DNA of 64,000 nucleotides from an uncultured Bacteroidales bacterium (GTDB taxonomy: Bacteria > Bacteroidota > Bacteroidia > Bacteroidales > UBA932), in NCBI GenBank assembly GCA_900316525.1, contig ONDF01000008.1, forward strand, positions 21,077-85,076, read 5' to 3'. The position numbers and the translations under genes were made by a program. A model generated the notes under the pieces. That model was not told where the DNA came from, did not search any database, and worked only from the letters and a program-made list of their open reading frames with translations. This document shows, one piece after another, positions 1-64,000 of the stretch. Each line of letters begins with the position of its first letter. The stretch's first letter is position 1.

Positions 1-1967
1 GCGGCGACCTGACGAACTACCTGCCCATGACCCTGTCCAAGGATAAGGATACGGGCGAGTACGTCCGCACGTCCCAGTACGACGGTCACTACATCGAGGA
101 CGTGGGCATGCTCAAGATGGACTTCCTCGGGCTCATCACCCTGTCCATCATCCACAACTGCCTGAATCTCATCAAAGAGCGCTTCGGCGAGGACATCGAC
201 ATCGAGGCCATCCCCATCGACGACAAGCCCACCTACGAACTCTACGGCCGCGGCGACACCGTGAGCGTGTTCCAGTTCGAATCCGAGGGCATGCAGACGT
301 GGCTGCAGAAGCTCCGTCCCACCCGTTTCGAGGACCTTATCGCTATGAACGCCCTCTATCGGCCCGGGCCGATGGACTACATTCCGGACTTTGTCGCCCG
401 CAAGCAGGGCGAGCAGGCCATCGAGTATGACCTGCCGGAAATGGCTGAGTACCTGGAAGATACCTACGGCGTCACGGTGTATCAGGAGCAGGTGATGCTG
501 CTGTCCCAGAAGCTCGCCGACTTCACCAAGGGCGAGGCGGACAAGCTCCGCAAGGCGATGGGCAAGAAGCAGATCGACATCCTGAACTCCCTGAAGGGCA
601 AGTTCATGGAGGGCGGCATGAAGAACGGCCATCCGGAGAAGGTCCTGGACAAGATCTGGAAGGACTGGGAGAAGTTCGCCCAGTACGCCTTCAACAAGTC
701 GCACGCCACCTGCTACGCCTGGGTGAGCTACCAGACGGGCTGGCTCAAGTGCCACTATCCCTCCGAATTCTTCGCCTCCTGCCTCACCTATGCGAAGAGC
801 ATGGAGGAAATCAAGAAGATCATGGACGACGCCCGCGGCCACGGCATCCGCATCCTGAGCCCGGACGTGAACGAGAGCTCCGCGACCTATACCGTGAACA
901 AGGACGGCGACGTGCGCTTCTCCCTGGGCGGCATGAAGGGCTTCGGCGCCAACATTGTGGACCTGATTCTGAAGGACCGTGACGAAAACGGCTTATACAC
1001 AGATATTTACGACTTTGTGGAACGGATGGGCGGCGTCATCAACCGCAAGGCGTTCGAGACGCTCCTGTACGCCGGCGCGCTGGATGGTTTCGGCATCAAG
1101 CGGCGGCAGTACGAGCTCCCGGGCCGCAGCGGACAGCCGTTCATCGACGAGATCGTCCGGTACGGCGAACTGTACCGGAACGATACGGTCGATGCGGCCG
1201 CGTCCCTGTTCGGCGACATCGAGGAAATGAAGCCCGAGCGGCCTACAGTGCCGGAAATGGCAGGGGAGGAAGACTATCTGGGCTTCCTGCAGAAGGAGAA
1301 GGAGCTCGTGGGCATGTACCTGTCGTCGCACCCGCTGGACAAGTACCGGTTCGAGATGGACAACTTCACCACCTGCGAACTGGCGAACCTCGCGAACCTG
1401 GTTTCCGAGTGCGAACTGGCCAAGAAACCGGCCAAGGTGAGCGTCGCGGGCCTGGTGACGGACTACAAGCAGCTTCTCACAAAGTCGGGCGCCCCGTATT
1501 CCCGGACGATGCTCGAGGATTATTCCGGCAGCTACGAGCTTACGCTCTTCACCAAGCAGCACGAACAGTTCTTCATGTATATGGTCCCGCACGACGCGCT
1601 GTTCCTGGAAGGCGTGATCGAGGAGCGTTACTTCCTGCGCCCGGAGGAGAAGGCCCAGGGCAAGACGGTCCCATACACGTTTAAGCTCCAGAGCGTGACC
1701 CTGCTGGGCAATGTCGCCGAGAGCCGGATCAAGGCGTTCGGCATCAACATCGAAACGCCGATGCTCACCCCCGCCTTCCGCGAAGGCCTGGTGAAAGTGA
1801 TCTGGAAGCACAAGGGGAGCATCCCGCTGGAGGTTTTCTTCTTCGACCCGGACACCCGCTACCGCATCCAGCTGAAGTCCAACAAGTACCAGGTCGCCGT
1901 CTCGGAGGAGCTTCTGACGGACCTCCGGCACCTGGGCGTGGACCAGTTCGAGGTGGTGAAGAAATAG
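1..1967 (+). CDS. dnaE: DNA polymerase III alpha subunit, C-terminal part (5' end outside window)
   Basis: Reading frame of ORF 27..1967 is open to the window edge. Motifs FQFESEGM, NALYRPGPMD, YQEQVM and FNKSHATCYAWVSYQTGWLKCHYPSEFF are typical of DnaE. Confidence 0.9.
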   Translation, partial: GDLTNYLPMTLSKDKDTGEYVRTSQYDGHYIEDVGMLKMDFLGLITLSIIHNCLNLIKERFGEDIDIEAIPIDDKPTYELYGRGDTVSVFQFESEGMQTWLQKLRPTRFEDLIAMNALYRPGPMDYIPDFVARKQGEQAIEYDLPEMAEYLEDTYGVTVYQEQVMLLSQKLADFTKGEADKLRKAMGKKQIDILNSLKGKFMEGGMKNGHPEKVLDKIWKDWEKFAQYAFNKSHATCYAWVSYQTGWLKCHYPSEFFASCLTYAKSMEEIKKIMDDARGHGIRILSPDVNESSATYTVNKDGDVRFSLGGMKGFGANIVDLILKDRDENGLYTDIYDFVERMGGVINRKAFETLLYAGALDGFGIKRRQYELPGRSGQPFIDEIVRYGELYRNDTVDAAASLFGDIEEMKPERPTVPEMAGEEDYLGFLQKEKELVGMYLSSHPLDKYRFEMDNFTTCELANLANLVSECELAKKPAKVSVAGLVTDYKQLLTKSGAPYSRTMLEDYSGSYELTLFTKQHEQFFMYMVPHDALFLEGVIEERYFLRPEEKAQGKTVPYTFKLQSVTLLGNVAESRIKAFGINIETPMLTPAFREGLVKVIWKHKGSIPLEVFFFDPDTRYRIQLKSNKYQVAVSEELLTDLRHLGVDQFEVVKK

Positions 1968-1996
1968 GGGTGCGGTTTTTGCATGTCTTGGCACCG

Positions 1997-2980
1997 ATGA
2001 AATTCCGGCTCGCATACCTGCTTCTGCTCCTTTTTGCCCTCTCTTGCGGGAGGGGGAATCCGGCTTTGCGCTCGGCGGAGCGGGTGATCGAGGACCATCC
2101 GGACAGCGCCCTGTACATCCTGGACGGCGTTTCCCGCGTCAATCTCGCCAGCGAGCGGGAGAAGGCGGAGTACGATTTCCTGTCCGCCGAGGCGTTCTAC
2201 CGCACGTATTATTTCCTGGACGATGCGTCTGAAGCCGCGCTGGAGCGCGCCTGCCTGTATTTCGAGGCGAACGGTCCGGCCGTGGAGCGGATGCGGGCGT
2301 GGGAGCTCATGGGCACGATCCAGACCGCGGTGGGCCGATATGGCAGCGGGATGGTGTCGTTCCGCAAGGCGGGCGCCGTCGCGCGCGACATCGAGCGCTC
2401 GCGCAGCCGCCTCGGCATGCTCGCGCTCCTCGTCGCCGGCGTCCTGGCCACCTTGGTGCTCTATTTTTGGGCCCGGAAGATCCAGACGGAGCGGCTTCTT
2501 GCGGAAAAGCAGGCGGAGAACGAACGCTATCTGTCGGCGGCGGAGGACCTGCAGTCCAAGCTTTCGGCTTTGAAGGCCGACCGCCCGCGGATGGGCGGAA
2601 TCGACACGTTGGACCGCCTGTGCGAGCAGTACTATGTGTTTGAAGGAACATCCAACCTGCAGCCGCGCATCCTCAGCGAGGTGAAGGCCATCGTAGAGGG
2701 CCTCCGCAGCGACACGAAGGCGCAGAAGAACCTGGAACAGTCCCTGGATGAGCGCGCCGGCGGCGTCATGAAGCGCCTCCGCGCCGCCTTCCCCAAGTGG
2801 AAGGACGAGGACTTCCTCCTGTACCTCTTCACCGCCTCCGGCTTCTCCGCCACCACCATCTCCACCCTCCTGGAGAAAGACAAACCCTACGTCTACAACC
2901 GCCTCTACCGCCTCAAGGAGCGCATCAAGGCCTCCTCCTCGCCCGACAGCGAGGACTTCCTGGCGTGCTTGGAGAAATAA
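1997..2980 (+). CDS. hypothetical membrane-associated protein with C-terminal HTH-like segment (possible regulator)
   Basis: ORF 1970..2980. The internal Met at 1997 gives a lipoprotein-type signal MKFRLAYLLLLLFALSCG. There is a mid-protein hydrophobic helix LGMLALLVAGVLATLVLYFWA, and the C-terminal GFSATTISTLLEKDKPYVYNRLYRLKERI looks HTH-like. Family not assignable by eye. Confidence 0.5.
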   Translation: MKFRLAYLLLLLFALSCGRGNPALRSAERVIEDHPDSALYILDGVSRVNLASEREKAEYDFLSAEAFYRTYYFLDDASEAALERACLYFEANGPAVERMRAWELMGTIQTAVGRYGSGMVSFRKAGAVARDIERSRSRLGMLALLVAGVLATLVLYFWARKIQTERLLAEKQAENERYLSAAEDLQSKLSALKADRPRMGGIDTLDRLCEQYYVFEGTSNLQPRILSEVKAIVEGLRSDTKAQKNLEQSLDERAGGVMKRLRAAFPKWKDEDFLLYLFTASGFSATTISTLLEKDKPYVYNRLYRLKERIKASSSPDSEDFLACLEK

Positions 2981-2984
2981 AAAA

Positions 2985-3008
2985 GCGAGACCCTCAGGCC
3001 TCGCTTTC
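2985..3008. terminator. possible bidirectional hairpin between convergent genes
   Basis: gcgag(2985-2989)/ctcgc(3000-3004) stem with inner cc/gg pairs, A-run upstream and ttt downstream. It overlaps the last codons of the minus-strand CDS. Confidence 0.3.
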
Positions 3009-4001
3009 GTCTTTCCACCCCTGCGCTTTCACCGGGAACTCGACGCCTTCGGGCGTGACGAGGACGGTGCCCGCGTCGGGCTGGGCGAGGTGGCCGATGA
3101 TGTCGAAGGTCTGGAAGTCGCGGCGGAACTTCTCCGCGTGCAGGATCGGGACCGTGAAGAGAAGCCGCATGTCGTCGCCGCCGTTGAAGGCGGCCGAGAC
3201 CGGGTCGATGTCCAGCTGCTTGCCGAGTTGGAAGGTGTTGCCTTCGAAGGGGATGTGGTCCGCATAGACCTTGGCGCCGAGGCCGCTGTCGCGCTGCAGG
3301 CGCTTCAGGGCGTCGCCGAGGCCTTTCGTGACGAAGTAACCGTAGGACGGGTAGATTTCCGCGTCCTCCAGCTTCGAGACGACGGCGGCATCCAGTTCCG
3401 GACGCAGGTAATCGCCCACGAACATCCGCCAAGGGGCCATGTCGGGCTGCTGACCGGTCTTCTCGAAATCCTTCCGCCCCTTCTCCAGCACCTGCATGCC
3501 CAGGTAGGCCGCGCCCAGGCGGCCGGAGATGCACAGCAGGTCCTTCGATTTGGCGGCCATGCGCCGCTTGTCGGTGAGGAGGGACGTTTCACCCGTCGCC
3601 GCGAGGCTGATGAACAGTCCGTTGTTGGAGGGCTGCAGGTCCAGGTTCACGGCCTCGAAGCCGTGCTCCTTCGCCGCGACCGTGATGCCCATCCAGAGCT
3701 CCTTCACATGGTCGAAGTCCAGTTTGGAGGAGATCCCGAGGATCACATTCAGCAGTTTCGGGTGCGCGAGGGCAGCGTACAGTTCGCCTACGGTCCCGAC
3801 GACGCACTTGTAGCCCAGGTGCTTGAGCGGGAAATACACGAGGTTGAAGTCGATGCCCTCGAGGAACATCCGCGCGGCGGTATGGACCTTGCCCCCGTTC
3901 GCGGCGGTGTAGGTCAATCCCGGGACGGGATGATAAGCAGAGAGGCGATAGAGCTGGTCTATCGCCTCTACTTTTCCGATGTCCGAAAAGCTTTCGGCCA
4001 T
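2994..4001 (-). CDS. AIR synthase-related (PurM/ThiL-like) protein
   Basis: 335-aa ORF with overall PurM-fold-like layout (two-domain, GxxLxIxG.. segments, C-terminal DIIGHL...). Resembles Bacteroidetes proteins annotated AIR synthase-related/thiamine-monophosphate kinase. The canonical N-terminal DDAA motif is not seen. Confidence 0.55.
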   Translation of the reverse strand: MAESFSDIGKVEAIDQLYRLSAYHPVPGLTYTAANGGKVHTAARMFLEGIDFNLVYFPLKHLGYKCVVGTVGELYAALAHPKLLNVILGISSKLDFDHVKELWMGITVAAKEHGFEAVNLDLQPSNNGLFISLAATGETSLLTDKRRMAAKSKDLLCISGRLGAAYLGMQVLEKGRKDFEKTGQQPDMAPWRMFVGDYLRPELDAAVVSKLEDAEIYPSYGYFVTKGLGDALKRLQRDSGLGAKVYADHIPFEGNTFQLGKQLDIDPVSAAFNGGDDMRLLFTVPILHAEKFRRDFQTFDIIGHLAQPDAGTVLVTPEGVEFPVKAQGWKDESEA

Positions 4002-4003
4002 AC

Positions 4004-4696
4004 TTATCGGAGCTGGAAGATCACCGGGAAGGTGTAGGTGACCTTGACGGCGCGGTCACGCTGCTTGCCGGGCTTCCACTTCGGGGAGCTGGAAACAACG
4101 CGGACGGCTTCCTTGTCCAGGGATTCGTCGACACCACGCAGGACCTTCACGTTGGTCACGCGGCCGTCGGCCTCCACGGTGAACTGGAGGGTCACACGAC
4201 CCTGCACGCCGTTCTCCTTCGCGATTTCCGGATAGACGAGCTTGGAATTCACCCACTTCGAGAACTCGTTCGCATCGCCGCCGTTGAAGGACGGCTTCTG
4301 TTCCACGAGCTGGAACGGGATGGCCTCTTCCTCGACTTCCTCTTCCACGACCTCGGCTTCCTTGTAGTCCATGATCTCGACGCCGGTGTTGTCGTCTTCG
4401 AGGTTCATGAACATGTCGTCATCGAGCTTGATGTCATCGTCCACGATGTCGATCTGGTCGGAAAGGACGGGGATGTTCGGGGCCTCGGGGGGCGGCGGAG
4501 GGGTGTCGTTCTGGATGGCGACCATTTCCTCTTCGACGAGGACCTGGGTGGTGTCCTCGAGGACAGCCACCTGCGCATCCTTGGAGGAGTGCTCGAAAGC
4601 TGCCCACACGATACCGAGCGCGACCACGAGGCCGATCTCCGTGAAGAGCAGTTTCTTGTTCTCCAAGCTGGCTTTTTCGGATTTCTTGATTTCCAT
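4004..4696 (-). CDS. tonB: energy transducer TonB family protein (paralogue 1)
   Basis: Start chosen at MEIKKSEKASLENKK (ORF 4004..4762). It has an N-terminal TM helix, a Pro/acidic linker (PPPPPEAP) and a C-terminal TonB_C-like YPEIAKENGVQGRVTLQFTVEADGRVTNVKVLRG. Confidence 0.85.
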   Translation of the reverse strand: MEIKKSEKASLENKKLLFTEIGLVVALGIVWAAFEHSSKDAQVAVLEDTTQVLVEEEMVAIQNDTPPPPPEAPNIPVLSDQIDIVDDDIKLDDDMFMNLEDDNTGVEIMDYKEAEVVEEEVEEEAIPFQLVEQKPSFNGGDANEFSKWVNSKLVYPEIAKENGVQGRVTLQFTVEADGRVTNVKVLRGVDESLDKEAVRVVSSSPKWKPGKQRDRAVKVTYTFPVIFQLR

Positions 4697-4893
4697 TTCT
4701 ATCGTTGTTTGTGGTTTTTCACTGATGCAAAGGTCGGCATTCCCTTCCAAGGGTGCAAACAATTCCGAAAAAACCTTCTCGCAGACGCGTGTTTAATAGG
4801 TATTGAAAATCAGATAGTTACAAGAATCCCGATTTTGTGATTTCTCGCAACTGCCCGAAAACCTGCCGTTAACCACCGAAATCCGGTCGTTCA

Positions 4894-5583
4894 CTAACGC
4901 AGTCGATAGATGACCGGGAAGGTGTAGGAGACCTTGACGGCGCGGTCGCGCTGGCGGCCCGGCTCCCACTTCGGAGAGGAGGAAACGACCCGGACCGCCT
5001 CCTTGGCCAGCGACTCGTCCGGCGCGCTGAGGACCTTCACGTTCTCCAGGCGACCGTCCTTGCTGATCGTGAACTGGAGGGTGACACGGCCCTCGACGCC
5101 GTTCTCCTTGGCAATTTCCGGATACACCAGCTTGGAATTCACCCACTTCGAGAATTCGTTCGCGTCGCCACCGTTGAACTTCGGCTTTTCCTCGACGACC
5201 CCCACATAGATGACTTCCTCTTCCACTTCCTCCTGGATCACCTCCTGGTGGCTGTAGTCCCGGATATCCACGGGCACGTTCGTGTCGTCCAAGCTCTGGA
5301 AGTCCAGGTCCACGGTGACGTCGTTGTCGACAATCTCCAGCTCGTCCGACAGCATCGGCAAGGCAGGTATTTCCGGTGCAGGCGGGGGTGTATCCAGCGT
5401 GACAGCGAGGATGTCGTCTTCGTCGTCGATGACCGTATTCACCGGCAGCAGGGTCGCTTGCTGCACGCGGGTGGAGCTTTCAAGCCCCGCATAGACCACG
5501 AGGAGGGCCGCGATGAGCCCCAGCTCGGCAAAGATCAGCCGCTTGTTTTCGAGGCTGGCTTTTTCAGTTTTCTTGATTTCCAT
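4894..5583 (-). CDS. tonB: energy transducer TonB family protein (paralogue 2)
   Basis: Start chosen at MEIKKTEKASLENKR (ORF 4894..5616). Same architecture as paralogue 1, with a near-identical C-terminal domain (FNGGDANEFSKWVNSKLVYPEIAKENGVEGRVTLQF...). Confidence 0.85.
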   Translation of the reverse strand: MEIKKTEKASLENKRLIFAELGLIAALLVVYAGLESSTRVQQATLLPVNTVIDDEDDILAVTLDTPPPAPEIPALPMLSDELEIVDNDVTVDLDFQSLDDTNVPVDIRDYSHQEVIQEEVEEEVIYVGVVEEKPKFNGGDANEFSKWVNSKLVYPEIAKENGVEGRVTLQFTISKDGRLENVKVLSAPDESLAKEAVRVVSSSPKWEPGRQRDRAVKVSYTFPVIYRLR

Positions 5584-5704
5584 GGCGCAATGTTTTAAGG
5601 GTTTGACTTGGTGCAAAGTTAGCCCCGGAAAAGCGCGAAATCAATGACAGAAAGCGTTTGCGAACTCGCGACGTAAAACCACAACCAGCTGACAATCAGC
5701 CACA

Positions 5705-5740
5705 TAAAAAGTGAGAGGTGCACAAAAAAGTGCACCTCTC
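5705..5740 (-). terminator. intrinsic terminator downstream of the histidine phosphatase gene
   Basis: Perfect 11-bp stem gagaggtgcac(5713-5723)/gtgcacctctc(5730-5740), 6-nt loop, and a U-run on the minus strand (plus-strand taaaaa 5705-5710). Confidence 0.55.
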
Positions 5741-5768
5741 CAGCGTTATCTCGCAGAGGGACAGTCGT

Positions 5769-7019
5769 TTACCTCCCGTACCGGGACTTGAAGGCCTCCC
5801 AGCTGTAATACGGCCAGTTGCCCGTCTCCAGGGGGAGGCGGGCTTCTTCGCCGTTGAGGAGCACCTTGAAGAGGACGGTGGGGTTCTTCTTGGAACGGTA
5901 GAATACGAACTGCAGGTTCGCGCCCATGGGGACCTGGTAGGTCTGGCTCCAGCGATGGATTTCGTCGGCGGTGAGGTTGTCGTGGCCGATGCCGTTGACG
6001 TCCAGGATCTGCATCAGGGGCAGGATCGTGTAGTCGTGGCCGAAGCGGAGGTCGGCGCCGATGCGGCCGGCGGCGATGCGGTCGTCGGCCTTGGCGATGA
6101 TGTCGTCCACGATGGGCTGGTAGCCCTTGTGCGTGGGCCAGATCTCGGTGTAGAACTGGAAGTTGTCCACCTTCCAGAGGTCGATGAGCTCCTCATCGGT
6201 AAACAGGTCGTTGAAATCCAGGTCCGTATCCAGGCTGTTCATGCCCTGGGCGAAGAACCACAGGTAGGAAACGAGGTCCCACTGCTTCTCCGGGGCCACG
6301 GCCTTGTCGGCGTCCTTGAACAGGCGGGAGAGGATGGCCTTGCTGTCCACGGTGCGGGCGATGAACTGCGCCCAGGTCTCCGGGACCTTCGGCGGCGTCT
6401 GCTCGAAGTTCTTGTCCCGGAAGGGGTTGCTGCTGTCCTGCGGGAGGATGGCCGGGAGGAATACCTTGCCGAAGTTCTCGTACAGGTCGATCTCCGGATT
6501 CATCCCCTTCAGCCCCTGGCAGAAGGCCGACATCGTCATGACGCAGCGGGTGGAGGTCGATGTCCACGCGCGGACCTCGGCCCCGTCGGGGAACACCTTC
6601 GGGAAGTTCTTGTACATCCGTTCCGCCAGCTTCTCCTGCTGTTTCCAGCCCTTGCGGGAAAGGTCGCCCACGCGGTAGCGGACCTCCGGATACAGGCTGT
6701 CGTACCGGCGCTTGTAGTCCTTGCCGAGTTCCGTCAGGTTGCCGGCGGCATCGGCTTCCGACAGGGCGCTGTTGATCTTCTCGTAGATGTCGCTCTGCCA
6801 GGCGTAGCGGGCGCCGTGACGGCCGTAGTGGCTGATATAGAAGACCTTGTAGCCCTTCGGCGCCTTGGTGAGCGCCACGGGGCCCGTCGGACACAGGTAG
6901 TCCGTCCCGGCGAGGAGTTCGGGGTGCGCCTGCAGGTGCGCTTCGATGTCCGGCTGCTGGGCCGAGGCGACAAGGGCGGCCGCCGCGAGGCAGGCGGCCA
7001 GGAAAATCCGTTTCATCAT
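5769..7019 (-). CDS. histidine-type (acid) phosphatase, secreted
   Basis: True start MMKRIFLAACLAAAALVASAQ lies within ORF 5769..7523. RHG motif (HYGRHGARY) and HD motif (RFGHDYT) are present. 4-bp ATGA overlap with the upstream regulator gene. Confidence 0.8.
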   Translation of the reverse strand: MMKRIFLAACLAAAALVASAQQPDIEAHLQAHPELLAGTDYLCPTGPVALTKAPKGYKVFYISHYGRHGARYAWQSDIYEKINSALSEADAAGNLTELGKDYKRRYDSLYPEVRYRVGDLSRKGWKQQEKLAERMYKNFPKVFPDGAEVRAWTSTSTRCVMTMSAFCQGLKGMNPEIDLYENFGKVFLPAILPQDSSNPFRDKNFEQTPPKVPETWAQFIARTVDSKAILSRLFKDADKAVAPEKQWDLVSYLWFFAQGMNSLDTDLDFNDLFTDEELIDLWKVDNFQFYTEIWPTHKGYQPIVDDIIAKADDRIAAGRIGADLRFGHDYTILPLMQILDVNGIGHDNLTADEIHRWSQTYQVPMGANLQFVFYRSKKNPTVLFKVLLNGEEARLPLETGNWPYYSWEAFKSRYGR

Positions 7020-8182
7020 GACTGTTTCTTGCGTTTGTTCTCTCTCCATTCCACCGGCGTGCAGCCGTACAGCTGCTTGAACCGGCGGGATATGCTCTTG
7101 GTATCGTTCTCGCCCATGGACAGGGCGATGTTGATCACTTGTTCGTCCGTTTCTTCCAGCTGCTCGGCGAAGTACCGGAGCTTCTGGTCGGTGATGTACT
7201 CGTACAGCGTCTTGCCGGTGACGCTTTTGAAGCGCCGCTCCAGGAGCCGCCGCGACAGCGCCGCTTCCGTCATCACATCGGCCACTGAAATCTTCTTCAG
7301 GGCGTTCTTGTGGATGTACAGGATGGCCTTCAGGATCTGCTGGTCGTTCGTGGCGAAGGCGGCCGTGGACATCCGGCTCACGATCTTGACGGGTTTCAGC
7401 ACGACGTCCTCCGCCGGGGCGGCGGGATCCGCGACGAGCTTCTCCACGAGGGCCGCCGTCTGCCGGCCGCCTTCCTCGATGTCGATCTGGACGCTGGACA
7501 GCGTGGCGCTGCCCAGGTTGCACAGCGACTCGTCATTGTCCACGCCCATCACGGATACCTCCGACGGGATCTTGATGCCAAGGCCGTGGCAGGCCTCGAT
7601 GAGGTTCGATCCCTGGTTGTCGTCGCAGGCCATGATGGCGATCGGCTTCGGAATCATCTGGAGCCATTCGCGCACGCGGTTGCGCTGGTAGTGCCAGACC
7701 ATCGCGATCTCCTGCATCCGGTAGGCGTAGAAGGAGTCGCCGAAGCCGGCGGCTTCCACTTCGCGCCGGAATCCCTCGCAGCGCTCGTCCGACCAGCACA
7801 CGTCGTTGAAGCCGAAGAACCCGAAGTTCCGGAAACCCCTGTCCAGGAAGAACTTGGCGGCCATCCGGCCCGTGCCGATGTAGTCGGCCGTGATGTTCGG
7901 GATCGTGGTGAATTTCTTCTTGTAGTCCTGCGCGATGGCGACGATCCCGCTCTCGGCGAACAGGCCGACGTTATCCGTGGGCTCGAACTGGCCGATCACC
8001 GCGTCGATGTCCCAGTCCTTGGCCAAGTGGATGACGCCCGGGATGCCGATCTTGGCCTTGTACTCGGGCGGCATCCGGCGGACGATCCACTGCTCCTTGC
8101 GGCGGGAATAGTCCACGATGCCGGCGAGGAGCTTGTGGGAGAAGGATTCCGTGAAGTCGGATATGATGAGGACGCGGATCAT
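7016..8182 (-). CDS. XylR-like hybrid regulator (periplasmic-binding-protein-like sugar sensor domain + AraC-type HTH)
   Basis: 388 aa. The N-terminal ~270 aa look like a LacI/PBP-type domain, and the C-terminal part is AraC HTH-like (ISVADVMTEAALSRRLLERRFKSVTGKTLYEYITDQKLRYFAEQL...SRRFKQLYGCTPVEWR). Confidence 0.85.
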   Translation of the reverse strand: MIRVLIISDFTESFSHKLLAGIVDYSRRKEQWIVRRMPPEYKAKIGIPGVIHLAKDWDIDAVIGQFEPTDNVGLFAESGIVAIAQDYKKKFTTIPNITADYIGTGRMAAKFFLDRGFRNFGFFGFNDVCWSDERCEGFRREVEAAGFGDSFYAYRMQEIAMVWHYQRNRVREWLQMIPKPIAIMACDDNQGSNLIEACHGLGIKIPSEVSVMGVDNDESLCNLGSATLSSVQIDIEEGGRQTAALVEKLVADPAAPAEDVVLKPVKIVSRMSTAAFATNDQQILKAILYIHKNALKKISVADVMTEAALSRRLLERRFKSVTGKTLYEYITDQKLRYFAEQLEETDEQVINIALSMGENDTKSISRRFKQLYGCTPVEWRENKRKKQS

Positions 8183-8189
8183 CGGCGGA

Positions 8190-10265
8190 TCAGTGGCGGT
8201 GCCAGGAAATGCCGAGGCTCTCGTAGTACGGATACTCCTTCTCAGCGATGATCGAGAAGAAATGGTCGAAGTCTTCCACGAAGGCCGGATCGTCCGGCTG
8301 CGTGGTCTCCGCCCATGCCGGGGAGGCGTTCCAGCCGCGCTCGAACAGGCCGAGCGCCTTCGGGAACAGGTAATAAGTCACGTGGTCGAAACTGCGCAGC
8401 GTCTCCGACCACAGCTGCCCCTGCACGCCGAGGATGTACGGCTTGCCGGCGGCCGTTAAGGCCGGCTTGTCCGCGCTGGCCGTGGCCAGGTCCTTCGGTT
8501 CCCCCTTGTCGTCCCAGCGGACGGACTTGTACAAATCGTACGGCAGGAAGGAGAACGAGCGGCGCTCGTCGATGAATCCCGCCCAGGAGTGTCCGCGCTC
8601 GGTCTTGGACCAGTTGTAGGCGAGATCGAAATAGGCGTTGGAGGAGTTCGAGAGCACCACCGGGATTCCGTCGTTGGCGAAGTTGTAGCCGATCACGTCC
8701 CGGCCGCGGGAAACCGCCCAGAAGTTCGTGAAGGCGAGGTTCCGCTTCACTCTTTCATACGTGGCGGGCTCGAGGTGCTGCGCGACTTCCTGCCAGCCGG
8801 CGATCTTCACGCCCCGGGCCTCGGCGATGTCCAGCACGCGGTTCGTGAAGTAGTCCTTGAGCCAGTCGACGTCCTTCACGCCGTTCGCCTTCATCAGCGC
8901 CTGGCAGGAAGGAGAGCCTTCCCAGGAGCCGTCCGGCACCTCGTCCCCGCCGATGTGGACGGCTTCCAGCGGAACGCCGGCCTCGGCGTGGAGGGCGATG
9001 AGGTTGTCGAACACCTTCTCGATGAAAGCATAGGTGGAGGGCAGGGAAACGTCGATGACGTTGTCGCAGTAGTCCTGCGCGGAATTGTACTTGGACGTGT
9101 CCGCCGGGTCGAAGAGCCGGTAGGTCGCGTCCCCGGTCGTGCGGTAGCGGTATTCCATGGACTTGACCGCGGCGCGGGAATGGCCCGGGATGTCGAATTC
9201 GGGCACGACGAGCATGTGGCGCGCATCGGCGTACTTGAGGATTTCGATGTAGTCGGCCTTGGTGTAGAAGCCGTTGCCGGAGGTCTTGGTGTCGTTCCGG
9301 TCCGGGGTGACGCAGTAGGTGTACATCAGCGCGTCGGGCTCGGAGATCGTACCGTCCTCGTTCAAGGTCGGAATGCCGCGGTAGGCGCCGTAGGACGTGA
9401 GTTCCGGGAGACCGTCCATCTCCACGCGCCAGCCCTCGTCGTCGCCGAAGTGCAGGTGCAGGCGGTTCACCTTGTAATGGGCCAGGATGTCGATGAGCTT
9501 CAGGAGGTTCTCCTTGCTCGTGAAGTTCCGGCTCACGTCCAGCATGATGCCGCGGTAGGGGAGGTCCGGCCAGTCTTCGATGACGGCGGAAGGAACGGTG
9601 CCGTCCTTCGCGTTCCGCTTGAGGTTGGCCAGCGTGACGGAGGCGTAATAGGCGCCGTCGTCATCGTTGAACTCGATGCGGATCGAGCCGTCCAGCCGGA
9701 TCCTGTACCAGCCGTGGGGCACGTTCTCGGCCGGGAACACGGGAATGTCGTCCTCGTCGAACGTGGTCGTGCCTTCCAGCATCTCGACTTTCTTCAGCCG
9801 GGGAATCATGTCGTAGGCCGTCAGGTCCGCGGGGGTATAATCAAAAGTATGCACCGGCTCCGACGGGAGGAATACGTATTCCACCTCCACGGGAACGGGT
9901 TTCCCGCCCTTGACCTGCAAGTGGAAGCCTTCCGGGGCGCGGCACTGGTTCACCAGGGCGCGGGCCTCGTAGCGGAGGACCATTTCGCTCCCTTCCGCTT
10001 CCGCCGTGGGGGCGACGCGGTACAGGGTGCCGCCGTGGTGGAGGATCTCCGCCTTGGCCCCTTCCTGCATCTTGACGGGCGTGCGGAACTGGGAGAACCA
10101 GAGGGTCCAGTCCGTCCCGGCGGGCGGATTCTGGATGGTCATCGTGTGGATGGTCTTCCCGGACTCCGGGTCGGTGGGACCTTCGGTCCAGACGACCCGG
10201 CAGGGCTTCGCGCAGGCGACAGCCGCCAGGCAGACGGCGAGGGAAAGCAGCGTTTTGGTGTTCAT
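8190..10265 (-). CDS. beta-N-acetylhexosaminidase, GH20
   Basis: Signal/lipobox LAAVACAK. GH20 hallmarks RGIMLDVSRNF, NRLHLHFGDDEGWRVE and VHIGGDEVP (catalytic D-E) are present. Confidence 0.9.
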   Translation of the reverse strand: MNTKTLLSLAVCLAAVACAKPCRVVWTEGPTDPESGKTIHTMTIQNPPAGTDWTLWFSQFRTPVKMQEGAKAEILHHGGTLYRVAPTAEAEGSEMVLRYEARALVNQCRAPEGFHLQVKGGKPVPVEVEYVFLPSEPVHTFDYTPADLTAYDMIPRLKKVEMLEGTTTFDEDDIPVFPAENVPHGWYRIRLDGSIRIEFNDDDGAYYASVTLANLKRNAKDGTVPSAVIEDWPDLPYRGIMLDVSRNFTSKENLLKLIDILAHYKVNRLHLHFGDDEGWRVEMDGLPELTSYGAYRGIPTLNEDGTISEPDALMYTYCVTPDRNDTKTSGNGFYTKADYIEILKYADARHMLVVPEFDIPGHSRAAVKSMEYRYRTTGDATYRLFDPADTSKYNSAQDYCDNVIDVSLPSTYAFIEKVFDNLIALHAEAGVPLEAVHIGGDEVPDGSWEGSPSCQALMKANGVKDVDWLKDYFTNRVLDIAEARGVKIAGWQEVAQHLEPATYERVKRNLAFTNFWAVSRGRDVIGYNFANDGIPVVLSNSSNAYFDLAYNWSKTERGHSWAGFIDERRSFSFLPYDLYKSVRWDDKGEPKDLATASADKPALTAAGKPYILGVQGQLWSETLRSFDHVTYYLFPKALGLFERGWNASPAWAETTQPDDPAFVEDFDHFFSIIAEKEYPYYESLGISWHRH

Positions 10266-10346
10266 GGTCAGGCGTTTTGGTTTTCCGAAGCCAAAGATGG
10301 CGAAAAAAATGAAGGGCGCAAATAGATTGACGCATTTTGTGTACTC

Positions 10347-10361
10347 AAATACGCAAATATT
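10347..10361 (+). promoter_or_regulatory. 15-nt motif AAATACGCAAATATT (candidate operator), copy 1
   Basis: An identical 15-mer is also present at 15007-15021. In both places it lies exactly 24 nt upstream of a TAATTTTG -7 box. Confidence 0.45.
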
Positions 10362-10385
10362 CGTTTAACCTTGGTTCTTTGTGTC

Positions 10386-10393
10386 TAATTTTG
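10386..10393 (+). promoter_or_regulatory. Bacteroidetes-type -7 promoter box TAATTTTG
   Basis: Matches TAnnTTTG. Lies 88 nt upstream of the ROK start codon. Confidence 0.45.
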
Positions 10394-10481
10394 CAAATAA
10401 CAAGGTGGGAACAGGCTTTGATTTTAAAATTTTTTACAAACCGGCCTTGCGAAGGAACACTTAAACTATAATATATAAAGT

Positions 10482-11312
10482 ATGGCCACATTAGGAATTG
10501 ATATCGGAGGCACCAACCTGAGCCTCGGTCTCGTCGACGACGGAAGGATCATCCAGGAGATCCACACGCCTTCTTTCCGTCCGGAAATGACGCTGGAGGA
10601 GACCCTGGAGTACCTGGCCGCCCAGATCGAGAAGGTTTTCCGCGCCGGCACGAAGAAGATCGGCCTGGGCGTCCCCTCGGTGGTGGACGTCCAGCAGGGC
10701 ATCGTCTACGACACCCAGAACATCCCTTCCTGGACGGAGGTTCCCCTCAAGGAGCACCTGGAAAAGCGCTTCGGCGTTCCCGTGGCCGTGAACAACGATG
10801 CGAACTGCTTCGCGATGGGCGTCTACGGCACCTATCCCGCCGACGCGAAGCCCGAGACCCTCGTGGTCGTCACCCTGGGCACCGGCGTGGGGATGGGCAT
10901 CGTCAATGAAGGCAAGCTCTTCTGCGGGGCCAACTGCGGCGCCGGCGAACTGGGCTGCCTGCCCTTCAAGGACGGCATCCTGGAGGACTACTGCAGCAAG
11001 AAGTTCTTCACCGGCGCGGGCTGGGACAGCCGGGACGCGGCCGAGAAGGCGAAGGAAGGGGATCCCGACGCGCTCCTCCTGTTCGACGAGTTCGGCCAGA
11101 ACATGGGGGCGCTCCTGTGCACGGTGATGTATGCCTACGACCCCACGCACATCGCCCTGGCCGGCGGCATCGCGAACAACTACCCCTTCTTCCGCCAGGC
11201 GATGGAAGAGTACATCCGCGCGAACTTCCCCTACCGGAAGGCCGTCGAGCGGCTCACCCTCGACATCTGTACCGACGATAACATTCCGGTCCTCGGAGCA
11301 TCCTTGATTTAG
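10482..11312 (+). CDS. ROK family sugar kinase (glucokinase/N-acetylhexosamine kinase-like)
   Basis: N-terminal ATP motif LGIDIGGTN, DANCFAMG, and a Zn-type motif CGANCGAGELGC. Confidence 0.85.
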   Translation: MATLGIDIGGTNLSLGLVDDGRIIQEIHTPSFRPEMTLEETLEYLAAQIEKVFRAGTKKIGLGVPSVVDVQQGIVYDTQNIPSWTEVPLKEHLEKRFGVPVAVNNDANCFAMGVYGTYPADAKPETLVVVTLGTGVGMGIVNEGKLFCGANCGAGELGCLPFKDGILEDYCSKKFFTGAGWDSRDAAEKAKEGDPDALLLFDEFGQNMGALLCTVMYAYDPTHIALAGGIANNYPFFRQAMEEYIRANFPYRKAVERLTLDICTDDNIPVLGASLI

Positions 11313-11314
11313 CA

Positions 11315-13804
11315 ATGAAAAAAATAATATTCATCACTCTTGCCGTGGCGATGACCGCCTGCAGCCCGAAAAATACGGTCCCGTCCGGGAACCGCGAGAT
11401 TCTCGCCGAGGGATGGACCCTCAGCCGCGAGGGCGCGACCGAAACGTTCGCCGCCCAGGCGCCTTCCACCGTGGCCGGCACCCTGGCCGACGCCGGATAC
11501 TTCGGCGAAGACCTCCTGGTCGGCCGGAATTACGAGAAAGTGGACCAGGCGATCTTCGACGATTCCTGGACCTATACCACCGTCTTCGCCGGGAAGCCGG
11601 GCAAGGGCCAGCACGCCGAACTCGTGTTCGACGGCCTGGACTACTATGCCGACATCTTCCTGAACGGGAAGCAGCTCGCTTCCGCGGACACGACCTTCGG
11701 CGTGTTCATCCGGCGGAAGTTTGACGTGACGGGCCTGCTGAAGGCGCGCAACAAGCTGGAAGTCAAGCTGCGCCGCGCGCAGAAGGGCGACCTGAACATC
11801 GGCTTCGTGGACTGGAACCCCCGTCCGCTGGACGAGTCGATGGGCATCACCCGCCCCGTCACCCTGCACACCACGGGCGCCGTGTCCATCGAGGATGTGT
11901 ATGTCGTCCCTGACCTGGACGTCGAGAGCTTCAAGACGGCCGACCTTTGCGTCCGCGTTCGTCTGCAGAACAAGGAGAACCGTCCTGTCAACGCGGAAAT
12001 CGTCCTGAATCTCGGGAACGATCCCGTCCGCGTGCCGGTTTCCCTCGCCGCCGGCGACCTGAAGGAGTTCGTGCTGACGCCCGCCGAGGCCGATATCCTG
12101 CATATCGACAATCCCCGTGTGTGGTGGAGCTGGGATCTCGGCAAGCCGGAGCTGTACACGCTCGCGGTCGCCGTGGAGGAAGCCGGCGCGGTCTCCGACT
12201 GCAATGAGACCACCTTCGGTATCCGCAAGATCGAGAGCCGCCTCACGGAGGACGGCTACCGCCAGATGACGCTCAATGGCAAGGACATCCTCGTCAAGGG
12301 CGCCGGCTGGACGGACGACCTCTTCCTCCGCGACACGCCGGAGAGCATCGAGCAGCAGGTGCGCTATGTGATGGACATGAACATGAACCTCATCCGCTTC
12401 GAGAACATCTGGGGCAAGGACGACACGGTCTACGACCTGTGCGACAAGCTGGGCGTGATGGCCCTCGTCGGCTTCAGCTGCCAGTGGGAGTGGGAGGACT
12501 ACTGCGGCCTGCCCGAGGTCAAGAACTGGGGCTGCATCAACGGCAAGGAGGTCGAGGACCTCGCCTTCGCGTACTTCCGCGACCAGGTCACCCGCCTGCA
12601 CAACCATCCGGCCGTGATTGCCTGGATGACCGGCAGCGACCGCATTCCGAACCCGGACCTGGAGCAGCGCTATCTCGCGGTCTATGAGCGCGAGGACTAC
12701 CGCCCGTACATCTGCTCCGCGAAGAGCCAGAAGAGCCTCGCCGGCTGGTCCGGCACCAAGATGGAAGGCCCGTACGAGTACGTGGGCGCCGACTATTGGT
12801 ACAAGGACACCGAGGCGGGCGGCGCCTTCGGCTGGAACACGGAAACCGGCATCGGCGCGAACCTGCCGCAGCTGGAATCCCTGAAGAAGATGATCCCGGA
12901 GGAATCCCTCTGGCCGCTCTCCAATGTGTGGGACTACCACTGCACGGCCTCCTCCTCCGCGATGAACACGACCAAGGTCCTGCAGGAGACAATCAACGGC
13001 CTGTACGGCGGCTTCGATGGCCTGGAGGACTTTGTCCGGAAGGCCCACGCCGTGGACTACGACGGCACGCGCGCGATGTTCGAGGCGTTCCGTGTCCGCG
13101 TCCCCAAGACCACCGGCATCGTCCAGTGGATGCTGAACTCCGCCTGGCCGTCCCTGTACTGGCAGCAGTATGACTGGTACGGCGTCCCGACTGCCGCCTA
13201 CTACGGCACCAAGAAGGCCTGCGAGCCCGTCCAGCTCCTGTTCGACTACGCCACCCGCAAGGTGTACGCGGTCAATGAGAGCGCCGACGCCCGCGAGCTG
13301 CAAGCCACCCTGCAGGTTTTCGATGCCGCTTCCAAGGCCATCGGCAAGGAGACCAAGACCGTCAAGGTCGGCTACCGGGAGGTTGTCCCGGTCTTCGACC
13401 TCAAGCGCTACGACGGCAAGCCGCATTTCGTGGCCCTCGCCCTCGCCGACGGCGACAAGCCCGTCACGGACAACTTCTATGTCCTCCCGGCGAAGGACAA
13501 CGAGTACGACTGGAAGAAGACCAACTGGTACATCACCCCGATCACGGCTTACGCGGACCTCGGTTTCGCGTTCAAGCAGCCCAAGGCCGAGGTGGAAATG
13601 ACCGTCGGGGACGGACAGGTCACGCTCGTGAACAAGTCCGGCGTCATCTCCTACATGAACATCCTCAAGGCGAAGGACGCCGACGGCAACCTCGTCGTCC
13701 CCTTCACCTGGAGCGACAATTTCTTCCCGATCCTCCCCGGAGAGACCAAGGTCGTCACTTTCCAGGCGCCGACGAAAGAATTCCACATCGAACTGGATAA
13801 TTAA
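11315..13804 (+). CDS. glycoside hydrolase family 2 (beta-mannosidase / exo-beta-glucosaminidase-like), lipoprotein
   Basis: Lipobox AMTACS. GH2-like order of sugar-binding, Ig-like and TIM-barrel regions (DGLDYYADIFLNG, NMNLIRFENIWGKDD, TETGIGANLP). Specificity cannot be determined by eye. Confidence 0.75.
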   Translation: MKKIIFITLAVAMTACSPKNTVPSGNREILAEGWTLSREGATETFAAQAPSTVAGTLADAGYFGEDLLVGRNYEKVDQAIFDDSWTYTTVFAGKPGKGQHAELVFDGLDYYADIFLNGKQLASADTTFGVFIRRKFDVTGLLKARNKLEVKLRRAQKGDLNIGFVDWNPRPLDESMGITRPVTLHTTGAVSIEDVYVVPDLDVESFKTADLCVRVRLQNKENRPVNAEIVLNLGNDPVRVPVSLAAGDLKEFVLTPAEADILHIDNPRVWWSWDLGKPELYTLAVAVEEAGAVSDCNETTFGIRKIESRLTEDGYRQMTLNGKDILVKGAGWTDDLFLRDTPESIEQQVRYVMDMNMNLIRFENIWGKDDTVYDLCDKLGVMALVGFSCQWEWEDYCGLPEVKNWGCINGKEVEDLAFAYFRDQVTRLHNHPAVIAWMTGSDRIPNPDLEQRYLAVYEREDYRPYICSAKSQKSLAGWSGTKMEGPYEYVGADYWYKDTEAGGAFGWNTETGIGANLPQLESLKKMIPEESLWPLSNVWDYHCTASSSAMNTTKVLQETINGLYGGFDGLEDFVRKAHAVDYDGTRAMFEAFRVRVPKTTGIVQWMLNSAWPSLYWQQYDWYGVPTAAYYGTKKACEPVQLLFDYATRKVYAVNESADARELQATLQVFDAASKAIGKETKTVKVGYREVVPVFDLKRYDGKPHFVALALADGDKPVTDNFYVLPAKDNEYDWKKTNWYITPITAYADLGFAFKQPKAEVEMTVGDGQVTLVNKSGVISYMNILKAKDADGNLVVPFTWSDNFFPILPGETKVVTFQAPTKEFHIELDN

Positions 13805-13817
13805 AAAAGAACGCGAT

Positions 13818-14984
13818 ATGAAAAGAACCGTTTTGTTGATTGGTTTGGTTCTAGGCTGGGCCACCTGCGCACTGGCGCAGGTGGACACCGGCCGGGACCT
13901 GTCCAAGTACGCTGACGACAAGTTCAGCGAGGACGACACGTATCAGGTCGAGACCCCGTACCAGACCGTCATCGTCAAGCAGCCCAAGTCCAAGAAGATC
14001 AAGAACGTCATCTTCATGATCGGCGACGGCATGTCGATGGAGGCCGTGACCGTGGGCTGGACCCTCAACGGGGGGCACCTGAACCTGGACAACTGCCCGG
14101 TGGCCGGCTATTCCCGGACCTACTGCGCGGACAAGCTCATCACCGATTCCTGCGCCGGCGGCACCGCCCTTTCCTCCGGCGAGAAGACCAAATACGGCTA
14201 CATCGGCCAGGATGTGAACGAAAAACCGTTCTTCACCCTGCTCCATAAGGCGCAGTCCCTGGGCAAGAAGACCGGCCTCGTCGTGACGTGCCGCATCAAC
14301 GACGCCACGCCCGCCGACTTCGTATGCCACAGCCCGGACCGCCACCTGGAGGCGGAGATCGCCGCCCAGTACGTGGACAGCGGCGTGGACTTCATCCTCG
14401 GTGGCGGCCGCCAGTTCTGGGACCAGCGCGAGGACGGCCGGAACCTCATCCAGGAGATGAAGGCGCGCGGCTACAACTTCGTGGAGAAGCGCGAAGAGCT
14501 CGCGAATGTCCACGACGGCAAGCTCCTGGCCCTGTTCGCCCCGCTGGACATGGACCCGTGCCTGGACCGCGGCCCCGTGCTGGAGGACGGCACGATGAAG
14601 GCCATCGAACTGCTTTCCAAGGACAACAAGAAGGGCTTCTTCCTGATGGTCGAAGGCTCCCAGATCGACGACTGGGCGCACCGCAACAAGGTGGGCTACA
14701 TGGCCGAGGAGCTCTTCGATTTCGACAAGACCATCGGCAAGGTGCTCCAGTGGGCCGAGAACGACGGCCACACCCTGGTGGTCATCACGGCCGACCACGG
14801 CACCGGCGGCATCACCCTCGTGGGCGGCAGTCTGGAGGAGCGCAACGTGAAGGTCCATTTCTCCACGAAGGGCCACCACGGCATCGTGGTCCCGGTCTTC
14901 GCCTACGGCCCCCACGCCGAGGATTTCCAGGGCGTGATGGAGAACGCGGAACTTTCCAACCGCATCCGGAAACTGATCAAGTAG
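13818..14984 (+). CDS. alkaline phosphatase (PhoA family)
   Basis: Motifs IFMIGDGMS, TDSCAGGTALSSGEKT (nucleophile Ser region), EGSQIDDWAH and ITADHGTGG. Confidence 0.85.
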   Translation: MKRTVLLIGLVLGWATCALAQVDTGRDLSKYADDKFSEDDTYQVETPYQTVIVKQPKSKKIKNVIFMIGDGMSMEAVTVGWTLNGGHLNLDNCPVAGYSRTYCADKLITDSCAGGTALSSGEKTKYGYIGQDVNEKPFFTLLHKAQSLGKKTGLVVTCRINDATPADFVCHSPDRHLEAEIAAQYVDSGVDFILGGGRQFWDQREDGRNLIQEMKARGYNFVEKREELANVHDGKLLALFAPLDMDPCLDRGPVLEDGTMKAIELLSKDNKKGFFLMVEGSQIDDWAHRNKVGYMAEELFDFDKTIGKVLQWAENDGHTLVVITADHGTGGITLVGGSLEERNVKVHFSTKGHHGIVVPVFAYGPHAEDFQGVMENAELSNRIRKLIK

Positions 14985-15006
14985 AGTTTTCGCAAATTGG
15001 GAGTTG

Positions 15007-15021
15007 AAATACGCAAATATT
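15007..15021 (+). promoter_or_regulatory. 15-nt motif AAATACGCAAATATT (candidate operator), copy 2
   Basis: Identical to 10347-10361, with the same 24-nt spacing to TAATTTTG. Confidence 0.45.
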
Positions 15022-15045
15022 TCCACAGCGAAAAAGCAACCCGAT

Positions 15046-15053
15046 TAATTTTG
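15046..15053 (+). promoter_or_regulatory. Bacteroidetes-type -7 promoter box TAATTTTG
   Basis: Matches TAnnTTTG. Lies 29 nt upstream of the GH18 start at 15083. Confidence 0.5.
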
Positions 15054-15082
15054 TCCGTGAAAGCCACCAACCACATGGCCGT

Positions 15083-16360
15083 ATGAAACTGAACAAGACC
15101 GCCCGTATCCTCGCCAGCCTTGCTTTAGGCTTGTCCTTGTGCGTGTTCTCCTGCGAAAAGCCGGCGACGAACATCGTCATCGCCCCGCCGAACACGCATC
15201 CGTCGACCGGGACGGGGACCGGCAATGGGAATGGGAACGGCAGCGGTACCGGCGATAATAACGGCGGTTCCGGCTCTTCGACCGGCTCAGGAACCGGCAC
15301 AGGCACCCTCTGCACGGACATCGGCCAGACGCCCATCGTCCTGGCCTACTTTACGGAGTACACCGAGGTGCTCCCCGAGGTGAAGCTCTTGACCCACATC
15401 AACTATGCCCACGGCCGCTTCAAGAACCCCAAGACGGGCGACGGCGGCATCGTGATCACCGAATCCTCGAAGGCTCCCATCAGCAAGGTGGTGGCCCTCA
15501 AGAGCGTGAATCCCAAGCTGAAAGTGATGCTGATGATCGGCGGCTGGGGCGGTCACGCCGACGGATTCTCCGAAATGGCCAAGAGCGACGCCAAGCGGAC
15601 GGAATTCTGCCAGTCCGTGAAGGAGCTCATCGACAAACACAAACTGGACGGGGTGGACATCGACTGGGAGTATCCCACCGTGTCGGCCGACAACGAGACC
15701 GGCTGCGACCCGATGGACACCCAGAACTTCAACCTCGTGCTCCGGGAGCTCCGCGAGACCCTGGGCACCTCGAAGATCATCTCCTTCGCCTCTTCCTCCA
15801 GCGGCAAGTATGTGGACTGGAAGACGGCCATCAAGTACATCGACTATGTCAATGTGATGACCTACGACATGGGCGCGGCCCCCAACGGGCACAATTCCCC
15901 GCTGCACAAGTCCAGCCGCTTCACGCACCGGAGCTGGGACGAGGCCGTCGACGCGCACGTGAAGGCCGGCGTGCCCAAGAACCGCCAGGTGATGGGCGTG
16001 CCGTTCTACGGCAAGGCGGAGAAGAATCCGGCGGAAGGGACCAAGATCTTCGAGTATTCCGTGAAATACTACGAGATTCCCGACATCTTGGAGAAGGGCC
16101 AGTACAAAGGCAAGGCCCTGGCCCGGCCCGTGACGCGCCAGTGGGACGCCACCGCGATGGTGCCCTTCCTGGTCGATGCGTCCGGCAAGAACGTCCTCTC
16201 CTACGACGACCCCGAGTCCGTCGCGGCGAAGGGCGCCTACGTGGTGGCGAACGGCCACCTGGGCGCGATGTTCTGGGAATACCGGTGCGACACCGGCGAC
16301 CACGCCCTGCTGGGCGCGCTGGTGAAAGCCATCTATGGAAAGGAAACAGTACTGCAATAA
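15083..16360 (+). CDS. GH18 glycoside hydrolase lipoprotein (endo-beta-N-acetylglucosaminidase/chitinase-like)
   Basis: Lipobox CVFSCE, a Gly/Thr/Asn/Ser linker (GTGTGNGNGNGSGTGDNNGGSGSS...), and the catalytic DGVDIDWEYP (DxxDxDxE). Confidence 0.85.
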   Translation: MKLNKTARILASLALGLSLCVFSCEKPATNIVIAPPNTHPSTGTGTGNGNGNGSGTGDNNGGSGSSTGSGTGTGTLCTDIGQTPIVLAYFTEYTEVLPEVKLLTHINYAHGRFKNPKTGDGGIVITESSKAPISKVVALKSVNPKLKVMLMIGGWGGHADGFSEMAKSDAKRTEFCQSVKELIDKHKLDGVDIDWEYPTVSADNETGCDPMDTQNFNLVLRELRETLGTSKIISFASSSSGKYVDWKTAIKYIDYVNVMTYDMGAAPNGHNSPLHKSSRFTHRSWDEAVDAHVKAGVPKNRQVMGVPFYGKAEKNPAEGTKIFEYSVKYYEIPDILEKGQYKGKALARPVTRQWDATAMVPFLVDASGKNVLSYDDPESVAAKGAYVVANGHLGAMFWEYRCDTGDHALLGALVKAIYGKETVLQ

Positions 16361-16396
16361 TATACAACCAGAAAAATAACCCATAAACAAAACCCA

Positions 16397-19300
16397 ATGA
16401 AACAGAAAGTAGTCCAATTCTCAAAGCTGGCTGCCGCTCTGTGCCTCTTCCTGGGGCTGTGGGGAGGGATCGCCTCCGCGCAGAACCGGGGCATTACCGT
16501 CAAGGGTAGTGTCGTGGACGGAGACGGATTGCCGGTGATCGGTGCGGGCGTCACCCTCCAGGGGACGACCACCGGTGTGGCTGCCGATGCGGACGGCAAC
16601 TTCACGCTTGTCGTCCCCGGTGAGACTGCTGTGCTGGAGGTTTCGGCCCTGGGCTACGTCACCGAAACGGTGACGGTAGGCAAGCAGCGCACGTTCACGA
16701 TCGTGCTCCGGGACGACACCCAAACCCTGGACGCCACGGTCGTGGTCGCTTACGGCACCCAGACCAAGGCGACCATCACGGGCGCGCTCACGTCCATCGA
16801 CAACAAGGCGCTGATCAAGGCGCCGGTGGCGGATGTGACCAACATCCTCGCCGGCCAGATGCCGGGCGTCACCACCATCCAGGAGACCGGCCAGCCGGGT
16901 GAAGACTACGCCAAGATCTACATCCGCGGCGTAGGCTCCCTCTCCGACTCCAATGCCGAACCGCTCATCCTGGTCGACGGTGTCGAGCGTCCGCTGAACA
17001 CGGTGGACCCGAATGAAATCGAGAGCCTGTCCGTCCTGAAGGACGCCGCCTCCACGGCGGTGTTCGGTGTGCGCGGTGCGAACGGCGTCATCATCGTCAC
17101 CACCAAGCGCGGTGACGCGGGCAAGCCGAAAATTTCCGTGAGCTCCATCACCGGTGTCCAGATGCCGATGTCCTACATCGAGCAGTGCGACAGCTACGAC
17201 TTCGCCCGGTATTACAATGTGTATCAATGGAATGACGGCAAGACCGATCCGGGCCTGTACTTCACCCGCGAAGCCCTCGAGGCCTACCGGACGGGTTCCG
17301 ACCCGATCATGTACCCGAACACCCACTGGAACGAGCTGATGTTCCGCAAGGCCTTCCTGCAGACCAAGAACAACATCAACATCTCCGGCGGTTCGGACAA
17401 GGTCCGCTACTTCGTGTCGATGGGTTACATGTTCCAGAATGGTCTGTTGAAGCAGATTCCGGACGTCACCTATGACAACAACTACGCGTACAACCGGTAC
17501 AACTACCGCGCGAACCTGGACTTCAAGCTCACCGAGACGACGGACATGAAGTTCAACATCAGCGGCGTCATCGGCAACACCCGCGAGCCGCTGAACAGCA
17601 ACCGCGACAACATCTGGATGCTGACGATGCTGTGGGCCCACCCGACGGCCTCCCCGGGCATCGTGAACGACATGCCGGTCACGGTGGTCTCCTACGACGC
17701 CCTGCCGGACGGCCTTACCAAGTGGAACGGCTGGGAGTACTACTACTGGTCCGGTTACCAGAGCAAGTACAAGACCACCCTCGGGATGGACATGACGATC
17801 ACCCAGAAGCTGGACTTCATCACCGAAGGCCTCTCCGCCTCCGTCAAGGGAAGCTATGACACTGACATGGAGCTCACCAAGAAGCGCACCGGCTCCGGCG
17901 GTTACCACCAGACCATCGAGTATGCCTCCTGGGCCGACAATTCCGGCCTGGACATGGCCGATCCCGCCTTCGACCGCACCTACGTGCCGGTCATCAGCGG
18001 CAGCCAGCCTACCCTGAGCTACGGCGAGTCCTCGGACGACGACAAGAGCTGGTACCTCGAGGCCCGCATCGACTATAAGCGCAAGTTCGCGCACAAGCAT
18101 GCGGTGAGCGGCCTGCTGCTGTACAACCAGTCCCGCGACTACTATCCCAAGTATTACGGCTGGCTGCCGAACGGGTACGTGGGCTATGTGGCCCGCGTGA
18201 CCTACGGGTACGCCGATAAATACCTCGTCGACCTCTCCGCCGGTTACAACGGCTCCGAGAACTTCGCCCCGGGCAAGACCCGGTACGGCCTGTTCCCGTC
18301 CGGTTCCCTGGGCTGGGTGATCTCCGAGGAAAAGTTCATGAAGAAGGCCAAGTGGATTGACTTCCTGAAGCTCCGCGCCTCCATCGGCCTGGTCGGCAGC
18401 GACAAGAGCAACAAGGACACCAAGGTCCGTTTCATGTACATGGACGGCGTCTGGAACGATGCCGGCGTGTATTACTTCGGCACGGGCAAGAGCGACGGTG
18501 TGCCGCGCTACGAAATCGGCACGCCGGGCAACAAGGGTGTGACCTGGGAGACGGCGCTCAAGGCCAACGTCGGTCTGGACTTCGACCTGTTCAATTACCG
18601 CCTGCATTTCTCCGGGGATATCTTCCGGGAACACCGGACCGGCATCCTGATCGATCCGATCCTTCCCGGCATCATTCCCTACCAGACTCCCGTCATGAAC
18701 CTCGGTATCGTGGACAACCAGGGCTATGAGATCGAGATCGGCTGGAAGGACCATATCGGCAATTTCACGTACGACCTCAACGGCAACGTCACCTTCGCCC
18801 GCAACAAGATCATCGAAGAGGGCGAGGTGGAGCCCCAGTACGAATACCAGCGGGAGACCGGTGGTCCCACCAACCGCTATATGCTGTACCAGTTCGAGCG
18901 CCTGTACCAGAAGAGCGACTTCTATACCGACGCCGACGGTGTCCTGCACCTGAATCCGGACCTTCCGCAGCCTTCCAACGCGGTGTTCCCAGGTGACTGT
19001 ATGTACAAGGACCTCAACGGCGACAATATCGTCGACGGCCTGGACAAGATGTACGACGGGTATCCGAACCGCCCGGAATACGTGTTCGGTTCCAACTGGA
19101 AGTTCGGCTACAAGGGCTTCAGCATGAACCTGAACTGGGTGGCGGCGACGAACGTGAGCCGTGTCTGGAACGCCGACTACCGGATTCCGTTCACGAACTC
19201 GGGACACCGCGGCCTCCTGAAGATCTTCGCGGAGAACTCCTGGATTGACAATGACAATCCCTGGGCACCCGGCCGCGAAGACGGTACCCTGCCGCGCTTC

Positions 19301-19579
19301 ACCAAGAACAACTACCCGTGGAATTCCGAGAATTCCACCCTCTGGACCGTGGATGCCTCCTACCTGCGCCTGAAGAGCGCCAGCTTCGGCTACACCTTCA
19401 CCCGCAGCCGGCTGTTCGACAAGCTGGGGATCAGTTCCCTGAGCCTGATGTTCACGGGCTACAACCTCTGGACGCTTTCGAAGATGACCCTGCAGGACCC
19501 GGAAGCGAAGTCCAGTTCCTCCAGTGGCCAGTATCCGCTGGTCAAGACCTACAACATGTCCCTGAGTGTCACTTTCTAA
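16397..19579 (+). CDS. SusC/RagA-type TonB-dependent transporter (full length, with N-terminal CarboxypepD_reg-like domain)
   Basis: 1060 aa. Motifs ITVKGSVVDGDGLPVIGAGVTLQGTTTGVAADADGNFTL, TonB-box-like VVVAYGTQTK, plug motif IRGVGS...LILVDGVER...LKDAASTAVFGVRGANGVIIVTTKRG, and a C-terminal ...YNMSLSVTF. Confidence 0.95.
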   Translation: MKQKVVQFSKLAAALCLFLGLWGGIASAQNRGITVKGSVVDGDGLPVIGAGVTLQGTTTGVAADADGNFTLVVPGETAVLEVSALGYVTETVTVGKQRTFTIVLRDDTQTLDATVVVAYGTQTKATITGALTSIDNKALIKAPVADVTNILAGQMPGVTTIQETGQPGEDYAKIYIRGVGSLSDSNAEPLILVDGVERPLNTVDPNEIESLSVLKDAASTAVFGVRGANGVIIVTTKRGDAGKPKISVSSITGVQMPMSYIEQCDSYDFARYYNVYQWNDGKTDPGLYFTREALEAYRTGSDPIMYPNTHWNELMFRKAFLQTKNNINISGGSDKVRYFVSMGYMFQNGLLKQIPDVTYDNNYAYNRYNYRANLDFKLTETTDMKFNISGVIGNTREPLNSNRDNIWMLTMLWAHPTASPGIVNDMPVTVVSYDALPDGLTKWNGWEYYYWSGYQSKYKTTLGMDMTITQKLDFITEGLSASVKGSYDTDMELTKKRTGSGGYHQTIEYASWADNSGLDMADPAFDRTYVPVISGSQPTLSYGESSDDDKSWYLEARIDYKRKFAHKHAVSGLLLYNQSRDYYPKYYGWLPNGYVGYVARVTYGYADKYLVDLSAGYNGSENFAPGKTRYGLFPSGSLGWVISEEKFMKKAKWIDFLKLRASIGLVGSDKSNKDTKVRFMYMDGVWNDAGVYYFGTGKSDGVPRYEIGTPGNKGVTWETALKANVGLDFDLFNYRLHFSGDIFREHRTGILIDPILPGIIPYQTPVMNLGIVDNQGYEIEIGWKDHIGNFTYDLNGNVTFARNKIIEEGEVEPQYEYQRETGGPTNRYMLYQFERLYQKSDFYTDADGVLHLNPDLPQPSNAVFPGDCMYKDLNGDNIVDGLDKMYDGYPNRPEYVFGSNWKFGYKGFSMNLNWVAATNVSRVWNADYRIPFTNSGHRGLLKIFAENSWIDNDNPWAPGREDGTLPRFTKNNYPWNSENSTLWTVDASYLRLKSASFGYTFTRSRLFDKLGISSLSLMFTGYNLWTLSKMTLQDPEAKSSSSSGQYPLVKTYNMSLSVTF

Positions 19580-19591
19580 ACCGAGCGAACC

Positions 19592-21421
19592 ATGAAAAGA
19601 TTCATCGAAATACTGACGATCGCCCTCGTGGGCGCCGGTCTGGTCGCTTGTGAGAGCATGAAACTGGGAGACGCCGGCCTGTCCAAGGCCCCGGAAACTT
19701 CCGGCGCCACCATCGACACCCTGTTCGCCTCCCTGAAGGACGCCGACAAGGTGCTGGCATCGGCCTATTACTATCTCCCGTACGGGCTGGTTTCCGACTT
19801 CGACTCCAAGATGGGAAGCGATTTCCTGGAGTCCATCACCGACCACTTCGTTTCGAACAAGCATTCGGACAGCGACGGTCCGAACAACCTCTATTATTCC
19901 GGCGGTCTTTCCGCCAACTTGTCCAGCGGTTATGCGGGCGGCGAGACCTACCGTTTCGGCAGCGAGAAGGATTATAAGGCCATCTACTATGCCTGGGCGT
20001 TCCTGGAGAATGCCGGCCGCATCCCGGACGCCGATCCGGCGGAACTTGCGAAGAAGAAGGCCGAGGCCAAGCTCTGCATGGCCATCGCCTATTCGAACAT
20101 GCTCCGTTACGTGGGCGGCGTGCCGATCATCGACCACGCCATCGACCCTGCCGAGGAGATGACCTATCCGCGCAACACCTTCGCCGAGACCGTGGACTTC
20201 ATCGTGAAGCTCTGCGACGAGGCCGCTCCGGACCTTCCCTGGGCCGTGAGCGCCGCGGAGGACGGCCGCATGACGCGCGCCGGCGCCCTGGGCCTCAAGC
20301 TCCGGGTCCTGTGCTTCGCCGCCTCCCCGACCTTCAACTCCAACACCAAGTGGCATCCGCAGGCCGACGAGTACACCTGCTACGGCAACTACGACCCCGC
20401 CCGCTGGCAGGCCGCCAAGGCCGCCGCGGACGAGTTCATGCGCCAGCAGCTCGCGAACGGCCACTATGCGCTTTGCGAAGCGCAGCCCGATCCCGTGACG
20501 GGCCTCATTTCCCCGCGCGCCTACCGTCTCGCCTACCGCAAGGGATATTTCGACCGCGGCAGCTCCGAGAGCATCATCTCCATCCGCAAGTCCAACAGCA
20601 CCAGCTACCACGACAAGCACTTCGAGGTGCAGGGCTCCTACGGCAGCGGCGCCACCCTCGACTGGGTGAACAAGTTCCCTTGGGCGAACGGAGAGCCTTT
20701 CCCGGACGACTTCCCCTGGGAAGACAAGGCCTCCTGGCCGGAGCATCCGTTCTTCAAGCCGGATCCGCTCGGCACGCTCAAGGTCAATGGCGCCACTTTC
20801 TCCGAGACCCGCGATCCCCGTCTGTACGAGAACATCGGCGTGCCCGGCGACATCTGGCGCGACGGTTCCGTGGGCCGTGGCTACGACAACCACAAGTACC
20901 ACCAGGACGGCTGCACCGGTTTCCTGATGATGAAGTTCGTCCTGCAGCAGAACACCGACCGCTCTCAGCCGCCGCACTGGCCCTTCATGCGTTTCGCGGA
21001 AGTGCTCCTGAACTGCGCCGAGGCCTATAACGAGGCCGACGGCGGTCCGTCCGACAAGGCGTATGCCTGGGTCAATGCCGTGCGCGCCCGCGTCGGCCTG
21101 CCCGGCCTTCCCGAGGGCTTGAGCCAGGAGGAGTTCCGCAAGGCCCTCATCCTGGAGCGCGAACTCGAGTTCGGTTTCGAGGAGGTCCGCTGGTTCGACA
21201 TGGTCCGCTGGGGCCTGACCGAGGCGTTCACCACGCCGCTGCGGGGCCTGACGTCCTTCGGCGACAACAACAACGCGGCGACCGTCTTCACCTTCAAGGA
21301 GAAGGAAGCCTATCCGCCGCGCAAGTGGTACACGAGCTGGGATACCAAATGGTATCTCGCCCCCATCCCCGCGCTCGAGATCAACAAGAACTACGGGATG
21401 ACGCAGAATCCGGGTTGGTAA
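19592..21421 (+). CDS. SusD/RagB family lipoprotein
   Basis: Lipobox GLVACE, immediately downstream of susC-like. C-terminal YLAPIPALEINKNYGMTQNPGW is typical of SusD. Confidence 0.9.
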   Translation: MKRFIEILTIALVGAGLVACESMKLGDAGLSKAPETSGATIDTLFASLKDADKVLASAYYYLPYGLVSDFDSKMGSDFLESITDHFVSNKHSDSDGPNNLYYSGGLSANLSSGYAGGETYRFGSEKDYKAIYYAWAFLENAGRIPDADPAELAKKKAEAKLCMAIAYSNMLRYVGGVPIIDHAIDPAEEMTYPRNTFAETVDFIVKLCDEAAPDLPWAVSAAEDGRMTRAGALGLKLRVLCFAASPTFNSNTKWHPQADEYTCYGNYDPARWQAAKAAADEFMRQQLANGHYALCEAQPDPVTGLISPRAYRLAYRKGYFDRGSSESIISIRKSNSTSYHDKHFEVQGSYGSGATLDWVNKFPWANGEPFPDDFPWEDKASWPEHPFFKPDPLGTLKVNGATFSETRDPRLYENIGVPGDIWRDGSVGRGYDNHKYHQDGCTGFLMMKFVLQQNTDRSQPPHWPFMRFAEVLLNCAEAYNEADGGPSDKAYAWVNAVRARVGLPGLPEGLSQEEFRKALILERELEFGFEEVRWFDMVRWGLTEAFTTPLRGLTSFGDNNNAATVFTFKEKEAYPPRKWYTSWDTKWYLAPIPALEINKNYGMTQNPGW

Positions 21422-21439
21422 TCTAAAATGTGCCCGAAT

Positions 21440-24184
21440 ATGAAAAGATTGTTTGCATATATAACTCTTCCGCTGCTTCTTGTCGCCGCCGCGGCTTCCG
21501 CCCAGGAGACCGTGTCGCCGCTGGATTCCATCGAGCTGGGAAATCTGTTCCAGCTCCGGGCAGGCGGCGCCCTTACCGCCGGAGGCGGCCTCTTCGAGAA
21601 GAGTCCCGAAGTGGACATCGCGAATGCCCTGTACGGGCAGTTCTCCGGCCTGCTGGTGAAGAACAGCTCCAGCACCTATGACTCCAACCGGTCCCGGCTG
21701 AAGCTCTCCCTCCGCCTGCGCGGCCACAGCCCGTTGCTGCTGGTGGACGGCTTCCCCCGCGACCTGGACGACCTGGAGGGGGTGGAGATCGACAAAATCG
21801 AGATCCTCAAGGACGCGGCCGCCGCAGCGCTGTACGGCGTCAAGGGCGGCAACGGCGTCATCTCCATCACGACCAAGCGCGGCCAGGACGCCCCGCTCAA
21901 GGTGACGGCCCGGTATCAGTACGGCCTGCAGACCATGTTCCGCGCGCCCGAGTTCGCCGACGCCTATACTTACGGCTTCCTGGTGAACGAGGCCCGTTCG
22001 CTGGACGGCCTGCCCGCCAAGTACAACGATGCGGAGCTCCTCGCCCTGTACAGCGGCCAGTATCCGTACGCCTATCCGAACGTCAACTGGTGGAACGAGG
22101 TGTTCCGCGACCACGGTGACAACCACCAGGCCGAGTTCACCTTCACGGGCGGCAACCGCAACTTCCGCTATTTCGCCGCGGTCGACTACCTGAAGGAGGA
22201 CTTCCTGTACAAGAAGGCCACCGCCGACGACCGCTACAACGCGAATCACTATGACAACCGCCTGGGCATCCGCGCGAACGTGGACGTGAACATCACGCCT
22301 TCCACGCTGATGAAGATCGGCGTGAAGGCCCGCCTCGCGGAATTCAACCAGGGTTACTATTCCGGCCGCATCGAGAGCACGCTCTACACCCTGCCCGCCG
22401 CCGCGTTCCCCGTGATGCAGGCGGACGGCGTGTACGGCGGAACCTCCCTGTACGGCAACGTCAACCCGGTGGCCGTGATGCAGGAGAACGGTCAGCGCCA
22501 GTGGTCCCAGACCAAGGTGCTGGCGGACATCCTGCTCCGGCAGGACCTCGGGATGATCGTCCCGGGCCTGTCCGCCGACGCGAACGTGGCCTTCGACTAC
22601 ATCGGCCTTCTGTACGAGCGCGCCTCCAAGGACTGGCAGTACTCCGAGCTCGTGAGCACCGTGGCCGCCCAGGGCAATCAGGGTTACATCCTGAGCGAAC
22701 AGAAGTACTACGGCGTGAGCTCCAAGACGGTGGATTACGACCACTATTTCTACGGCCTGCAGATGAAGATGGAGCTTCAGGCCCGCCTGAACTGGGAGCG
22801 CGACTTCGACGCGCACCACGTGGAGGCGCACGCGGCCTACCGCCAGCGCTCCTGGATTCTCAGCGGCCAGAACAATTCCTCCAAGACCCAGGAAATCCTG
22901 GGCACGGTGAGCTACAACTGGAAACAGCGCGTCTTTGCCGATGTGGTCGTGAACCGCTCCGGTTCCGCCTACATGCCCAAGGGCAAGCGCTTCCACTGGT
23001 ATCCGGCCGTGAGCCTCGGCGCCATCGCCCTGGACGGCGAGCCTTACCTGAAAGTGTACGGCTCCGTCGGCCTCAGCGGCTCCGACGGCGACCTGGAGCA
23101 CGAGCTCTGGCGCCAGAACTACGTGAGCGGCAACAGCTACTACTTCGGCGCCAACGGCGGTACCGGCTTCAGCGGCCGCACCGAAGGCCCGATGGCGGCC
23201 GTCACCCTGGCCCCGGAACTGTCGAAGAAAGCGACCGCCGGCCTTGACTTCGGCCTCTTCGGCAAGCGTCTCATGATCAATGTGGAAGGCTTCCTGGAGG
23301 ACCGCCGCAACATCCTCATCGACCCGTCCAACATCTCGGGCGTGATCGGCGTGGACGTGAACGAGCAGAGCATCGGCGAGGAGAAGTACAAGGGCTTCGA
23401 CCTGGGCGTCTCCTGGAACAACCGCCACGGAGACTTCGAGTACGGCCTGTACGCCAACGGCGGCTGGCTGTTCTCCAAGGTCGTCGACGACGGCCAGGCC
23501 TACCAGATGTACGACTACCTGTACCACAAGGGCAATCCGGTGGGCCAGCGCTATGGCTTGGAGGTGATCGGCATCTTCCAGAACCAGGTGGAGATCAACA
23601 ACAGCCCTCGGCAGACCTTCGGCGCCGTCAAGCCCGGCGACCTGAAGTACCTCGACCAGAACGGCGACGGCGTCATCGACAAGCAGGACCGCGTGAAGAT
23701 GTTCGGCAGCTCGACGCCGCTCCTCACCTTCGGCTTCGGCCTGCACGCCGGCTGGAAGGGCCTCAAGGTCTTCGCGGACTTCCAGGGCGTGACCGGTGTC
23801 ACCATCGACCTCCTGGATTCCCCGCTGTACCAGCCGCTGGTGTCCAACACGACCATCTCCCAGACCTTCCTGAACCGGGAAGTCACCTGGGCGCCGGGCC
23901 GCGAGATGTACGCCACGATGCCGCGCCTCACCACGCAGGAGAACCCGAACAACTACCAGGCGAACTCGCTGTGGTACCGCGACGGCTCCTTCATCAAGCT
24001 GCGGAACGCGGGCATCTCCTACACCATTCCGAGGTCGGCGACGAAGCTGTGCGACGTCACCCTCTCCCTGACGGGCACGAACCTGTTCTCGACGGACAAC
24101 ATCCGGTTCGCGGATCCCGAGCAGCTGGGCGCGTATTATCCTTCCCTCCGCACCTTCTGGGGCGGCGTTAAGTTCACCTTCTAA
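21440..24184 (+). CDS. SusC-like TonB-dependent transporter, short form lacking the CarboxypepD_reg-like N-terminal domain
   Basis: ORF 21428..24184, start set at MKRLFAYITLPLLLVAAAASAQ. Plug motif LLLVDGFPR...ILKDAAAAALYGVKGGNGVISITTKRG and a C-terminal ...WGGVKFTF. Confidence 0.9.
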   Translation: MKRLFAYITLPLLLVAAAASAQETVSPLDSIELGNLFQLRAGGALTAGGGLFEKSPEVDIANALYGQFSGLLVKNSSSTYDSNRSRLKLSLRLRGHSPLLLVDGFPRDLDDLEGVEIDKIEILKDAAAAALYGVKGGNGVISITTKRGQDAPLKVTARYQYGLQTMFRAPEFADAYTYGFLVNEARSLDGLPAKYNDAELLALYSGQYPYAYPNVNWWNEVFRDHGDNHQAEFTFTGGNRNFRYFAAVDYLKEDFLYKKATADDRYNANHYDNRLGIRANVDVNITPSTLMKIGVKARLAEFNQGYYSGRIESTLYTLPAAAFPVMQADGVYGGTSLYGNVNPVAVMQENGQRQWSQTKVLADILLRQDLGMIVPGLSADANVAFDYIGLLYERASKDWQYSELVSTVAAQGNQGYILSEQKYYGVSSKTVDYDHYFYGLQMKMELQARLNWERDFDAHHVEAHAAYRQRSWILSGQNNSSKTQEILGTVSYNWKQRVFADVVVNRSGSAYMPKGKRFHWYPAVSLGAIALDGEPYLKVYGSVGLSGSDGDLEHELWRQNYVSGNSYYFGANGGTGFSGRTEGPMAAVTLAPELSKKATAGLDFGLFGKRLMINVEGFLEDRRNILIDPSNISGVIGVDVNEQSIGEEKYKGFDLGVSWNNRHGDFEYGLYANGGWLFSKVVDDGQAYQMYDYLYHKGNPVGQRYGLEVIGIFQNQVEINNSPRQTFGAVKPGDLKYLDQNGDGVIDKQDRVKMFGSSTPLLTFGFGLHAGWKGLKVFADFQGVTGVTIDLLDSPLYQPLVSNTTISQTFLNREVTWAPGREMYATMPRLTTQENPNNYQANSLWYRDGSFIKLRNAGISYTIPRSATKLCDVTLSLTGTNLFSTDNIRFADPEQLGAYYPSLRTFWGGVKFTF

Positions 24185-24197
24185 ACCGGGAAACGCC

Positions 24198-25901
24198 ATG
24201 AAAAAGATATTCTGCCTACTTTCTGCTGCGCTTCTTCTCTCGGGCTGCAACTTCCTGGACTTCGACGAGTCGTCCAGCGACTACACCCGCGAGGACATGT
24301 ACTTGACGTACAGCAACATCCAGAAGATGCTCACGAACATCTACGGCTACATGCCCAACAAGGACATCGCCGACGTGAGCAGCGCCCTGCGCGACTGCGG
24401 CTCCGACGACGCCGAATACGCCGACCCGGACGCCAGCGTGCAGCGCTTCACCAACGGAAACTGGAGCGCCCTGAACACCGTGGACGACAAGTGGAGCCTC
24501 TACAACGGCATCCGCTCGGCCAACGAGTTCCTCGAGTCCATCGAGACCGTGGACCTGTCCATGTACAAATATGACAACAAGTACCAGCGCTGGCTGGAGC
24601 ACCTCGCGTATTATCCGTACCAGGCGAGGGTCCTCCGCGCATACTACTTCTTCGAGCTGGCCCGCCGCTACGGCGACATCCCGATGCCGCTGACGATGCT
24701 CACGGCGGAGGAGGCCAACGAGATTGCAAAGACTCCTTTCGACGAGGTCGTCGACTTCATCGTGACCGAGTGCTCCGAGTCCGCCGCGAAGCTGCCCGAC
24801 ACCTATGTGGGCCTGTTGGACGACGAGATCGGCCGCGTCACCCGGGGCTTCGCCCTGGCGGTGAAGGCGAAGGCGCTCCTCTACGCCGCCTCCCCGCTGC
24901 ACAACCCTTCGGGCGACAAGTCTAAGTGGCAGAAGGCGGTCGCCGCGGCGAAGGAACTGATGGACCTCGGCATCTACCGGCTGGATCCCGCCGAGAAGGC
25001 GAACAACTACCTCTCCCAGGAGGTGATCTTCGCCATCATGCGGTCCGAGAGCCAGAGCTTCGAGCGCTACAACTTCCCGGTGCGGTTCACCGAGGGCCAG
25101 CGCACGTCCCTCGGCGGAAGCTATCCCACCCAGAACCTGGTGGACGCATTCCAGACGGCCGGCGGCTATGACATCGTCCTCGAGGCCGACGGCTGGAAGA
25201 CCGCCGATCCCGCCTTCGACATCACGAAGCCGTACGAGGGCCGCGACCCGCGCTTCGCCCGCGCGATCCTCGCCAACGGGATGTCCTTCAAGGGCACGAC
25301 GATCGAGACTTTCGTGGGCGGCCGCGACTATTCCGCGACCCGCAGCGACCTGGGTTCCCCGACCGGGTACTACCTCCGCCGCTACATCCAGGAAAGCACC
25401 AGCTTCACCCCGGAGAACACGGTGACGAACAAGCACCAGTGGATCGTGTACCGCTACGCGGAGACCCTCCTCACCTACGCCGAGGCCCTGAACGAGTATC
25501 TGGGCAGCCCGACGGCGACGGATGGTTCCTTCAGCATCAGCGCGCTCGACGCCTTGAACCAGGTGCGCGCGAACGCCGGGATGCCGGCGGTGAGCGCCAC
25601 CTCCGCGGACGCCTTCCGCGAGGCCGTGCGCCGCGAGTGGCGCGTGGAGTTCGCCTTCGAAGACCACCGCTTCTGGGATGTGCGCCGCTGGGATATCGGC
25701 CAGGCCACCCAGGGCCGCATCGACGGTGTGGAAATCACCCGGAGTGGCGGCCAGTTCAGCTATAAGCGGACGGTCGTGGAGAACCGCACTTGGTCCTCCC
25801 GCCAGAACCTCTACCCGATCCCGCAGGCCGAACTGTTCTGCAACCCCAACCTCAATCCCCAGAACCCCGGATGGAGCCAAACCACGGAAACCACGGAATA
25901 A
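24198..25901 (+). CDS. SusD/RagB family lipoprotein
   Basis: Lipobox LLLSGCN. C-terminal NLYPIPQAELFCNPNLNPQNPGW. Confidence 0.9.
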   Translation: MKKIFCLLSAALLLSGCNFLDFDESSSDYTREDMYLTYSNIQKMLTNIYGYMPNKDIADVSSALRDCGSDDAEYADPDASVQRFTNGNWSALNTVDDKWSLYNGIRSANEFLESIETVDLSMYKYDNKYQRWLEHLAYYPYQARVLRAYYFFELARRYGDIPMPLTMLTAEEANEIAKTPFDEVVDFIVTECSESAAKLPDTYVGLLDDEIGRVTRGFALAVKAKALLYAASPLHNPSGDKSKWQKAVAAAKELMDLGIYRLDPAEKANNYLSQEVIFAIMRSESQSFERYNFPVRFTEGQRTSLGGSYPTQNLVDAFQTAGGYDIVLEADGWKTADPAFDITKPYEGRDPRFARAILANGMSFKGTTIETFVGGRDYSATRSDLGSPTGYYLRRYIQESTSFTPENTVTNKHQWIVYRYAETLLTYAEALNEYLGSPTATDGSFSISALDALNQVRANAGMPAVSATSADAFREAVRREWRVEFAFEDHRFWDVRRWDIGQATQGRIDGVEITRSGGQFSYKRTVVENRTWSSRQNLYPIPQAELFCNPNLNPQNPGWSQTTETTE

Positions 25902-25915
25902 AAAACAATCGAGAT

Positions 25916-27625
25916 ATGAAAACGATAACCAGAATCTTTGCAACCCTCTGCGTCCTCGGCGCTGCGGCCGCGTGCCAGCAGTACGAGATCGACACGCAGA
26001 TGACTCCCGAAAAGGAGTATGCGAATCTCCGGCTGGTCTGTGACGCGCTGACGACCTACTCGGTGCCGGCTTCCCGTCCGGACAATATCACCTTCAACGT
26101 CAGTTCCAACTCGCCCTGGACGGTCACCCGTTCCGGCGGCGCGGACTGGGTCACCGTCACCCCGGCGTCCAGCTCGGCGTCCAGCCTGGTCTCCGACGTC
26201 GTCGTGAGCTTCGCCGACAACGACAGCGGCGAGGACCGCACCGCGACCCTGACCGTCGCGGCCGAGCGGATCAGCAAGTACTATACGGTCACGATCACCC
26301 AGGCCAAGAAAGGCCGGCTGTTCGTGACGCCGGTCGCCAAGGACTACTCCGCGGCGGGCGGCCCGCTCACCTTCACCATCAACACGAACGTCCCCTGGGA
26401 GGTCCGTTCCGACGTGTCCTGGCTGCACTTCTCCCCGGAGAAGGGCAATCCCGACCCGGACGGCCGCACCCTGACCATCACCGCCACGGCGGATCCTTCC
26501 GACGTGCTGGTGCGCGGGGCCACGGTGACCGTGGTCGCCGGGGATGACGAGGAGTCCTTCGACATCACCCAGACCGGCTCCTGCGAGATCACCGAGATCT
26601 CCGGGGAATTCCCGGGCGCCGGCGGCACCCAGGCCCTCAAGATCCGCACCGACCTCCCCTGGACGGTGAGTTCCGACAAGGACTGGATCACCTTCGACAA
26701 GGAGGAAGGCCAGGGTGACGGCAAGCAGACCATCATCAACGTCACGGCCGCCCCGAACGACGACGCGGCCCGCAAGGCGGTCATCACCATCCGCGTCGCG
26801 GGCGAGGACTACACCTTCGAGGTCCGCCAGACTGGCGCCGCCTTCAACATTGTCCCGCCGGCCGATCCCACCCTGCCGGTCGCGGGCGGCGAGCTCGTGC
26901 TCGAGGTCAACGCCACCAAGTCCTGGGAGCCCCAGACCGACGTGCCCGGCTTCACCGTGGAGAAGGTCGATGACAGCCATTTCAAGGTCGTCGCCGCGAT
27001 GAACAACCTCTTCGCCCCGCGCGTGGGCGCCGTTTCCATCGTCGCGGCCTCCGGCGCGACCGACAGCGTCGAGCTCACCCAGGACACCGCTTTCGATGTC
27101 CAGAACGGCGAGGTGCTCGAGGACGGCTCCGTGAAGCTCTCCGGCGACAAGGGCTCCCGCGTCTATCTGAAGGAAGGCCTTCGTTGCATGACCATCACCC
27201 TGACCATGGGGGACAAGGGCTTCGGCGACGCCGGCCAGCTCTGGGTCCAGGGCGCCATCGGCGGTGTGAACATCTACAACCAGCTGTCCCTCGGCGGCAA
27301 CATCCGCATCCGCACCGACGGCAACATGGCCGACGCGGCGGGCACCAGCGCCTACAAGAGCACCTACTACTCCGTCTCCAAGGCCGAACTGAATGCGATG
27401 GAAACCTTCGAGTACGGCTTCAAGCCCAACGCCGAGGATGCGACCAAGCTGGACATGTGGGTCAAGGTGGACGGCACCGAGAAGATCTCCCACACCGGCA
27501 ACAACCCGTTCTACTACAATCCGGACGTGGTGAACTACTACTTCGGATTCTACAGCACGACCTCCGACGGCAGCTGGTATGTCGTCAAGAGCGCCGACAT
27601 TACCGTCAATGCAGAGGCTTATTAA
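25916..27625 (+). CDS. surface lipoprotein with repeated BACON-like beta-sandwich domains and a C-terminal lectin-like domain (putative SGBP)
   Basis: True start MKTITRIFATLCVLGAAAACQ lies within ORF 25790..27625. Repeated units carry SPWTVTRSGGADWVTVTP, VPWEVRSDVSWLHFSP and LPWTVSSDKDWITFDK. Confidence 0.7.
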   Translation: MKTITRIFATLCVLGAAAACQQYEIDTQMTPEKEYANLRLVCDALTTYSVPASRPDNITFNVSSNSPWTVTRSGGADWVTVTPASSSASSLVSDVVVSFADNDSGEDRTATLTVAAERISKYYTVTITQAKKGRLFVTPVAKDYSAAGGPLTFTINTNVPWEVRSDVSWLHFSPEKGNPDPDGRTLTITATADPSDVLVRGATVTVVAGDDEESFDITQTGSCEITEISGEFPGAGGTQALKIRTDLPWTVSSDKDWITFDKEEGQGDGKQTIINVTAAPNDDAARKAVITIRVAGEDYTFEVRQTGAAFNIVPPADPTLPVAGGELVLEVNATKSWEPQTDVPGFTVEKVDDSHFKVVAAMNNLFAPRVGAVSIVAASGATDSVELTQDTAFDVQNGEVLEDGSVKLSGDKGSRVYLKEGLRCMTITLTMGDKGFGDAGQLWVQGAIGGVNIYNQLSLGGNIRIRTDGNMADAAGTSAYKSTYYSVSKAELNAMETFEYGFKPNAEDATKLDMWVKVDGTEKISHTGNNPFYYNPDVVNYYFGFYSTTSDGSWYVVKSADITVNAEAY

Positions 27626-27637
27626 TCCGTCCGAGCC

Positions 27638-29176
27638 ATGAAAAAGATATTCCTACTCTTCTGCTGCGCCGCAGCCCTCGTCACGGGGCTGGCTACCGGC
27701 TGCAAGCCGAAGGATGAGCAGCCCGTGAAGATCGTGGACCTGCGCTACCGCGCGCAGGACACCTACGACCTGCCGGCGACCGGGGCCAAGGCGTTCACCA
27801 TCCTGGTGGCGTCCACCGACCCCTGGACCGTCACGAGCGAGCACCCGGACTGGTGCATCATCAGCGAGGAGGAGGGTGACGCCTCCGATCGGGACGCGGT
27901 GCACGACGGCAAGGCCGAGGCCACGGTCATCCGCGTGCAGTACTACGACAACACCTTCCTGGACGACCGGGAGGACAAGATCACGATCAAGAGCGACTAC
28001 TGGACGGGCAAGGTGATCACCGTGCGCCAGAAGGGAAGCGCCTTCCTGACCGTCACCGAGGAAGACCTCGACCAGGAGGTCACCAAGGCCGGCGGGGACC
28101 ACTTCATCCACATCAAGTCCAACCAGGACTGGAGTGCCAAGGTCACCGACGGTGACTGGGTGAGCGTCGCGGAAGGAGCGACCGGCCACGGCACGGGCAC
28201 CGTCACGGTGAACGCCGCCGAGAACTCCTCCGAGCTCCGCTACGCCGAGGTCACCGTGTACGACCGCCACGACGTCGCCGCGGCCCTCATCAAGTTCACC
28301 CAGGACGGCGTCCAGCTGGTCCCGCTCTCCACCGAGGTCCGGGCCGGTTACGACCAGGCCGCCGGCGAGGTGGAGGTCCTGTCCAACACCCAGTGGACCG
28401 TCGCCAAGGAGTCCGCGACCGACGACTGGTTCGAGATCCTCACCCCGACGGGCGAAGGCAACGGCAAGATCCAGCTCTCCTTCACCCAGAACGACGGTGA
28501 CGGCCTCCGCAGCGCCGTCATCATCCTGAAGAACGTGGTGGCCCACGAGGGCGACTACGCCGCGACGAAGGAAATCGTGGTGAAGCAGGCCTACAAGATC
28601 ACCCCGGTCCGCGTGATGTTCAACGCCGACGAGCTCGGCTCCTGGTCCTCCGACTGGACCAACGCGCCGTCTTACAACAAGGATCTCGGCGGTACGCTGT
28701 TCAATGCGAAGGCCCGTCTGCACAACAGCAGCAAGCCGTTCGGCAACTACACCTTCCACTGGAGCGCGATCACCCAGAACCCGGCTTCCGAGGCGGGCGT
28801 CCGCGTGCGCCACTGGTTCTGCTTCGACGAGGGCTGCGAGCTCAAGGCCGACATCCGTCCGGCCGATGGCAAGATTGGCTTCGACTTCAACGCCGCCGGC
28901 GACGGCAACAAGCCTTCGATTGACGGCTACACAGCCGTGGATTTCACCCAGCCCATCGAATTTACCTTCAAGTTCGACCCCAGCGGTCCCGAGCACTGCC
29001 ATGTCACCTACCTGGTGAACGGCGTGGAGGCGGGCAGCTTCGACACGTCCGAGAGCCTGCTGCGCTCCGTCAAGTGGGGGACGACCTTCAACGTGTACAT
29101 CGGCGTGGACAACGAGAACTCCGGTTCCGCCGTCCTCGAGTGGTACGAATACACCCCGCCGATGAACTGGGAATAG
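27638..29176 (+). CDS. surface lipoprotein with BACON-like repeats and a C-terminal ConA-like domain (putative SGBP)
   Basis: Lipobox LATGCK. Repeats carry DPWTVTSEHPDWCIISE, QDWSAKVTDGDWVSVAE and TQWTVAKESATDDWFEILTP. Confidence 0.7.
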   Translation: MKKIFLLFCCAAALVTGLATGCKPKDEQPVKIVDLRYRAQDTYDLPATGAKAFTILVASTDPWTVTSEHPDWCIISEEEGDASDRDAVHDGKAEATVIRVQYYDNTFLDDREDKITIKSDYWTGKVITVRQKGSAFLTVTEEDLDQEVTKAGGDHFIHIKSNQDWSAKVTDGDWVSVAEGATGHGTGTVTVNAAENSSELRYAEVTVYDRHDVAAALIKFTQDGVQLVPLSTEVRAGYDQAAGEVEVLSNTQWTVAKESATDDWFEILTPTGEGNGKIQLSFTQNDGDGLRSAVIILKNVVAHEGDYAATKEIVVKQAYKITPVRVMFNADELGSWSSDWTNAPSYNKDLGGTLFNAKARLHNSSKPFGNYTFHWSAITQNPASEAGVRVRHWFCFDEGCELKADIRPADGKIGFDFNAAGDGNKPSIDGYTAVDFTQPIEFTFKFDPSGPEHCHVTYLVNGVEAGSFDTSESLLRSVKWGTTFNVYIGVDNENSGSAVLEWYEYTPPMNWE

Positions 29177-29203
29177 ACAAAGGACCATTAAACGAGAGAA
29201 ATC

Positions 29204-31036
29204 ATGAAAACGATTGAAAGAATAGCGATCCTTTGCGCAGTCCTTCTTCCGCTCTTCTCCTGCCACGAGAAGCCGGTTCCGGTTCCGCCCGAACCGGAAG
29301 GACCCCAGCCCGAGACCCGCACGCTCACCTTCGTCCTTCCCGACGTCACCGTCGGGGAGGGCGAGGAGGTGCCCGCGTCCGTCAAGACCGCCTGGAAGGC
29401 CGGCGACCAGATCGTCGTCCACGGCGAATACGCCAAGGACCAGGTGACCGTGACCCTCGGCGCCGGGGACATCTCCGGCGACGGCAAGACGGCCACCGTC
29501 AAGGTGGACGGCCTGTTCCCTTACAAGCGGGAAGACTGTTCCAGCACCCTGTACGCCTCCTATCCGGCGTCGGTGGCGGACAACCTCAAGCACTGCTTCT
29601 TCTACAGCAAGTTCTCCACGACCCAGCAGCAGATCCTGGCGGCGTGCAACACCGGCGACACCTTCCAGTTCCAGCACATCCTCGGCATCCTGTCGATGAC
29701 CGTGGGCGAGGGCCTGGGCGGCTACACCGTCTCCACGCCCAAGAAGGACGCCCTGGGCTATGAGTTCCTCCAGGTGAAGATCACCGACAACGAACAGTAC
29801 TACAAACAGTATGTGGGCAATCCGATCATCCAGATGGACGGCACCGTCGACGGGAACAGGATCCTGATGTTCCTGCCCGACGAGACGTCCTTCCCGGCCG
29901 GATTCGTCATCAAGTTCAAGGAGGGCGACGACTATACCAAGATCTTCAAGTACACGGAGCCCGTGGAAATCACCCGCGGCGCCATCGTGGACCTCGGGGA
30001 CATCTCCGGCGAGATCCAGCACTACGACAACCCGTTCTCCAAGGACGTCAAGGACCTGGACACCGCGGGCAACGCGAACTGCTACATCATCAACGAGCCC
30101 GGCAGCTACAAGTTCAAGGCGGTCTACGGCAACGAGCCCACGAACTACCTGCAGGACGTGGACGACGCCGTGATCCTCTGGGAGACCTGGAACGACAATT
30201 CCGAGGTCGAGCCGAACAGCGTGCTCGCCCACGCCTCGTTCGCCGAGGACTTCATCATCCTCCGCACCCCCGCGACCCTGCATCCCGGCAACGCGCTCGT
30301 CGCCGCCAAGGACGCCTCCGGCAAGATCCTCTGGAGCTGGCACATCTGGATTCCCGCTACCCCGATCGTCACCGCCAACTTCGGCGGCATCATGGGCGTG
30401 GACCTGATGGACCGTAACCTGGGCGCCCTCGTGGCCGCCGAGGCGGGGGACGCCGAAGTGAGCCCGGCCTCCTACGGCATGATGTACCAGTGGGGCCGCA
30501 AGGACCCGTTCACCGCGGCCGGCACCTTCAAGGGCAGCAGCCCGGCGACGTACGCCGGCGTTCCCGAGGAAGTGGCCCCGGGCCAGATCCTGCTCGAGGA
30601 CGCCATCGCGAACCCGACTCTCCTCGGCCACATCAACAACGGGGACTGGTGCCTCGTCGTGAACAACGAGTTCTGGGCCGATGCCGACAAGACCATCTAC
30701 GACCCGTGCCCTCCGGGCTACCGCGTGCCGAAGAAGAACACGGCCAACCCGTTCTGGAGCGCCGACCTGTCCGCCCAGGCGGGCTGGGGCGTGGACCTCA
30801 CCGCCGGCTGGCTCAAGGTGGGCTCCCCGGACGCGTCCGTGTTCCCGATCGCGGGCTACCGCGACGACTACTCCGTGAACGGTCTCTCCAAGGTGGGCGT
30901 CCGCACCCTGTACTGGACTTCCCAGGCGTCCGACGACGCCAAGGGTCCCGGCGCCGACCTCCGTTCCGACCGGTCCTACACGTTCGGCTCCGCGCCGAAG
31001 GCCCGTCTCGGCTCCGTCCGATGCACCGTCGAATAA
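29204..31036 (+). CDS. lipoprotein: N-terminal beta-rich region + one copy of an Ig-like/FISUMP-like module
   Basis: Lipobox PLFSCH. The C-terminal module (aa ~284-610) has NCYIINEPGSYKFKAVYGNE, ILWSWHIWIP, MDRNLGAL, YQWGRKDPF, DPCPPGYRVP, GYRDDYS and GSVRCTVE. Confidence 0.65.
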   Translation: MKTIERIAILCAVLLPLFSCHEKPVPVPPEPEGPQPETRTLTFVLPDVTVGEGEEVPASVKTAWKAGDQIVVHGEYAKDQVTVTLGAGDISGDGKTATVKVDGLFPYKREDCSSTLYASYPASVADNLKHCFFYSKFSTTQQQILAACNTGDTFQFQHILGILSMTVGEGLGGYTVSTPKKDALGYEFLQVKITDNEQYYKQYVGNPIIQMDGTVDGNRILMFLPDETSFPAGFVIKFKEGDDYTKIFKYTEPVEITRGAIVDLGDISGEIQHYDNPFSKDVKDLDTAGNANCYIINEPGSYKFKAVYGNEPTNYLQDVDDAVILWETWNDNSEVEPNSVLAHASFAEDFIILRTPATLHPGNALVAAKDASGKILWSWHIWIPATPIVTANFGGIMGVDLMDRNLGALVAAEAGDAEVSPASYGMMYQWGRKDPFTAAGTFKGSSPATYAGVPEEVAPGQILLEDAIANPTLLGHINNGDWCLVVNNEFWADADKTIYDPCPPGYRVPKKNTANPFWSADLSAQAGWGVDLTAGWLKVGSPDASVFPIAGYRDDYSVNGLSKVGVRTLYWTSQASDDAKGPGADLRSDRSYTFGSAPKARLGSVRCTVE

Positions 31037-31065
31037 CTTGAAACTAATAATAAATACAGAACCAT

Positions 31066-34000
31066 ATGAAAAAGTTTTTTACGCTCGTTGTGCTGGCGCT
31101 CCTGGCAGTGGGCTGCGCCAAGGAATATGACGACACCGGCGTCCGGGAACTGATCGCCGGCTTGGACCTCCGGGTCAGCGAGCTGGAGGCGAACGTCTCC
31201 GCCCTGCAGTCCGCCCTCGGCGACGGCAAGTTCGTCCGCAAGGTGGAAGAGTACAAGGACCCGGAGACGGGCCGCACCACCGGAATCACCGTCACCTACA
31301 CCGACGGCAACATCGTGCACTTCAACATCGTCCCCGCCGATCCGACGCAGGGCCCCGTGTTCTCCGTGATCCGCAACGGCGCCGGCGAACTGGTCTGGGC
31401 CGTGAACGGACAGGCCGTCAAGATGGACGACGAGGAGATTCCCGTGTACCAGACGCCCGTTTTCTCCATCGATGAGGAGGGCAACCTCTGGGTGGAGGTC
31501 GACGGCAAGAAGACCAACCTCGGACCGGTCAAGAGCGAAGGCGCCACCCTCCAGGACGGCATCTTCACGAACCTCGCCGTCACCGACAAGGCGGTGGTCC
31601 TCACGCTCTCCGACGGCTCCACGGTGAACATCCCGTTCGCCGAGGCCTTCCAGCTGAACATCGAGACCGCCGAATTCACCTTCGGAACCCTGGATCCCAT
31701 CGAGATTCCCTACACCGTGTCCGCCAAGACCGAGGGCACCGTCGTGGGGGTCGCGGGGTACAGCCCCAAGGAGTTCAACGTGGCCGTGGAGGACGGCAAG
31801 ATCGTCGTCACGCCGCTCCGCCTGGATGCCGCGGCCGTGATGATGGCCTATGCCGATTCCAAGGTGGGCCTCGTCTCCGTGGTGAACCTCACCTTCGAGG
31901 CCGAGGGCTTCGAGATCACCGACGAGCCCTACAGCGCCGAATATGACTACCTGGCCGAAGGCGAGGACGCCGTCATCGAGGCCAACGCGGTCTCCAACAT
32001 CGCCTTCGAGGTCAAGCCCGTCGAGGAGTGGATCCACGTCGCCAGCGTCAGAAGCCAGGCGTACACCATCACCCTCAAGCTCGACGACAACAAGACCGGC
32101 GAGATCCGCGAGGGTACCGTGAACATCGTGAAGGCGGGCACCGAGGAGGTGATCCAGACCCTCAAGATCGCCCAGCTCCCGGCCGCCGAAGAAGTGGGCC
32201 CGAAGAACCTCAGCAAGAAGGGCGCGGCCAACAGCTACCTCGTGACCGAGGCCGGCGAGTATAAGTTCTGGGCCGTGAAGGGCAACAGCGGCATCGAGGT
32301 CAATCCCGCCTCCGTGGAGGTCCTCTGGGAGACTTATAACAACGCCGAGGAAGTCGCCGCGAACAGCGTGATTGCCAGCGTGAGCCTCTCCGGCAGCTAC
32401 GTGGTGTTCTCCACCCCCGAGACCCTCAAGCCCGGCAACGCCGTCATCGCGGCGAAGGACGCCGGCGGGGTCATCCTCTGGAGCTGGCACATCTGGGTGC
32501 CCGCGACCGAGGTCGCGACCGCGAACTACGGCATCTATCCCGCGCCGATGATGGACCGCAACCTGGGCGCCCTCGTGGCCGCCCCGGCGGACGCCGCCGC
32601 GCCCGTCGAGTCCTTCGGCCTGACCTACCAGTGGGGCCGCAAGGACCCGTTCCCGGGCCCGAAGGCCGTCAAGAGCGGTGACAACGCCACCGTCGCCGGC
32701 GTCGCGGTGTCCACCAAGCCCGGCAACGGCACCACCGCCGAATCCTGCATGACCGTCGAGGAGACCATCGCCAACCCGACCGTCCTGGGCTTCACCCAGA
32801 ACGGCGACTGGCTCCCGGCCGACCTCGCGGACAACACCCTCTGGCAGAATGAGGTGAAGACGATGTACGACCCGTGCCCTCCGGGATATCGCGTCCCGGC
32901 GAGAGACACCGAGTCCGCCTTCCACAGCTCCGACCTTTCCGCCGCGACCGGCTGGCAGGACAACGCCGCCAACAACTGGTTCGCCCTGGGCGACCCGTTG
33001 GCAGTCTTCCCGTTCGCCGGCTACCGGGACGACTACTCCCCGGGCGGCCTGACGCACGCCTATGACCGCGGCGCCTACTGGACCGCCTACGCTTCCCAGG
33101 CAGCGAAGGCCTACTACGTGAACGTCCGCGCCGGTTCCGCCCACGCCCGGGCCGAGGCCGGCAAGTCCCGCGCCGGTTCCGTCCGCTGCGTGTCCGCGGA
33201 AGAGACCCCCATCCTTCCTCCGGACGAGCCCACCGAGCCGACGGGTTCCGCCGTCGACCTGAGCGAGACCGCCAGCGCCAACAGCTACATCGTGGACAAG
33301 GCCGGCGACTATAAGTTCAAGGCCGTCAAGGGCAACAGCGACGAAGCGGTCGCCCCCGCCACCGTCGAGGTGCTCTGGGAGACCGTGAACACCGCGACCG
33401 CCCCCGAAGCGGGCGCCGTGATCGCCAAGGCCGGTTTTGCCGACGGTTATGTGACGTTCTCCACGCCGGCGACCCTCGTCCCCGGCAACGCCCTCATCGC
33501 GGCGAAGGATGCAGCCGGCACCGTCCTCTGGAGCTGGCACATCTGGATTCCCGCCACGCCCGTGGTGGCCAGCACGTTCGGCGGTGTGGTCGGCGTGCCG
33601 ATGATGGACCGCAACCTGGGCGCCCTCGTGGCCGCCGCGCCGAACGCCAAGCCGGACGGCGCCTCCATCGGGATGCTGTACCAGTGGGGCCGTAAGGACC
33701 CGTTCCCGGGCGTCGCTTCCGTGGACGCTTCCGACCCGTTCGCCACGACCGGCAGCATCGTCCTCGACAGCGAGAAGCAGAACTTCAGCATCGAGGAGTC
33801 CGTCCAGAACCCGACCGTCTATGTGAAGACGGGCAGCGACAGCAACAAGACCTGGGTCGACGTTCCTTCCACCGAGCTCTGGGGCAAGACCAAGACCGTG
33901 TACGACCCGTGCCCTCCGGGATACATCGTTTCCACGCGGGACAAGAGCTGGGCGTTCTGGGGCGGTATGTCCGCCGCGACCGGCTTCAAGGCCGACACGG

Positions 34001-34260
34001 AGAACAAGGTCATCGTCCTCGGCGTCGAACCCGACCCGGCCAACGCCGGGACGACGGGCTATATCGTGCTGCCGATGTGCGGTTACCTGGACCAGGGTTC
34101 CTATGCCAATGTGGGCAAGCGCGCCTACATCTGGAGCTCCTACTCCTCCTCCAGCGAGGCGAACATCGCCTACCAGATCTACATCAACGGTGAGTCCGTG
34201 TCCACCACCGAGCAGCGTATGTCCCGCGGCGGCAACGTCCGTTGCGTCGTGGAGCAGTAA
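31066..34260 (+). CDS. large lipoprotein: coiled-coil-like N-terminus, BACON-like domain, two tandem copies of the Ig-like/FISUMP-like module
   Basis: Lipobox LAVGCA. The modules at aa ~380-710 and ~728-1064 both carry (A)NSY(L/I)V..AG(E/D)YKF.AVKGNS, LWSWHIW(V/I)PAT, MMDRNLGALVAA, YQWGRKDPFPG, YDPCPPGY and G(S/N)VRCV. Confidence 0.65.
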   Translation: MKKFFTLVVLALLAVGCAKEYDDTGVRELIAGLDLRVSELEANVSALQSALGDGKFVRKVEEYKDPETGRTTGITVTYTDGNIVHFNIVPADPTQGPVFSVIRNGAGELVWAVNGQAVKMDDEEIPVYQTPVFSIDEEGNLWVEVDGKKTNLGPVKSEGATLQDGIFTNLAVTDKAVVLTLSDGSTVNIPFAEAFQLNIETAEFTFGTLDPIEIPYTVSAKTEGTVVGVAGYSPKEFNVAVEDGKIVVTPLRLDAAAVMMAYADSKVGLVSVVNLTFEAEGFEITDEPYSAEYDYLAEGEDAVIEANAVSNIAFEVKPVEEWIHVASVRSQAYTITLKLDDNKTGEIREGTVNIVKAGTEEVIQTLKIAQLPAAEEVGPKNLSKKGAANSYLVTEAGEYKFWAVKGNSGIEVNPASVEVLWETYNNAEEVAANSVIASVSLSGSYVVFSTPETLKPGNAVIAAKDAGGVILWSWHIWVPATEVATANYGIYPAPMMDRNLGALVAAPADAAAPVESFGLTYQWGRKDPFPGPKAVKSGDNATVAGVAVSTKPGNGTTAESCMTVEETIANPTVLGFTQNGDWLPADLADNTLWQNEVKTMYDPCPPGYRVPARDTESAFHSSDLSAATGWQDNAANNWFALGDPLAVFPFAGYRDDYSPGGLTHAYDRGAYWTAYASQAAKAYYVNVRAGSAHARAEAGKSRAGSVRCVSAEETPILPPDEPTEPTGSAVDLSETASANSYIVDKAGDYKFKAVKGNSDEAVAPATVEVLWETVNTATAPEAGAVIAKAGFADGYVTFSTPATLVPGNALIAAKDAAGTVLWSWHIWIPATPVVASTFGGVVGVPMMDRNLGALVAAAPNAKPDGASIGMLYQWGRKDPFPGVASVDASDPFATTGSIVLDSEKQNFSIEESVQNPTVYVKTGSDSNKTWVDVPSTELWGKTKTVYDPCPPGYIVSTRDKSWAFWGGMSAATGFKADTENKVIVLGVEPDPANAGTTGYIVLPMCGYLDQGSYANVGKRAYIWSSYSSSSEANIAYQIYINGESVSTTEQRMSRGGNVRCVVEQ

Positions 34261-34270
34261 TTTCCCGGCT

Positions 34271-36343
34271 ATGAGAAAGACATCTCGCATATTGTTCCTG
34301 TCCGTGCTCCTGGGCCTGTTTGCGGCCCAGGGGTGCACGGACGACCGTATGGGGATGGCCGTACCGAATCCCGACACGAAGCCCAACGCGGGCGAGATCC
34401 CTTCCGGGGATCCCTTCAACCCCGACGCGCCGCCGCCCGGGCCGGTCGATCCCACGGATCCGACCGACCAGTGGGTGAACAACCCCGAGCGCCTCGCCCG
34501 CCTCGGCCAGACCCCGATCATCGAGATCTACTACACCGAGTACACCCGGGCCGACCTGTTCCCGTCCATCGACGAGGTGCGCAACTTCACCCACATCAAC
34601 GTGGGCCACGTGCGCTTCGTGGACAAGGACAACGGCGTGGGCATCGAGATCGACTCGAAGACCGTTCCGCTGGTGCAGAAGTTCGTCGCCTACAAGGCGC
34701 AGTACCCGGAGCTGAAGGTCAAGCTGCAGATGGGCGGCTGGGGCAAGAACGCCGACGGCTGGTCCCAGATGGCCCGCGACGCCGCGAAGCGCAAGGCCTT
34801 CGTGGACGAATGCGTGAACATCTGCAACACGTACGGCATCGACGGATTCGACATCGACTGGGAATATCCCACCTATGCGGCCAAGGACGGCGACCACGTG
34901 AACGGCGCCAGCCCCGCGGACTGGGAGAACTTCGTCAAGCTCTTCAAGGAGATGCGCGAGGCGATGCCCAATAAGATCCTCTCCTATGCGGCGTCCGACA
35001 GCGGCAAGTACACCGACAACTATGGCGTGCTGCCGTACGTCGACTACATCAACGTGATGACCTACGACGAGGGCAACCCGCCGTACCACAATTCGCCGCT
35101 GTACCGGAGCTCCATCACGGGCTCCCGCTGCGCGGCGGAGGCCATCGACGACATCTTCCACGGGCAGCAGAAGATCCCGTACCAGATGATGAACTTCGGC
35201 CTGGCGTTCTACGGCCACGGCGACGGCTACAAGCTCAAGACGGGCAACCGGTATCCCTCGTCGGTGGACTACAGCAAGCTGGACGACATCTTCTTCAAGG
35301 GCACCTGCGACGGCTATGACGTCAAGGGCGTGAACTATCGCATCTGGGACGACGTGGCCAAGGTCCCGTACCTGGCCGACGCCCTCGGCAAGATGTACGC
35401 GTCCTACGAGGACATCGAGTCCATCAACGCGAAGGTCGAGTACCTGAAGTCCCGCAACATGCTCGGCGCGATGATCTGGGAGTACCGTCACGACAACGAC
35501 GAGGGTACCCTCCGGCACGCGGTCAAGCATGCGATGGACGGCAACCCGGACAAGCCCGGCAAGTACGAGCGCCCGGACGAGTACGAACCGCCGACCCCGG
35601 CGCAGGTGCCGGTGATGGGCAAGGTCGAGTTCTCCAAGAAGCTGCAAAGCGGCAGCGCCTATGTGGAAGAGCTCTCCGGCCTGTGCCTGTCCAAGGACGG
35701 CGACTTCCTCTGGGGCGTGGGCGACAACGGCGCGCTGTACAAGATAGGCTTCGACGGCACCTTCACCCAGCATTGGACCTACGACGCCGACATGGAAGGC
35801 CTGTGCATGGACCCGGCCACCGGGACGATGTATATGGGCATCGAACCCAAGCGCGTGTACAAGCTCACGGAGCCGTACCAGTCGAAGACCACCCTGTGGG
35901 ACGTCGACGAGGCGGCCGACATGGGCAACTCCGGCATCGAGGGCATCGCCTGGCACAAGGGCAACCTGTACCTGGGCTCCCAGACCGGCGCCACCCTGTG
36001 GGAGTACACCCTGGACGGCACCAGGCTGTGGAAGAAGAGCCTCCGCACCGTGACCTCCACGATCTCCGAGATCGCGGGCCTGGACTACGACGAGAAGAAC
36101 GACTGGCTGTGGGTCATCGACTCCAACTCCAACAAGGACCGTCCGGAGTATCTGGGTTACACGATCTACCTGTTCGACGGCGACGCCACCAAGCTCCTGG
36201 CGACCTACTATGTGGGCGATTTCGCCAACTGGAACCCAGAGAGCATCTGCGTGGACCGCAAGAACGGCTGCATCTGGGTCGCCGACGACTGCGGCGACGC
36301 CACCCCGTCCATCCTCCACAAGATCTCCTTCTCGGGCCTCTGA
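34271..36343 (+). CDS. GH18 catalytic domain fused to a C-terminal SdiA-regulated/YjiK-like beta-propeller-like domain, lipoprotein
   Basis: True start MRKTSRILFLSVLLGLFAAQGC lies within ORF 34103..36343. GH18 motif DGFDIDWEYP. The C-terminal ~240 aa carry LSGLCLSKDGDFLWGVGDNGALYKI...MEGLCMDP...IEGIAWHKGNLYLG...EIAGLDYDEKNDWLWVIDS...ESICVD..NGCIWVADD. Confidence 0.8.
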   Translation: MRKTSRILFLSVLLGLFAAQGCTDDRMGMAVPNPDTKPNAGEIPSGDPFNPDAPPPGPVDPTDPTDQWVNNPERLARLGQTPIIEIYYTEYTRADLFPSIDEVRNFTHINVGHVRFVDKDNGVGIEIDSKTVPLVQKFVAYKAQYPELKVKLQMGGWGKNADGWSQMARDAAKRKAFVDECVNICNTYGIDGFDIDWEYPTYAAKDGDHVNGASPADWENFVKLFKEMREAMPNKILSYAASDSGKYTDNYGVLPYVDYINVMTYDEGNPPYHNSPLYRSSITGSRCAAEAIDDIFHGQQKIPYQMMNFGLAFYGHGDGYKLKTGNRYPSSVDYSKLDDIFFKGTCDGYDVKGVNYRIWDDVAKVPYLADALGKMYASYEDIESINAKVEYLKSRNMLGAMIWEYRHDNDEGTLRHAVKHAMDGNPDKPGKYERPDEYEPPTPAQVPVMGKVEFSKKLQSGSAYVEELSGLCLSKDGDFLWGVGDNGALYKIGFDGTFTQHWTYDADMEGLCMDPATGTMYMGIEPKRVYKLTEPYQSKTTLWDVDEAADMGNSGIEGIAWHKGNLYLGSQTGATLWEYTLDGTRLWKKSLRTVTSTISEIAGLDYDEKNDWLWVIDSNSNKDRPEYLGYTIYLFDGDATKLLATYYVGDFANWNPESICVDRKNGCIWVADDCGDATPSILHKISFSGL

Positions 36344-36363
36344 TGACTCTTTGACGTGAGATA

Positions 36364-36400
36364 TCCTCCCTGCAAGCCCTTGCGGGGAGGATTTCTTTTT
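36364..36400 (+). terminator. intrinsic terminator ending the long PUL transcription unit
   Basis: Stem tcctccctgcaag/cttgcggggagga (36364-36391) followed by tttcttttt. Confidence 0.6.
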
Positions 36401-36430
36401 GTAACTTTACGCGGCTATTAACCAACCAAT

Positions 36431-38704
36431 ATGAAAAGAATCCTTCTCCTGGCGGCTCTCTCTGTTCTCGCCGCCTGCGGGCCCAAGGCCCCGAAAATGC
36501 CGGCCGACGCCATCGTCCTCCGCAGCCCGGACGGGCAGCTGGAGCTGAAGTTCGCCGTCGTGAACGGCGTCCCCGAATATACGCTGGACCGCGCCGGAAA
36601 GGCCGTCGTGCTTCCGTCCCGCCTGGGATATACGCTCCTGGACCGGGAGAACCTGGACGGCGGTTTCACCCTCACCGACTCGGCCTTCAACTCCTTCGAC
36701 GAGACCTGGGAGCCGGTCTGGGGCGAAGAAGCGTCCATCCGGAACCACTACAACGAGCTGCTGGTGACCCTCGAGCAGAAGCCCGAAGCGGCGCGCGAAG
36801 CGCAGCGGGGCGTGAGCGTCACCGACCCGGAATACACCGGCGACCTGGGCAACCCGTACGGCAAGGGCGCCGTGATGCAGGTGCGTTTCCGCCTGTATGA
36901 CGACGGCCTCGGCTTCCGCTACGAGTTCCCGCTGGAGAACGCCTTGACCTACTTCAAGGTCAAGGAGGAGCTCACCGAGTTCGCGATGACGGGCGACCAT
37001 ACGGCCTGGTGGATCCCGGGCGACTACTCCACGCAGGAGTTCGTGCCCACGGAGTCCAAGCTGTCGCAGGTGCGCGAGCTGCAGGACGTCCCGCGTCCCG
37101 CGGGCGGCTCGCCGCAGACGAAGTTCTCCCAGACCGGCGTGCAGACGGCCCTCCAGATGAAGACCGCCGACGGCCTGTACATCAACATCCATGAGGCCGA
37201 GGTGCTGGACTATCCCACCACGAACCTGGACCTGGATGACAGGAACTTCGTGTTCACGACGCACCTGACCCCGGACGCCGAGGGCGTCAAGGGGCGGCTG
37301 CAGGCCCCGTGCAAGAGCCCGTGGCGCACCGTGATGGTGTGCGAGAAGGCCACCGACGTGCTGGCTTCCCGCCTCATCCTGAACCTGAACGAGCCCTGCG
37401 CCATCGAGGATGTCTCCTGGATCCATCCGACCAAGTATATGGGCGTGTGGTGGGAGATGATCACCGGCAAGAGCGAGTGGTCCTACACCTATGACTATCC
37501 TTCCGTGCAGCTGGGCGTGACGGACTACGCCGCTTCCAAGCCGCACGGCCGGCACGGCGCGAACAACGAGAACGTCCGCCGTTACATCGACTTCGCCGCC
37601 GAGAACGGCTTCGACGCCATCCTCGTGGAGGGCTGGAACGAGGGCTGGGAGGACTGGTACGGCCACCAGAAGGACTTCGTGTTCGACTTCATCACCCCGT
37701 ATCCGGACTTCGACCTGCCGGCGCTGAACGAGTATGCCCACAGCAAGGGCATCCGCATCATCATGCACCACGAAAGCTCCTCGTCCACCGTCAATTACGA
37801 GCGCTGGATGGAGCAGGCCTATGACCTGATGAACCAGTACGGCTACGACGCCGTGAAGAGCGGCTACGTGGGCAAGATCATCCCGTACGGTGAGTATCAC
37901 TACAGCCAGGCGCTCATCAACCACTACCACCACGCCATCGTGGAGGCCGCGAAGCACCACATCATGGTTAACGCCCACGAGGCCGTGCGCCCGACGGGCC
38001 TGTGCCGCACCTGGCCGAACATGATCGGCAACGAGAGCGCGATGGGCACCGAATTCCGCGGCACCATCAAGCCCGGCCACACCACCATCTTCCCGTTCAC
38101 CCGCCTGCAGGGCGGTCCGATGGACTATACCCCCGGCATCTTCGAGACGGACATGTCCGTGAACAACCCGAACGACAAGCAGCATATGCACCACACCATC
38201 TGCAACCAGCTGGGCCTGTACGTGACGTTCTACTCCCCGCTGCAGATGGCGGCGGACCTGCCGGAGAACTACGCCAACTTCATGGACGCGTTCCAGTTCA
38301 TCAAGGACGTGGCCGTGGATTGGGACAAGAGCGTGTACATCGACGCGGAACCGGGCGCGTACATCATCACGGCGCGCCATCCGAAGATGTCCTCGCTGAA
38401 CTCCGGCCGCCTCGCCGGCAAATCCAGCGCCTGGGAGTTCGCGAACCCCGATGGCAAGGAGCACGACGTGTGGTTCCTGGGCGGCGTGACGGACGAGAAC
38501 GCCCGCACGTTCGACGTGAAGCTGGACTTCCTCACCCCGGGCGTCCAGTACGAGGCCACGATCTATGCCGACGCCCCCGACGCCGACTACGAAACGAACC
38601 CGAAGGCGTACACGATCACGCGCCAGACGGTGACGAGCGATACCGTGCTCAATCTCCGCATGGCGCGTGCCGGTGGATTTGCCGTGTCGCTACGGTCTAA
38701 ATGA
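36431..38704 (+). CDS. glycoside hydrolase family 97 (alpha-glucosidase/alpha-galactosidase-like), lipoprotein
   Basis: Lipobox VLAACG. N-terminal SPDGQLELKFAVVNGVPEYTLDRAGKAVVLPSRLG matches the GH97 N-domain pattern. Also NAHEAVRPTGLCRTWPNMIGNESAMGTEF and GGPMDYTPGIF. Confidence 0.85.
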   Translation: MKRILLLAALSVLAACGPKAPKMPADAIVLRSPDGQLELKFAVVNGVPEYTLDRAGKAVVLPSRLGYTLLDRENLDGGFTLTDSAFNSFDETWEPVWGEEASIRNHYNELLVTLEQKPEAAREAQRGVSVTDPEYTGDLGNPYGKGAVMQVRFRLYDDGLGFRYEFPLENALTYFKVKEELTEFAMTGDHTAWWIPGDYSTQEFVPTESKLSQVRELQDVPRPAGGSPQTKFSQTGVQTALQMKTADGLYINIHEAEVLDYPTTNLDLDDRNFVFTTHLTPDAEGVKGRLQAPCKSPWRTVMVCEKATDVLASRLILNLNEPCAIEDVSWIHPTKYMGVWWEMITGKSEWSYTYDYPSVQLGVTDYAASKPHGRHGANNENVRRYIDFAAENGFDAILVEGWNEGWEDWYGHQKDFVFDFITPYPDFDLPALNEYAHSKGIRIIMHHESSSSTVNYERWMEQAYDLMNQYGYDAVKSGYVGKIIPYGEYHYSQALINHYHHAIVEAAKHHIMVNAHEAVRPTGLCRTWPNMIGNESAMGTEFRGTIKPGHTTIFPFTRLQGGPMDYTPGIFETDMSVNNPNDKQHMHHTICNQLGLYVTFYSPLQMAADLPENYANFMDAFQFIKDVAVDWDKSVYIDAEPGAYIITARHPKMSSLNSGRLAGKSSAWEFANPDGKEHDVWFLGGVTDENARTFDVKLDFLTPGVQYEATIYADAPDADYETNPKAYTITRQTVTSDTVLNLRMARAGGFAVSLRSK

Positions 38705-40177
38705 CGGACGGGGGGCCTTCTTGGGCTCGCCGAGGAACGAGGCTTCGGCGTCGTTCTCGTCCAGGCAGAACACCATAAAGTCCTTTTGGGCGGCGGTGAC
38801 GGGTTTCCAGTCGCCGCCGTCCTTGCCGTTGGGATCGCTGTACTTGGCGAAGTTGGACCAGGCGGTGAGCATCTTCTCGGAGAGGTCCCAGTCGCCCTGC
38901 GTCCAGGGACGCCAGCAGTTCTTCAGGGACTTGAACACGAACCACAGGTCGGAGGAGTGGAACGCGCCCTGGAGGACGTTCGGACGGCCGTCCGTGGGCA
39001 GCGGGCGGGCGAACTGGTAGGCCCAGGCCTGGCCGCCGTGCTCCTCGCGGTTGAGGCAGAAGTCCGTGATGACCGGTTCCATGTTGCCGGCGTCGTTGAG
39101 GGTGTAGCCGATCATGTAGGGGACGTCGGCCAGGGAACCGTCGACACAGGCCTCATCAAAGCCTTCCGTGAGGACGTAGCCGTCGATGTACGGGGAGATG
39201 GGGGAGGCGGTGAGGACGCTGCGCTTGCCGGTGGCGCTGCTGTAGAGGGTGCCCATCGCGAAGATGGTTTCGGTCGAGGCGCGGCGGAGCTTCTGCAGGT
39301 CCGTGAGGCCGGCCCAGTCGGCGACTTCCTTGGTGGAGGCCTCCGCATCGGCGAGGGTGAGCTGCTGCTGCATCGGCATCGCGCGCATGCCCGGGAACAT
39401 CGGCTCGACGGGCTTCCGGGGATCCGTGAAGCCGCTGGCGCTCATGATGACGGCCTTGTTGAAGAGGCCCTTCGTGAGCGGGGAGGCAGACAGGAACTTC
39501 GTGCTGCGGCCGCCGGCGCTCTGGCCGAACAGCATCACGTTGTCCGGGTCGCCGCCGAACTGGGCGATGTTGGCCTGGACCCACTTCAGGGCCTGGATCT
39601 GGTCCAGGGTGCCCCAGTTGCCGGTCGGGTGCTCCGGGTTCTCGGCGGAGAGCTCGGGATGGGCGAAGAAGCCGAACGGGCCCACGCGGTAGTTGAAGGA
39701 AACGAGGACGACATCCTTCGCTGCCCACTCCTGGCCGTCGAACTCCGGCTCGGAGCTCCAGCCTTCCCGCATGCCGCCGCCGAACACCCACACAGCCACC
39801 GGGAGCTTCTTCTCCGGCTGGCCGGGCGCCTTGGTCCATACGTTCAGGTACAGGCAGTCCTCGCTGTAGGGCGCTTCCGCGCCGTAGCCCCACTCCGTGG
39901 TATAGCCGCCGGGGTAGTGCGCCGCCTGGAACGGCGGGTGGCCGAAGGTGTCGCACACCTTCACGCCTTCCCACGGCACGACGGGCTGCGGCGCCTTCCA
40001 GCGGTTCTCGCCGATGGGCGGCGCGGCGAACGGAATGCCGCGGAACACGGTGACGCCCGGGATGTCGGCCGCCACGCCTTGGACCTGGCCGCCCTCGATG
40101 GTGAGGATGGGGCTCTGGGCTTTCTGCGCGCACGCGGCCATCGCCAGGGCGCACGCGAGGATCAGAATTCGTTTCAT
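38690..40177 (-). CDS. type-B carboxylesterase/lipase family protein, secreted
   Basis: Motifs FRGIPFAAPPIGENRW, EDCLYLNVW and GGDPDNVMLFGQSAGG (GxSxG). Its 3' end overlaps the GH97 3' end by 15 nt (convergent). Confidence 0.85.
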   Translation of the reverse strand: MKRILILACALAMAACAQKAQSPILTIEGGQVQGVAADIPGVTVFRGIPFAAPPIGENRWKAPQPVVPWEGVKVCDTFGHPPFQAAHYPGGYTTEWGYGAEAPYSEDCLYLNVWTKAPGQPEKKLPVAVWVFGGGMREGWSSEPEFDGQEWAAKDVVLVSFNYRVGPFGFFAHPELSAENPEHPTGNWGTLDQIQALKWVQANIAQFGGDPDNVMLFGQSAGGRSTKFLSASPLTKGLFNKAVIMSASGFTDPRKPVEPMFPGMRAMPMQQQLTLADAEASTKEVADWAGLTDLQKLRRASTETIFAMGTLYSSATGKRSVLTASPISPYIDGYVLTEGFDEACVDGSLADVPYMIGYTLNDAGNMEPVITDFCLNREEHGGQAWAYQFARPLPTDGRPNVLQGAFHSSDLWFVFKSLKNCWRPWTQGDWDLSEKMLTAWSNFAKYSDPNGKDGGDWKPVTAAQKDFMVFCLDENDAEASFLGEPKKAPRPSFRP

Positions 40178-40258
40178 ATCATTTCGGGGTTATTGGCAAA
40201 TTTACAAAAAACCCGGCAGACCCGCACGCATCCGAGACGGATTCTTCCCGAAAAATCG

Positions 40259-40266
40259 TATCTTTG
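40259..40266 (+). promoter_or_regulatory. -7 promoter box TATCTTTG
   Basis: Matches TAnnTTTG, 12 nt upstream of the 40278 start. Confidence 0.4.
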
Positions 40267-40277
40267 GGATCGGTAAA

Positions 40278-41156
40278 ATGAAACGAACGATGAAAAAGTT
40301 GCTTATTTTCCTGGCGGCCGCCGCGATGGCGGTGTCCTGCATCATCAGAATCGGTGGGAACGGCGTCGTGTGGGTGGGTGAGTGCACCGAGGAAGGGATC
40401 GACTATACCGAGGTCCGCGAGGTCGGGCATTTCCGGGCGGTCGCGTCCAGCCTTCCCGCCCATGTATATTATGTCCAGGCCGACAAGCAGGAGGTCCGCG
40501 TGGAGAGCACAGAGGAGCTCGCGCCCAAGGTGCTGACCCAGGTCGAGGATGGAAAACTCTCCCTCAAGCTCGCGTCCGGCCGGTATCCCAAGCTGATCCT
40601 CCGTGTGGTCGTGTCCTCCCCCGACATCGAAAAGCTGTCGGTCAGCGGCAGCGGCAATCTGGTCCACGAGGGCGTCCTGCACGCCTCAGGCTCCCTGGCC
40701 TTGAAGGTCTCGGGGAGCGGCGACATCGTCACGGGCGAGATCGACAGCCGGGATTTCGAAGCCCAGTGCAGCGGCAGCGGGAGCATCCGCGTCAGCAAGC
40801 TCTCCTGCGACGACTTCGACGGCCAGGTCAGCGGGTCCGGGTCCGTGCGGATGGGCAGTATCTCCTGCGACGACTTCGAAGCGGGCGCCAGCGGGTCCGG
40901 CGGCTTCTCTGTCGACAAGCTCACCGCGACGGGCGGCGCTTCGGTTCGGGTTTCCGGCAGTGGCGACGTCCTCCTGCGGGAGGCGACGATCGACGGGAAC
41001 ATGGACCTGAAAACCAGCGGCTCCGGCGACATTACCGTCAATGGTTCCTGCCACGACCTTACCGCTGCCATCACCGGTTCCGGCGACATCTCCGGCAACC
41101 TCAAGTACGACCGCATCAGCACGCACACCTCCGGTTCCGGCAGCGTGAACCTGTAG
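40278..41156 (+). CDS. DUF2807/head-GIN-domain (putative adhesin head-like) lipoprotein
   Basis: True start MKRTMKKLLIFLAAAAMAVSC lies within ORF 39948..41156. Repeated SGSG(D/S)I/V beta-helix-like units. Confidence 0.65.
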   Translation: MKRTMKKLLIFLAAAAMAVSCIIRIGGNGVVWVGECTEEGIDYTEVREVGHFRAVASSLPAHVYYVQADKQEVRVESTEELAPKVLTQVEDGKLSLKLASGRYPKLILRVVVSSPDIEKLSVSGSGNLVHEGVLHASGSLALKVSGSGDIVTGEIDSRDFEAQCSGSGSIRVSKLSCDDFDGQVSGSGSVRMGSISCDDFEAGASGSGGFSVDKLTATGGASVRVSGSGDVLLREATIDGNMDLKTSGSGDITVNGSCHDLTAAITGSGDISGNLKYDRISTHTSGSGSVNL

Positions 41157-41169
41157 GCTTTCTTTCCGC

Positions 41170-42219
41170 ATGAATCCCGTCTCCCAGCGTCTTCTGAGCC
41201 AGCAGCTCGCGGCCCCGCAGTTCAAGGATCCGGCGGAGGTCGTGTCCTGGTTCGGGGCCATGCAGGCCCAGGACTACAAGTCGATGCGCTGGGCCGTGTC
41301 GATGCGGACCCGCCGGCCGTCCGGCAAGGCCTTCGAGAAGGCCTACAACGACGGGCGGATCATCCGGACCCATCTGCTGCGCACCACCTGGCAGCTCCTC
41401 GCCGGCGAGGACCTGGGCTGGATGCTGAAGCTGTGCCGCCGCAAGGCCCTCGCCGGGCTCCGCGGCTGGATGCATTCCAACGGCGTGGACATCCCCGCGG
41501 AGGAGGAAAAGCGCATCAGCGGCATCTTCGGCGAGGCGATCGCGGGGCACGGCAGCGTCCAGAAGGAGTTCCTCGCGGAAGCCCTCCGCGAGCGCGACAT
41601 CCAGATGACCGAGCAGCGGTTCTCCTACCATCTCCGCCTGGCGGAACTTTCGGGATTGCTATGCTCGGGGGACTTGCATCCGACTAAGCGCACGCTGGCC
41701 CTTGTTTCTGAGAAGGTGCGTAATCCTTTGGTTCTGAGCCACGAAGAAGCCCTCGCCCTCCTCACTCGCAAATACTTCCGCAGCCACAGCCCCGCCACGC
41801 TGGAGGACTTCGTGTGGTGGTCGGGGCTGAATGTCAACGACTGCCGGCGCGGCATCGCCGCCCTCGGCGGCGAGCTCCGCGCCGAGCGCTGGAAAGGCCG
41901 CGACTTCTACGTCCACGCGGAGGCCCGCACCCGCGGCTTCCGCCGCGGCAGCGTCCTCCTCCTCCCCGCCTTCGACGAATACCTCATCGGCTACAAGAGC
42001 CGCGACATCGTCCTTCACCCCGATCACTCGCACCACGCCCACAACAACTCCGGCATCTTCTACCCCATCGTCGCCCTGGACGGCTACATCGTGGGCAACT
42101 GGTCTCCCTCCGCCCACGACGGCGATCTTACCTTCTTCGACGACTCGACGACAGTCCCGACCGAGCCCTTCCACGCTCAGCTCGCCACCTACCGCTCCGC
42201 CCTCAAGCTCAAGCGATAA
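41170..42219 (+). CDS. winged-helix DNA glycosylase-like protein (YcaQ/AlkZ, HTH_42 family)
   Basis: The N-terminal LLSQQLAAPQFKDPAEVVSWFGAMQAQDYKSMRWAV pattern and overall size are typical of the family. Confidence 0.65.
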   Translation: MNPVSQRLLSQQLAAPQFKDPAEVVSWFGAMQAQDYKSMRWAVSMRTRRPSGKAFEKAYNDGRIIRTHLLRTTWQLLAGEDLGWMLKLCRRKALAGLRGWMHSNGVDIPAEEEKRISGIFGEAIAGHGSVQKEFLAEALRERDIQMTEQRFSYHLRLAELSGLLCSGDLHPTKRTLALVSEKVRNPLVLSHEEALALLTRKYFRSHSPATLEDFVWWSGLNVNDCRRGIAALGGELRAERWKGRDFYVHAEARTRGFRRGSVLLLPAFDEYLIGYKSRDIVLHPDHSHHAHNNSGIFYPIVALDGYIVGNWSPSAHDGDLTFFDDSTTVPTEPFHAQLATYRSALKLKR

Positions 42220-42229
42220 GCCCGAGCGC

Positions 42230-43642
42230 TTATTCGACGGTGATGATGATGCGGCGGTAGGCGGGGAGGGTGAAGGGGCCATCGTCGTGGACCTCACAGA
42301 CGAGGTGGTACTGCTGGCCGGGGGTGGCGTCGGCAGGGATGGTGAAGGCCGCTACGGGGGTGGCGGGTTCTGCGATGGCGGGGTAGGCCGTCTCGCCGGG
42401 GAATTCCTGGAACCACCAGGCGAATCGTAAGGCGTCGCCGTCGGGGTCGCTGGAGGCGGAGGCGTCGAAACTGAGGGCCTTTCCTTGTTTTGCGGTGATT
42501 TCCAATGGTTTAAGGCCATTGTTTCCGTCGATGACCACGACCGGGTTGCGGTTGCCGCGGCCCTCGGCGGCCCATTGCATGCGGGCGGCGAAGTCGTTGA
42601 ATTCGTCGGGGTAGAACTTGTGTTCGTAGGCGGAGGAGATGCCCTTGAGGGGTTCCTGCCAATTGGTCCAGGCCGAGGTCTCGCGGTCGGGGGAGAGGCC
42701 AAACTGGTGGCAGCCGCCCCAGCCGACCTGTTCCGGGTGCTCGGGGTCGTTGAGGCCGTTGGGCATCACGTTCAGGAAGCTGGGGGTGTCGCCTTCGACG
42801 CCCCAGAGGTAGTGGGGATAGACCTTGCCCATTTCGCCGTGGCCCTGGATGAGGGTGGCGTACTTGTCCCAGTTCTGCACGCCGAGGGCGTTCTGGTTGA
42901 GCCAGGCGCTTTCGTCCCAGACGAGGAGGAGATCATCGGCAAACTCCCGGCGGAGCCATTGGTGGGAACTGTAGGCGCGGTTCAAGCGCATGCCGTACAC
43001 CATGTCCTGGTCGGTGATGGTGTACAGGCGGAACTTCCGGAGGAAGGCCTTGAACGCTTCCGGCGAGCGGGTCTGCTGCACTTTCCAGATGGCCTGGGAG
43101 AGGGTGTTGGCCCCGCCCCAGGAGCACACCCAGATGGGCCGGGGGTCGTCCTCGTCGGCCAGGCGGATCAGGAGCTCGCTGCCGGGGGAGTCGTTCCCTT
43201 CGCCGATGACGCCGATGCCGGCGCGGGTGCTGCCCATCGCCGCGCGGCTCCGCAGGTAGCCGGCGCTGGGCCAGTACCCGAGCGCCTGGGCGCCCTGCTC
43301 CTCCTCCGGGCTCCGGAACCCGGCCTGCCCGGACCGCTTCATGAGGTTGTTGACATCGACCTCATATCCGTCGATGACGCGGTGCAGGTATTCCGCCCAT
43401 TCCTCCGGGTACGGGTCGCAGTTCCAGCCGATGGTGGTGATGAGGGCTTCGATCTCGAAGCGGTCGGCATAGGCGAGCAGGCGGACGGCAGACTCGTTGT
43501 CGTCCGGCTCCACCTCGGCCGGGCCGATGTCGGTGAGCACGACGAGGCGGGGCTTGAGCGGGGCGGGAGCGGGGGATTGGCAAGCGGCCGCGAGGGTAGT
43601 CGTGGCCGCCAGGAAAAGGTAGAGACGGGAAAACTTATCCAC
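42230..43642 (-). CDS. DUF1593 (nucleoside-hydrolase-like N-domain + Ig-like C-domain) protein, secreted
   Basis: PRLVVLTDIGPAEVEPDDNESAVRLLAYADRFEIEALITT is characteristic of DUF1593-type proteins. Confidence 0.65.
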   Translation of the reverse strand: MDKFSRLYLFLAATTTLAAACQSPAPAPLKPRLVVLTDIGPAEVEPDDNESAVRLLAYADRFEIEALITTIGWNCDPYPEEWAEYLHRVIDGYEVDVNNLMKRSGQAGFRSPEEEQGAQALGYWPSAGYLRSRAAMGSTRAGIGVIGEGNDSPGSELLIRLADEDDPRPIWVCSWGGANTLSQAIWKVQQTRSPEAFKAFLRKFRLYTITDQDMVYGMRLNRAYSSHQWLRREFADDLLLVWDESAWLNQNALGVQNWDKYATLIQGHGEMGKVYPHYLWGVEGDTPSFLNVMPNGLNDPEHPEQVGWGGCHQFGLSPDRETSAWTNWQEPLKGISSAYEHKFYPDEFNDFAARMQWAAEGRGNRNPVVVIDGNNGLKPLEITAKQGKALSFDASASSDPDGDALRFAWWFQEFPGETAYPAIAEPATPVAAFTIPADATPGQQYHLVCEVHDDGPFTLPAYRRIIITVE

Positions 43643-43647
43643 GGGGA

Positions 43648-44196
43648 TTAGTCGTTAAGACCGAGTTTCTTGTCCAGGTCGACGCTCCAGCGGAGGGATT
43701 TGATGGTGGAGCGGGAGAGGTCGACCTCGGCGGTTTTGCCGTCGTGGTCGAACTGGAAGCGGAGGCGCTTGCTCATCAGGAAGGGCTTGACCACGACGCA
43801 TTCTGCCGTGTCGGGAACGGTCAGGCGCTCGGTCAGGGAAGTCCGCCGGCAGGGGAAGGTGGCCGTCGTCCCGGGCTCTTTGTCGGTCAGCGCCAGGAGC
43901 GAATCGAGGGTGGAGAGGACCTCGTCCTTCGTCGCGCCCAGGCACAGGCAGGTTTCGTCGACGTGGGGGATGGCCCCCTGGATGCCGAAGAGTTCGAACT
44001 CCAGGTCCGGCGTCTCGTGGCGGAGGCTCAGGTAGTACCCGAAGGTCCCGTCCTCGTCCTTGTAGGAGAACAGGGAATATTTTTCTTCATTCTGTTCGAT
44101 CTCGACGACTTCCCGCCGCAAGCCGGCCGGGTAATCCTGGGCCCACGCGGACGTCAGGACGCACGCGAGTGCGGTGATGGCGATGATTCTTTTCAT
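43648..44196 (-). CDS. hypothetical secreted protein
   Basis: Start at MKRIIAITALACVLTSAWAQ within ORF 43648..44580. No recognisable motifs. Confidence 0.5.
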   Translation of the reverse strand: MKRIIAITALACVLTSAWAQDYPAGLRREVVEIEQNEEKYSLFSYKDEDGTFGYYLSLRHETPDLEFELFGIQGAIPHVDETCLCLGATKDEVLSTLDSLLALTDKEPGTTATFPCRRTSLTERLTVPDTAECVVVKPFLMSKRLRFQFDHDGKTAEVDLSRSTIKSLRWSVDLDKKLGLND

Positions 44197-44262
44197 ATGC
44201 TTAAGTTGTGATTTCTGTTTCATTGACAAACAAATATAGTGAATATTGCCGGAAAGAATGCG

Positions 44263-44270
44263 TATCTTTG
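44263..44270 (+). promoter_or_regulatory. -7 promoter box TATCTTTG
   Basis: Matches TAnnTTTG, just upstream of the 44281/44293 start codons. Confidence 0.4.
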
Positions 44271-44280
44271 AAACAATTAA

Positions 44281-44715
44281 ATGTTTCGCGCTATGGCCAG
44301 GATCTACGTCGCCTCCAGCTGGAGGAACCAATACTTCCCCGAAGTGGTGAAACGCCTGCGGGAGGCGGGGCACGAAGTCTACGACTTCCGCAACCCGCCC
44401 CACGGCGGCGCCGGCTTCCATTGGACCGACATCGACCCGAAGGCCCCCGAGTGGACCTACGCCCAGTACGCCGAGGGTCTCCACCACCCCCTCGCCGAGC
44501 GCCAGTTCCAGGCCGACATCGACGCCCTCACCTGGGCCGACACCTGCGTCCTCGTCCTTCCCTGCGGCCGCAGCGCCCACACCGAAGCCGGCTGGATGGC
44601 CGGCGCCGGCAAGCGCGTGGTCGCCTACATCCCCGAAATGGTCGAACCCGAACTCATGTACAAGCTCTTCGCCAGCGTCGCAGGAAGTCTGGAGGAGTTG
44701 GTGGAAAAACTGTAA
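44281..44715 (+). CDS. nucleoside 2-deoxyribosyltransferase-like (NDT/DUF4406-like flavodoxin-fold) protein
   Basis: IYVASSW near the N-terminus, and ...DALTWADTCVLVLPCGRSAHTEAGWMAGAGKRVVAY matching the NDT-like pattern (delayed acidic residue + GK). The start may be 44293 (MARIYV). Confidence 0.45.
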   Translation: MFRAMARIYVASSWRNQYFPEVVKRLREAGHEVYDFRNPPHGGAGFHWTDIDPKAPEWTYAQYAEGLHHPLAERQFQADIDALTWADTCVLVLPCGRSAHTEAGWMAGAGKRVVAYIPEMVEPELMYKLFASVAGSLEELVEKL

Positions 44716-44728
44716 CCCTAACCCCAGC

Positions 44729-45184
44729 TCAGAACCCGGGCTGGGTGATGTGGAGGGTGCCGTAGAGGTGGTTGGACGTGTCCACGGTGATGCGGCCGGT
44801 GAAGGGGCAGGGGAGATTCTTGGGATTGAAGGCCTCGAACTCGTCCAGGGCGGCGCGGGGGATGTAGCCGATCAGCTTGCCATCGGCCCGGACCACCGCC
44901 TGCGCCCGCGGATCGTGCGCATTGTCCGGCTCCGCCCGGACCACCCCGCGGATGGGCCCGATATCCACCAGCGAACAATAGTACCGCAGCCCCGCGATCT
45001 CCGCCTCCATCGTCTTCCGCGCATTCGTCCGCGGCTCCGGCCTCGGCGCCGAAGCCGGCGCCTGCTTCTCCGCCAGATACTGCCGCTCGCTCCCGCTCCG
45101 CTGGTCATACCTCCGGTCATGGTCATCCCGGAAAATGAGGAACAGGGCAACAATCACAACAGCGGCAAGAACGAAGTAGAACAT
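44729..45184 (-). CDS. membrane-anchored HIRAN domain protein
   Basis: N-terminal TM helix MFYFVLAAVVIVALFLIF, with a C-terminal IAGLRYY...RAEPDNAHDPRAQAVVRADGKLIGYIPR (HIRAN signature). Confidence 0.7.
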   Translation of the reverse strand: MFYFVLAAVVIVALFLIFRDDHDRRYDQRSGSERQYLAEKQAPASAPRPEPRTNARKTMEAEIAGLRYYCSLVDIGPIRGVVRAEPDNAHDPRAQAVVRADGKLIGYIPRAALDEFEAFNPKNLPCPFTGRITVDTSNHLYGTLHITQPGF

Positions 45185-45214
45185 AGGAAAGCGGGTTTTT
45201 GCAAAGGTAATGTT

Positions 45215-45562
45215 TTAATTCTTCATCAGAATCTTGTCGATAGGTTTTCCTTTCGCGAGGTCATCGACAAGCTTGTCAAGAATCCGGAGGTCGCGCATGC
45301 GAGGATCCTCGATCTCCTCCACCCGAATGCCGCAAATCCTACCCTTCACCAGGAACCGGGCCGGATTCATCCTAGGCGCCTGATCCAGGAACTCCCCATA
45401 CGTAGCCGAATCGCTACTCAACAGGGCCCGCAACTCCTCCTCGGAATAGCCCGTAAGCCACCCCGTCACCGCAAAAACCTCCCCCTCCGTCCGCCCCTTC
45501 CTCACCGCCTTGGCGATGAGCAGGGGAAACACCTTGGAGAATTTCATTTCGAATATGTCCAT
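45215..45562 (-). CDS. DUF2200 family protein
   Basis: 115 aa. MKFSKVFPLLIAKAVRKGRTEGEV...WLTGY...PRMRDLRILDKLVDDLAKGKP fits the DUF2200 pattern as I recall it. Confidence 0.6.
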   Translation of the reverse strand: MDIFEMKFSKVFPLLIAKAVRKGRTEGEVFAVTGWLTGYSEEELRALLSSDSATYGEFLDQAPRMNPARFLVKGRICGIRVEEIEDPRMRDLRILDKLVDDLAKGKPIDKILMKN

Positions 45563-45601
45563 AGTGGGTCAAAGATAGTGAATAACACTGAAGGGGCAGG
45601 C

Positions 45602-46732
45602 TCAGTGGGATAGTTTGGCTATGGCAGGAAGGAACTTTTCACAGGTCTCTTCCACCTCTTTGATGATGGTCCGACAAGTCGATTCGGGGATGCGAATATC
45701 TGTGCCGGCTTTCAGCACCAAGTCGAAGCCCGGATTTCCGTTATAAAAAAGGGATGTGGCATGCTCGCCATTCGAACCCAAGGGAGAATAGGTGATATCA
45801 TAGGCGGGAGCTAGGGACCATTTCCCGTCATCGCAGAGGAAAGAGAAGTTCTTTGCATGGTCATCTTTGTTGACGGCTACGAGGTTCATCACCATCCTGC
45901 GGAACATCTCTTCCACCTGGTCCGGATCCTGAGTCAAGAATCCGGTCAAGGCCAGCAGATTGGTGTAGTCGACATCCTGCTTGCGGAAATCTGTTTTCAG
46001 AAGCGCGGCGGCCGTCACGACATGCCGTTTCTTCCCATCGGGCGCAAAGTCGAACCTTTCGATGGCGAAGTATCGGTCTTTCACCAAGCCGATCCGGGGA
46101 ATCGTGATTCCACACGCGCGAGCCGTCTTCATATACAGGAATTCGCTCTTGCCGATGTCCTCCGGGTCATACACATGGCGGAACTTGACGAGCCAGTGTG
46201 AGCCATCTTGGTTCCTCAGGGCGGTTTTTGGTCGGGCTCCACCGGAATTGGCGCTATTATAATACAGATACGACTCGTCTCCGGCCCCTTTTTCCGCGAG
46301 TACCTTCAAGGCCTCTTCTTGCAGATTATCCAATTGCGCGATGTCTTCCAGTTCCTTTTGGGCATGGAACCCTGTCATCATGGGAAGGTAAGTCAATGCT
46401 CCCATTCCTGCCGTTCCAATGATTGAGAGGCGCTGCAGGGGATTCAACTCAATGAGCGAGGTGTTTTGTTTTCGGAGCATCCGGTCAAGCAGATACAAGC
46501 CGTAGCCGTCCGGGAGGCTGTCCTCAAAGACGGCAAATCCTCCTCCGAACTTGTCTTTGTCGGCATAGAAAAGACCGCTTTGCAGGGGAAGTTCAGTAGG
46601 GGATAGGGAAAAACCGTTGGCAAGCCAACCCTTGTCATATTCAAATACGCAGACGCCATTGGCCGGGTCCCTCTGCAAAGTACCTACGGGCTCGTCCCGG
46701 AGCAGGACATTGATTTTCTTGATATCAATCAT
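45602..46732 (-). CDS. hipA: type II toxin HipA-family Ser/Thr kinase
   Basis: N-terminal coupling domain (INVLLRDEPVGTL...) and a catalytic loop NKDDHAKNFSF. 4-bp overlap with the upstream HTH gene. Confidence 0.9.
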   Translation of the reverse strand: MIDIKKINVLLRDEPVGTLQRDPANGVCVFEYDKGWLANGFSLSPTELPLQSGLFYADKDKFGGGFAVFEDSLPDGYGLYLLDRMLRKQNTSLIELNPLQRLSIIGTAGMGALTYLPMMTGFHAQKELEDIAQLDNLQEEALKVLAEKGAGDESYLYYNSANSGGARPKTALRNQDGSHWLVKFRHVYDPEDIGKSEFLYMKTARACGITIPRIGLVKDRYFAIERFDFAPDGKKRHVVTAAALLKTDFRKQDVDYTNLLALTGFLTQDPDQVEEMFRRMVMNLVAVNKDDHAKNFSFLCDDGKWSLAPAYDITYSPLGSNGEHATSLFYNGNPGFDLVLKAGTDIRIPESTCRTIIKEVEETCEKFLPAIAKLSH

Positions 46733-47040
46733 CGGCCGTTCTTTCTATTCAAGTTCTTGTTGATCGCCTCGAGTTCCCGGGAGGTCGAGTACTTGGTGTG
46801 GTTGAGCAGTGCGGCCATCTCGTCGAAGTAATCAAATTCGATGACAAGCCGACAGAAGGCTTCCAGTGAAATCTTTCCTGTTCTTTCGAACCGCTCTATG
46901 GTCGGGGCGGGAATGCCGGTAAGACCGGAGAGTGTCTTCCTGCTATACCCCTTCTCCAACCGTCTCGCCCGGCAATTCTGGGCCAACCGGTCCAAAAGCA
47001 TTTGTGGGTTTCGAGTATAATTATCTAGCCGATATTCCAT
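46729..47040 (-). CDS. XRE-family HTH protein, HipB-like antitoxin
   Basis: RRLEKGYSRKTLSGLTGIPAPTIERFERTGKISLEAF is an XRE-type HTH. The gene is translationally coupled to hipA. Confidence 0.75.
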   Translation of the reverse strand: MEYRLDNYTRNPQMLLDRLAQNCRARRLEKGYSRKTLSGLTGIPAPTIERFERTGKISLEAFCRLVIEFDYFDEMAALLNHTKYSTSRELEAINKNLNRKNGR

Positions 47041-47059
47041 AATATAGTATTAAAAAAGC

Positions 47060-47067
47060 CAAAATTA
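47060..47067 (-). promoter_or_regulatory. -7 promoter box TAATTTTG (minus strand) for hipBA, next to an 11-bp palindrome ACATATTATGT (47078-47088)
   Basis: The reverse complement of caaaatta matches TAnnTTTG 20 nt upstream of the hipB-like start. The adjacent perfect palindrome is a possible operator. Confidence 0.4.
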
Positions 47068-47132
47068 TGGCGATATGACATATTATGTTATGCAAATATA
47101 GTAAATAATACTGACATAAGCAAGGTAACGTA

Positions 47133-47368
47133 CGGGAAGGTTGCCGGGCGGCGGGGCGGGCCTGCGGAATGACGGATTTCAGCTATTCGCGTAGGCGGGA
47201 AGGCGCTTGACCGCCGAACTCGCTCACTTAGTCCCGCAAGCGGGCCTAAGTAGCGCTCAAACAAACGGCGTCATCCCGTTCCGGGACCGCTGCCTTCCCG
47301 CCTGCTCACTAGCAGCTGAAATCCGGATTCCGCAGTCCCATCCCCGCCGCCACGATCGAACCTTCCCG
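47133..47368. repeat. long imperfect-palindrome (foldback) element, copy A, nested inside a 28-nt hairpin
   Basis: Nested inverted repeats run across 236 nt. The outer 18+10 nt are identical to the hairpin at 50189-50216, and the core 47161-47335 aligns with the reverse complement of 52345-52517. Confidence 0.85.
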
Positions 47369-47553
47369 AAAGGCCCATGAAAAGCGAGCGCGGACCAACC
47401 CGGCACCCACGCCTTCTATGGGCGCACGCCCCGCTTTAGGCCCATTCTAAGTGGCCTATAAAGCGGGCAAATGAGGCTCTCAGGCCGTAGAAAGGAAATT
47501 CTTCCGCGCTCGGTTTTTATGACGAGGGCGAGGGAGGGAAACAGGATTCAATG

Positions 47554-50118
47554 TTAGAACCCAATCTTCTTTCTCGGGGTGCGGTAGGTGGAGTTGAGGT
47601 TCACAAACTTGGTTTCGAGGTAGTCGCAGCCGTATTTCTCGTTGGAGCAGGCCAGGACGGAATAGGGATTGCCGTTGACGGCCTTGCCGGTCTTGACAAC
47701 CTTGATACGGCCGCAGTGGCATTTGGGGCAACGTTCCGGTTCCGGGATATCTGCGCTGGGCTTGATGTCCGGATTGAGGGTCGGGACAAACTCTAGAACA
47801 AACGGCGAAGGCTTGTTGATGTCATAAAGTACCCAAGTATGCTTCTTTGCCCGGGTGATGCCCACATAAAAAATGCGGCGCTCTTCGCTGAAAGCATAGG
47901 CGTCCGGTTCGCTGAGGACGTATTTGAGGATCGGACTGTCACTGATCTGAGAAGGGAATCCAATTACGCCGCTGTTGCAGTTAAGAAGAATCACGTAATC
48001 GCATTCGAGCCCCTTGGACTGATGGACAGTCATAAAATCCATCTTACGCCGACCATAACTAACGTAAACTTTATCCTTCGTGTCGTGAACCTTCAAGTCC
48101 GTGTTTTTAAGAACGTTCACGTCGAAATGATAGCGTCCTAACAAGAGAATCTCTTTGTCCGCAGGGATTTGATCTGCCAGATATTTGATGGTTTCAGCGA
48201 TGCTTTCATAGCCATCCGTTGACAAGAAATCAAGTTCCGTTTCCGCGTCAATACTGAAGGAACGGACACTTTTGACCGCTTGCTCCGGATTGGCAAGGAT
48301 GAACCGGGAAGATTCCTCGATCGCCGGCTCGCCAAATCGGTAGGTGGTTTCCATCAAGCATTTCTTGGTGAACCCGAAGAACTTTTCAAATTGCTTGAAG
48401 AGCGCCATATCACTCCCGGCAAATCGGTATATGGACTGCCAATCATCACCCACGCAGAACAACTTCGTGAGCGGTTTCTCGCGCCTGAGTGACTGTAGGA
48501 AGCGATACCTGTCCAAAGAGATGTCTTGGAACTCGTCGACCAGGATATAGTCATAGTCCGGCTTGTGCCCATGGTTGCACAAATCCGTCGCTTTGATGAT
48601 GGCGTCGGTAAAGTCTATCTCGTCAAACTCCTCTTCCAACTGCCGATACGCCTCCACATAGGGAGCAATGATTTCGTTAAGGATGAAACGATCGGGCCCC
48701 ATCGCGACTTTCTGACGGATATCATCCAAAGAAGCCCCTCTGGACTTCAAAAGGAAGATGAAAGATTTGAGCATCCCCAGGATGTTCTCCTCTTGCCGGA
48801 GCAATTCTCGGGAGACATCCTTGGATGTCGATTTGCTGAAGACTGCACCTAAATCCAGCAGCTGCTTCGAAAGCTTCTCAAAGACATCGCCGCGATGGAA
48901 ATCTGCGCTTGATGTCTCAATGAGAATCGTTCCGCGGTCGCTATGACATTTTCTTTTCCAACTTATTCCTTCCAGATATTCGATCTCATCGTAGAACGTG
49001 AACCACGGAGGGCAATGCCCATCTTCATTGACCGCAAAATGCTCCAGATAAACACGCTTCAGAGAGCCGTCCGGTCCATCGATGTAAATCGAGAAATCGG
49101 GTTTGTACTGCCGATAATTCGCATCCGCCGTATGGAACTCGTAGTTCTCTTCATAGCGGAACTTGACACCGCGCGACCCAAGAAAGTCACAGATTTGGCT
49201 CTCTTCATCCGACTTGCAGAAAACGGGCTTCCCATCCATATCCTTGAAAAAAGCCTGGATCCCTTGCTTCTGCCGATCGAGCATATAGGCCTCTCGAGAG
49301 GTATACTCGAACTGATCCTTCATCGTGTAACGGGACCGGATGATGTAATCGCCAATAGCTGTGCGGAAAGCCGGGCTCTTTTCGGACAATTTGTAATAAA
49401 CCTGCACCGGGAAGTCCTCGTCCGTAATCGAAGGCTTTTCCCCCGTGGCTTCGCCAATGATATCCAACGCCAGTTTATGGAAAGTCCGACACTTCAACTT
49501 TTTCTCCCCCAACCGCTCCGACAACGACTGCGCCGCCTTGCGGGTGAAAGTAATCAAAAGAATCTTCTCGGCCGGAACATGCTGCTTGTCGATGAGATAG
49601 CGCACCTTTCCCACCGTCGTCATTGTCTTCCCGCTCCCTGCACTACTGATTACCAGCACATTATCCTCCAGCGAAACCACCGCCTCCCGTTGCTGCGAAT
49701 CAAGCGGATAAGTCAACACCGTATCGAAATACTGCGCACAGGAAGAGAGCTGATTATCAACAAAATGACGATTATTGCTCTTCTTATGCTCCGTCGTGTC
49801 CGTCATCGCCGTGTGAAACCGACGGAACACATCCTTGTGCATAAACTCCTCAATCTCCTTACTATTGAGTACCGGTTGGACTTCCGAGTCTAAATCACGA
49901 TAATCCTCCAACAGGGACAATCGTTCGGTCTCGGTAATGTAGTGATTGAAATTGTATAGCGACTTGATCTCTGCAAACGCTTTTTCAACCTCCGGCTTCA
50001 ATCGGTTGAAGATTTCCAACCGCTCCTGACGCTTCTTCTCCTTGATCCGCGGCCGAACGGAAAGCATCAGCCAGAGGATGATGGCGAGAAAGGGGATTAT
50101 CAGGAGGAGCCAAAGCAT
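47554..50118 (-). CDS. HelD (helicase IV)-like UvrD/Rep-family SF1 helicase with N-terminal TM anchor and C-terminal C4 zinc ribbon
   Basis: Start set at MLWLLLIIPFLAIILWLML within ORF 47554..50223. Walker A SSAGSGKT, TFHKLA, Walker B LVDEFQDIS, VHQSKGLECDYVIL and YVGITRAK. Internal SDEESQICDFLGSRGVKFRYEENY...YKPDFSIY...YLEHF (helicase IV-type nuclease-like insert). C-terminal CPKCHCG...ACSNEKYGC. Confidence 0.85.
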   Translation of the reverse strand: MLWLLLIIPFLAIILWLMLSVRPRIKEKKRQERLEIFNRLKPEVEKAFAEIKSLYNFNHYITETERLSLLEDYRDLDSEVQPVLNSKEIEEFMHKDVFRRFHTAMTDTTEHKKSNNRHFVDNQLSSCAQYFDTVLTYPLDSQQREAVVSLEDNVLVISSAGSGKTMTTVGKVRYLIDKQHVPAEKILLITFTRKAAQSLSERLGEKKLKCRTFHKLALDIIGEATGEKPSITDEDFPVQVYYKLSEKSPAFRTAIGDYIIRSRYTMKDQFEYTSREAYMLDRQKQGIQAFFKDMDGKPVFCKSDEESQICDFLGSRGVKFRYEENYEFHTADANYRQYKPDFSIYIDGPDGSLKRVYLEHFAVNEDGHCPPWFTFYDEIEYLEGISWKRKCHSDRGTILIETSSADFHRGDVFEKLSKQLLDLGAVFSKSTSKDVSRELLRQEENILGMLKSFIFLLKSRGASLDDIRQKVAMGPDRFILNEIIAPYVEAYRQLEEEFDEIDFTDAIIKATDLCNHGHKPDYDYILVDEFQDISLDRYRFLQSLRREKPLTKLFCVGDDWQSIYRFAGSDMALFKQFEKFFGFTKKCLMETTYRFGEPAIEESSRFILANPEQAVKSVRSFSIDAETELDFLSTDGYESIAETIKYLADQIPADKEILLLGRYHFDVNVLKNTDLKVHDTKDKVYVSYGRRKMDFMTVHQSKGLECDYVILLNCNSGVIGFPSQISDSPILKYVLSEPDAYAFSEERRIFYVGITRAKKHTWVLYDINKPSPFVLEFVPTLNPDIKPSADIPEPERCPKCHCGRIKVVKTGKAVNGNPYSVLACSNEKYGCDYLETKFVNLNSTYRTPRKKIGF

Positions 50119-50188
50119 ATGTAAAGATAGTGATTTTGGATCCAAGAAAAGATTGCTACGCGGATAATGTCGATGTGCGGGGAAACCG

Positions 50189-50216
50189 CGGGAAGGTTGC
50201 CGGGCGAACCTTCCCG
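50189..50216. repeat. compact GC-rich hairpin (apparent empty site of element A) in the divergent intergenic region
   Basis: cgggaaggtt-gccgggcg-aaccttcccg: a 10-bp perfect stem with an 8-nt loop. Confidence 0.8.
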
Positions 50217-50234
50217 TAATCAATCTTTTTTTGC

Positions 50235-50242
50235 TATTTTTG
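50235..50242 (+). promoter_or_regulatory. -7 promoter box TATTTTTG for the DUF2075 gene
   Basis: Matches TAnnTTTG, 10 nt upstream of the ATG at 50253. Confidence 0.4.
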
Positions 50243-50252
50243 TAACGTCCCT

Positions 50253-52310
50253 ATGCCGCGTTACTATTATAGCGAATCGGTAGCCGAGTTTCTTGCTCGG
50301 CCGGCGGAGGCTATACTGGGGACCATGGATCAGGTGAATGAGTTTGACTTGACTATGGATCAGCGCAATGCGTGGTTGGAGGAGTTCGATATTATGAAGA
50401 GTGCGCTGGGAGCAATGGGGGAGGACGGTCAAATTCTGTTCGAATATACCATTCCGCGTCTAGGGAAACGAGTCGATGTTGTCCTCCTCATGAGGGGCGT
50501 GGTTTTCGCCATTGAGTTCAAGGTTGGTGCGGAGGCGTTCTTGGTCAATGACAAGGAGCAAGTCTGGGATTATGCGCTGGATTTAAAGAACTTCCACGAG
50601 GAGAGCCGAGATCGAGTCATCGTTCCAATTCTTGTGGCAACAGAGGCCCCCAAGCGGGATTGTTCGATGGGACAGGCCATCTTCAGCTATTACGATGACC
50701 ACGTCTATTATCCGCTATTCAGTAATGCGGATACACTGTTGCCCATCCTTCAGAGAGTCCTGAACGAAATAGATCCGCAACCGGCCTTGGACGCGCACGA
50801 ATGGACCTTCAGCCGGTATAGCCCGACTCCGACGATCATCCAAGCAGCATCTGCGCTGTATATGAATCACAGCGTTGCAGATATCACCAAGCATGAGGCT
50901 GATAAGGCTGGAATCGACAGCTGCACGGCGTTCATTTTGGACATTATCAAGCAATCGAAGGAAAACCACCAGAAGAGCATTTGCTTTGTGACCGGAGTTC
51001 CCGGCGCGGGGAAGACACTCGTCGGTTTAAACGTCGCAATTCAACAAGAAGAAGGCGATTTGGCGGTTTATCTTTCCGGTAACGGACCGCTTGTGAAAGT
51101 GCTTACCGAAGCTTTGGCTCGAGACAAGGTTCAGAAGGAGAAAGATCGCGGCCGCCGATGCACAAAGACCGAAGCAGAGCGTCAGGTAAGCCGATTTATC
51201 CAGATCATTCACCGCTACCGGGATAACATGCTGGGAAAGCTGAAGATGCCCATCCGAGACGGACAGATTGAACTTGATCCGGCAAAGATTTCCAAAGCGG
51301 CTGAAAAGAGCGCAGCGGAGGTGGAGAACGTAGCCATTTTCGACGAAGCGCAGCGAATGTGGGACATGCGCCATCTGAGTGCCTGGCTTGCCAGGAAGAA
51401 GGGCGTGAACGATTTCCCCATGTCGGAAGGAGAGTTCCTCATCTGGTCGCTTGACCAGCATAAAGACTGGGCCACCATCGTCTGCCTGGTGGGTGGGGGA
51501 CAGGAGATCAACTCTGGCGAAGGCGGTATTGGTTTGTGGATCGATGCGCTTAACCATCAGTTCCCCGACTGGCAGATTTACATCTCGAACCAATTGACGG
51601 AGAAGGAATATGCTGAAGGAAATGTCAGCGCCCTACTCGCAGAGAACCCCAACGTTCATCTCCGTTCTGACCTGCACCTTGCAGTCTCTCAGCGCTCTTA
51701 CCGGGCCGAGACACTTTCCTTATTTGTTCATCAATTCTTGGATCTGGATATCGCAGCCGCCCGAAAGACTTACGACGATATAAAAGACCGCTATCCCATT
51801 GTCCTCACTCGCGATTTAGCAAAGGCCAAAGCCTGGCTCCGAGAGCACGCGCGTGGCTCAGAGCGCTACGGAATGCTTGTCTCCTCCAAAGCTTTCCGCC
51901 TGAAGCCATTAGCCATTGATATTCGTTCTCAGGCCGATATTGTTCCCTGGTTCCTAAACCCTATCACGGACATTCGTTCTTCCCTCTTCCTGGAAGACGT
52001 CGCCACAGAATTCGATATCCAAGGCCTGGAACTCGACTGGACCTGCCTTGTCTGGGATGGCGACTTCCGCTACGATCCCTACCGCCACAGCTGGCAACAC
52101 TTCAACTTCCGCTCCGACCGTTGGCAAAACATCAACATTGCCGAAGGCCGCGCCTATCAACTCAACGCCTACCGCGTCCTCCTCACCTGCGCCCGTCAAG
52201 GCATGGTCATCTGCGTCCCTGAAGGAAACCCCGATGATGCCACTCGGTTGCCAGAGTTTTATGATGGGACGTATGAGTTGTTTAAGGAGTTGGGGTTGAG
52301 GGAGATTTAG
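50253..52310 (+). CDS. DUF2075-type protein: N-terminal PD-(D/E)xK-like nuclease module + SF1-like P-loop NTPase
   Basis: FEYTIPRLGKRVDVVLLMRGVVFAIEFKVG (D...ExK), Walker A GVPGAGKT and Walker B IFDEAQRMW, with a C-terminal helicase-like region. Confidence 0.8.
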   Translation: MPRYYYSESVAEFLARPAEAILGTMDQVNEFDLTMDQRNAWLEEFDIMKSALGAMGEDGQILFEYTIPRLGKRVDVVLLMRGVVFAIEFKVGAEAFLVNDKEQVWDYALDLKNFHEESRDRVIVPILVATEAPKRDCSMGQAIFSYYDDHVYYPLFSNADTLLPILQRVLNEIDPQPALDAHEWTFSRYSPTPTIIQAASALYMNHSVADITKHEADKAGIDSCTAFILDIIKQSKENHQKSICFVTGVPGAGKTLVGLNVAIQQEEGDLAVYLSGNGPLVKVLTEALARDKVQKEKDRGRRCTKTEAERQVSRFIQIIHRYRDNMLGKLKMPIRDGQIELDPAKISKAAEKSAAEVENVAIFDEAQRMWDMRHLSAWLARKKGVNDFPMSEGEFLIWSLDQHKDWATIVCLVGGGQEINSGEGGIGLWIDALNHQFPDWQIYISNQLTEKEYAEGNVSALLAENPNVHLRSDLHLAVSQRSYRAETLSLFVHQFLDLDIAAARKTYDDIKDRYPIVLTRDLAKAKAWLREHARGSERYGMLVSSKAFRLKPLAIDIRSQADIVPWFLNPITDIRSSLFLEDVATEFDIQGLELDWTCLVWDGDFRYDPYRHSWQHFNFRSDRWQNINIAEGRAYQLNAYRVLLTCARQGMVICVPEGNPDDATRLPEFYDGTYELFKELGLREI

Positions 52311-52314
52311 TTAG

Positions 52315-52547
52315 CTGTAACTCTTCGTCGGGGGCCGGTGTGCTCCTGCGGCATTCGGATTTCAGCGACAGGGGAGCAGGCGGGAAGGTGCGGTCCCGCA
52401 GGGATGACGCCGTTTGTTTGAGCGCTAGTTAGGCCCGCTTGCGGGACTAACTGAGCGAGTTTGGCGTCAAGCGCCTTCCCGCCTACGCGTACCGGCTGAA
52501 ATACGTCATGACGCAGGAGTGCACCGGCCCCCGGTGGGGGGTTACAG
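52315..52547. repeat. long imperfect-palindrome (foldback) element, copy B, inverted relative to copy A
   Basis: Outer stems ctgtaac/gttacag and cgggggccggtgtgctcctgcg/cgcaggagtgcaccggcccccg. The core 52345-52517 is the reverse complement of 47161-47335 with scattered substitutions. Confidence 0.85.
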
Positions 52548-52609
52548 CACTCTCTTTTCCTTTTTCTCGGTTTATTCTTGCGGGAATCATTTTATTTCGT
52601 AACTTTGTC

Positions 52610-52680
52610 ATTGTCATACGATGTGACAATTTTATTGCACTTCAAAGGCATCTCAGCCCATGTGAGATGCCTTTTCTATT
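52610..52680 (+). ncRNA. candidate small RNA (two hairpins, second is an intrinsic terminator)
   Basis: TAACTTTG -7 box at 52600-52607, hairpin attgtca-N7-tgacaat (52610-52630), then an 11-bp stem aaggcatctca/tgagatgcctt (52645-52673) followed by ttctatt. This could instead simply be the distal terminator of the DUF2075 transcript. Confidence 0.3.
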
Positions 52681-52752
52681 CGAAAGAGAGCCAGAGGGGA
52701 TGTAGTCTTCAAGCCGCCAGATTGCGTTTCACAAGCAATAAAATATCATCGT

Positions 52753-52916
52753 ATGAAACGAAACTGCACATCTAAAGCCGGCATGCAACTTCAAGCAGAA
52801 GTCAGAGTGCCCGTCCTTGTTCGAGTGAAATCGCATACGCGAAATCAATCGGGCAAGACAGTGAAGGTCCGTTCGTATTTCAGACGTACATGGGACACGC
52901 CTGGGATTACGATTAG
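52753..52916 (+). CDS. possible 54-aa highly basic small protein
   Basis: ATG..TAG ORF read by eye (MKRNCTSKAGMQLQAEVRVPVLVRVKSHTRNQSGKTVKVRSYFRRTWDTPGITIR). It is below the ORF-track length cutoff and is followed by a UUCG-loop hairpin at 52961-52982. No homology support. Confidence 0.2.
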
Positions 52917-53006
52917 GATCAGTACCCGATAGGGTGGTCTTCTTCCGTCCTTCTGGCTTCAGGGAGCGCTTCGGCGCTCCCTTTGTCCGTATATTCCATG
53001 ATTTGA

Positions 53007-53263
53007 GAGATGCCCGATCGGGTCGGGCATGACGGAGGCATCAGGTCGGGTCTGACGGGTCTGGCCGCGTTTACGCGAAATCGGCGTTTGGGAGGCTTCT
53101 GGGTGTAAACGCGGAGGGAGGAATGGCGGTTTTGGGCCAAAAGGGTGCCGCGTTTACACGTGGGGGGCTATGTGGGGCGGTTTTTCTGTAAACGCGTCCG
53201 GCAGACAACGCGAGATGCCCGATCAGGTCGGGCATGACGGTGGGGAACAGGTCGGGCATGACG
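53007..53263. repeat. cluster of REP-like palindromic repeats
   Basis: gagatgcccgatc(g/a)ggtcgggcatgacgg at 53007-53035 and 53212-53240, half-copies at 53042-53058 and 53248-53263, and two hairpin units gccgcgtttac(g/a)cg...gtaaacgcg (53064-53114, 53147-53196) between them. Confidence 0.7.
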
Positions 53264-53381
53264 TCCGCGGGCGGTCGGGCGGGGCGGTATCAGCCGGGCG
53301 GGGCGCTGATACTAATTTGACATTTTCTTGTAATATTTTGCTTCCCCGTAGGGGAACTTGTTGATTTCACAAAAAATTAAT

Positions 53382-53389
53382 TATCTTTG
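53382..53389 (+). promoter_or_regulatory. -7 promoter box TATCTTTG
   Basis: Matches TAnnTTTG, ~30 nt upstream of the OMP gene start. Confidence 0.45.
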
Positions 53390-53423
53390 TTTGTTTTGAT
53401 TTTGACCAAACAAGCTAGTGACC

Positions 53424-54011
53424 ATGAAAAAACTCATTGCTTTTTTGCTGTGTCTTATCGTCGTTGTGCCCGTCTTTGCCAAGAATGACAAGGACCGGAA
53501 CGAGTTTTCCGTTACGTATGGGCAGTTCACTGCTCCGCAGTTCGCCTATGTGATGGGCGAGGTGTTCGGGGTGATGTTTTCCTTGGGACATGCCTCGTTC
53601 GAGGATCCGCACATGTACGGCGCCGCGGGGATCGAGTATGTGCACTATACGAATGACTGGTTCGGCTTCGGCGGGACGGTCCTGTGCGATTATATGACGG
53701 CGAAGACTGTCAGTGTGGACAAGGACGGCAACAAGACGCCCAACGGCGATTTCAAGCTGGGCTGCCTGAGCGCGATGCCGCTGGTGAAGTTCGCGTGGCT
53801 GAACCGGGCGCACGTGGGCCTGTATTCCAAGCTGGCCGCGGGCGCGGGGCTGTTCTTCGCGAACGGCAGCGATGCGAAGGACAATATTTCGTTCGCCTTC
53901 CAGGCCACGCCCATCGGCGTGGACTTCGGCGGCGAGCAGTTCCGCGGGTTCGTGGAGGCCGGCGTCGGCTGGCAGGGCATCGTGAGCGGCGGTGTCCGCT
54001 GGATGTTCTAG
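53424..54011 (+). CDS. small outer-membrane beta-barrel (OmpW/porin-like) protein
   Basis: Signal MKKLIAFLLCLIVVVPVFA. Alternating hydrophobic beta-strand pattern, aromatic-rich, ending ...GGVRWMF. Confidence 0.65.
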   Translation: MKKLIAFLLCLIVVVPVFAKNDKDRNEFSVTYGQFTAPQFAYVMGEVFGVMFSLGHASFEDPHMYGAAGIEYVHYTNDWFGFGGTVLCDYMTAKTVSVDKDGNKTPNGDFKLGCLSAMPLVKFAWLNRAHVGLYSKLAAGAGLFFANGSDAKDNISFAFQATPIGVDFGGEQFRGFVEAGVGWQGIVSGGVRWMF

Positions 54012-54076
54012 TCCGACAGCGTTTGCAAAACCAAACCAAACCAAATACAAACCAATCAACCAATCAATCAACAACC

Positions 54077-57000
54077 ATGATTAAAATGAGAAAACTGTCT
54101 CAGCTGTTCGGACTGCTGGCGGCGCTTCTGCTCCTGCTTCCCGGACAGTCTTTCGCCCAGACCCTGCGCGTACAAGGCCAGGTGCTGGATGAGCTGGGAG
54201 AAGGTTTGATCGGAGCGGGCGTGGTCATACAAGGGACCACGACCGGAACGATCACCGACATGGACGGTAACTTCTCGCTGACCGTGCCCCAGGGGGCCAC
54301 GCTCGAGTTCTCGTGTGTGGGCTACAAGACCCTGGCGATCCCGGCGACGGCGAGGATGACTGTCAACATGGAACCCGACGCCGATGCCCTGGACGAGTCC
54401 GTGGTCATCGCGTACGGCCAGCAGAAGAAAGTGACCATCACCGGTGCGGTTTCGGCCGTGAGCGGTGAGGGACTGATGAAGTCCCCGGTGCCGAACGTCG
54501 CGAACGCCCTGCAGGGTAACCTCCCCGGCGTGTCCGCCGTGCAGCCTTCGGGTATGCCGGGCGCCGATGAACCCGTCATCCGCATCCGCGGTGTCGGATC
54601 CCTGAACAGCGCTGAGCCGCTCGTCCTCGTGGACGGCGTCGAGCGTTCCTTCTCGCAGCTGGATGCCAACGAAATCGAGAGCATCTCCGTCCTGAAGGAC
54701 GCGTCCGCGACCGCCGTGTTCGGTGTCCGCGGCGCGAACGGCGTCATCCTCGTGACCACCAAGCGCGGTTCTGTGGGCAAGGCCTCCGTGACCGCTTCCG
54801 CCAATGCCGCCGTGCAGACGATCTCGAAGTTCATCGACTTCGCCGATTCCTACACCTACGGCAAGATGTGGAACTACACCGCCATCACCGATGCGCTGCC
54901 GATGACCCAGTGGCCGGCCTCCCCGACCATCGCCGACTACACCCCGTACGCCGACACCGGCATCCGGTTCACCCAGGACGTCATGGAGCACTTCCGCCTG
55001 AACGACATGCCCCGCACGTTCCCGAACATGGACTGGATCAAGTACATCATGAACGACGCCGCGTGGCAGGAACAGGCCAATGTGAACGTGAACGGCGGTA
55101 CCGAGCGCGTCCGCTACTTCGTGTCCGCCGGCTTCCTGAACCAGGACTCCCTGTTCAAGACCTTCTCGGACAACAAGAACGAGACCTTCAACTTCCAGCG
55201 ACTGAACTACCGCGCGAACCTCGACATCGAGGTCTCCAAGCGCAGCCAGCTGTCCATCACCCTCGGCGGCCGTATGCAGAACCGCAACACGATGGGTGGC
55301 GGTGAAGGCTTCCTGTTCCGTTACCTGCAGGGCGCGACGCCCTACGCCGGCAGCGGTATCGACGAGGAAGGCCGCCACATCATCGCCGACGAGACCATCG
55401 TCGGCCAGTTCGACCGCGACGCCCTCGACAACTACTACGACCTCGGATACCAGCTTGAAAGCACCAACGTGCTGAACTTCGACATCCAGTACAAGCTGGA
55501 CATGGGCTTCCTCACCCAGGGTCTCGACTTCAAGGTGAAGGCCTCCTACAACTCCGAGTACACCGCCCGCAAGAACCGCCAGAACGGCTACGGCAACGGC
55601 GTGAAGTACGTCGCCACCCTCGTGGACGGCAAGGAAGTCCTCCGCAAGGAGAACATCACCTGGCCGCTTCCGTACAGCGAGGCCAAGTGGGGCAGCCGCA
55701 ACTGGTACACCGAAGCCAGCCTCAACTACAACCGCCGCTTCGGCAAGCACAACGTGGGCGCCCTCCTGCTCTACAACCAGAGCAAGACCTACTACCCGTG
55801 GGACTCCAACAACAGCCTGTACCAGTCCATCCCGAAGGGCTACGTCGGCCTCGTCGGCCGCGTCACCTACGACTACGACACCAAGTACCTGCTGGACTTC
55901 AACATCGGCCGCAACGGTTCCGAGAACTTCGCCCCCGGCAAGCGCTACGGCACCTTCCCGTCCGTCTCCCTGGGCTGGATCCCCTCCATGGAACCCTGGT
56001 GGCAGCCCATCGGCAACGTCATTTCCTACCTGAAGCTCCGCGGCTCCTACGGTATCGTCGGTAACGACAACACCAACGGCGCCCGCTTCCTGTACCTGCC
56101 CGGCGCCTGGCAGTTCTACACCGGCGCCACCACCGTGAACCCGCAGAACCGCGGCGCCAACTTCGGTACCTCCGGCGGCTGGCTGCAGGCCGTCAAGGAG
56201 CTCACCACCGGCAACCCGAACGTGACCTGGGAGACCGCGACGAAGATCAACGTCGGCGCCGACGTCACCTTCTTCAGCCGCCTCCACGCCTATGTGGACT
56301 TCTTCTGGGAGGACCGCAAGGATATCCTCGTGTCCAACGCCAACGCCCTCTCCGCCGTCACCTCGCTGCCCGCCAGCTACGTGAACCAGGGCCGCGTGAA
56401 GAACCACGGCTTCGAGGTCACCCTGAACTGGGAGGACCGCATCGGCAACGTCCATTACAACATCTCCCCGAACGTCTCCTTCGCCCGCAACCAGGTCATC
56501 GAGATGCTCGAGGTTCCGCCGATGTACGACTACCTGAGCCGCACCGGCCTCCCAGTGGGCCAGCGCTTCGGCTATGAGCTGTTCGAGTTCTACCAGCCCG
56601 GCACCGAAGACCGCTACCAGGACGCCTACGGCAAGCCGATGCCCGACCAGAACATCGACCTCCGCTATGGCGACTGCGTCTATGTGGACCTCAACGACGA
56701 CGGCATCATCGACCAGAACGACCAGCACCCGATCGGCTACACCGACAACCCGGAACTGACGTTCTCCCTGAACACCGGCATCCACTACAAGGGCCTCGAC
56801 TTCTCGATGCTGTGGACCGGCGCCGACCACGTGAGCCGCACCCTGAACGGCTACTTCCGCGACCAGTTCGGTTCCACGAACACCTCGGCCCTCACCCAGT
56901 GGGTCGCCGACAATTCCTGGACCACCGACAATCCGGACGCCACCCTGCCGCGTATCTCCTTCACCAACCGCGTGCACAACAACCGCGACTCCCAGGCGTG

Positions 57001-57235
57001 GATGATCAACTCCCGGTACGTCCGTCTGAAGAACGTCGAGCTCGGCTACACCTTCAACAAGCCCAAGTTCATGCCATTCTTCAACTACATCCGCGTCTTC
57101 GCCTCCGGCCAGAACCTCCTGACCTTCTCCACGTTCGACGGCAACGACCCGGAAGCCCCGGGCTCCGGCCTCGACTTCGGCGTGCGCTACCCGATGACCC
57201 GCGTCGTCAACATGGGCGTGCAAGTTAACTTCTAA
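54077..57235 (+). CDS. SusC/RagA-type TonB-dependent transporter (full length)
   Basis: True start MIKMRKLSQLFGLLAALLLLLPGQSFAQ lies within ORF 53684..57235. LRVQGQVLDELGEGLIGAGVVIQGTTTGTITDMDGNFSL, VVIAYGQQKK and IRGVGS...LVLVDGVER...VFGVRGANGVILVTTKRG. Paralogue of 16397..19579. Confidence 0.95.
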   Translation: MIKMRKLSQLFGLLAALLLLLPGQSFAQTLRVQGQVLDELGEGLIGAGVVIQGTTTGTITDMDGNFSLTVPQGATLEFSCVGYKTLAIPATARMTVNMEPDADALDESVVIAYGQQKKVTITGAVSAVSGEGLMKSPVPNVANALQGNLPGVSAVQPSGMPGADEPVIRIRGVGSLNSAEPLVLVDGVERSFSQLDANEIESISVLKDASATAVFGVRGANGVILVTTKRGSVGKASVTASANAAVQTISKFIDFADSYTYGKMWNYTAITDALPMTQWPASPTIADYTPYADTGIRFTQDVMEHFRLNDMPRTFPNMDWIKYIMNDAAWQEQANVNVNGGTERVRYFVSAGFLNQDSLFKTFSDNKNETFNFQRLNYRANLDIEVSKRSQLSITLGGRMQNRNTMGGGEGFLFRYLQGATPYAGSGIDEEGRHIIADETIVGQFDRDALDNYYDLGYQLESTNVLNFDIQYKLDMGFLTQGLDFKVKASYNSEYTARKNRQNGYGNGVKYVATLVDGKEVLRKENITWPLPYSEAKWGSRNWYTEASLNYNRRFGKHNVGALLLYNQSKTYYPWDSNNSLYQSIPKGYVGLVGRVTYDYDTKYLLDFNIGRNGSENFAPGKRYGTFPSVSLGWIPSMEPWWQPIGNVISYLKLRGSYGIVGNDNTNGARFLYLPGAWQFYTGATTVNPQNRGANFGTSGGWLQAVKELTTGNPNVTWETATKINVGADVTFFSRLHAYVDFFWEDRKDILVSNANALSAVTSLPASYVNQGRVKNHGFEVTLNWEDRIGNVHYNISPNVSFARNQVIEMLEVPPMYDYLSRTGLPVGQRFGYELFEFYQPGTEDRYQDAYGKPMPDQNIDLRYGDCVYVDLNDDGIIDQNDQHPIGYTDNPELTFSLNTGIHYKGLDFSMLWTGADHVSRTLNGYFRDQFGSTNTSALTQWVADNSWTTDNPDATLPRISFTNRVHNNRDSQAWMINSRYVRLKNVELGYTFNKPKFMPFFNYIRVFASGQNLLTFSTFDGNDPEAPGSGLDFGVRYPMTRVVNMGVQVNF

Positions 57236-57247
57236 TGCGGAACGAAT

Positions 57248-59248
57248 ATGAAAAAGATATCGAATCTCATCCTGGTGCTGGGCATCGCGTCCGCTTTCTG
57301 CTTCTCCGCGTGCGTCGACAAGTTCGCCGTCGGTGACGCCTTCCTCGAGAAGGCCCCGGGCGTGGACGTCAACATCGACACCGTGTTCACGAGCGCAGAA
57401 TACACCCGCAATTTCCTGTGGAGCGCCTATGGCCAGCTCTACTGCACCTATACGTCCGGAAACATGATGAACGGCGCGCCGATCGACGTGCTTTCCGACT
57501 CCTATCATTGCTACGTCTCCTGGGGCGGCCCCAAGCAGAGCTACTACCCGGGACTTCTGACCGAGGACGCCCAGGATACCGAGAACGGCAACTTCCAGGG
57601 CAAGTTCTCCTACTCCACCAAGACCGGCGGCCTGAACGCCGACGCCGGCGGCCGCGTCTCCATCTACGAGACTGTGCGCAAGTGCTGGCAGATCATCAAC
57701 AACATCGAGCGCGTGCCCGACATGTCCGACACCGAGAAGAGCCGTCTCCGCGGCGAGGCCTACACCATCATGGCCAGCCGTTACTATGACGCGTTCCGCA
57801 GCTTCGGCGGCCTCTGCCTTGCCCGCAAGGACTACGAGGTGGGCGAGAACCACACCTCCGGCCGCGCCACCGCGATGGAGACCGTCGAGTTCATCGACTC
57901 CCTGATCGTGTGCGCGATCAACGAGCCCGGCTTCGTGTGGAACATCTCCAACGCCGACCAGGGCCAGTGGTCCGGCCGCCTCACCCGCGCCTCCGCCCGC
58001 GCCCTGCGCGCCAAGGTGTGGATGTTCGCCGCCTCCCCGCTGTTCAACAACAAGGAGCCCTATATGGAGTACTCCGCCGACAAGGTGACCGAGTTCACCA
58101 ACATCGAGCACGTGTGGTTCGGCAAGGAGGATCCCACCCTGTGGAACCGCTGCCTCCAATACTGCGAGGACTTCTTCAATGACAACGCCGCGAACGGCAA
58201 CTACTACGCGCTGGTCCAGCCTACTTCGCAGGACGAGGCCGGTTACCGCCGGGCCTTCCGCCGCGGCTACCGTTACCGCAACGATGCGACCAACCACGAG
58301 AAGCTGTTCGACGCCCACCCGACCCTCACCCTGTCCGACGGCGGCTATGGCTGGGGCTGGAGAGGCTTCGCCCTCGACTGCCTCCGCCAGGGCGGCGCCG
58401 TGCCGACCAACGAGCTGATGGAATGCTTCGGCATGGCCGACGGCCGCAACTTCCCGTACGAGAACCTCTACGGCGCCGGCAAGAACCCGCAGGGGATCGA
58501 CATCTTCGCCGACCGTGACCCGCGCCTGTACGAGACCATCCTGGTTCCCCGCCACAACCTGCCCTCCGGCTTCGACTATGCCGGTAACTCCTACATGGAC
58601 AACTGGGTGGGCGGCGCCTTCGAGTACAACAGCAACTTCGGCAACAAGGACGATGTCGCCTCCGGCTACTGCAAGTTCAAGTGGCTGCTCGACTACTACG
58701 GCGGCAACCGCTATGACGACGAGTACATCGGCGTGCCTTACATCCGCCTGGCCGAGATGTACCTCATCCGCGCCGAGGCCAAGGCCGAGACCGGCGACCT
58801 CCGGGGCGCCCTGGACGACATCCACGTCGTGCGCAGCCGCGTCGGCCTGGGCCGTCTGGAAGTGATGAACCCGCAGCTGAACCTCACCACGAACAAGGAG
58901 AACCTGATCAACGAGATCCTCCGCGAGCGCAACTGCGAGATTGGCGCCGAGTGTGGCGACCGCCTTTACGACATGGTCCGCCGCAAGCGTCAGGACCTGT
59001 TCACCAAGCCGCTCCACGAGATCCGCATCTATCGCCTCGACGCCAATGGCAACCGCCTGACCGAAGGAAACCAGAGCTGGGATCCTGCCACGCCTTGGCC
59101 CAAGTTCGAGTATGAGAAGCCCCAGATCGTCAACGGCGCCCGCCGCTGGTGGGAGCCCGGCTTCTGGACGAACAAGTGGTATCTGGACCCGGTGTCCCGT
59201 ATCGAAGTGCAGAAGGGGTACGGCCTCACGCAGAACCCCGGTTGGTAA
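57248..59248 (+). CDS. SusD/RagB family lipoprotein
   Basis: Lipobox CFSACV. C-terminal WYLDPVSRIEVQKGYGLTQNPGW. Confidence 0.9.
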   Translation: MKKISNLILVLGIASAFCFSACVDKFAVGDAFLEKAPGVDVNIDTVFTSAEYTRNFLWSAYGQLYCTYTSGNMMNGAPIDVLSDSYHCYVSWGGPKQSYYPGLLTEDAQDTENGNFQGKFSYSTKTGGLNADAGGRVSIYETVRKCWQIINNIERVPDMSDTEKSRLRGEAYTIMASRYYDAFRSFGGLCLARKDYEVGENHTSGRATAMETVEFIDSLIVCAINEPGFVWNISNADQGQWSGRLTRASARALRAKVWMFAASPLFNNKEPYMEYSADKVTEFTNIEHVWFGKEDPTLWNRCLQYCEDFFNDNAANGNYYALVQPTSQDEAGYRRAFRRGYRYRNDATNHEKLFDAHPTLTLSDGGYGWGWRGFALDCLRQGGAVPTNELMECFGMADGRNFPYENLYGAGKNPQGIDIFADRDPRLYETILVPRHNLPSGFDYAGNSYMDNWVGGAFEYNSNFGNKDDVASGYCKFKWLLDYYGGNRYDDEYIGVPYIRLAEMYLIRAEAKAETGDLRGALDDIHVVRSRVGLGRLEVMNPQLNLTTNKENLINEILRERNCEIGAECGDRLYDMVRRKRQDLFTKPLHEIRIYRLDANGNRLTEGNQSWDPATPWPKFEYEKPQIVNGARRWWEPGFWTNKWYLDPVSRIEVQKGYGLTQNPGW

Positions 59249-59267
59249 TCTATAACACTGTACGAAT

Positions 59268-62090
59268 ATGAAATTACGCAATATACTTATAATCAGCCTG
59301 TTGGGATTCTGCGCGGCTCCGTTTGCCGCCCACGCCCAGATCGCGCTGCCCGACAAGAAGGCGCAGACGGTGGATTTGGGCTACGGCGTCGAGCAGTCTG
59401 AATTCCTGACGACGGCGGCGACCTACACCATCACCGCCGAAGAGCTGCGCCGCACGTCGGCCATCAGCCTCGCCGACGCGCTCTATGGCAAGCTCCTGGG
59501 CCTGAACGCCTTCCAGAACACCGGCTTCAAGGGCGAGGAAGGCCGCGGCGCGAGCTTCAACATCCGCGGCGCCCAGACCACCGGCGAGACCGACATCCTC
59601 ATCCTGGTCGACGGCCAGGAGCGTCCGATCGACCGCCTTTCCGTGGAGGAAGTGGAGAGCGTGACCGTCCTCCGCGACGCCGCCGCCGTGGCCCTGTACG
59701 GCCACGAAGGCATCAACGGCGTCCTCCTCGTGAAGACCAAGCGCGGCGTCGCCGACAGCGGTTTCCACATCAAGGTCGGCGCGTCCCGCAAGATCCAGTT
59801 CGACCCCTACAAGGCCCCGATGGTGGGCGAGTATGACTGCCTTCCTTCGATTGCGCGCGAACCCGCGCAGATGTATGCCTATGCGCTGAATGTTGCCCGC
59901 GCGAACGACGGCCTCGCCGCCGCCTATTCCGCCGACGAGGTCCGGAAGTTCCGCGACGGCACCGACCCGTACGTGTACCCGGACATCGACTGGAAGAACG
60001 AGGTGTTCAAGAACACCGCCAGCGAGACGAACGGTTTCATCTCGATGTACGGCGGTTCCGACAAGGTGGAATACTACACCCAGCTCGACTACACCGACGC
60101 CAGCGGCCTGTACAAGAACCCCGACCAGGGCGATTGGAACTCCCAGCTGCGCTACTCCAAGGCGAACATCCGCACGAACGTGGACTTCCAGGTGACCAGC
60201 ACCACGAAGGTCCGCACGAACATCTTCGCCCTGTTCATGGAGACCAACGGCGTTCCGAACATCAACTCCAACGACGCCTGGTGGCATCTGTACAAGGTGC
60301 CGGCCCTCGCGTTCCCGATCAAGACCTATGGCGACATCTGGGGCGGCAGCCAGACCTACGGCGACTTCAACCTCGTCGCCAAGGCGACCGGCACCGGCTT
60401 CACCAAGACCCACCAGCGCCAGATCTGGGCCGACCTGACCCTCATCCAGGACCTCGACTTCATCCTGGAAGGCCTGAAGTTCTACGCCGGCGGCGCCTAC
60501 GACAACGCCTCCAACACCATCGAGAACCGCCGCAAGGGCTACCAGTACGGCTGGAACTGGTATGACGCGAACAACGTCATGCAGGAGACCGTGATGGGTA
60601 CCGTGGAGGACAAGCTCGTGTTCAACTACTATGTGGATTCCCAGTGGCGTGTGGGCACGGTCAACACCGGCTTCCAGTATGCGACCCAGTTCGGCAACGG
60701 CGACCACTTCTCCGCCAATGCCGGCTACAACATGAAGAGCGAGATCCGCGACGAACGGAGCCACACCTGGTACCGCGCCAACTGGACCCTCGCCACGCAC
60801 TATGACCACGCCGACCGGTTCATGTGGGATCTCGTCCTCGCCGCGAACGGTTCCAACCGTTCCTACCCGGCGAAGTGGGCGTTCTCCCCGACCACGGCCT
60901 TCGGTTTCATCTATGCCAACGACCCCGACGCGAACTTCCTGAACTACGGTAAGCTCCGTCTCTCCGCCGGTATCCAGCACACGGACTACGTTCCCGCGAA
61001 CGGCCTGTGGCTCGACCGCTGGGACGCCTCCCACGGCCAGTTCTGGTATGGCGAGAAGTTCGGCAACTCCTGGGGCGCCTTCCTGACCCAGTTCCCGACC
61101 AAGGACTTCCGCCAGGAAGCGGCCTACAAGGCCAATCTGGGTACGGACGTGCGGATCGCGAACAGCCTTGACGTCACCGTCGACGCATTCTATCAGCAGC
61201 GCCGGAACATCCTCGTGAGCGCAGGCTCCCTGAACTCCGAGGTCGTGGGTATCCAGTCCTCCTATGACGACAAGGGCCGCGTGGCCAGCTACGGCGTGGA
61301 AGCCGGCCTGCGTTACGCGAAGACCTTCGCCAACGGGCTCAGCCTCTTCGCCGGCGCCAACGGCTCCTTCGTGAAGAGCAAGATCCTCGAGTGGATCGAG
61401 ACCCCGGCTTATCCGAACCTCTCCGTCATCGGCACGCCCGCCGACGCCGCGCGCGGCCTCGTCTCCCTGGGCTTCTTCCAGAACCAGGCGGAGATCGAGT
61501 CCAGCCCGCTGCAGGAGTTCGGCCAGGTCAAGGTCGGTGACATCAAGTACAAGGATGTCAACGGAGACGGCGTCATCAACGAGAACGACGCTGTCGCGAT
61601 GGATTGGGGCCAGGCCTTCCCGGCCCTGAACTACGGCTTCAACCTGGGCTTCGAATACAAGGGCTTCGGCATGAACGCCTACTTCCAGGGCGCCGCCCTC
61701 CAGACCAAGAACATCATGTATGTGGACGGTGTTTGGGGCGCCCTCTCCGACAACCGGGGCCTCTCTTCCGAGTACTACAACAACTGCTTCGACATCCTGG
61801 GCGCGGACGCCATCTATCCGCGCATGTCCACCACGAGCGTGGCCAACAACAACCGGGCTTCCACCACTTGGTTCCGCACGGTCCAGTGGCTCAAGCTGCG
61901 CGACTGCGAGGTCTATTACCGGATCCCCGCTTCCGTGCTCGGCCGCGTGAAGGTCTCGGATGCGAAACTGTTCGTCCAGGGCCAGAACCTGCTGTCCTTC
62001 GACAATGTCCCCGCCATGGATGCCGAGAACCTGAACACGGGCTATCCCGTGATGAAGGCGGTCAACATGGGCCTTTCTGTGATCTTCTAA
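59268..62090 (+). CDS. SusC-like TonB-dependent transporter, short form lacking the CarboxypepD_reg-like domain
   Basis: The signal peptide is followed directly by the plug (TVDLGYGVEQSE...ILILVDGQERP...LRDAAAVALYGHEGINGVLLVKTKRG). Paralogue of 21440..24184. Confidence 0.9.
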   Translation: MKLRNILIISLLGFCAAPFAAHAQIALPDKKAQTVDLGYGVEQSEFLTTAATYTITAEELRRTSAISLADALYGKLLGLNAFQNTGFKGEEGRGASFNIRGAQTTGETDILILVDGQERPIDRLSVEEVESVTVLRDAAAVALYGHEGINGVLLVKTKRGVADSGFHIKVGASRKIQFDPYKAPMVGEYDCLPSIAREPAQMYAYALNVARANDGLAAAYSADEVRKFRDGTDPYVYPDIDWKNEVFKNTASETNGFISMYGGSDKVEYYTQLDYTDASGLYKNPDQGDWNSQLRYSKANIRTNVDFQVTSTTKVRTNIFALFMETNGVPNINSNDAWWHLYKVPALAFPIKTYGDIWGGSQTYGDFNLVAKATGTGFTKTHQRQIWADLTLIQDLDFILEGLKFYAGGAYDNASNTIENRRKGYQYGWNWYDANNVMQETVMGTVEDKLVFNYYVDSQWRVGTVNTGFQYATQFGNGDHFSANAGYNMKSEIRDERSHTWYRANWTLATHYDHADRFMWDLVLAANGSNRSYPAKWAFSPTTAFGFIYANDPDANFLNYGKLRLSAGIQHTDYVPANGLWLDRWDASHGQFWYGEKFGNSWGAFLTQFPTKDFRQEAAYKANLGTDVRIANSLDVTVDAFYQQRRNILVSAGSLNSEVVGIQSSYDDKGRVASYGVEAGLRYAKTFANGLSLFAGANGSFVKSKILEWIETPAYPNLSVIGTPADAARGLVSLGFFQNQAEIESSPLQEFGQVKVGDIKYKDVNGDGVINENDAVAMDWGQAFPALNYGFNLGFEYKGFGMNAYFQGAALQTKNIMYVDGVWGALSDNRGLSSEYYNNCFDILGADAIYPRMSTTSVANNNRASTTWFRTVQWLKLRDCEVYYRIPASVLGRVKVSDAKLFVQGQNLLSFDNVPAMDAENLNTGYPVMKAVNMGLSVIF

Positions 62091-62102
62091 ACGGAACGCA
62101 TT

Positions 62103-63779
62103 ATGAAACTTGATAGAATCTTCCTATTCATTCTCGCCTGCCTGATTCCGGCCGCGTGCGCGGACCTCGACTACAGTGAGGAGAACACCCGCGATGAGGA
62201 GTGGACCTACGAGTACTTCGAGAATGGTATCAAGAACATGGTCTTCGACCTGTATGCGCAAGTCTACAACAACGAGTTCGAGAACAACAGCGCCTACTTC
62301 CTCGCCGGCGCGACCGACGAGGCCATGTACGCGCTGGAGACCGGCGCCGTCAACAACTACGTGAACGGTGGCTGGAGCGCCGCGAACCCCTATTCCCGCA
62401 CCTGGTCCAAGTGCTACACCGCCATCGCCGACGCGAACATGTTCCTCGAGAAGTTCGACCAGGCCGACATCACGGAGTGGCAGTACAACCCGGATTACCG
62501 CATCTGGGTCCAGCAGCTGGAACTCTTCCCGTATGAGGCGCGGTTCCTCCGGGCTTACTTCTACTTCGAGCTGCTGCGCTCCTACGGCGACGTTCCGCTC
62601 GTGACCACGACCCTCACCAACGCGCAGGCCAACAGCGTCACCCGCACCCCGGCCGACCAGATCGTGAAGTTCATCGTCGACGAGATCGACGAGATCGCCT
62701 CGCACCTGCCGGTCACCTACCAGACCGAGGTGAACAGCGAGATCGGCCGCGCGACCCGCGTCGCCGCCTATGCGCTGAAGGCCCGCACGCTGCTCTATGC
62801 AGCGTCCCCGCTCTTCAACACGTCGAACGACAAGTCCAAGTGGGCGAAGGCCGCCGAGGCCTGCAAGTTCATCCTGGACAACGCCGACGCCTGGGGCCTG
62901 AAACTCAGCAACTACGGTTCCCTGTGGGGCCACGACGCGTTCTACAATCCGGAGCTCATCTTCGGCCTGGGCCGCGGCGATTTCAACTCCTTCGAAATGG
63001 CGAACTACCCGGTGGGCGTCGAGAACGGTTCTTCCGGCAACTGCCCGACGCAAAGCTTCGTGGACCAGTACGAGTATCAGGACAATGGCGAGACCTTCGC
63101 CCAGCGCTATCCCGGCAGCATCGACCTCCGCACGGTCAATCCGTACGAGGGCCTGGACCCGCGCTTCGCGCTCACCGTCGTCCGCAACGGCGACGAATGG
63201 CCCACGAACGGCGCCCAGAAGAAGGCGATCGAGATCTTCCGGGGCGGTTTCAACGCGGCGCCCAAGTACGGCGCCACGCCCACCGGCTACTACCTGAAGA
63301 AGTATGTGGACGGCGCCTGCGTCACGACCGCTGACAACCAGACCACCCGCCGCCACACGTGGATCCTCTTCCGCCTGGGCGAGTTCTACCTGGACTATGC
63401 CGAGGCCGTGTACAACGCCACGGGCAGCGCGAACAACGCCGCGTACGGCCTGACGGCCAACGAGGCCATCAACGTGCTCCGCAAGCGCGCGAGCGTCAAC
63501 ATGCCGGAGTTCACCGAGGACGGCGAAGCCTGGGTCGCGCGCTACGAGCGCGAGCGCATGGTGGAGCTCGCCTTCGAGAACCACCGCTTCTGGGACGTCC
63601 GCCGCTGGAAGAAGGGCCCGCAGTATTTCCGCACCATCCAGGTGGCCGAAATCAGCCCGTCCCTCCTGCTCACCCGCGCTACCGTCAACCGTCAGTGGGA
63701 TGACAAGTACTACTTCTATCCCATTCCGATGTCTGAACTGAAGAAGAACGCCAACCTGGCCCAGAATCCGGGGTGGTGA
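62103..63779 (+). CDS. SusD/RagB family lipoprotein
   Basis: Lipobox LIPAACA. C-terminal YFYPIPMSELKKNANLAQNPGW. Confidence 0.9.
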   Translation: MKLDRIFLFILACLIPAACADLDYSEENTRDEEWTYEYFENGIKNMVFDLYAQVYNNEFENNSAYFLAGATDEAMYALETGAVNNYVNGGWSAANPYSRTWSKCYTAIADANMFLEKFDQADITEWQYNPDYRIWVQQLELFPYEARFLRAYFYFELLRSYGDVPLVTTTLTNAQANSVTRTPADQIVKFIVDEIDEIASHLPVTYQTEVNSEIGRATRVAAYALKARTLLYAASPLFNTSNDKSKWAKAAEACKFILDNADAWGLKLSNYGSLWGHDAFYNPELIFGLGRGDFNSFEMANYPVGVENGSSGNCPTQSFVDQYEYQDNGETFAQRYPGSIDLRTVNPYEGLDPRFALTVVRNGDEWPTNGAQKKAIEIFRGGFNAAPKYGATPTGYYLKKYVDGACVTTADNQTTRRHTWILFRLGEFYLDYAEAVYNATGSANNAAYGLTANEAINVLRKRASVNMPEFTEDGEAWVARYERERMVELAFENHRFWDVRRWKKGPQYFRTIQVAEISPSLLLTRATVNRQWDDKYYFYPIPMSELKKNANLAQNPGW

Positions 63780-63805
63780 AACGACAAGCAATAAGGATTT
63801 AAGAT

Positions 63806-64000
63806 ATGAAGAAAATATTCAAATTTTTCGGATTGATCCTGTCGATGGTCCTTGTCGGCGCCCTCGCGTCCTGTAACAAGGAAGGCGGCAGCGAATCGGC
63901 CGATCTGGGGCTGCACATCAAGGTGTTCTTCCCCACCAAGGTGGTCGCCGGCCAGCCGATGACCATCAACGGCTCCGGCTTCTCGGACGTGACCGAGGTC
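63806..64000 (+). CDS. lipoprotein, N-terminal part (IPT/TIG-like first domain), runs off window
   Basis: MKKIFKFFGLILSMVLVGALASCNK lipobox. ...FFPTKVVAGQPMTINGSGFSDVTEV resembles an IPT/TIG domain start. Confidence 0.6.
   Translation, partial: MKKIFKFFGLILSMVLVGALASCNKEGGSESADLGLHIKVFFPTKVVAGQPMTINGSGFSDVTEV

Follow-up and report, generated by a model that had tools for sequence, protein, structure and literature searches.

A Nhi-like defense-family gene and a facultative helicase IV-family neighbor between hairpin repeats in a rumen Bacteroidales chromosome

The window analyzed here, a stretch of 64,000 nucleotides from an uncultured Bacteroidales bacterium, contains two divergent SF1 P-loop genes: a helicase gene on the minus strand (47554-50118) and a DUF2075 gene on the plus strand (50253-52310). 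The reading that we consider probable is that these are two separate single-gene cassettes, each with its own promoter-like motif, within a hairpin-delimited block, namely, a Nhi-like gene and an optional accessory helicase, and that the locus is a small defense hot spot, acquired horizontally by the chromosome of a rumen Bacteroidales bacterium. The first-pass annotation had proposed a candidate two-gene defense cassette, a reading that is partly supported. Its genes do lie in a defense island and their adjacency exceeds chance, but they do not form a single, obligate and unnamed cassette; what emerges is a known defense family with a new facultative partner.

The divergent layout with a gap of about 130 nt was correctly described at first pass. 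The helicase open reading frame was initially called as 47554-50223 (minus strand), beside the partner frame at 50253-52310. The TTG start at 50223 was rejected on the basis of homologue lengths: the homologues comprise 851 to 855 aa and start at the methionine of MLWLLL, and the gene is therefore placed at 47554-50118 (854 aa), with a spacer of 134 nt (50119-50252). The location in a lower-GC block beside hipBA also holds, as the GC content is 48-53% over 45-53 kb versus about 62-64% elsewhere, which is some 12 points under the host. The hipBA-type toxin-antitoxin genes (45602-47040, minus strand; HipA of 376 aa and an HTH antitoxin of 103 aa) lie directly to the left of the cassette block and were recognized by Pfam (HipA_C 7e-46, Couple_hipA 2e-18, and weak HTH matches). 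They are kept at 93% nucleotide identity in the related loci L001 and L172, and a Fic/HTH gene takes their place in L179. Further left, Pfam identified a DUF2200 gene (45215-45562, minus strand), a HIRAN-domain gene (44729-45184, minus strand), which is also found in L004, L167, and L179, and an NDT-like gene of 144 aa (44281-44715, plus strand), which recurs in 14 fetched loci. No tRNA or tmRNA that could serve as an island boundary is present within the window.

The DUF2075 protein and the Nhi-like family

As judged from its sequence, the 685-aa DUF2075 protein is a member of a named and previously validated single-gene defense family, Nhi-like. It matches the PADLOC profile PDC-S41 (PDLC05014) from end to end (residues 1-685 versus profile positions 1-653 of 657; E=2.6e-261, 866.6 bits) and the Pfam family PF09848 (DUF2075, now named SLFN-g3_helicase) with E=4e-68. 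For this half of the pair, the PADLOC search and the homology to SG141 described below supply a named family, where the first-pass annotation could match the pairing to no named system. The protein is composed of an N-terminal PD-(D/E)xK nuclease-like region (residues ~55-130) and an SF1 helicase domain of the DUF2075 type (Schlafen group 3; residues 241-656), in which Walker A (GVPGAGKT, 248-255) and DEAQ (364-367) are both intact. The N-terminal D...EFK motif, noted at first pass as PD-(D/E)xK-like, stood up to comparison: E64, D75, E88, and K90 do not vary across aligned diverse homologues, among them the Bacillus Nhi-like protein and a DUF2075b paralogue.

The closest characterized relative is Nhi-like SG141 of Bacillus cereus FSL H8-0482, a single-gene system marked "v" (verified) in the supplement of Millman et al. 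2022. Phages evade the Bacillus Nhi-like protein by losing their own DNA methylase. Over SG141's first 399 aa, as given in that supplement, the window protein aligns with E=1e-38, and its residues 21-678 align to a protein from a Bacillus albus plasmid that is near-identical to SG141 (27% identity, E=8e-58) and itself matches PDC-S41 from end to end with E=1e-114. SG141 and the window protein share the same full-length architecture, an N-terminal PD-(D/E)xK region and a DUF2075 helicase, and the D...ExK and Walker motifs are kept. The window protein differs in its greater length (by about 70 aa), its helicase domain having insertions at residues ~295-355, in its origin from Bacteroidales, and in the substitution R646C discussed below; its gene also adjoins a helicase IV-like gene that is absent from the verified Bacillus construct. 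The same domain logic is found in Nhi (SERP2475) of Staphylococcus epidermidis, in which a PD-(D/E)xK nuclease and an SF1 helicase overlapping DUF2075 provide single-protein defense against phage DNA (Bari et al. 2022). However, the Nhi profile PDLC02372 gave no significant match to the window protein (E=8e-4, 16 bits, confined to P-loop residues 235-265), whereas the true Nhi/AbiO on a Bacillus plasmid scores 2e-171. The name PDC-S41 was not found in the papers searched.

Structural comparison added little. The AlphaFold2 inputs, alignments A1 and A2, were shallow (77-97% identity), and the models of both the DUF2075 protein (pLDDT 62.3) and the helicase (pLDDT 58.5) were poor, so that any statement on folds made here is drawn from sequence profiles and motifs. 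The DUF2075 model has a beta-beta-beta-alpha-beta order at residues 60-129. A Foldseek search with this low-confidence model returned only weak Upf1/helicase matches and one weak McrBC match, with no significant solved nuclease, and a PDB sequence search with the whole protein yielded nothing useful. A profile of diverse N-terminal regions reached a subthreshold E value of 0.35 to 3dnx (annotated as an uncharacterized protein), with D...ExK placed over RVD...ECK. The Nhi-like protein would use ATP-driven translocation to locate and cleave phage DNA that is modified or replicating.

One residue calls for caution as to the window copy. In SF1 helicases such as PcrA and UvrD, the gamma-phosphate of ATP is contacted by the arginine of motif VI. 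At codon 646 of the DUF2075 gene (52188-52190, plus strand), the window reads TGC, encoding Cys in motif VI (LLTCARQG), and L001 reads CGC; all matched homologues have Arg at this position (118/118 close homologues and 61/61 loci; the consensus is LLTRAR), and motif VI of the Bacillus Nhi-like protein reads TRGR. R646C is the sole deviation from the ≥97% consensus over the 685 residues, and the window's DUF2075 copy may therefore be inactive. A decaying copy, in which R646C has made the Nhi-like gene ATPase-dead and the locus does not defend, or alternatively an assembly error, is a possibility that we regard as real though doubtful, and it is compatible with any of the other readings. The reading frame is intact and contains no other unusual substitution, either arginine of TRAR is a candidate finger, and a single C-to-T change may, in sequence of metagenomic origin, reflect an error or a minor variant.

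Linkage of the two genes and the boundaries of the cassettes

The pairing of the two genes recurs far above chance yet is optional. DUF2075 or DUF2075b lies immediately upstream of the helicase in 10 of 39 dereplicated helicase contexts, which corresponds to p ~1.6e-5 even at a background of 5%; the neighborhood check proposed at first pass was accordingly answered with co-occurrence beyond chance. Viewed from the other gene, the helicase is present at 1 of 45 species-representative DUF2075 loci and lacking at the remaining 44. Adjacency was seen in about 14 independent contexts, scattered across the helicase tree, and takes three arrangements: the genes are divergent, adjacent and co-directional, or part of a four-gene operon. 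Placement of the helicase after the DUF2075-family gene on the same strand was seen in about ten lineages, often in overlapping or near-overlapping frames, with a spacing usually of 0 to 34 nt (92 nt in L140 and 315 nt in L136). Such same-strand pairs suggest, at least in those lineages, a coupling tighter than that of an optional accessory.

The cassette block is bounded by two hairpin elements of about 235 nt, quasi-palindromic and in inverted orientation (inverted-repeat pairs I1, I2, and I4), the left copy at 47133-47368 and the right copy at 52314-52548. The structured repeats reported at first pass are hence confirmed, with compensatory changes at 13 of 45 predicted pairs across 13 copies. 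In an nhmmer survey, these two were the only full copies within the 64-kb window. The predicted fold has about -150 kcal/mol, and copies occur in L001, L002, and L121. In no part of the window did an Rfam family reach its gathering score, and the repeat is accordingly not among the curated RNAs. Pairs of hairpins enclose one or two cassettes in about 15 loci, an association that is ascertainment-biased because the loci were chosen for carrying one of the two genes. They bracket the DUF2075 gene alone in L172-L178 and the helicase alone in L166.

Comparison of closely related loci locates the junction of the helicase cassette. A DUF2075 orthologue of 97% identity at the same chromosomal locus is either partnerless (L172-L178) or accompanied by a different helicase-nuclease (L001), and the slot beside DUF2075 accordingly has three states: empty, HelIV, or an MkoA/C-like helicase. 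The 3' flank of the helicase cassette (47368-47553, minus strand) shares its first ~150 nt (47368-47517) with the 3' flank of the L001 cassette, of which the helicase is unrelated to that of the window; in a blastn comparison, window positions 47133-47517 and L001 positions 6729-7110 are 82% identical. Segment 47368-47517 is absent from the empty-slot locus L172, and the insertion junction of the helicase lies exactly at the hairpin end. The helicase would then be an optional add-on, inserted at this locus only in the lineage of the window.

The 134-nt spacer contains a collapsed mini-hairpin (50189-50216) built from both termini of the 235-nt repeat, the helicase-side motif TATCTTTA (50122-50129, minus strand), and the promoter-like motif TATTTTTG of the DUF2075 gene (50235-50242). 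TTTTTTGCTATTTTTG is kept upstream of DUF2075 in five different contexts, a promoter-like motif being present in each context looked at and the remaining spacer being unconserved, and TATCTTTG was found before the helicase ATG in L086 and L167. The promoter reading of these motifs relies on the established -7 consensus of Bacteroidetes, TAnnTTTG. The movement of the pair as a conserved unit that includes its spacer was considered and rejected, since the spacers compared (L081, L086, L167, and the window) have only a promoter motif of about 16 nt in common.

That the two are unrelated island genes, made neighbors solely through capture by the same hairpin-bounded hot spot and without functional interaction, is consistent with several of these observations: each gene is found by itself between hairpin pairs (L166 and L172), the slot beside DUF2075 can be empty or occupied by either helicase, the phylogenies are incongruent, and both families have very diverse neighbors. 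We nevertheless consider this somewhat unlikely. Hairpins were found in only 16 of 176 sequences (175 loci and the window), yet tight same-strand DUF2075-to-helicase junctions, often of 0 to 13 nt, exist in distant lineages without hairpins; L017, a Prevotella MAG, has such a junction with a helicase of 28% identity. In every pair observed, the DUF2075 gene lies on the helicase's 5' side, and the frequency of pairing far exceeds even the 5% island background.

The opposite view, an obligate two-gene defense system whose proteins act only jointly, as sensor and effector or as a complex, and are inherited as a unit, draws on the enrichment, on the occurrence of the same divergent pair in at least four different flanking contexts (the window, L086, L081-83, and L167), and on the near-overlapping co-directional pairs and four-gene operons of other lineages. 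It is nonetheless improbable. Most DUF2075 loci and most helicase contexts are unpaired, the helicase is missing beside a DUF2075 orthologue of 97% identity at the same locus, and both genes have promoter-like motifs of their own and can be found singly between hairpins. The pairwise identities of the two proteins are uncorrelated (Spearman rho ~0), which argues against co-phylogeny; a Mantel test gave p=0.03, seemingly because of the outlier L017, and L090 and L102 have 97% identity in DUF2075 and only 76% in the helicase. Co-inheritance of the pair, which the first-pass annotation had asked about, is contradicted by these mismatched trees, by the single paired DUF2075 locus, and by the empty or differently filled slot in the closest relatives. 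The Bacillus family member was verified as a single gene; since the family has been shown to act by itself, and since only a minority of genomes place the helicase next to the DUF2075 gene, there is no fixed two-gene system.

Two separate single-gene cassettes, the reading favored here, recall integron attC arrays. In both, single-gene cassettes lie between imperfect covarying palindromes, which here are candidate recombination sites, alternative cassettes are found at one junction, and a degenerate mini-site separates adjacent cassettes. Unlike attC, the elements of the window are about 235 nt long and the genes have their own promoter-like motifs; an unsystematic look identified no integrase, and mobility is deduced only from the comparison of related contigs. 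As a tentative generalization, which we think rather unlikely to hold, covarying palindromes of about 235 nt might delimit swappable single defense genes in rumen Bacteroidales in an integron-like manner, with the helicase acting as a promiscuous accessory or stand-alone gene for Nhi-like, Type III restriction-modification, and Type IV restriction systems.

The helicase IV-family protein

The product of the minus-strand gene is an SF1A (UvrD-like) helicase of the helicase IV family, which lies outside every named defense system and belongs to an uncharacterized family. It matches the Pfam families UvrD-helicase (5e-40), AAA_19, and UvrD_C as well as the NCBIfam helicase IV model (NF008276), at 365.1 bits and under the equivalog cut-off of 543. 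With E. coli HelD it shares 30-34% identity, aligned only at residues 58-232 and 482-774, which correspond to the pre-helicase helical region, domain 1A, and domains 2A/2B. Residues 233-481 form an insert of about 250 aa that is absent from HelD, and the YKPDF...LEHF sequence taken at first pass as a helicase IV feature is part of it. The window protein also differs from HelD in a C-terminal zinc ribbon and, in place of the HelD N-terminal domain, of which Pfam found none, in a hydrophobic helix (residues 1-21) followed by a basic stretch, a predicted membrane anchor that may tether the protein to the membrane. The ribbon is of the C4, topoisomerase I type (residues ~797-833; 47620-47730, minus strand; CPKC...CSNEKYGC); its Cys residues are all invariant in helicase alignment A2, and it is recognized by motif only in the window protein, whereas the distant homologue in L017 matches PF01396 (Zn_ribbon_Top1) at 3e-8. 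The helicase motif residues are likewise invariant among homologues, and the window protein agrees with the consensus of 120 homologues at each position where that consensus is ≥97%.

Within the insert, residues ~296-412 (48883-49233, minus strand) form a candidate PD-(D/E)xK domain that resembles T7 endonuclease I (gp3, a Holliday-junction resolvase; PF05367). BLASTP of the N-terminal half of the insert to gp3 residues 16-58 gave E=6e-6, hhalign a probability of 89.5% over 42 columns, and the direct comparison to PF05367 E=0.02 (15 bits, under the cut-off of 29). Among PDB sequences, the insert profile matched T7 endonuclease I only (E ~0.014-0.02). The model has an alpha-beta-beta-beta-alpha-beta order at residues 304-403, at low confidence. 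E306, D341, and E359 are conserved; the alignment covers the catalytic E20 and D55 of gp3, and the later (I/L)E corresponds to E65. In contrast to gp3, the domain is embedded in a helicase and has an invariant Phe, F361, at the position of the catalytic K67 (EHF versus ETK); the assignment of E359 and F361 is one that we infer from motif position and spacing. The nuclease-like module proposed at first pass thus gains a candidate relative and appears to lack the expected lysine, and the domain has probably lost catalysis. In this 3'-5' helicase, it would serve as a branched-DNA binding module.

The surroundings of the gene point to defense. Contexts are highly variable between loci and include Type III Mod/Res, mREase_IV, ThsA-like SIR2, PDC-S05, and PDC-S07 genes, and the helicase is repeatedly found at the 3' end of DNA-targeting defense genes. 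Since it recurs beside Nhi-like/DUF2075 and other DNA-targeting genes (Type III restriction-modification, Type IV restriction, and SIR2), it is most likely an accessory that would unwind or present DNA intermediates, not an obligate subunit. The literature search found no paper tying helicase IV to phage defense, a search in which "HelD" was confounded with the English word "held."

A housekeeping role in repair or recombination, as a HelD-like RecF-pathway helicase with an accessory NTPase, is very improbable: the homology to E. coli helicase IV across the core is true and helicase IV is the best NCBIfam match, but the score is well under the equivalog cut-off, the HelD N-terminal domain was not found, the GC content is far below that of the host, the flanking genes differ at nearly every locus and are defense genes, close relatives vary in whether they carry the gene, and homologues of 53-60% identity occur in at least six phyla-level groups. 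Unlike E. coli HelD, this family is mobile and resident in defense islands. Two further readings were rejected. Gabija also has a UvrD-like SF1A helicase beside a nuclease-bearing P-loop protein, and GajB profiles reached 126 bits; however, these matches are partial, generic, and no better than those of other UvrD-family profiles (PcrA, 144 bits), the partner here is a DUF2075 protein, and PADLOC found no match to GajA (OLD-family ATPase-Toprim) among the seven island proteins. A phage origin was dismissed as well, the only matches being unannotated "Bacteriophage sp." fecal contigs at 28-44% identity.

Implications

No part of the locus constitutes a new category of system, and the window copy may be inactive. 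Through its DUF2075 half, the validated Nhi-like family, known from Bacillus, now reaches into abundant rumen and gut Bacteroidales and into at least five other phyla-level groups, which matters for the reading of gut defensomes. The three-state locus (empty, helicase A, or helicase B) with its hairpin-defined junctions offers a testable case of defense-gene exchange at a hot spot. The helicase half defines an uncharacterized family in which a helicase IV core is joined by an insert resembling a junction resolvase, by a zinc ribbon, and by a predicted membrane anchor, and, if its accessory role is true, it would be a shared helper module serving unrelated immune systems.

Layout of the locus and the family of the DUF2075 gene

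The divergent SF1 genes highlighted in the first-pass annotation correspond to ORFs 47554-50223 on the minus strand and 50253-52310 on the plus strand. The minus-strand protein has more than 100 homologues of 851 to 855 amino acids, with the methionine of MLWLLL as the start, so that the helicase gene spans 47554-50118 and the reported gap of about 130 nt is refined to a spacer of 134 nt. Pfam identified UvrD-helicase/AAA_19/UvrD_C in the minus-strand protein and PF09848 (DUF2075, current name SLFN-g3_helicase; E=4e-68) in the plus-strand protein. As described previously, the pair lies in a lower-GC block (48-54% at roughly 45-53 kb vs about 63% across the window) beside hipBA (45602-47040, to the left; Pfam). 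The left-hand context also comprises a DUF2200 gene, a HIRAN-domain gene and a nucleoside-deoxyribosyltransferase-like (NDT-like) gene (44281-44715, plus strand; 144 aa), the last of which gave weak, sub-threshold Pfam matches. The structured repeats noted around the pair are mutually inverted, quasi-palindromic elements of about 235 nt (47133-47368 and 52314-52548), hereafter hairpins.

Several other features were recorded at this locus. The HIRAN protein (44729-45184, minus strand) and HipA (45602-46732, minus strand) weakly match both components of the PADLOC candidate PDC-M03 (M03B, 1.6e-6; M03A, 3.5e-5). Among the comparison loci from other genomes or metagenome contigs, fetched by either anchor gene and numbered with the prefix L, HIRAN homologues adjoin DUF2075 in L004 and L179 and the helicase in L167. 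To the right, a partly palindromic, non-coding motif of about 30 nt occurs three times at 53007-53279 (GAGATGCCCGATCGGGTCGGGCATGACGG and variants), upstream of a small outer-membrane-like gene (53418-54011). The Gly/Ala/Val-rich ORF of 1762 aa at 54068-59356 (minus strand), antisense to a SusC-like gene, is almost certainly a high-GC artefact rather than a gene.

The DUF2075 protein matches PADLOC PDC-S41, the candidate family containing Nhi-like, over its whole length (E=2.6e-261), while contact with the PADLOC Nhi profile is limited to the P-loop (E=8e-4). A tblastn search of plasmids retrieved Bacillus cereus-group proteins that align to window residues 21-678 with 27% identity; one of these is itself PDC-S41 (1e-114), and its island also holds SIR2, HEPN and a true Nhi/AbiO gene. 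Nhi-like is the verified single-gene system SG141 of B. cereus FSL H8-0482, a protein of 611 aa (Millman et al., bioRxiv 10.1101/2022.05.11.491447, supplement). SG141 is near-identical to the Bacillus plasmid protein and, over the 399 residues printed in the supplement, homologous to the window protein (E=1e-38). The N-terminal D...EFK motif, proposed earlier to be PD-(D/E)xK-like, was borne out by the alignment, in which no family member, the Bacillus protein and the shorter paralogue DUF2075b included, differs at E64, D75, E88 or K90; Walker A and DEAQ are also intact. Judged by these sequence features together, the DUF2075 gene belongs to a named family with an experimentally validated member. 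Nhi is a nuclease-helicase carrying a PD-(D/E)xK nuclease domain, and escape phages with mutated core replication proteins have been reported for it. For Nhi-like, escape follows the loss of a DNA methylase by the phage, suggesting that phages are sensitised by methylated DNA.

A single residue in 685 departs from the consensus of at least 97% in the window protein. Helicase motif VI here reads LLTCARQG, with R646C (CGC to TGC) at codon 52188-52190. All 118 matched close homologues have arginine here, as do the Bacillus protein and each of the 61 matched loci. To judge from the counterpart arginine in motif VI of other SF1 helicases, the change could abolish the ATPase activity of the window protein and could equally be a sequencing artefact; it may be either a loss-of-function allele or a sequence error.

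Domains of the helicase

Residues 58-232 and 482-774 are homologous to E. coli helicase IV (30% and 34% identity, respectively), and the protein scores below the cut-off of the NCBIfam helicase IV equivalog (365 vs 543 bits). Residues 233-481 have no counterpart in the alignment to E. coli HelD, so that the earlier description of this segment as a helicase IV-type insert was a misattribution. Its core resembles T7 endonuclease I (Pfam PF05367, E=0.02; BLASTP to T7 gp3 residues 16-58, E=6e-6; hhalign probability, 89.5%), which is also the only protein whose PDB sequences were matched by the insert profile. In the alignment, E306 falls on catalytic E20 and D341 on catalytic D55 of the T7 enzyme, and the LEHF motif after D341 would put E359 at catalytic E65 but an invariant Phe at catalytic K67. 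The insert domain may therefore bind branched DNA without cutting it. At the N-terminus, a basic stretch follows a conserved hydrophobic helix; the C-terminus forms a topoisomerase-type ribbon with four cysteines, for which PF01396 was detected in a distant homologue. The helicase motifs are all invariant, and nowhere does the protein depart from the family consensus.

PADLOC returned only generic UvrD-type matches (RTasHel, GajB) for this protein and no GajA at the locus, which sets it apart from Gabija. The earlier remark that the pairing could not be matched to a named system holds for the helicase but not for the Nhi-like gene.

As a separate observation, the helicase is followed in 19 loci, on its own strand, by a gene for a protein of about 230 aa (e.g., L096 2914-3606, L095 5512-6204, and L136 10536-11210). 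In this protein, a membrane helix at the N-terminus precedes a low-complexity middle rich in Ser and Ala and a conserved C-terminal domain; it has no match in Pfam or PADLOC and is absent from the window.

Linkage of the two genes and hairpin-bounded cassettes

The first-pass annotation had proposed a two-gene defence cassette. The DUF2075-anchored set consisted of 80 loci from species-representative genomes (53-97% identity), mostly of rumen and gut Bacteroidales, with further hosts among Victivallales, Fibrobacter, Alphaproteobacteria, Clostridia and Coriobacteriaceae. L017, a Prevotella MAG, was the only locus with a helicase homologue within 10 kb, i.e., 1 of the 45 whose flanks were long enough. 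The helicase-anchored set of 80 metagenome loci was dereplicated to 39 contexts with enough upstream sequence, and in 10 of these the gene immediately upstream, on the same strand, is of the DUF2075 family. Pure coincidence of neighbours is possible, but this adjacency argues against it even at an assumed background of 5% (binomial p ~1.6e-5). Targeted look-ups showed that the divergent pair recurs with unrelated flanks (L081-83, L167, and truncated L086), and a four-gene operon of DUF2075, a MazG-like gene, a second DUF2075 and the helicase was found in L084, L085, L091, L095 and L098.

An obligate two-gene system would account for adjacency above chance, yet it is unlikely given the DUF2075-anchored count and the lack of correlation between the pairwise divergences of the two proteins (Spearman rho ~0). 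For example, L090 and L102 share 97% identity in DUF2075 and 76% in the helicase, and L081 and L090 share 53% and 81%, respectively. Helicases linked to DUF2075 occur at scattered positions in the helicase tree. The association is therefore genuine and has formed repeatedly, yet it is facultative for both genes, and the proposed cassette stands as a recurrent adjacency but not as a unit. TTTTTTGCTATTTTTG is present upstream of the DUF2075 ATG in every context, the remaining spacer being unrelated, and the helicase ATG has TATCTTT(G/A) ahead of it in L086, L167 and the window. Each of the two motifs agrees with the Bacteroidetes -7 promoter consensus TAnnTTTG, which suggests separate promoters.

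Close relatives also speak against an obligate pair. Contigs with P0001, a DUF2075 protein 97% identical to that of the window, share the neighbourhood of NDT-like, hipBA, DUF2200, DUF2075, OMP gene and SusC, and the partner position is empty in L172-L178; L179 has a Fic/HTH gene in place of hipBA. In L001 (MAG RUG352), this position is taken by a different SF1 helicase of 896 aa with a DUF2726/DUF559-type nuclease domain, whose best PADLOC matches are Mokosh MkoC/MkoA; L012 and L014 likewise have a member of its family beside DUF2075, and L072 has one elsewhere. The chromosomal junction thus exists in three states: empty (L172 5916-6516), with the MkoA/C-like helicase (L001 7110-9800) and with the helicase IV-like gene (window 47368-50206). 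Both insertions lie at one point, bordered on one side by the final bases of the left hairpin (...AACCTTCCCG) and on the other by the DUF2075 promoter region, and the two unlike cassettes have about 150 nt of 3' flank in common. The right end of the window helicase cassette is a 28-nt mini-hairpin (50189-50216) built from both termini of the 235-nt element.

An nhmmer profile found exactly two full hairpin copies within the 64-kb window. Inverted hairpin pairs bracket a lone DUF2075 in L172-179 (L172 6246-6477 and 8579-8805), a lone helicase in L166 (1221-1440 and 4116-4342) and partially in L118, the other helicase plus DUF2075 in L001, and a 338-aa gene plus DUF2075 and helicase in L167 (4303-4512 and 10558-10750). 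In all, about 15 loci have single or double cassettes of defence genes bracketed by the hairpins, in a survey biased towards loci containing the two genes. Pairing of the long stem is maintained by compensatory changes at 13 of 45 predicted pairs among 13 copies, and no Rfam family matches the repeat. The hairpin could be a recombination site (attC-like), a terminator or a MITE-like element. The simplest reading of the window is two hairpin-bounded single-gene cassettes side by side.

Neighbourhood themes and explanation of the locus

The commonest DUF2075 neighbour is a NUDIX gene (125-168 aa; PADLOC PDC-S07, E=2e-51), present in 16-17 loci in all and directly downstream in about 12 of the 80 (e.g., L019, L020, L024, L032, L038, L064, L076, and L080, downstream of the match at ~12.1 kb). 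Vsr, the NDT-like gene and a module of a MazG-like pyrophosphatase (109 aa) with a second DUF2075 (589-621 aa, with its own D...ExK) also recur, the module adjoining the Nhi-like gene in L084 (3115-5210), L085, L091, L095, L098, L006, L007 and L013. This module resembles the candidate SG192 of Bacillus firmus, which gave no defence in the assay of Millman et al. (bioRxiv 10.1101/2022.05.11.491447). NDT-like homologues (64-85% identity) occur in 14 loci among those fetched for either anchor, at varying positions: in L012 and L059, for instance, the gene immediately precedes DUF2075, and in L017, L091 and L092 it lies 3' of the helicase. The NUDIX, MazG-like and NDT-like neighbours suggest nucleotide-pool enzymes as a theme around the Nhi-like gene.

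Among the neighbours of the helicase are Type III Mod/Res, which lies directly upstream, Type IV mREase with NUDIX, ThsA-like SIR2, RhuM (PDC-S05) and PDC-S01. In a human-gut clade (58-60% identity), the helicase lies directly 3' of Type III Mod/Res or of what remains of the Res C-terminus (208 aa), often with a RhuM gene next (L145, L160, and L161, genes at ~3.0-8.0 kb; L146, L153-L156, and L159). Flanks differ at nearly every helicase locus and the neighbours are defence genes, so that both genes are defence-island residents and neither resembles a housekeeping gene; a housekeeping role is very unlikely.

All features described in the first-pass annotation are present, and its interpretation is supported in part. 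The DUF2075 half is a further member of a known family; as far as we could find, there is no earlier account of the helicase family, of its promiscuous linkage or of the organization in hairpin-bounded cassettes. The best explanation, which we favour with reasonable rather than high confidence, is that the locus would be a defence hot spot combining an autonomous Nhi-like nuclease-helicase with a separately inserted, optional helicase IV/endonuclease-I-like helicase that probably assists DNA-targeting defence enzymes.

Follow-up and report, generated by a model that had tools for sequence, protein, structure and literature searches.

Introduction

Integron attC sites are 57-141 nt long and carry R''/L''/L'/R' boxes (RYYYAAC ... 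GTTRRRY). They are imperfect palindromes in which structure is kept over sequence and one strand folds better than the other, and each is located at the 3' end of a cassette, and many of these cassettes code for defense systems. ERIC/IRU elements of enterobacteria and Correia/CREE elements of Neisseria are imperfect intergenic palindromes of 100-250 bp that form hairpins in mRNA and have an orientation-dependent effect; both are dispersed, high-copy repeats with conserved terminal repeats. Binding of RNase III and altered expression of neighboring genes have been described for Correia elements (PMC2649163; MITE review PMC10969869). One end of Tn916 carries a terminator that works as an insulator (PMC11658703); in this way, a hairpin at the border of the acquired DNA keeps transcription of that DNA apart from host transcription. 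On the E. coli chromosome, a 246-bp interrupted palindrome (lacZ) is cleaved by SbcCD and provokes recombination, which involves hairpins formed during replication, their cleavage, and RecA-dependent repair and rearrangement (PMC3315005, PMC4245961). Elements of the IS110 family are guided by RNA and often have repeats as their targets; IS621 and ISPpu9 use one precise site in REP sequences, with a CT core at both junctions (PMC11208160, PMC12288879).

The 64-kb stretch of DNA that was analyzed here (the window) contained two copies, A and B, of an imperfect palindrome that shares features with each of these systems. The copies are best read as the left (A-type) and right (B-type) borders of a small anti-phage defense island that was acquired horizontally by a rumen Bacteroidales chromosome of high GC content and that varies in its contents between related rumen Bacteroidales. 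In its working, the element may be closest to ERIC/Correia-type palindromic repeats together with the terminator-insulators of mobile elements, and its cassette-like context resembles that of attC. Unlike ERIC and Correia elements, it appeared to be low-copy, was found at defense-island borders only, always had one strand outward, occurred as left and right types, and combined variable termini with a conserved interior. It shares with the Tn916 terminator the position at an edge of acquired DNA. On the other hand, it has a stem of ~100 bp that includes a three-way junction, inverted copies of it mark both edges, it is conserved across many islands with unrelated cargo, and any insulating role of it is putative. 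The SbcCD-cleaved palindrome is almost the same size, but it was a single engineered one, whereas the elements described here are natural and conserved; by analogy, breakage of the SbcCD type could be the source of the breakpoints, central deletions, and flip described below. The element also resembles REP sequences in being an IS110 target, although REPs are 20-40 nt long and very numerous, whereas the target here is 240 nt and apparently low-copy.

Some modules bounded by direct copies of the element resemble integron cassettes. However, an integron attC site was ruled out by the absence of an integrase, the wrong size, the lack of the box consensus, and the inverted border copies. No IntI or attI was nearby, the units contained several genes each, and the host belonged to Bacteroidales. 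The element is 235-250 nt long, and its hairpin ends (GCTGTAAC/GTTACAGC in B, CGGGAAGGTT/AACCTTCCCG in A) do not fit the box consensus. Furthermore, cassettes carry one site each in the same orientation, whereas the border copies here are mutually inverted and direct copies occurred only at some internal modules. No description of such border hairpins was found in the literature searches, and the repeat family, which seems to be low-copy, appears to be previously undescribed.

Results and Discussion

Two Inverted Copies Bracket a Divergent Helicase Gene Pair

A sequence-only reading of the window had proposed that a foldback element is present a second time as an inverted copy downstream of the DUF2075 gene. 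This copy is present, and A and B were 85.0% identical over 193 nt (blastn). A repeat search resolved the similarity into three pairs of inverted arms, namely 47212-47277/52401-52466 (66 nt, 95%), 47188-47211/52466-52489 (24 nt, 100%), and 47293-47351/52330-52388 (59 nt, 76%). The core 23-mer occurred exactly twice in the window (expected, 0 in 100 shuffles), and 18 of its 23 positions were invariant across 47 copies of the family; the conservation of the 20-mer within it is forced by the search among the metagenome copies, which were fetched with that 20-mer. Both palindromes extend beyond the core that was first noted. The B palindrome begins 3 nt downstream of the DUF2075 stop codon (52308-52310), and 185 nt separate the stop codon of the UvrD-like gene (47554-47556) from the end of A.

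The island in the window consisted of a divergent gene pair only, which encodes a UvrD-like helicase and a DUF2075/PDC-S41 helicase (Table 1). The GC content of this cargo was 49-53%, compared with 60-65% in the flanks, which points to acquired DNA. To the right of B, non-coding DNA is followed by SusC/SusD genes. The conserved outside flank of B contained a T/C-rich tract directly past the hairpin and, at 52650-52676, a small hairpin that resembles a terminator, and the hipA module on the side of A was absent or had moved elsewhere in other loci. The SusC/SusD genes in the flanks indicate that the host DNA is a Bacteroidota chromosome. The context of an ICE or conjugative transposon was rejected because the flanks in the window are SusC/SusD loci; outside the C/D-type islands, genes encoding RelB, ORF6N, and LPD3 were found, with ordinary chromosomal genes (ADP-ribosylglycohydrolase, NUDIX/NrtR, and a BNR protein) further out.

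Table 1. Positions of the border hairpins, their internal features, the cargo genes, and the flanks in the window.
Feature	Position	Strand	Remarks
HIRAN	44729-45184		beyond the 103-aa ORF
DUF2200	45215-45562		beyond the 103-aa ORF
hipA	45602-46732		beyond the 103-aa ORF
A-side outside flank, 103-aa ORF	46729..47040	-	no Pfam match
Copy A, A-type border hairpin	47133..47368	+ (family model); better-folding outward strand -	conserved unit with short flank, 47111-47372
Core 23-mer GCGTAGGCGGGAAGGCGCTTGAC	47189..47211 (second copy 52466-52488)	+ (second copy -)	same in A and B
Asymmetric part	47255..47291	+	internal loop TCAAACAAAC and side hairpin TCCCGTTCCGGGA, one arm only
Spacer, A to UvrD-like stop codon	47369..47553	.	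first ~20 nt common to several other A-type copies (inside-flank cluster I0)
Cargo gene 1, UvrD-like SF1 helicase	47554..50223	-	GajB-like in PADLOC
Cargo gene 2, SLFN-g3/DUF2075 helicase	50253..52310	+	PADLOC candidate system PDC-S41, E = 2.6e-261
Copy B, B-type border hairpin	52314..52548	- (family model); outward strand +	outermost stem GCTGTAAC.../...GTTACAGC
B-side conserved outside flank	52549..52680	.	flank cluster O0

Fold and Anatomy of the Element

The element is an imperfect palindrome of ~236 bp (235-250 nt among the copies), a single strand of which folds into a ~100-bp hairpin with a side hairpin and an apical hairpin. For the strand carried in the neighboring mRNA, the RNA minimum free energy was -155.9 kcal/mol in A and -157.5 kcal/mol in B, with folding z-scores of -10.7 and -11.9, respectively, and none of 200 shuffles folded as well. 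Both mRNAs in the window would carry the element in the same sense, as the sequence-only reading had supposed, and for both this is the better-folding strand. The internal loop TCAAACAAAC, which is 10 nt long on the model strand, and the side hairpin are confined to one arm and thus give the element a polarity.

The interior of the element was strongly conserved, and its termini were the least conserved part. The outermost 25-40 bp of the stem fell into at least four sequence types (A, B, C, and D), each of which is self-complementary, and the apical hairpin had three or more versions; the copies combined outer, inner, and apical parts in various ways. The outer stems of A and B had been described as different in sequence yet self-complementary. 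This description extends to the family as a whole, although the stems of B are not perfectly Watson-Crick paired, since they include G·T/T·G wobbles at two positions when read on the + strand. The swap of the pair C47227-G47250 in A for G52428-C52451 in B can be read directly from the letters and is real. Both states (C-G and G-C) recur in other copies, and one copy (L132:10671-10948) represents an uncompensated intermediate. A promoter within the hairpin was rejected: a sigma-70 scan placed no promoter-like site in A or B, and the conserved loop GTTTGTTTGA, which by eye is one mismatch off the Bacteroides -7 box, is not accompanied by a -33 TTTG at the proper distance.

An Apparently Low-Copy Family in Rumen Bacteroidales

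The pattern used in the first genome scan, GGCGGGAAGG-N(75-100)-CCTTCCCGCC, was too permissive. Only four true relatives were present among at least 120 loci, and the remainder were unrelated GC-rich palindromes of Polyangiales, Gemmatimonadota, Streptomyces, and Marinobacter. Among the matches listed, the relatives in genomes came only from Bacteroidales MAGs of the rumen or ruminant gut (RUG253, RUG352, RUG13040, and RGIG10215). A 20-mer conserved in all six copies known by then retrieved 85 metagenome loci, and a profile search yielded 103 copies, 54 of full length and 47 non-redundant, from rumen-type metagenomes and MAGs. Many of these loci are related, and the copy counts given below therefore do not represent independent events; the genes in the metagenome loci are greedy ORF calls that include some spurious ORFs. 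Forward profile scores were far higher than reverse scores, so that the orientation of the copies is well defined. The element had no match in plasmid, phage, and viral collections. In Rfam, no match reached the gathering score across the whole window, and none was found at E <= 1 in the region 46900-52800.

Orientation at Island Borders and Defense Cargo

The orientation of the copies was non-random. All 10 of the multi-copy contigs in which copies bracket several kb (the window, L128, L132, L205, L206, M142 [L142+L192], M171 [L171+L178], L169, M181 [L181+L196], and L177) read model(+)...model(-), and none read (-,+), such that the same strand faced outward at both borders in every bracketing pair. 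The pairs that could be typed were heterotypic, A with B or D with C. This constant (+,-) arrangement may have been inherited from one or two ancestral islands rather than repeatedly selected.

The DNA between paired copies (2-14.5 kb) contained defense genes that differed from locus to locus. These included Vsr with a C5 methyltransferase, McrBC-like genes, restriction-modification systems of types I, II, and IV (type IV being a methyl-directed restriction enzyme), a JetC-like DUF3584 protein with DUF7281 (Wadjet-like), SLFN-g3 helicases (AbiO/Nhi/PDC-S41), SLFN AlbA_2, AIPR, Z1, ApeA-HEPN, PLD, HNH, and a helicase-DUF2726 fusion, as well as several proteins that had no Pfam or PADLOC match. 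The association with particular helicase genes that the window had suggested did not hold across these loci; the element is associated with the borders of a variable defense island and of modules within it. Neither the ~100 kb of cargo nor the flanking genes contained an integrase, a transposase, or another recombinase, apart from an IS110-family element that interrupts the repeat itself. Likewise, tyrosine recombinases were absent from the genes called in the 10 kb to each side of DUF2075, and a Pfam scan of ~40 cargo and flank proteins detected none.

Breakpoints and Possible Module Exchange at the Hairpins

Homology between loci breaks at the hairpin bases. Among the B-type copies, 18 of 25 shared one common outside flank (O0), yet among these 12 different inside flanks were found, and one A-type inside flank was paired with three different outside flanks. 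The locus M142 represents the same island as the window, with a DUF2075 protein that is 94% identical and both flanks in common, and with different modules abutting A and B. The helicase gene next to A in M142 encodes a 27%-identical relative of the UvrD-like helicase and is in the opposite orientation. In the same locus, B is separated from the DUF2075 stop codon by a Wadjet-like module of 6.8 kb, and DUF2075 has its own small terminator there. This layout indicates that B abuts DUF2075 in the window through a local junction and not through linkage. In L110 and L172, only a 3' remnant of the UvrD-like helicase gene was present.

Single modules bounded by direct copies included A'-AAA_14/DUF4143-A (L172 and L110), A'-helicase/nuclease-A (L132), and B-SLFN/AlbA_2-B (L205), and the same pattern was present in L128 and L177. 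The inner copies were decayed, often through deletion of the palindrome center. L110 and L144 agree in their flanks and outermost stems, and the inner ~190 nt of one are inverted relative to those of the other; this is the only such flip among ~50 copies. The only candidates for whole-island inversion by A x B recombination were two putative A/B hybrid copies (L161 and L200), both of which are cut by contig ends. These hybrids, the flip, the central deletions, and the mixed combinations of outer, inner, and apical parts can be taken as signs of recombination within the element.

An IS110-family element of 1.83 kb (DEDD_Tnp_IS110 and Transposase_20) interrupted one A-type and one B-type copy at the same internal site, between ...AACT and CGCTCAG..., with a CT core at both junctions. 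The two IS110 copies were 94.7% identical. This was the only transposase found; it was located inside the interrupted copies and is without terminal repeats of the kind formed by the hairpin arms. The possibility that the arms of the element are the ends of this 1.8-kb insert, as in a MITE and its parent, was rejected, because this insert belongs to the IS110 family, has a CT core at both junctions, and occupies one internal position that is shared by an A-type and a B-type copy.

A Proposed Recombination Junction and Terminator-Like Hairpin

The reading that we favor, to which we give an even chance of being correct, is that the island-border palindrome is a recombination junction that also acts as a terminator-like RNA hairpin when it is read outward. 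At the DNA level, the conserved copies would be crossover points at which defense modules are gained, lost, or swapped. Modules could be exchanged by homologous recombination between copies in incoming and resident DNA. Circles with one copy might integrate by a single crossover, which would leave direct repeats around single modules, and hairpin formation in a palindrome of this size would be expected to provoke breaks. At the RNA level, transcripts that leave the island would read the best-folding strand and end in a giant hairpin followed by a U/C-rich tract, and this hairpin may terminate or insulate transcription and protect the 3' end. Several points count against this reading. A stem of ~100 bp is far beyond the need of a terminator, and since both strands fold at about -140 kcal/mol or better, selection for a further 10-25 kcal/mol is hard to explain. 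Furthermore, homologous recombination gives the same pattern with any conserved flank and thus leaves the palindromic shape unexplained. The A-type copies through which no island transcript reads outward, the restriction of a strong wobble asymmetry to the B-type, the possibly inherited (+,-) arrangement, and the absence of a recombinase from the cargo and flanking genes also weigh against it.

Probable Selection on the Fold

The sequence-only reading had suggested that selection acts on the fold rather than only on the sequence. Covariation was scored in a MAFFT alignment of the 47 non-redundant copies using the structure of copy A. Both sides had changed in 28 of 92 base pairs, and the covariation score was 0.139, compared with 0.071 in shuffles (none of 500 reached 0.139) and with 0.03-0.06 when the partners were slid by 1-3 columns; the score is probably understated because MAFFT misaligned some outer-stem columns between types. 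Together with the self-complementary outer-stem types, these results support selection on the fold beyond sequence. Template switching in palindromes likewise gives compensated arms, and covariation alone therefore cannot tell RNA from DNA.

The outward strand was the more stable one in 42 of 47 copies, by a mean of 11.6 kcal/mol, and it formed 354 G·U pairs compared with 150 on the other strand. In the type consensuses, the ratio of G·U to A·C on the outward strand was 11:1 in B, 4:0 in A, and 5:1 in C (20:2 in sum). Changes private to single copies were nearly symmetric overall (36:33), which argues against a pure mutation bias behind the wobble asymmetry. The private changes of B-type copies leaned in the same direction as the consensus (26:15), and the wobble asymmetry was strong in the B-type only; a transcription-linked C-to-T bias could be a contributor to the B-type wobbles. 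In copy B, a run of seven outer-stem pairs includes five that form wobbles when read on the + strand but mismatches when read on the - strand. The same wobble asymmetry was obtained with DNA energy parameters (-89.3 vs. -72.9 kcal/mol). As it appears with both RNA and DNA parameters, a folded single strand seems to be favored, with RNA and single-stranded DNA not separable on these grounds.

The flanks on the outward strand were T-rich (0.40) and A-poor (0.15) in copies with a clean base of ~235-245 nt, to which the composition was restricted because the flanks otherwise pair in the minimum free energy fold. Copy B is followed by CTCTTTTCCTTTTTCTC on the outward strand. The stem is ~5 times the usual terminator length, and a standard terminator scan, which counts <=20 pairs, cannot score stems of this kind.

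These properties, namely the covarying arms, the wobbles of the B consensus, the T/C-rich tract past the hairpin on the outward strand, and the fact that both genes in the window read into the better-folding strand, would also be expected of a giant 3'-UTR hairpin that works purely at the RNA level as a terminator, insulator, or mRNA stabilizer, with its border position a by-product of travel with genes. This account is rather unlikely. The location of B-type copies speaks for it, as 24 of 29 were tail-on to an inside gene. In contrast, A-type copies showed no 3'-end bias: 11 of 25 were tail-on to an inside gene, and the other 14 were often between divergent genes or just upstream of a gene, so that no island transcript reads outward through them. 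In L110, L144, and L206, the DUF2075 start codon follows the A copy at a distance of 22-23 nt. The earlier proposal of a helicase-associated 3'-UTR element thus fits the window and the B-type copies, whereas the A-type copies and the module inserted between DUF2075 and B in M142 do not conform to it. In addition, the element keeps its place at the border while the adjoining gene changes, which is at odds with travel with a given gene, and the decay of internal copies by deletion and the persistence of the asymmetry with DNA energy parameters also count against an effect on RNA only. As judged from gene arrangement, a role at RNA 3' ends fits the B-type copies and the window, but not every A-type copy.

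Folded DNA as a Possible Recombination Substrate

The hairpins may alternatively be the recombination sites of an unrecognized defense-gene cassette platform of Bacteroidales, in which the folded strand would be read by a putative recombinase or by hairpin-processing nucleases; we regard this as unlikely. Modules with one hairpin each would be inserted and excised beside the island borders, in an integron-like manner without the integron integrase, and the copy flipped in place and the centrally deleted internal copies might be by-products of the same chemistry. The element could also be a structure-specific recombination site whose folded single strand is recognized by a putative recombinase or nuclease, either as an analogue of attC or in the manner of flipping hairpin termini. 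We consider this distinctly unlikely. The maintenance of structure while outer stems vary, the strict conservation of the polarity features (TCAAACAAAC loop and side hairpin), and the better folding of one strand would suit such a site, as would the single modules bounded by direct copies, the position of new or variable modules next to the elements, and the one in-place flip. However, no recombinase other than the interrupting IS110 was present in the cargo or the flanking genes, and the border copies are inverted instead of being all in one orientation. RecA-dependent recombination between 240-bp repeats can produce everything that was observed.

Comparison With Selfish Repeats

If the element were simply a selfish MITE, or if its copies were the terminal inverted repeats of a composite transposon, it would have no host function, and the complementarity of the arms would come from transposase-binding repeats or from template-switch correction. 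MITE pairs that flank cargo are known, and the element is a palindromic repeat of MITE-like size that breaks assemblies (~30% of the metagenome matches were at contig ends). It is also a target of the IS110 family, as are REP and other repeats (PMC11208160). Nevertheless, the conservation is the reverse of that in transposase-bound repeats, with the termini least and the interior most conserved. No target-site duplication was visible where the hairpins begin and end, either in A and B or in the aligned copies. An autonomous parent bearing the same ends was likewise not seen, the 1.8-kb insert being an IS110 inside the element. The density was low, with two copies in the 64-kb window and one or two matches in contigs of 56-419 kb. 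In addition, 18 of 25 B-type copies occupied a single chromosomal flank, and processes that act on DNA only would not be expected to leave strand-specific wobbles. A selfish origin of this kind is therefore very unlikely.

With regard to formal classes, the MITE class was ruled out by the variable termini (at least four types), the lack of a target duplication, and the lack of a parent element. A composite or long-terminal-repeat transposon was rejected because there was no transposase in the cargo and because of the shared outside flank of the B-type copies. REP/BIME sequences with a RAYT were ruled out by the unit of ~240 nt, the apparently low copy number, and the absence of any Y1 (HUH) transposase among the proteins seen. 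Chance or an assembly artifact, such as fold-back chimeras, has a negligible probability: it can draw only on the general tendency of palindromes to cause artifacts, and it is refuted by the recurrence of the element inside long contigs of independent ENA, JGI, and NCBI assemblies as well as by the folding z-scores.

Implications for Defense Islands in Rumen Bacteroidales

If the recombination-junction reading is correct, facing A-type and B-type hairpins would be the signature of a swap-prone defense locus in abundant, uncultured rumen Bacteroidales. Such a signature would allow known and unknown defense genes to be harvested from metagenomes, in the same way as attC allows this for integron cassettes. 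The strand-specific wobbles provide a natural system in which selection on a long palindrome at the RNA level could be told apart from that at the DNA level, and the precise IS110 target within the element represents a natural bridge-recombinase site that may be of use in tool development. The fast turnover of defense islands at fixed hotspots is poorly understood, and the elements described here suggest that it may involve recombination at conserved palindromic borders together with hairpin-induced breaks.

Rearrangement, decay and insertion in the hairpin element

Locus L144 and locus L110, from the metagenome and genome scans, carry element copies with identical flanks and outermost stems, yet relative to each other their inner ~190 nt are inverted in place. 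This in-place flip was a single case among the ~50 element copies compared. Two further copies, both cut by contig ends, may be hybrids that combine an A-type with a B-type arm. Such hybrids would arise if the inverted A and B copies crossed over, which would invert the island. Border copies were intact; internal copies had either lost the palindrome centre or been reduced to a 19-nt stub.

One B-type copy (L133) and one A-type copy (L184) were interrupted at an identical point (...AACT/CGCTCAG..., the slash marking the insertion) by a 1.83-kb IS110-family element, with CT at each of the two junctions. It encodes a protein of 331 aa (DEDD_Tnp_IS110/Transposase_20), preceded by ~490 nt of 5' non-coding DNA that contains two repeats of ~40 nt each. 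In these repeats, GAACT and GACG(G/C)C segments correspond to the target in the hairpin element, as would be possible for the guide loops of a bridge RNA.

Locations of the features in the window and in the scanned loci
Feature	Location
In-place flip	L144:3140-3373; L110:408-667
Possible arm hybrids	L161:9440-9636; L200:1-208
Decayed internal copies	L132:7742-7860; L172:5765-5900; L110:2188-2206
IS110-family element	L133:2905-4735; L184:3862-5690
Small REP-like palindromic repeats	window 53007-53279; L089:1950-1995; L133:2780-2810
GGCGGGAAGG...CCTTCCCGCC, Polyangiales MAGs La6_concoct.130 and La1_metabat2.022	L009, L012, L020, L047, L064, L070, others
GGCGGGAAGG...CCTTCCCGCC, Gammaproteobacteria S139	L007, L016, L023, others
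Very long ORFs antisense to SusC/SusD-type genes	window 54068-59356 (-), 1762 aa; 16421-24250 (-), 2609 aa
Variable hipA module	window 45602-47040; L110:2197-2621; M142 (L142:1574-2296); L163:1356-3272
UvrD-like helicases adjoining copy A	window 47554-50223; M142:2726-5596 (L142/L192)
Island proteins without Pfam match	L176:1847-3232; L164:5578-6867; L146:719-1549; L131:1474-2244; L125:5614-6540

Other palindromic repeats and antisense ORFs

A second family of small, REP-like palindromic repeats (GAGATGCCCGATCGGGTCGGGCATGACGG and variants) was present several times in the window, where it lay in non-coding sequence on the right-hand side of copy B; in other loci it immediately adjoined B-type copies. 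Among the matches listed from the permissive genome scan, dozens of loci from few MAGs contained GGCGGGAAGG...CCTTCCCGCC palindromes with a spacing of 75-100 nt. The Polyangiales and Gammaproteobacteria loci had no blastn similarity to the hairpin element, and may represent separate palindromic repeat families that have a 10-mer in common by chance. The two very long antisense ORFs in the window are almost certainly high-GC artefacts rather than genes.

Variable genes beside the element

The hipA module itself varied between loci. It was present in the window and absent from L110 and M142 (L142 and L192 merged; the same island as in the window), though the 103-aa upstream ORF was kept there, and in L163 it lay on the opposite side of DUF2200. 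The UvrD-like helicases of two strains (window and M142) occupied an equivalent position beside copy A but shared only 27% identity and had opposite orientations; the DUF2075 genes beside them were 94% identical. Among the proteins that recur in the islands, several (256-461 aa) had no Pfam match and, because they are located between the hairpins, are candidates for new defence functions.
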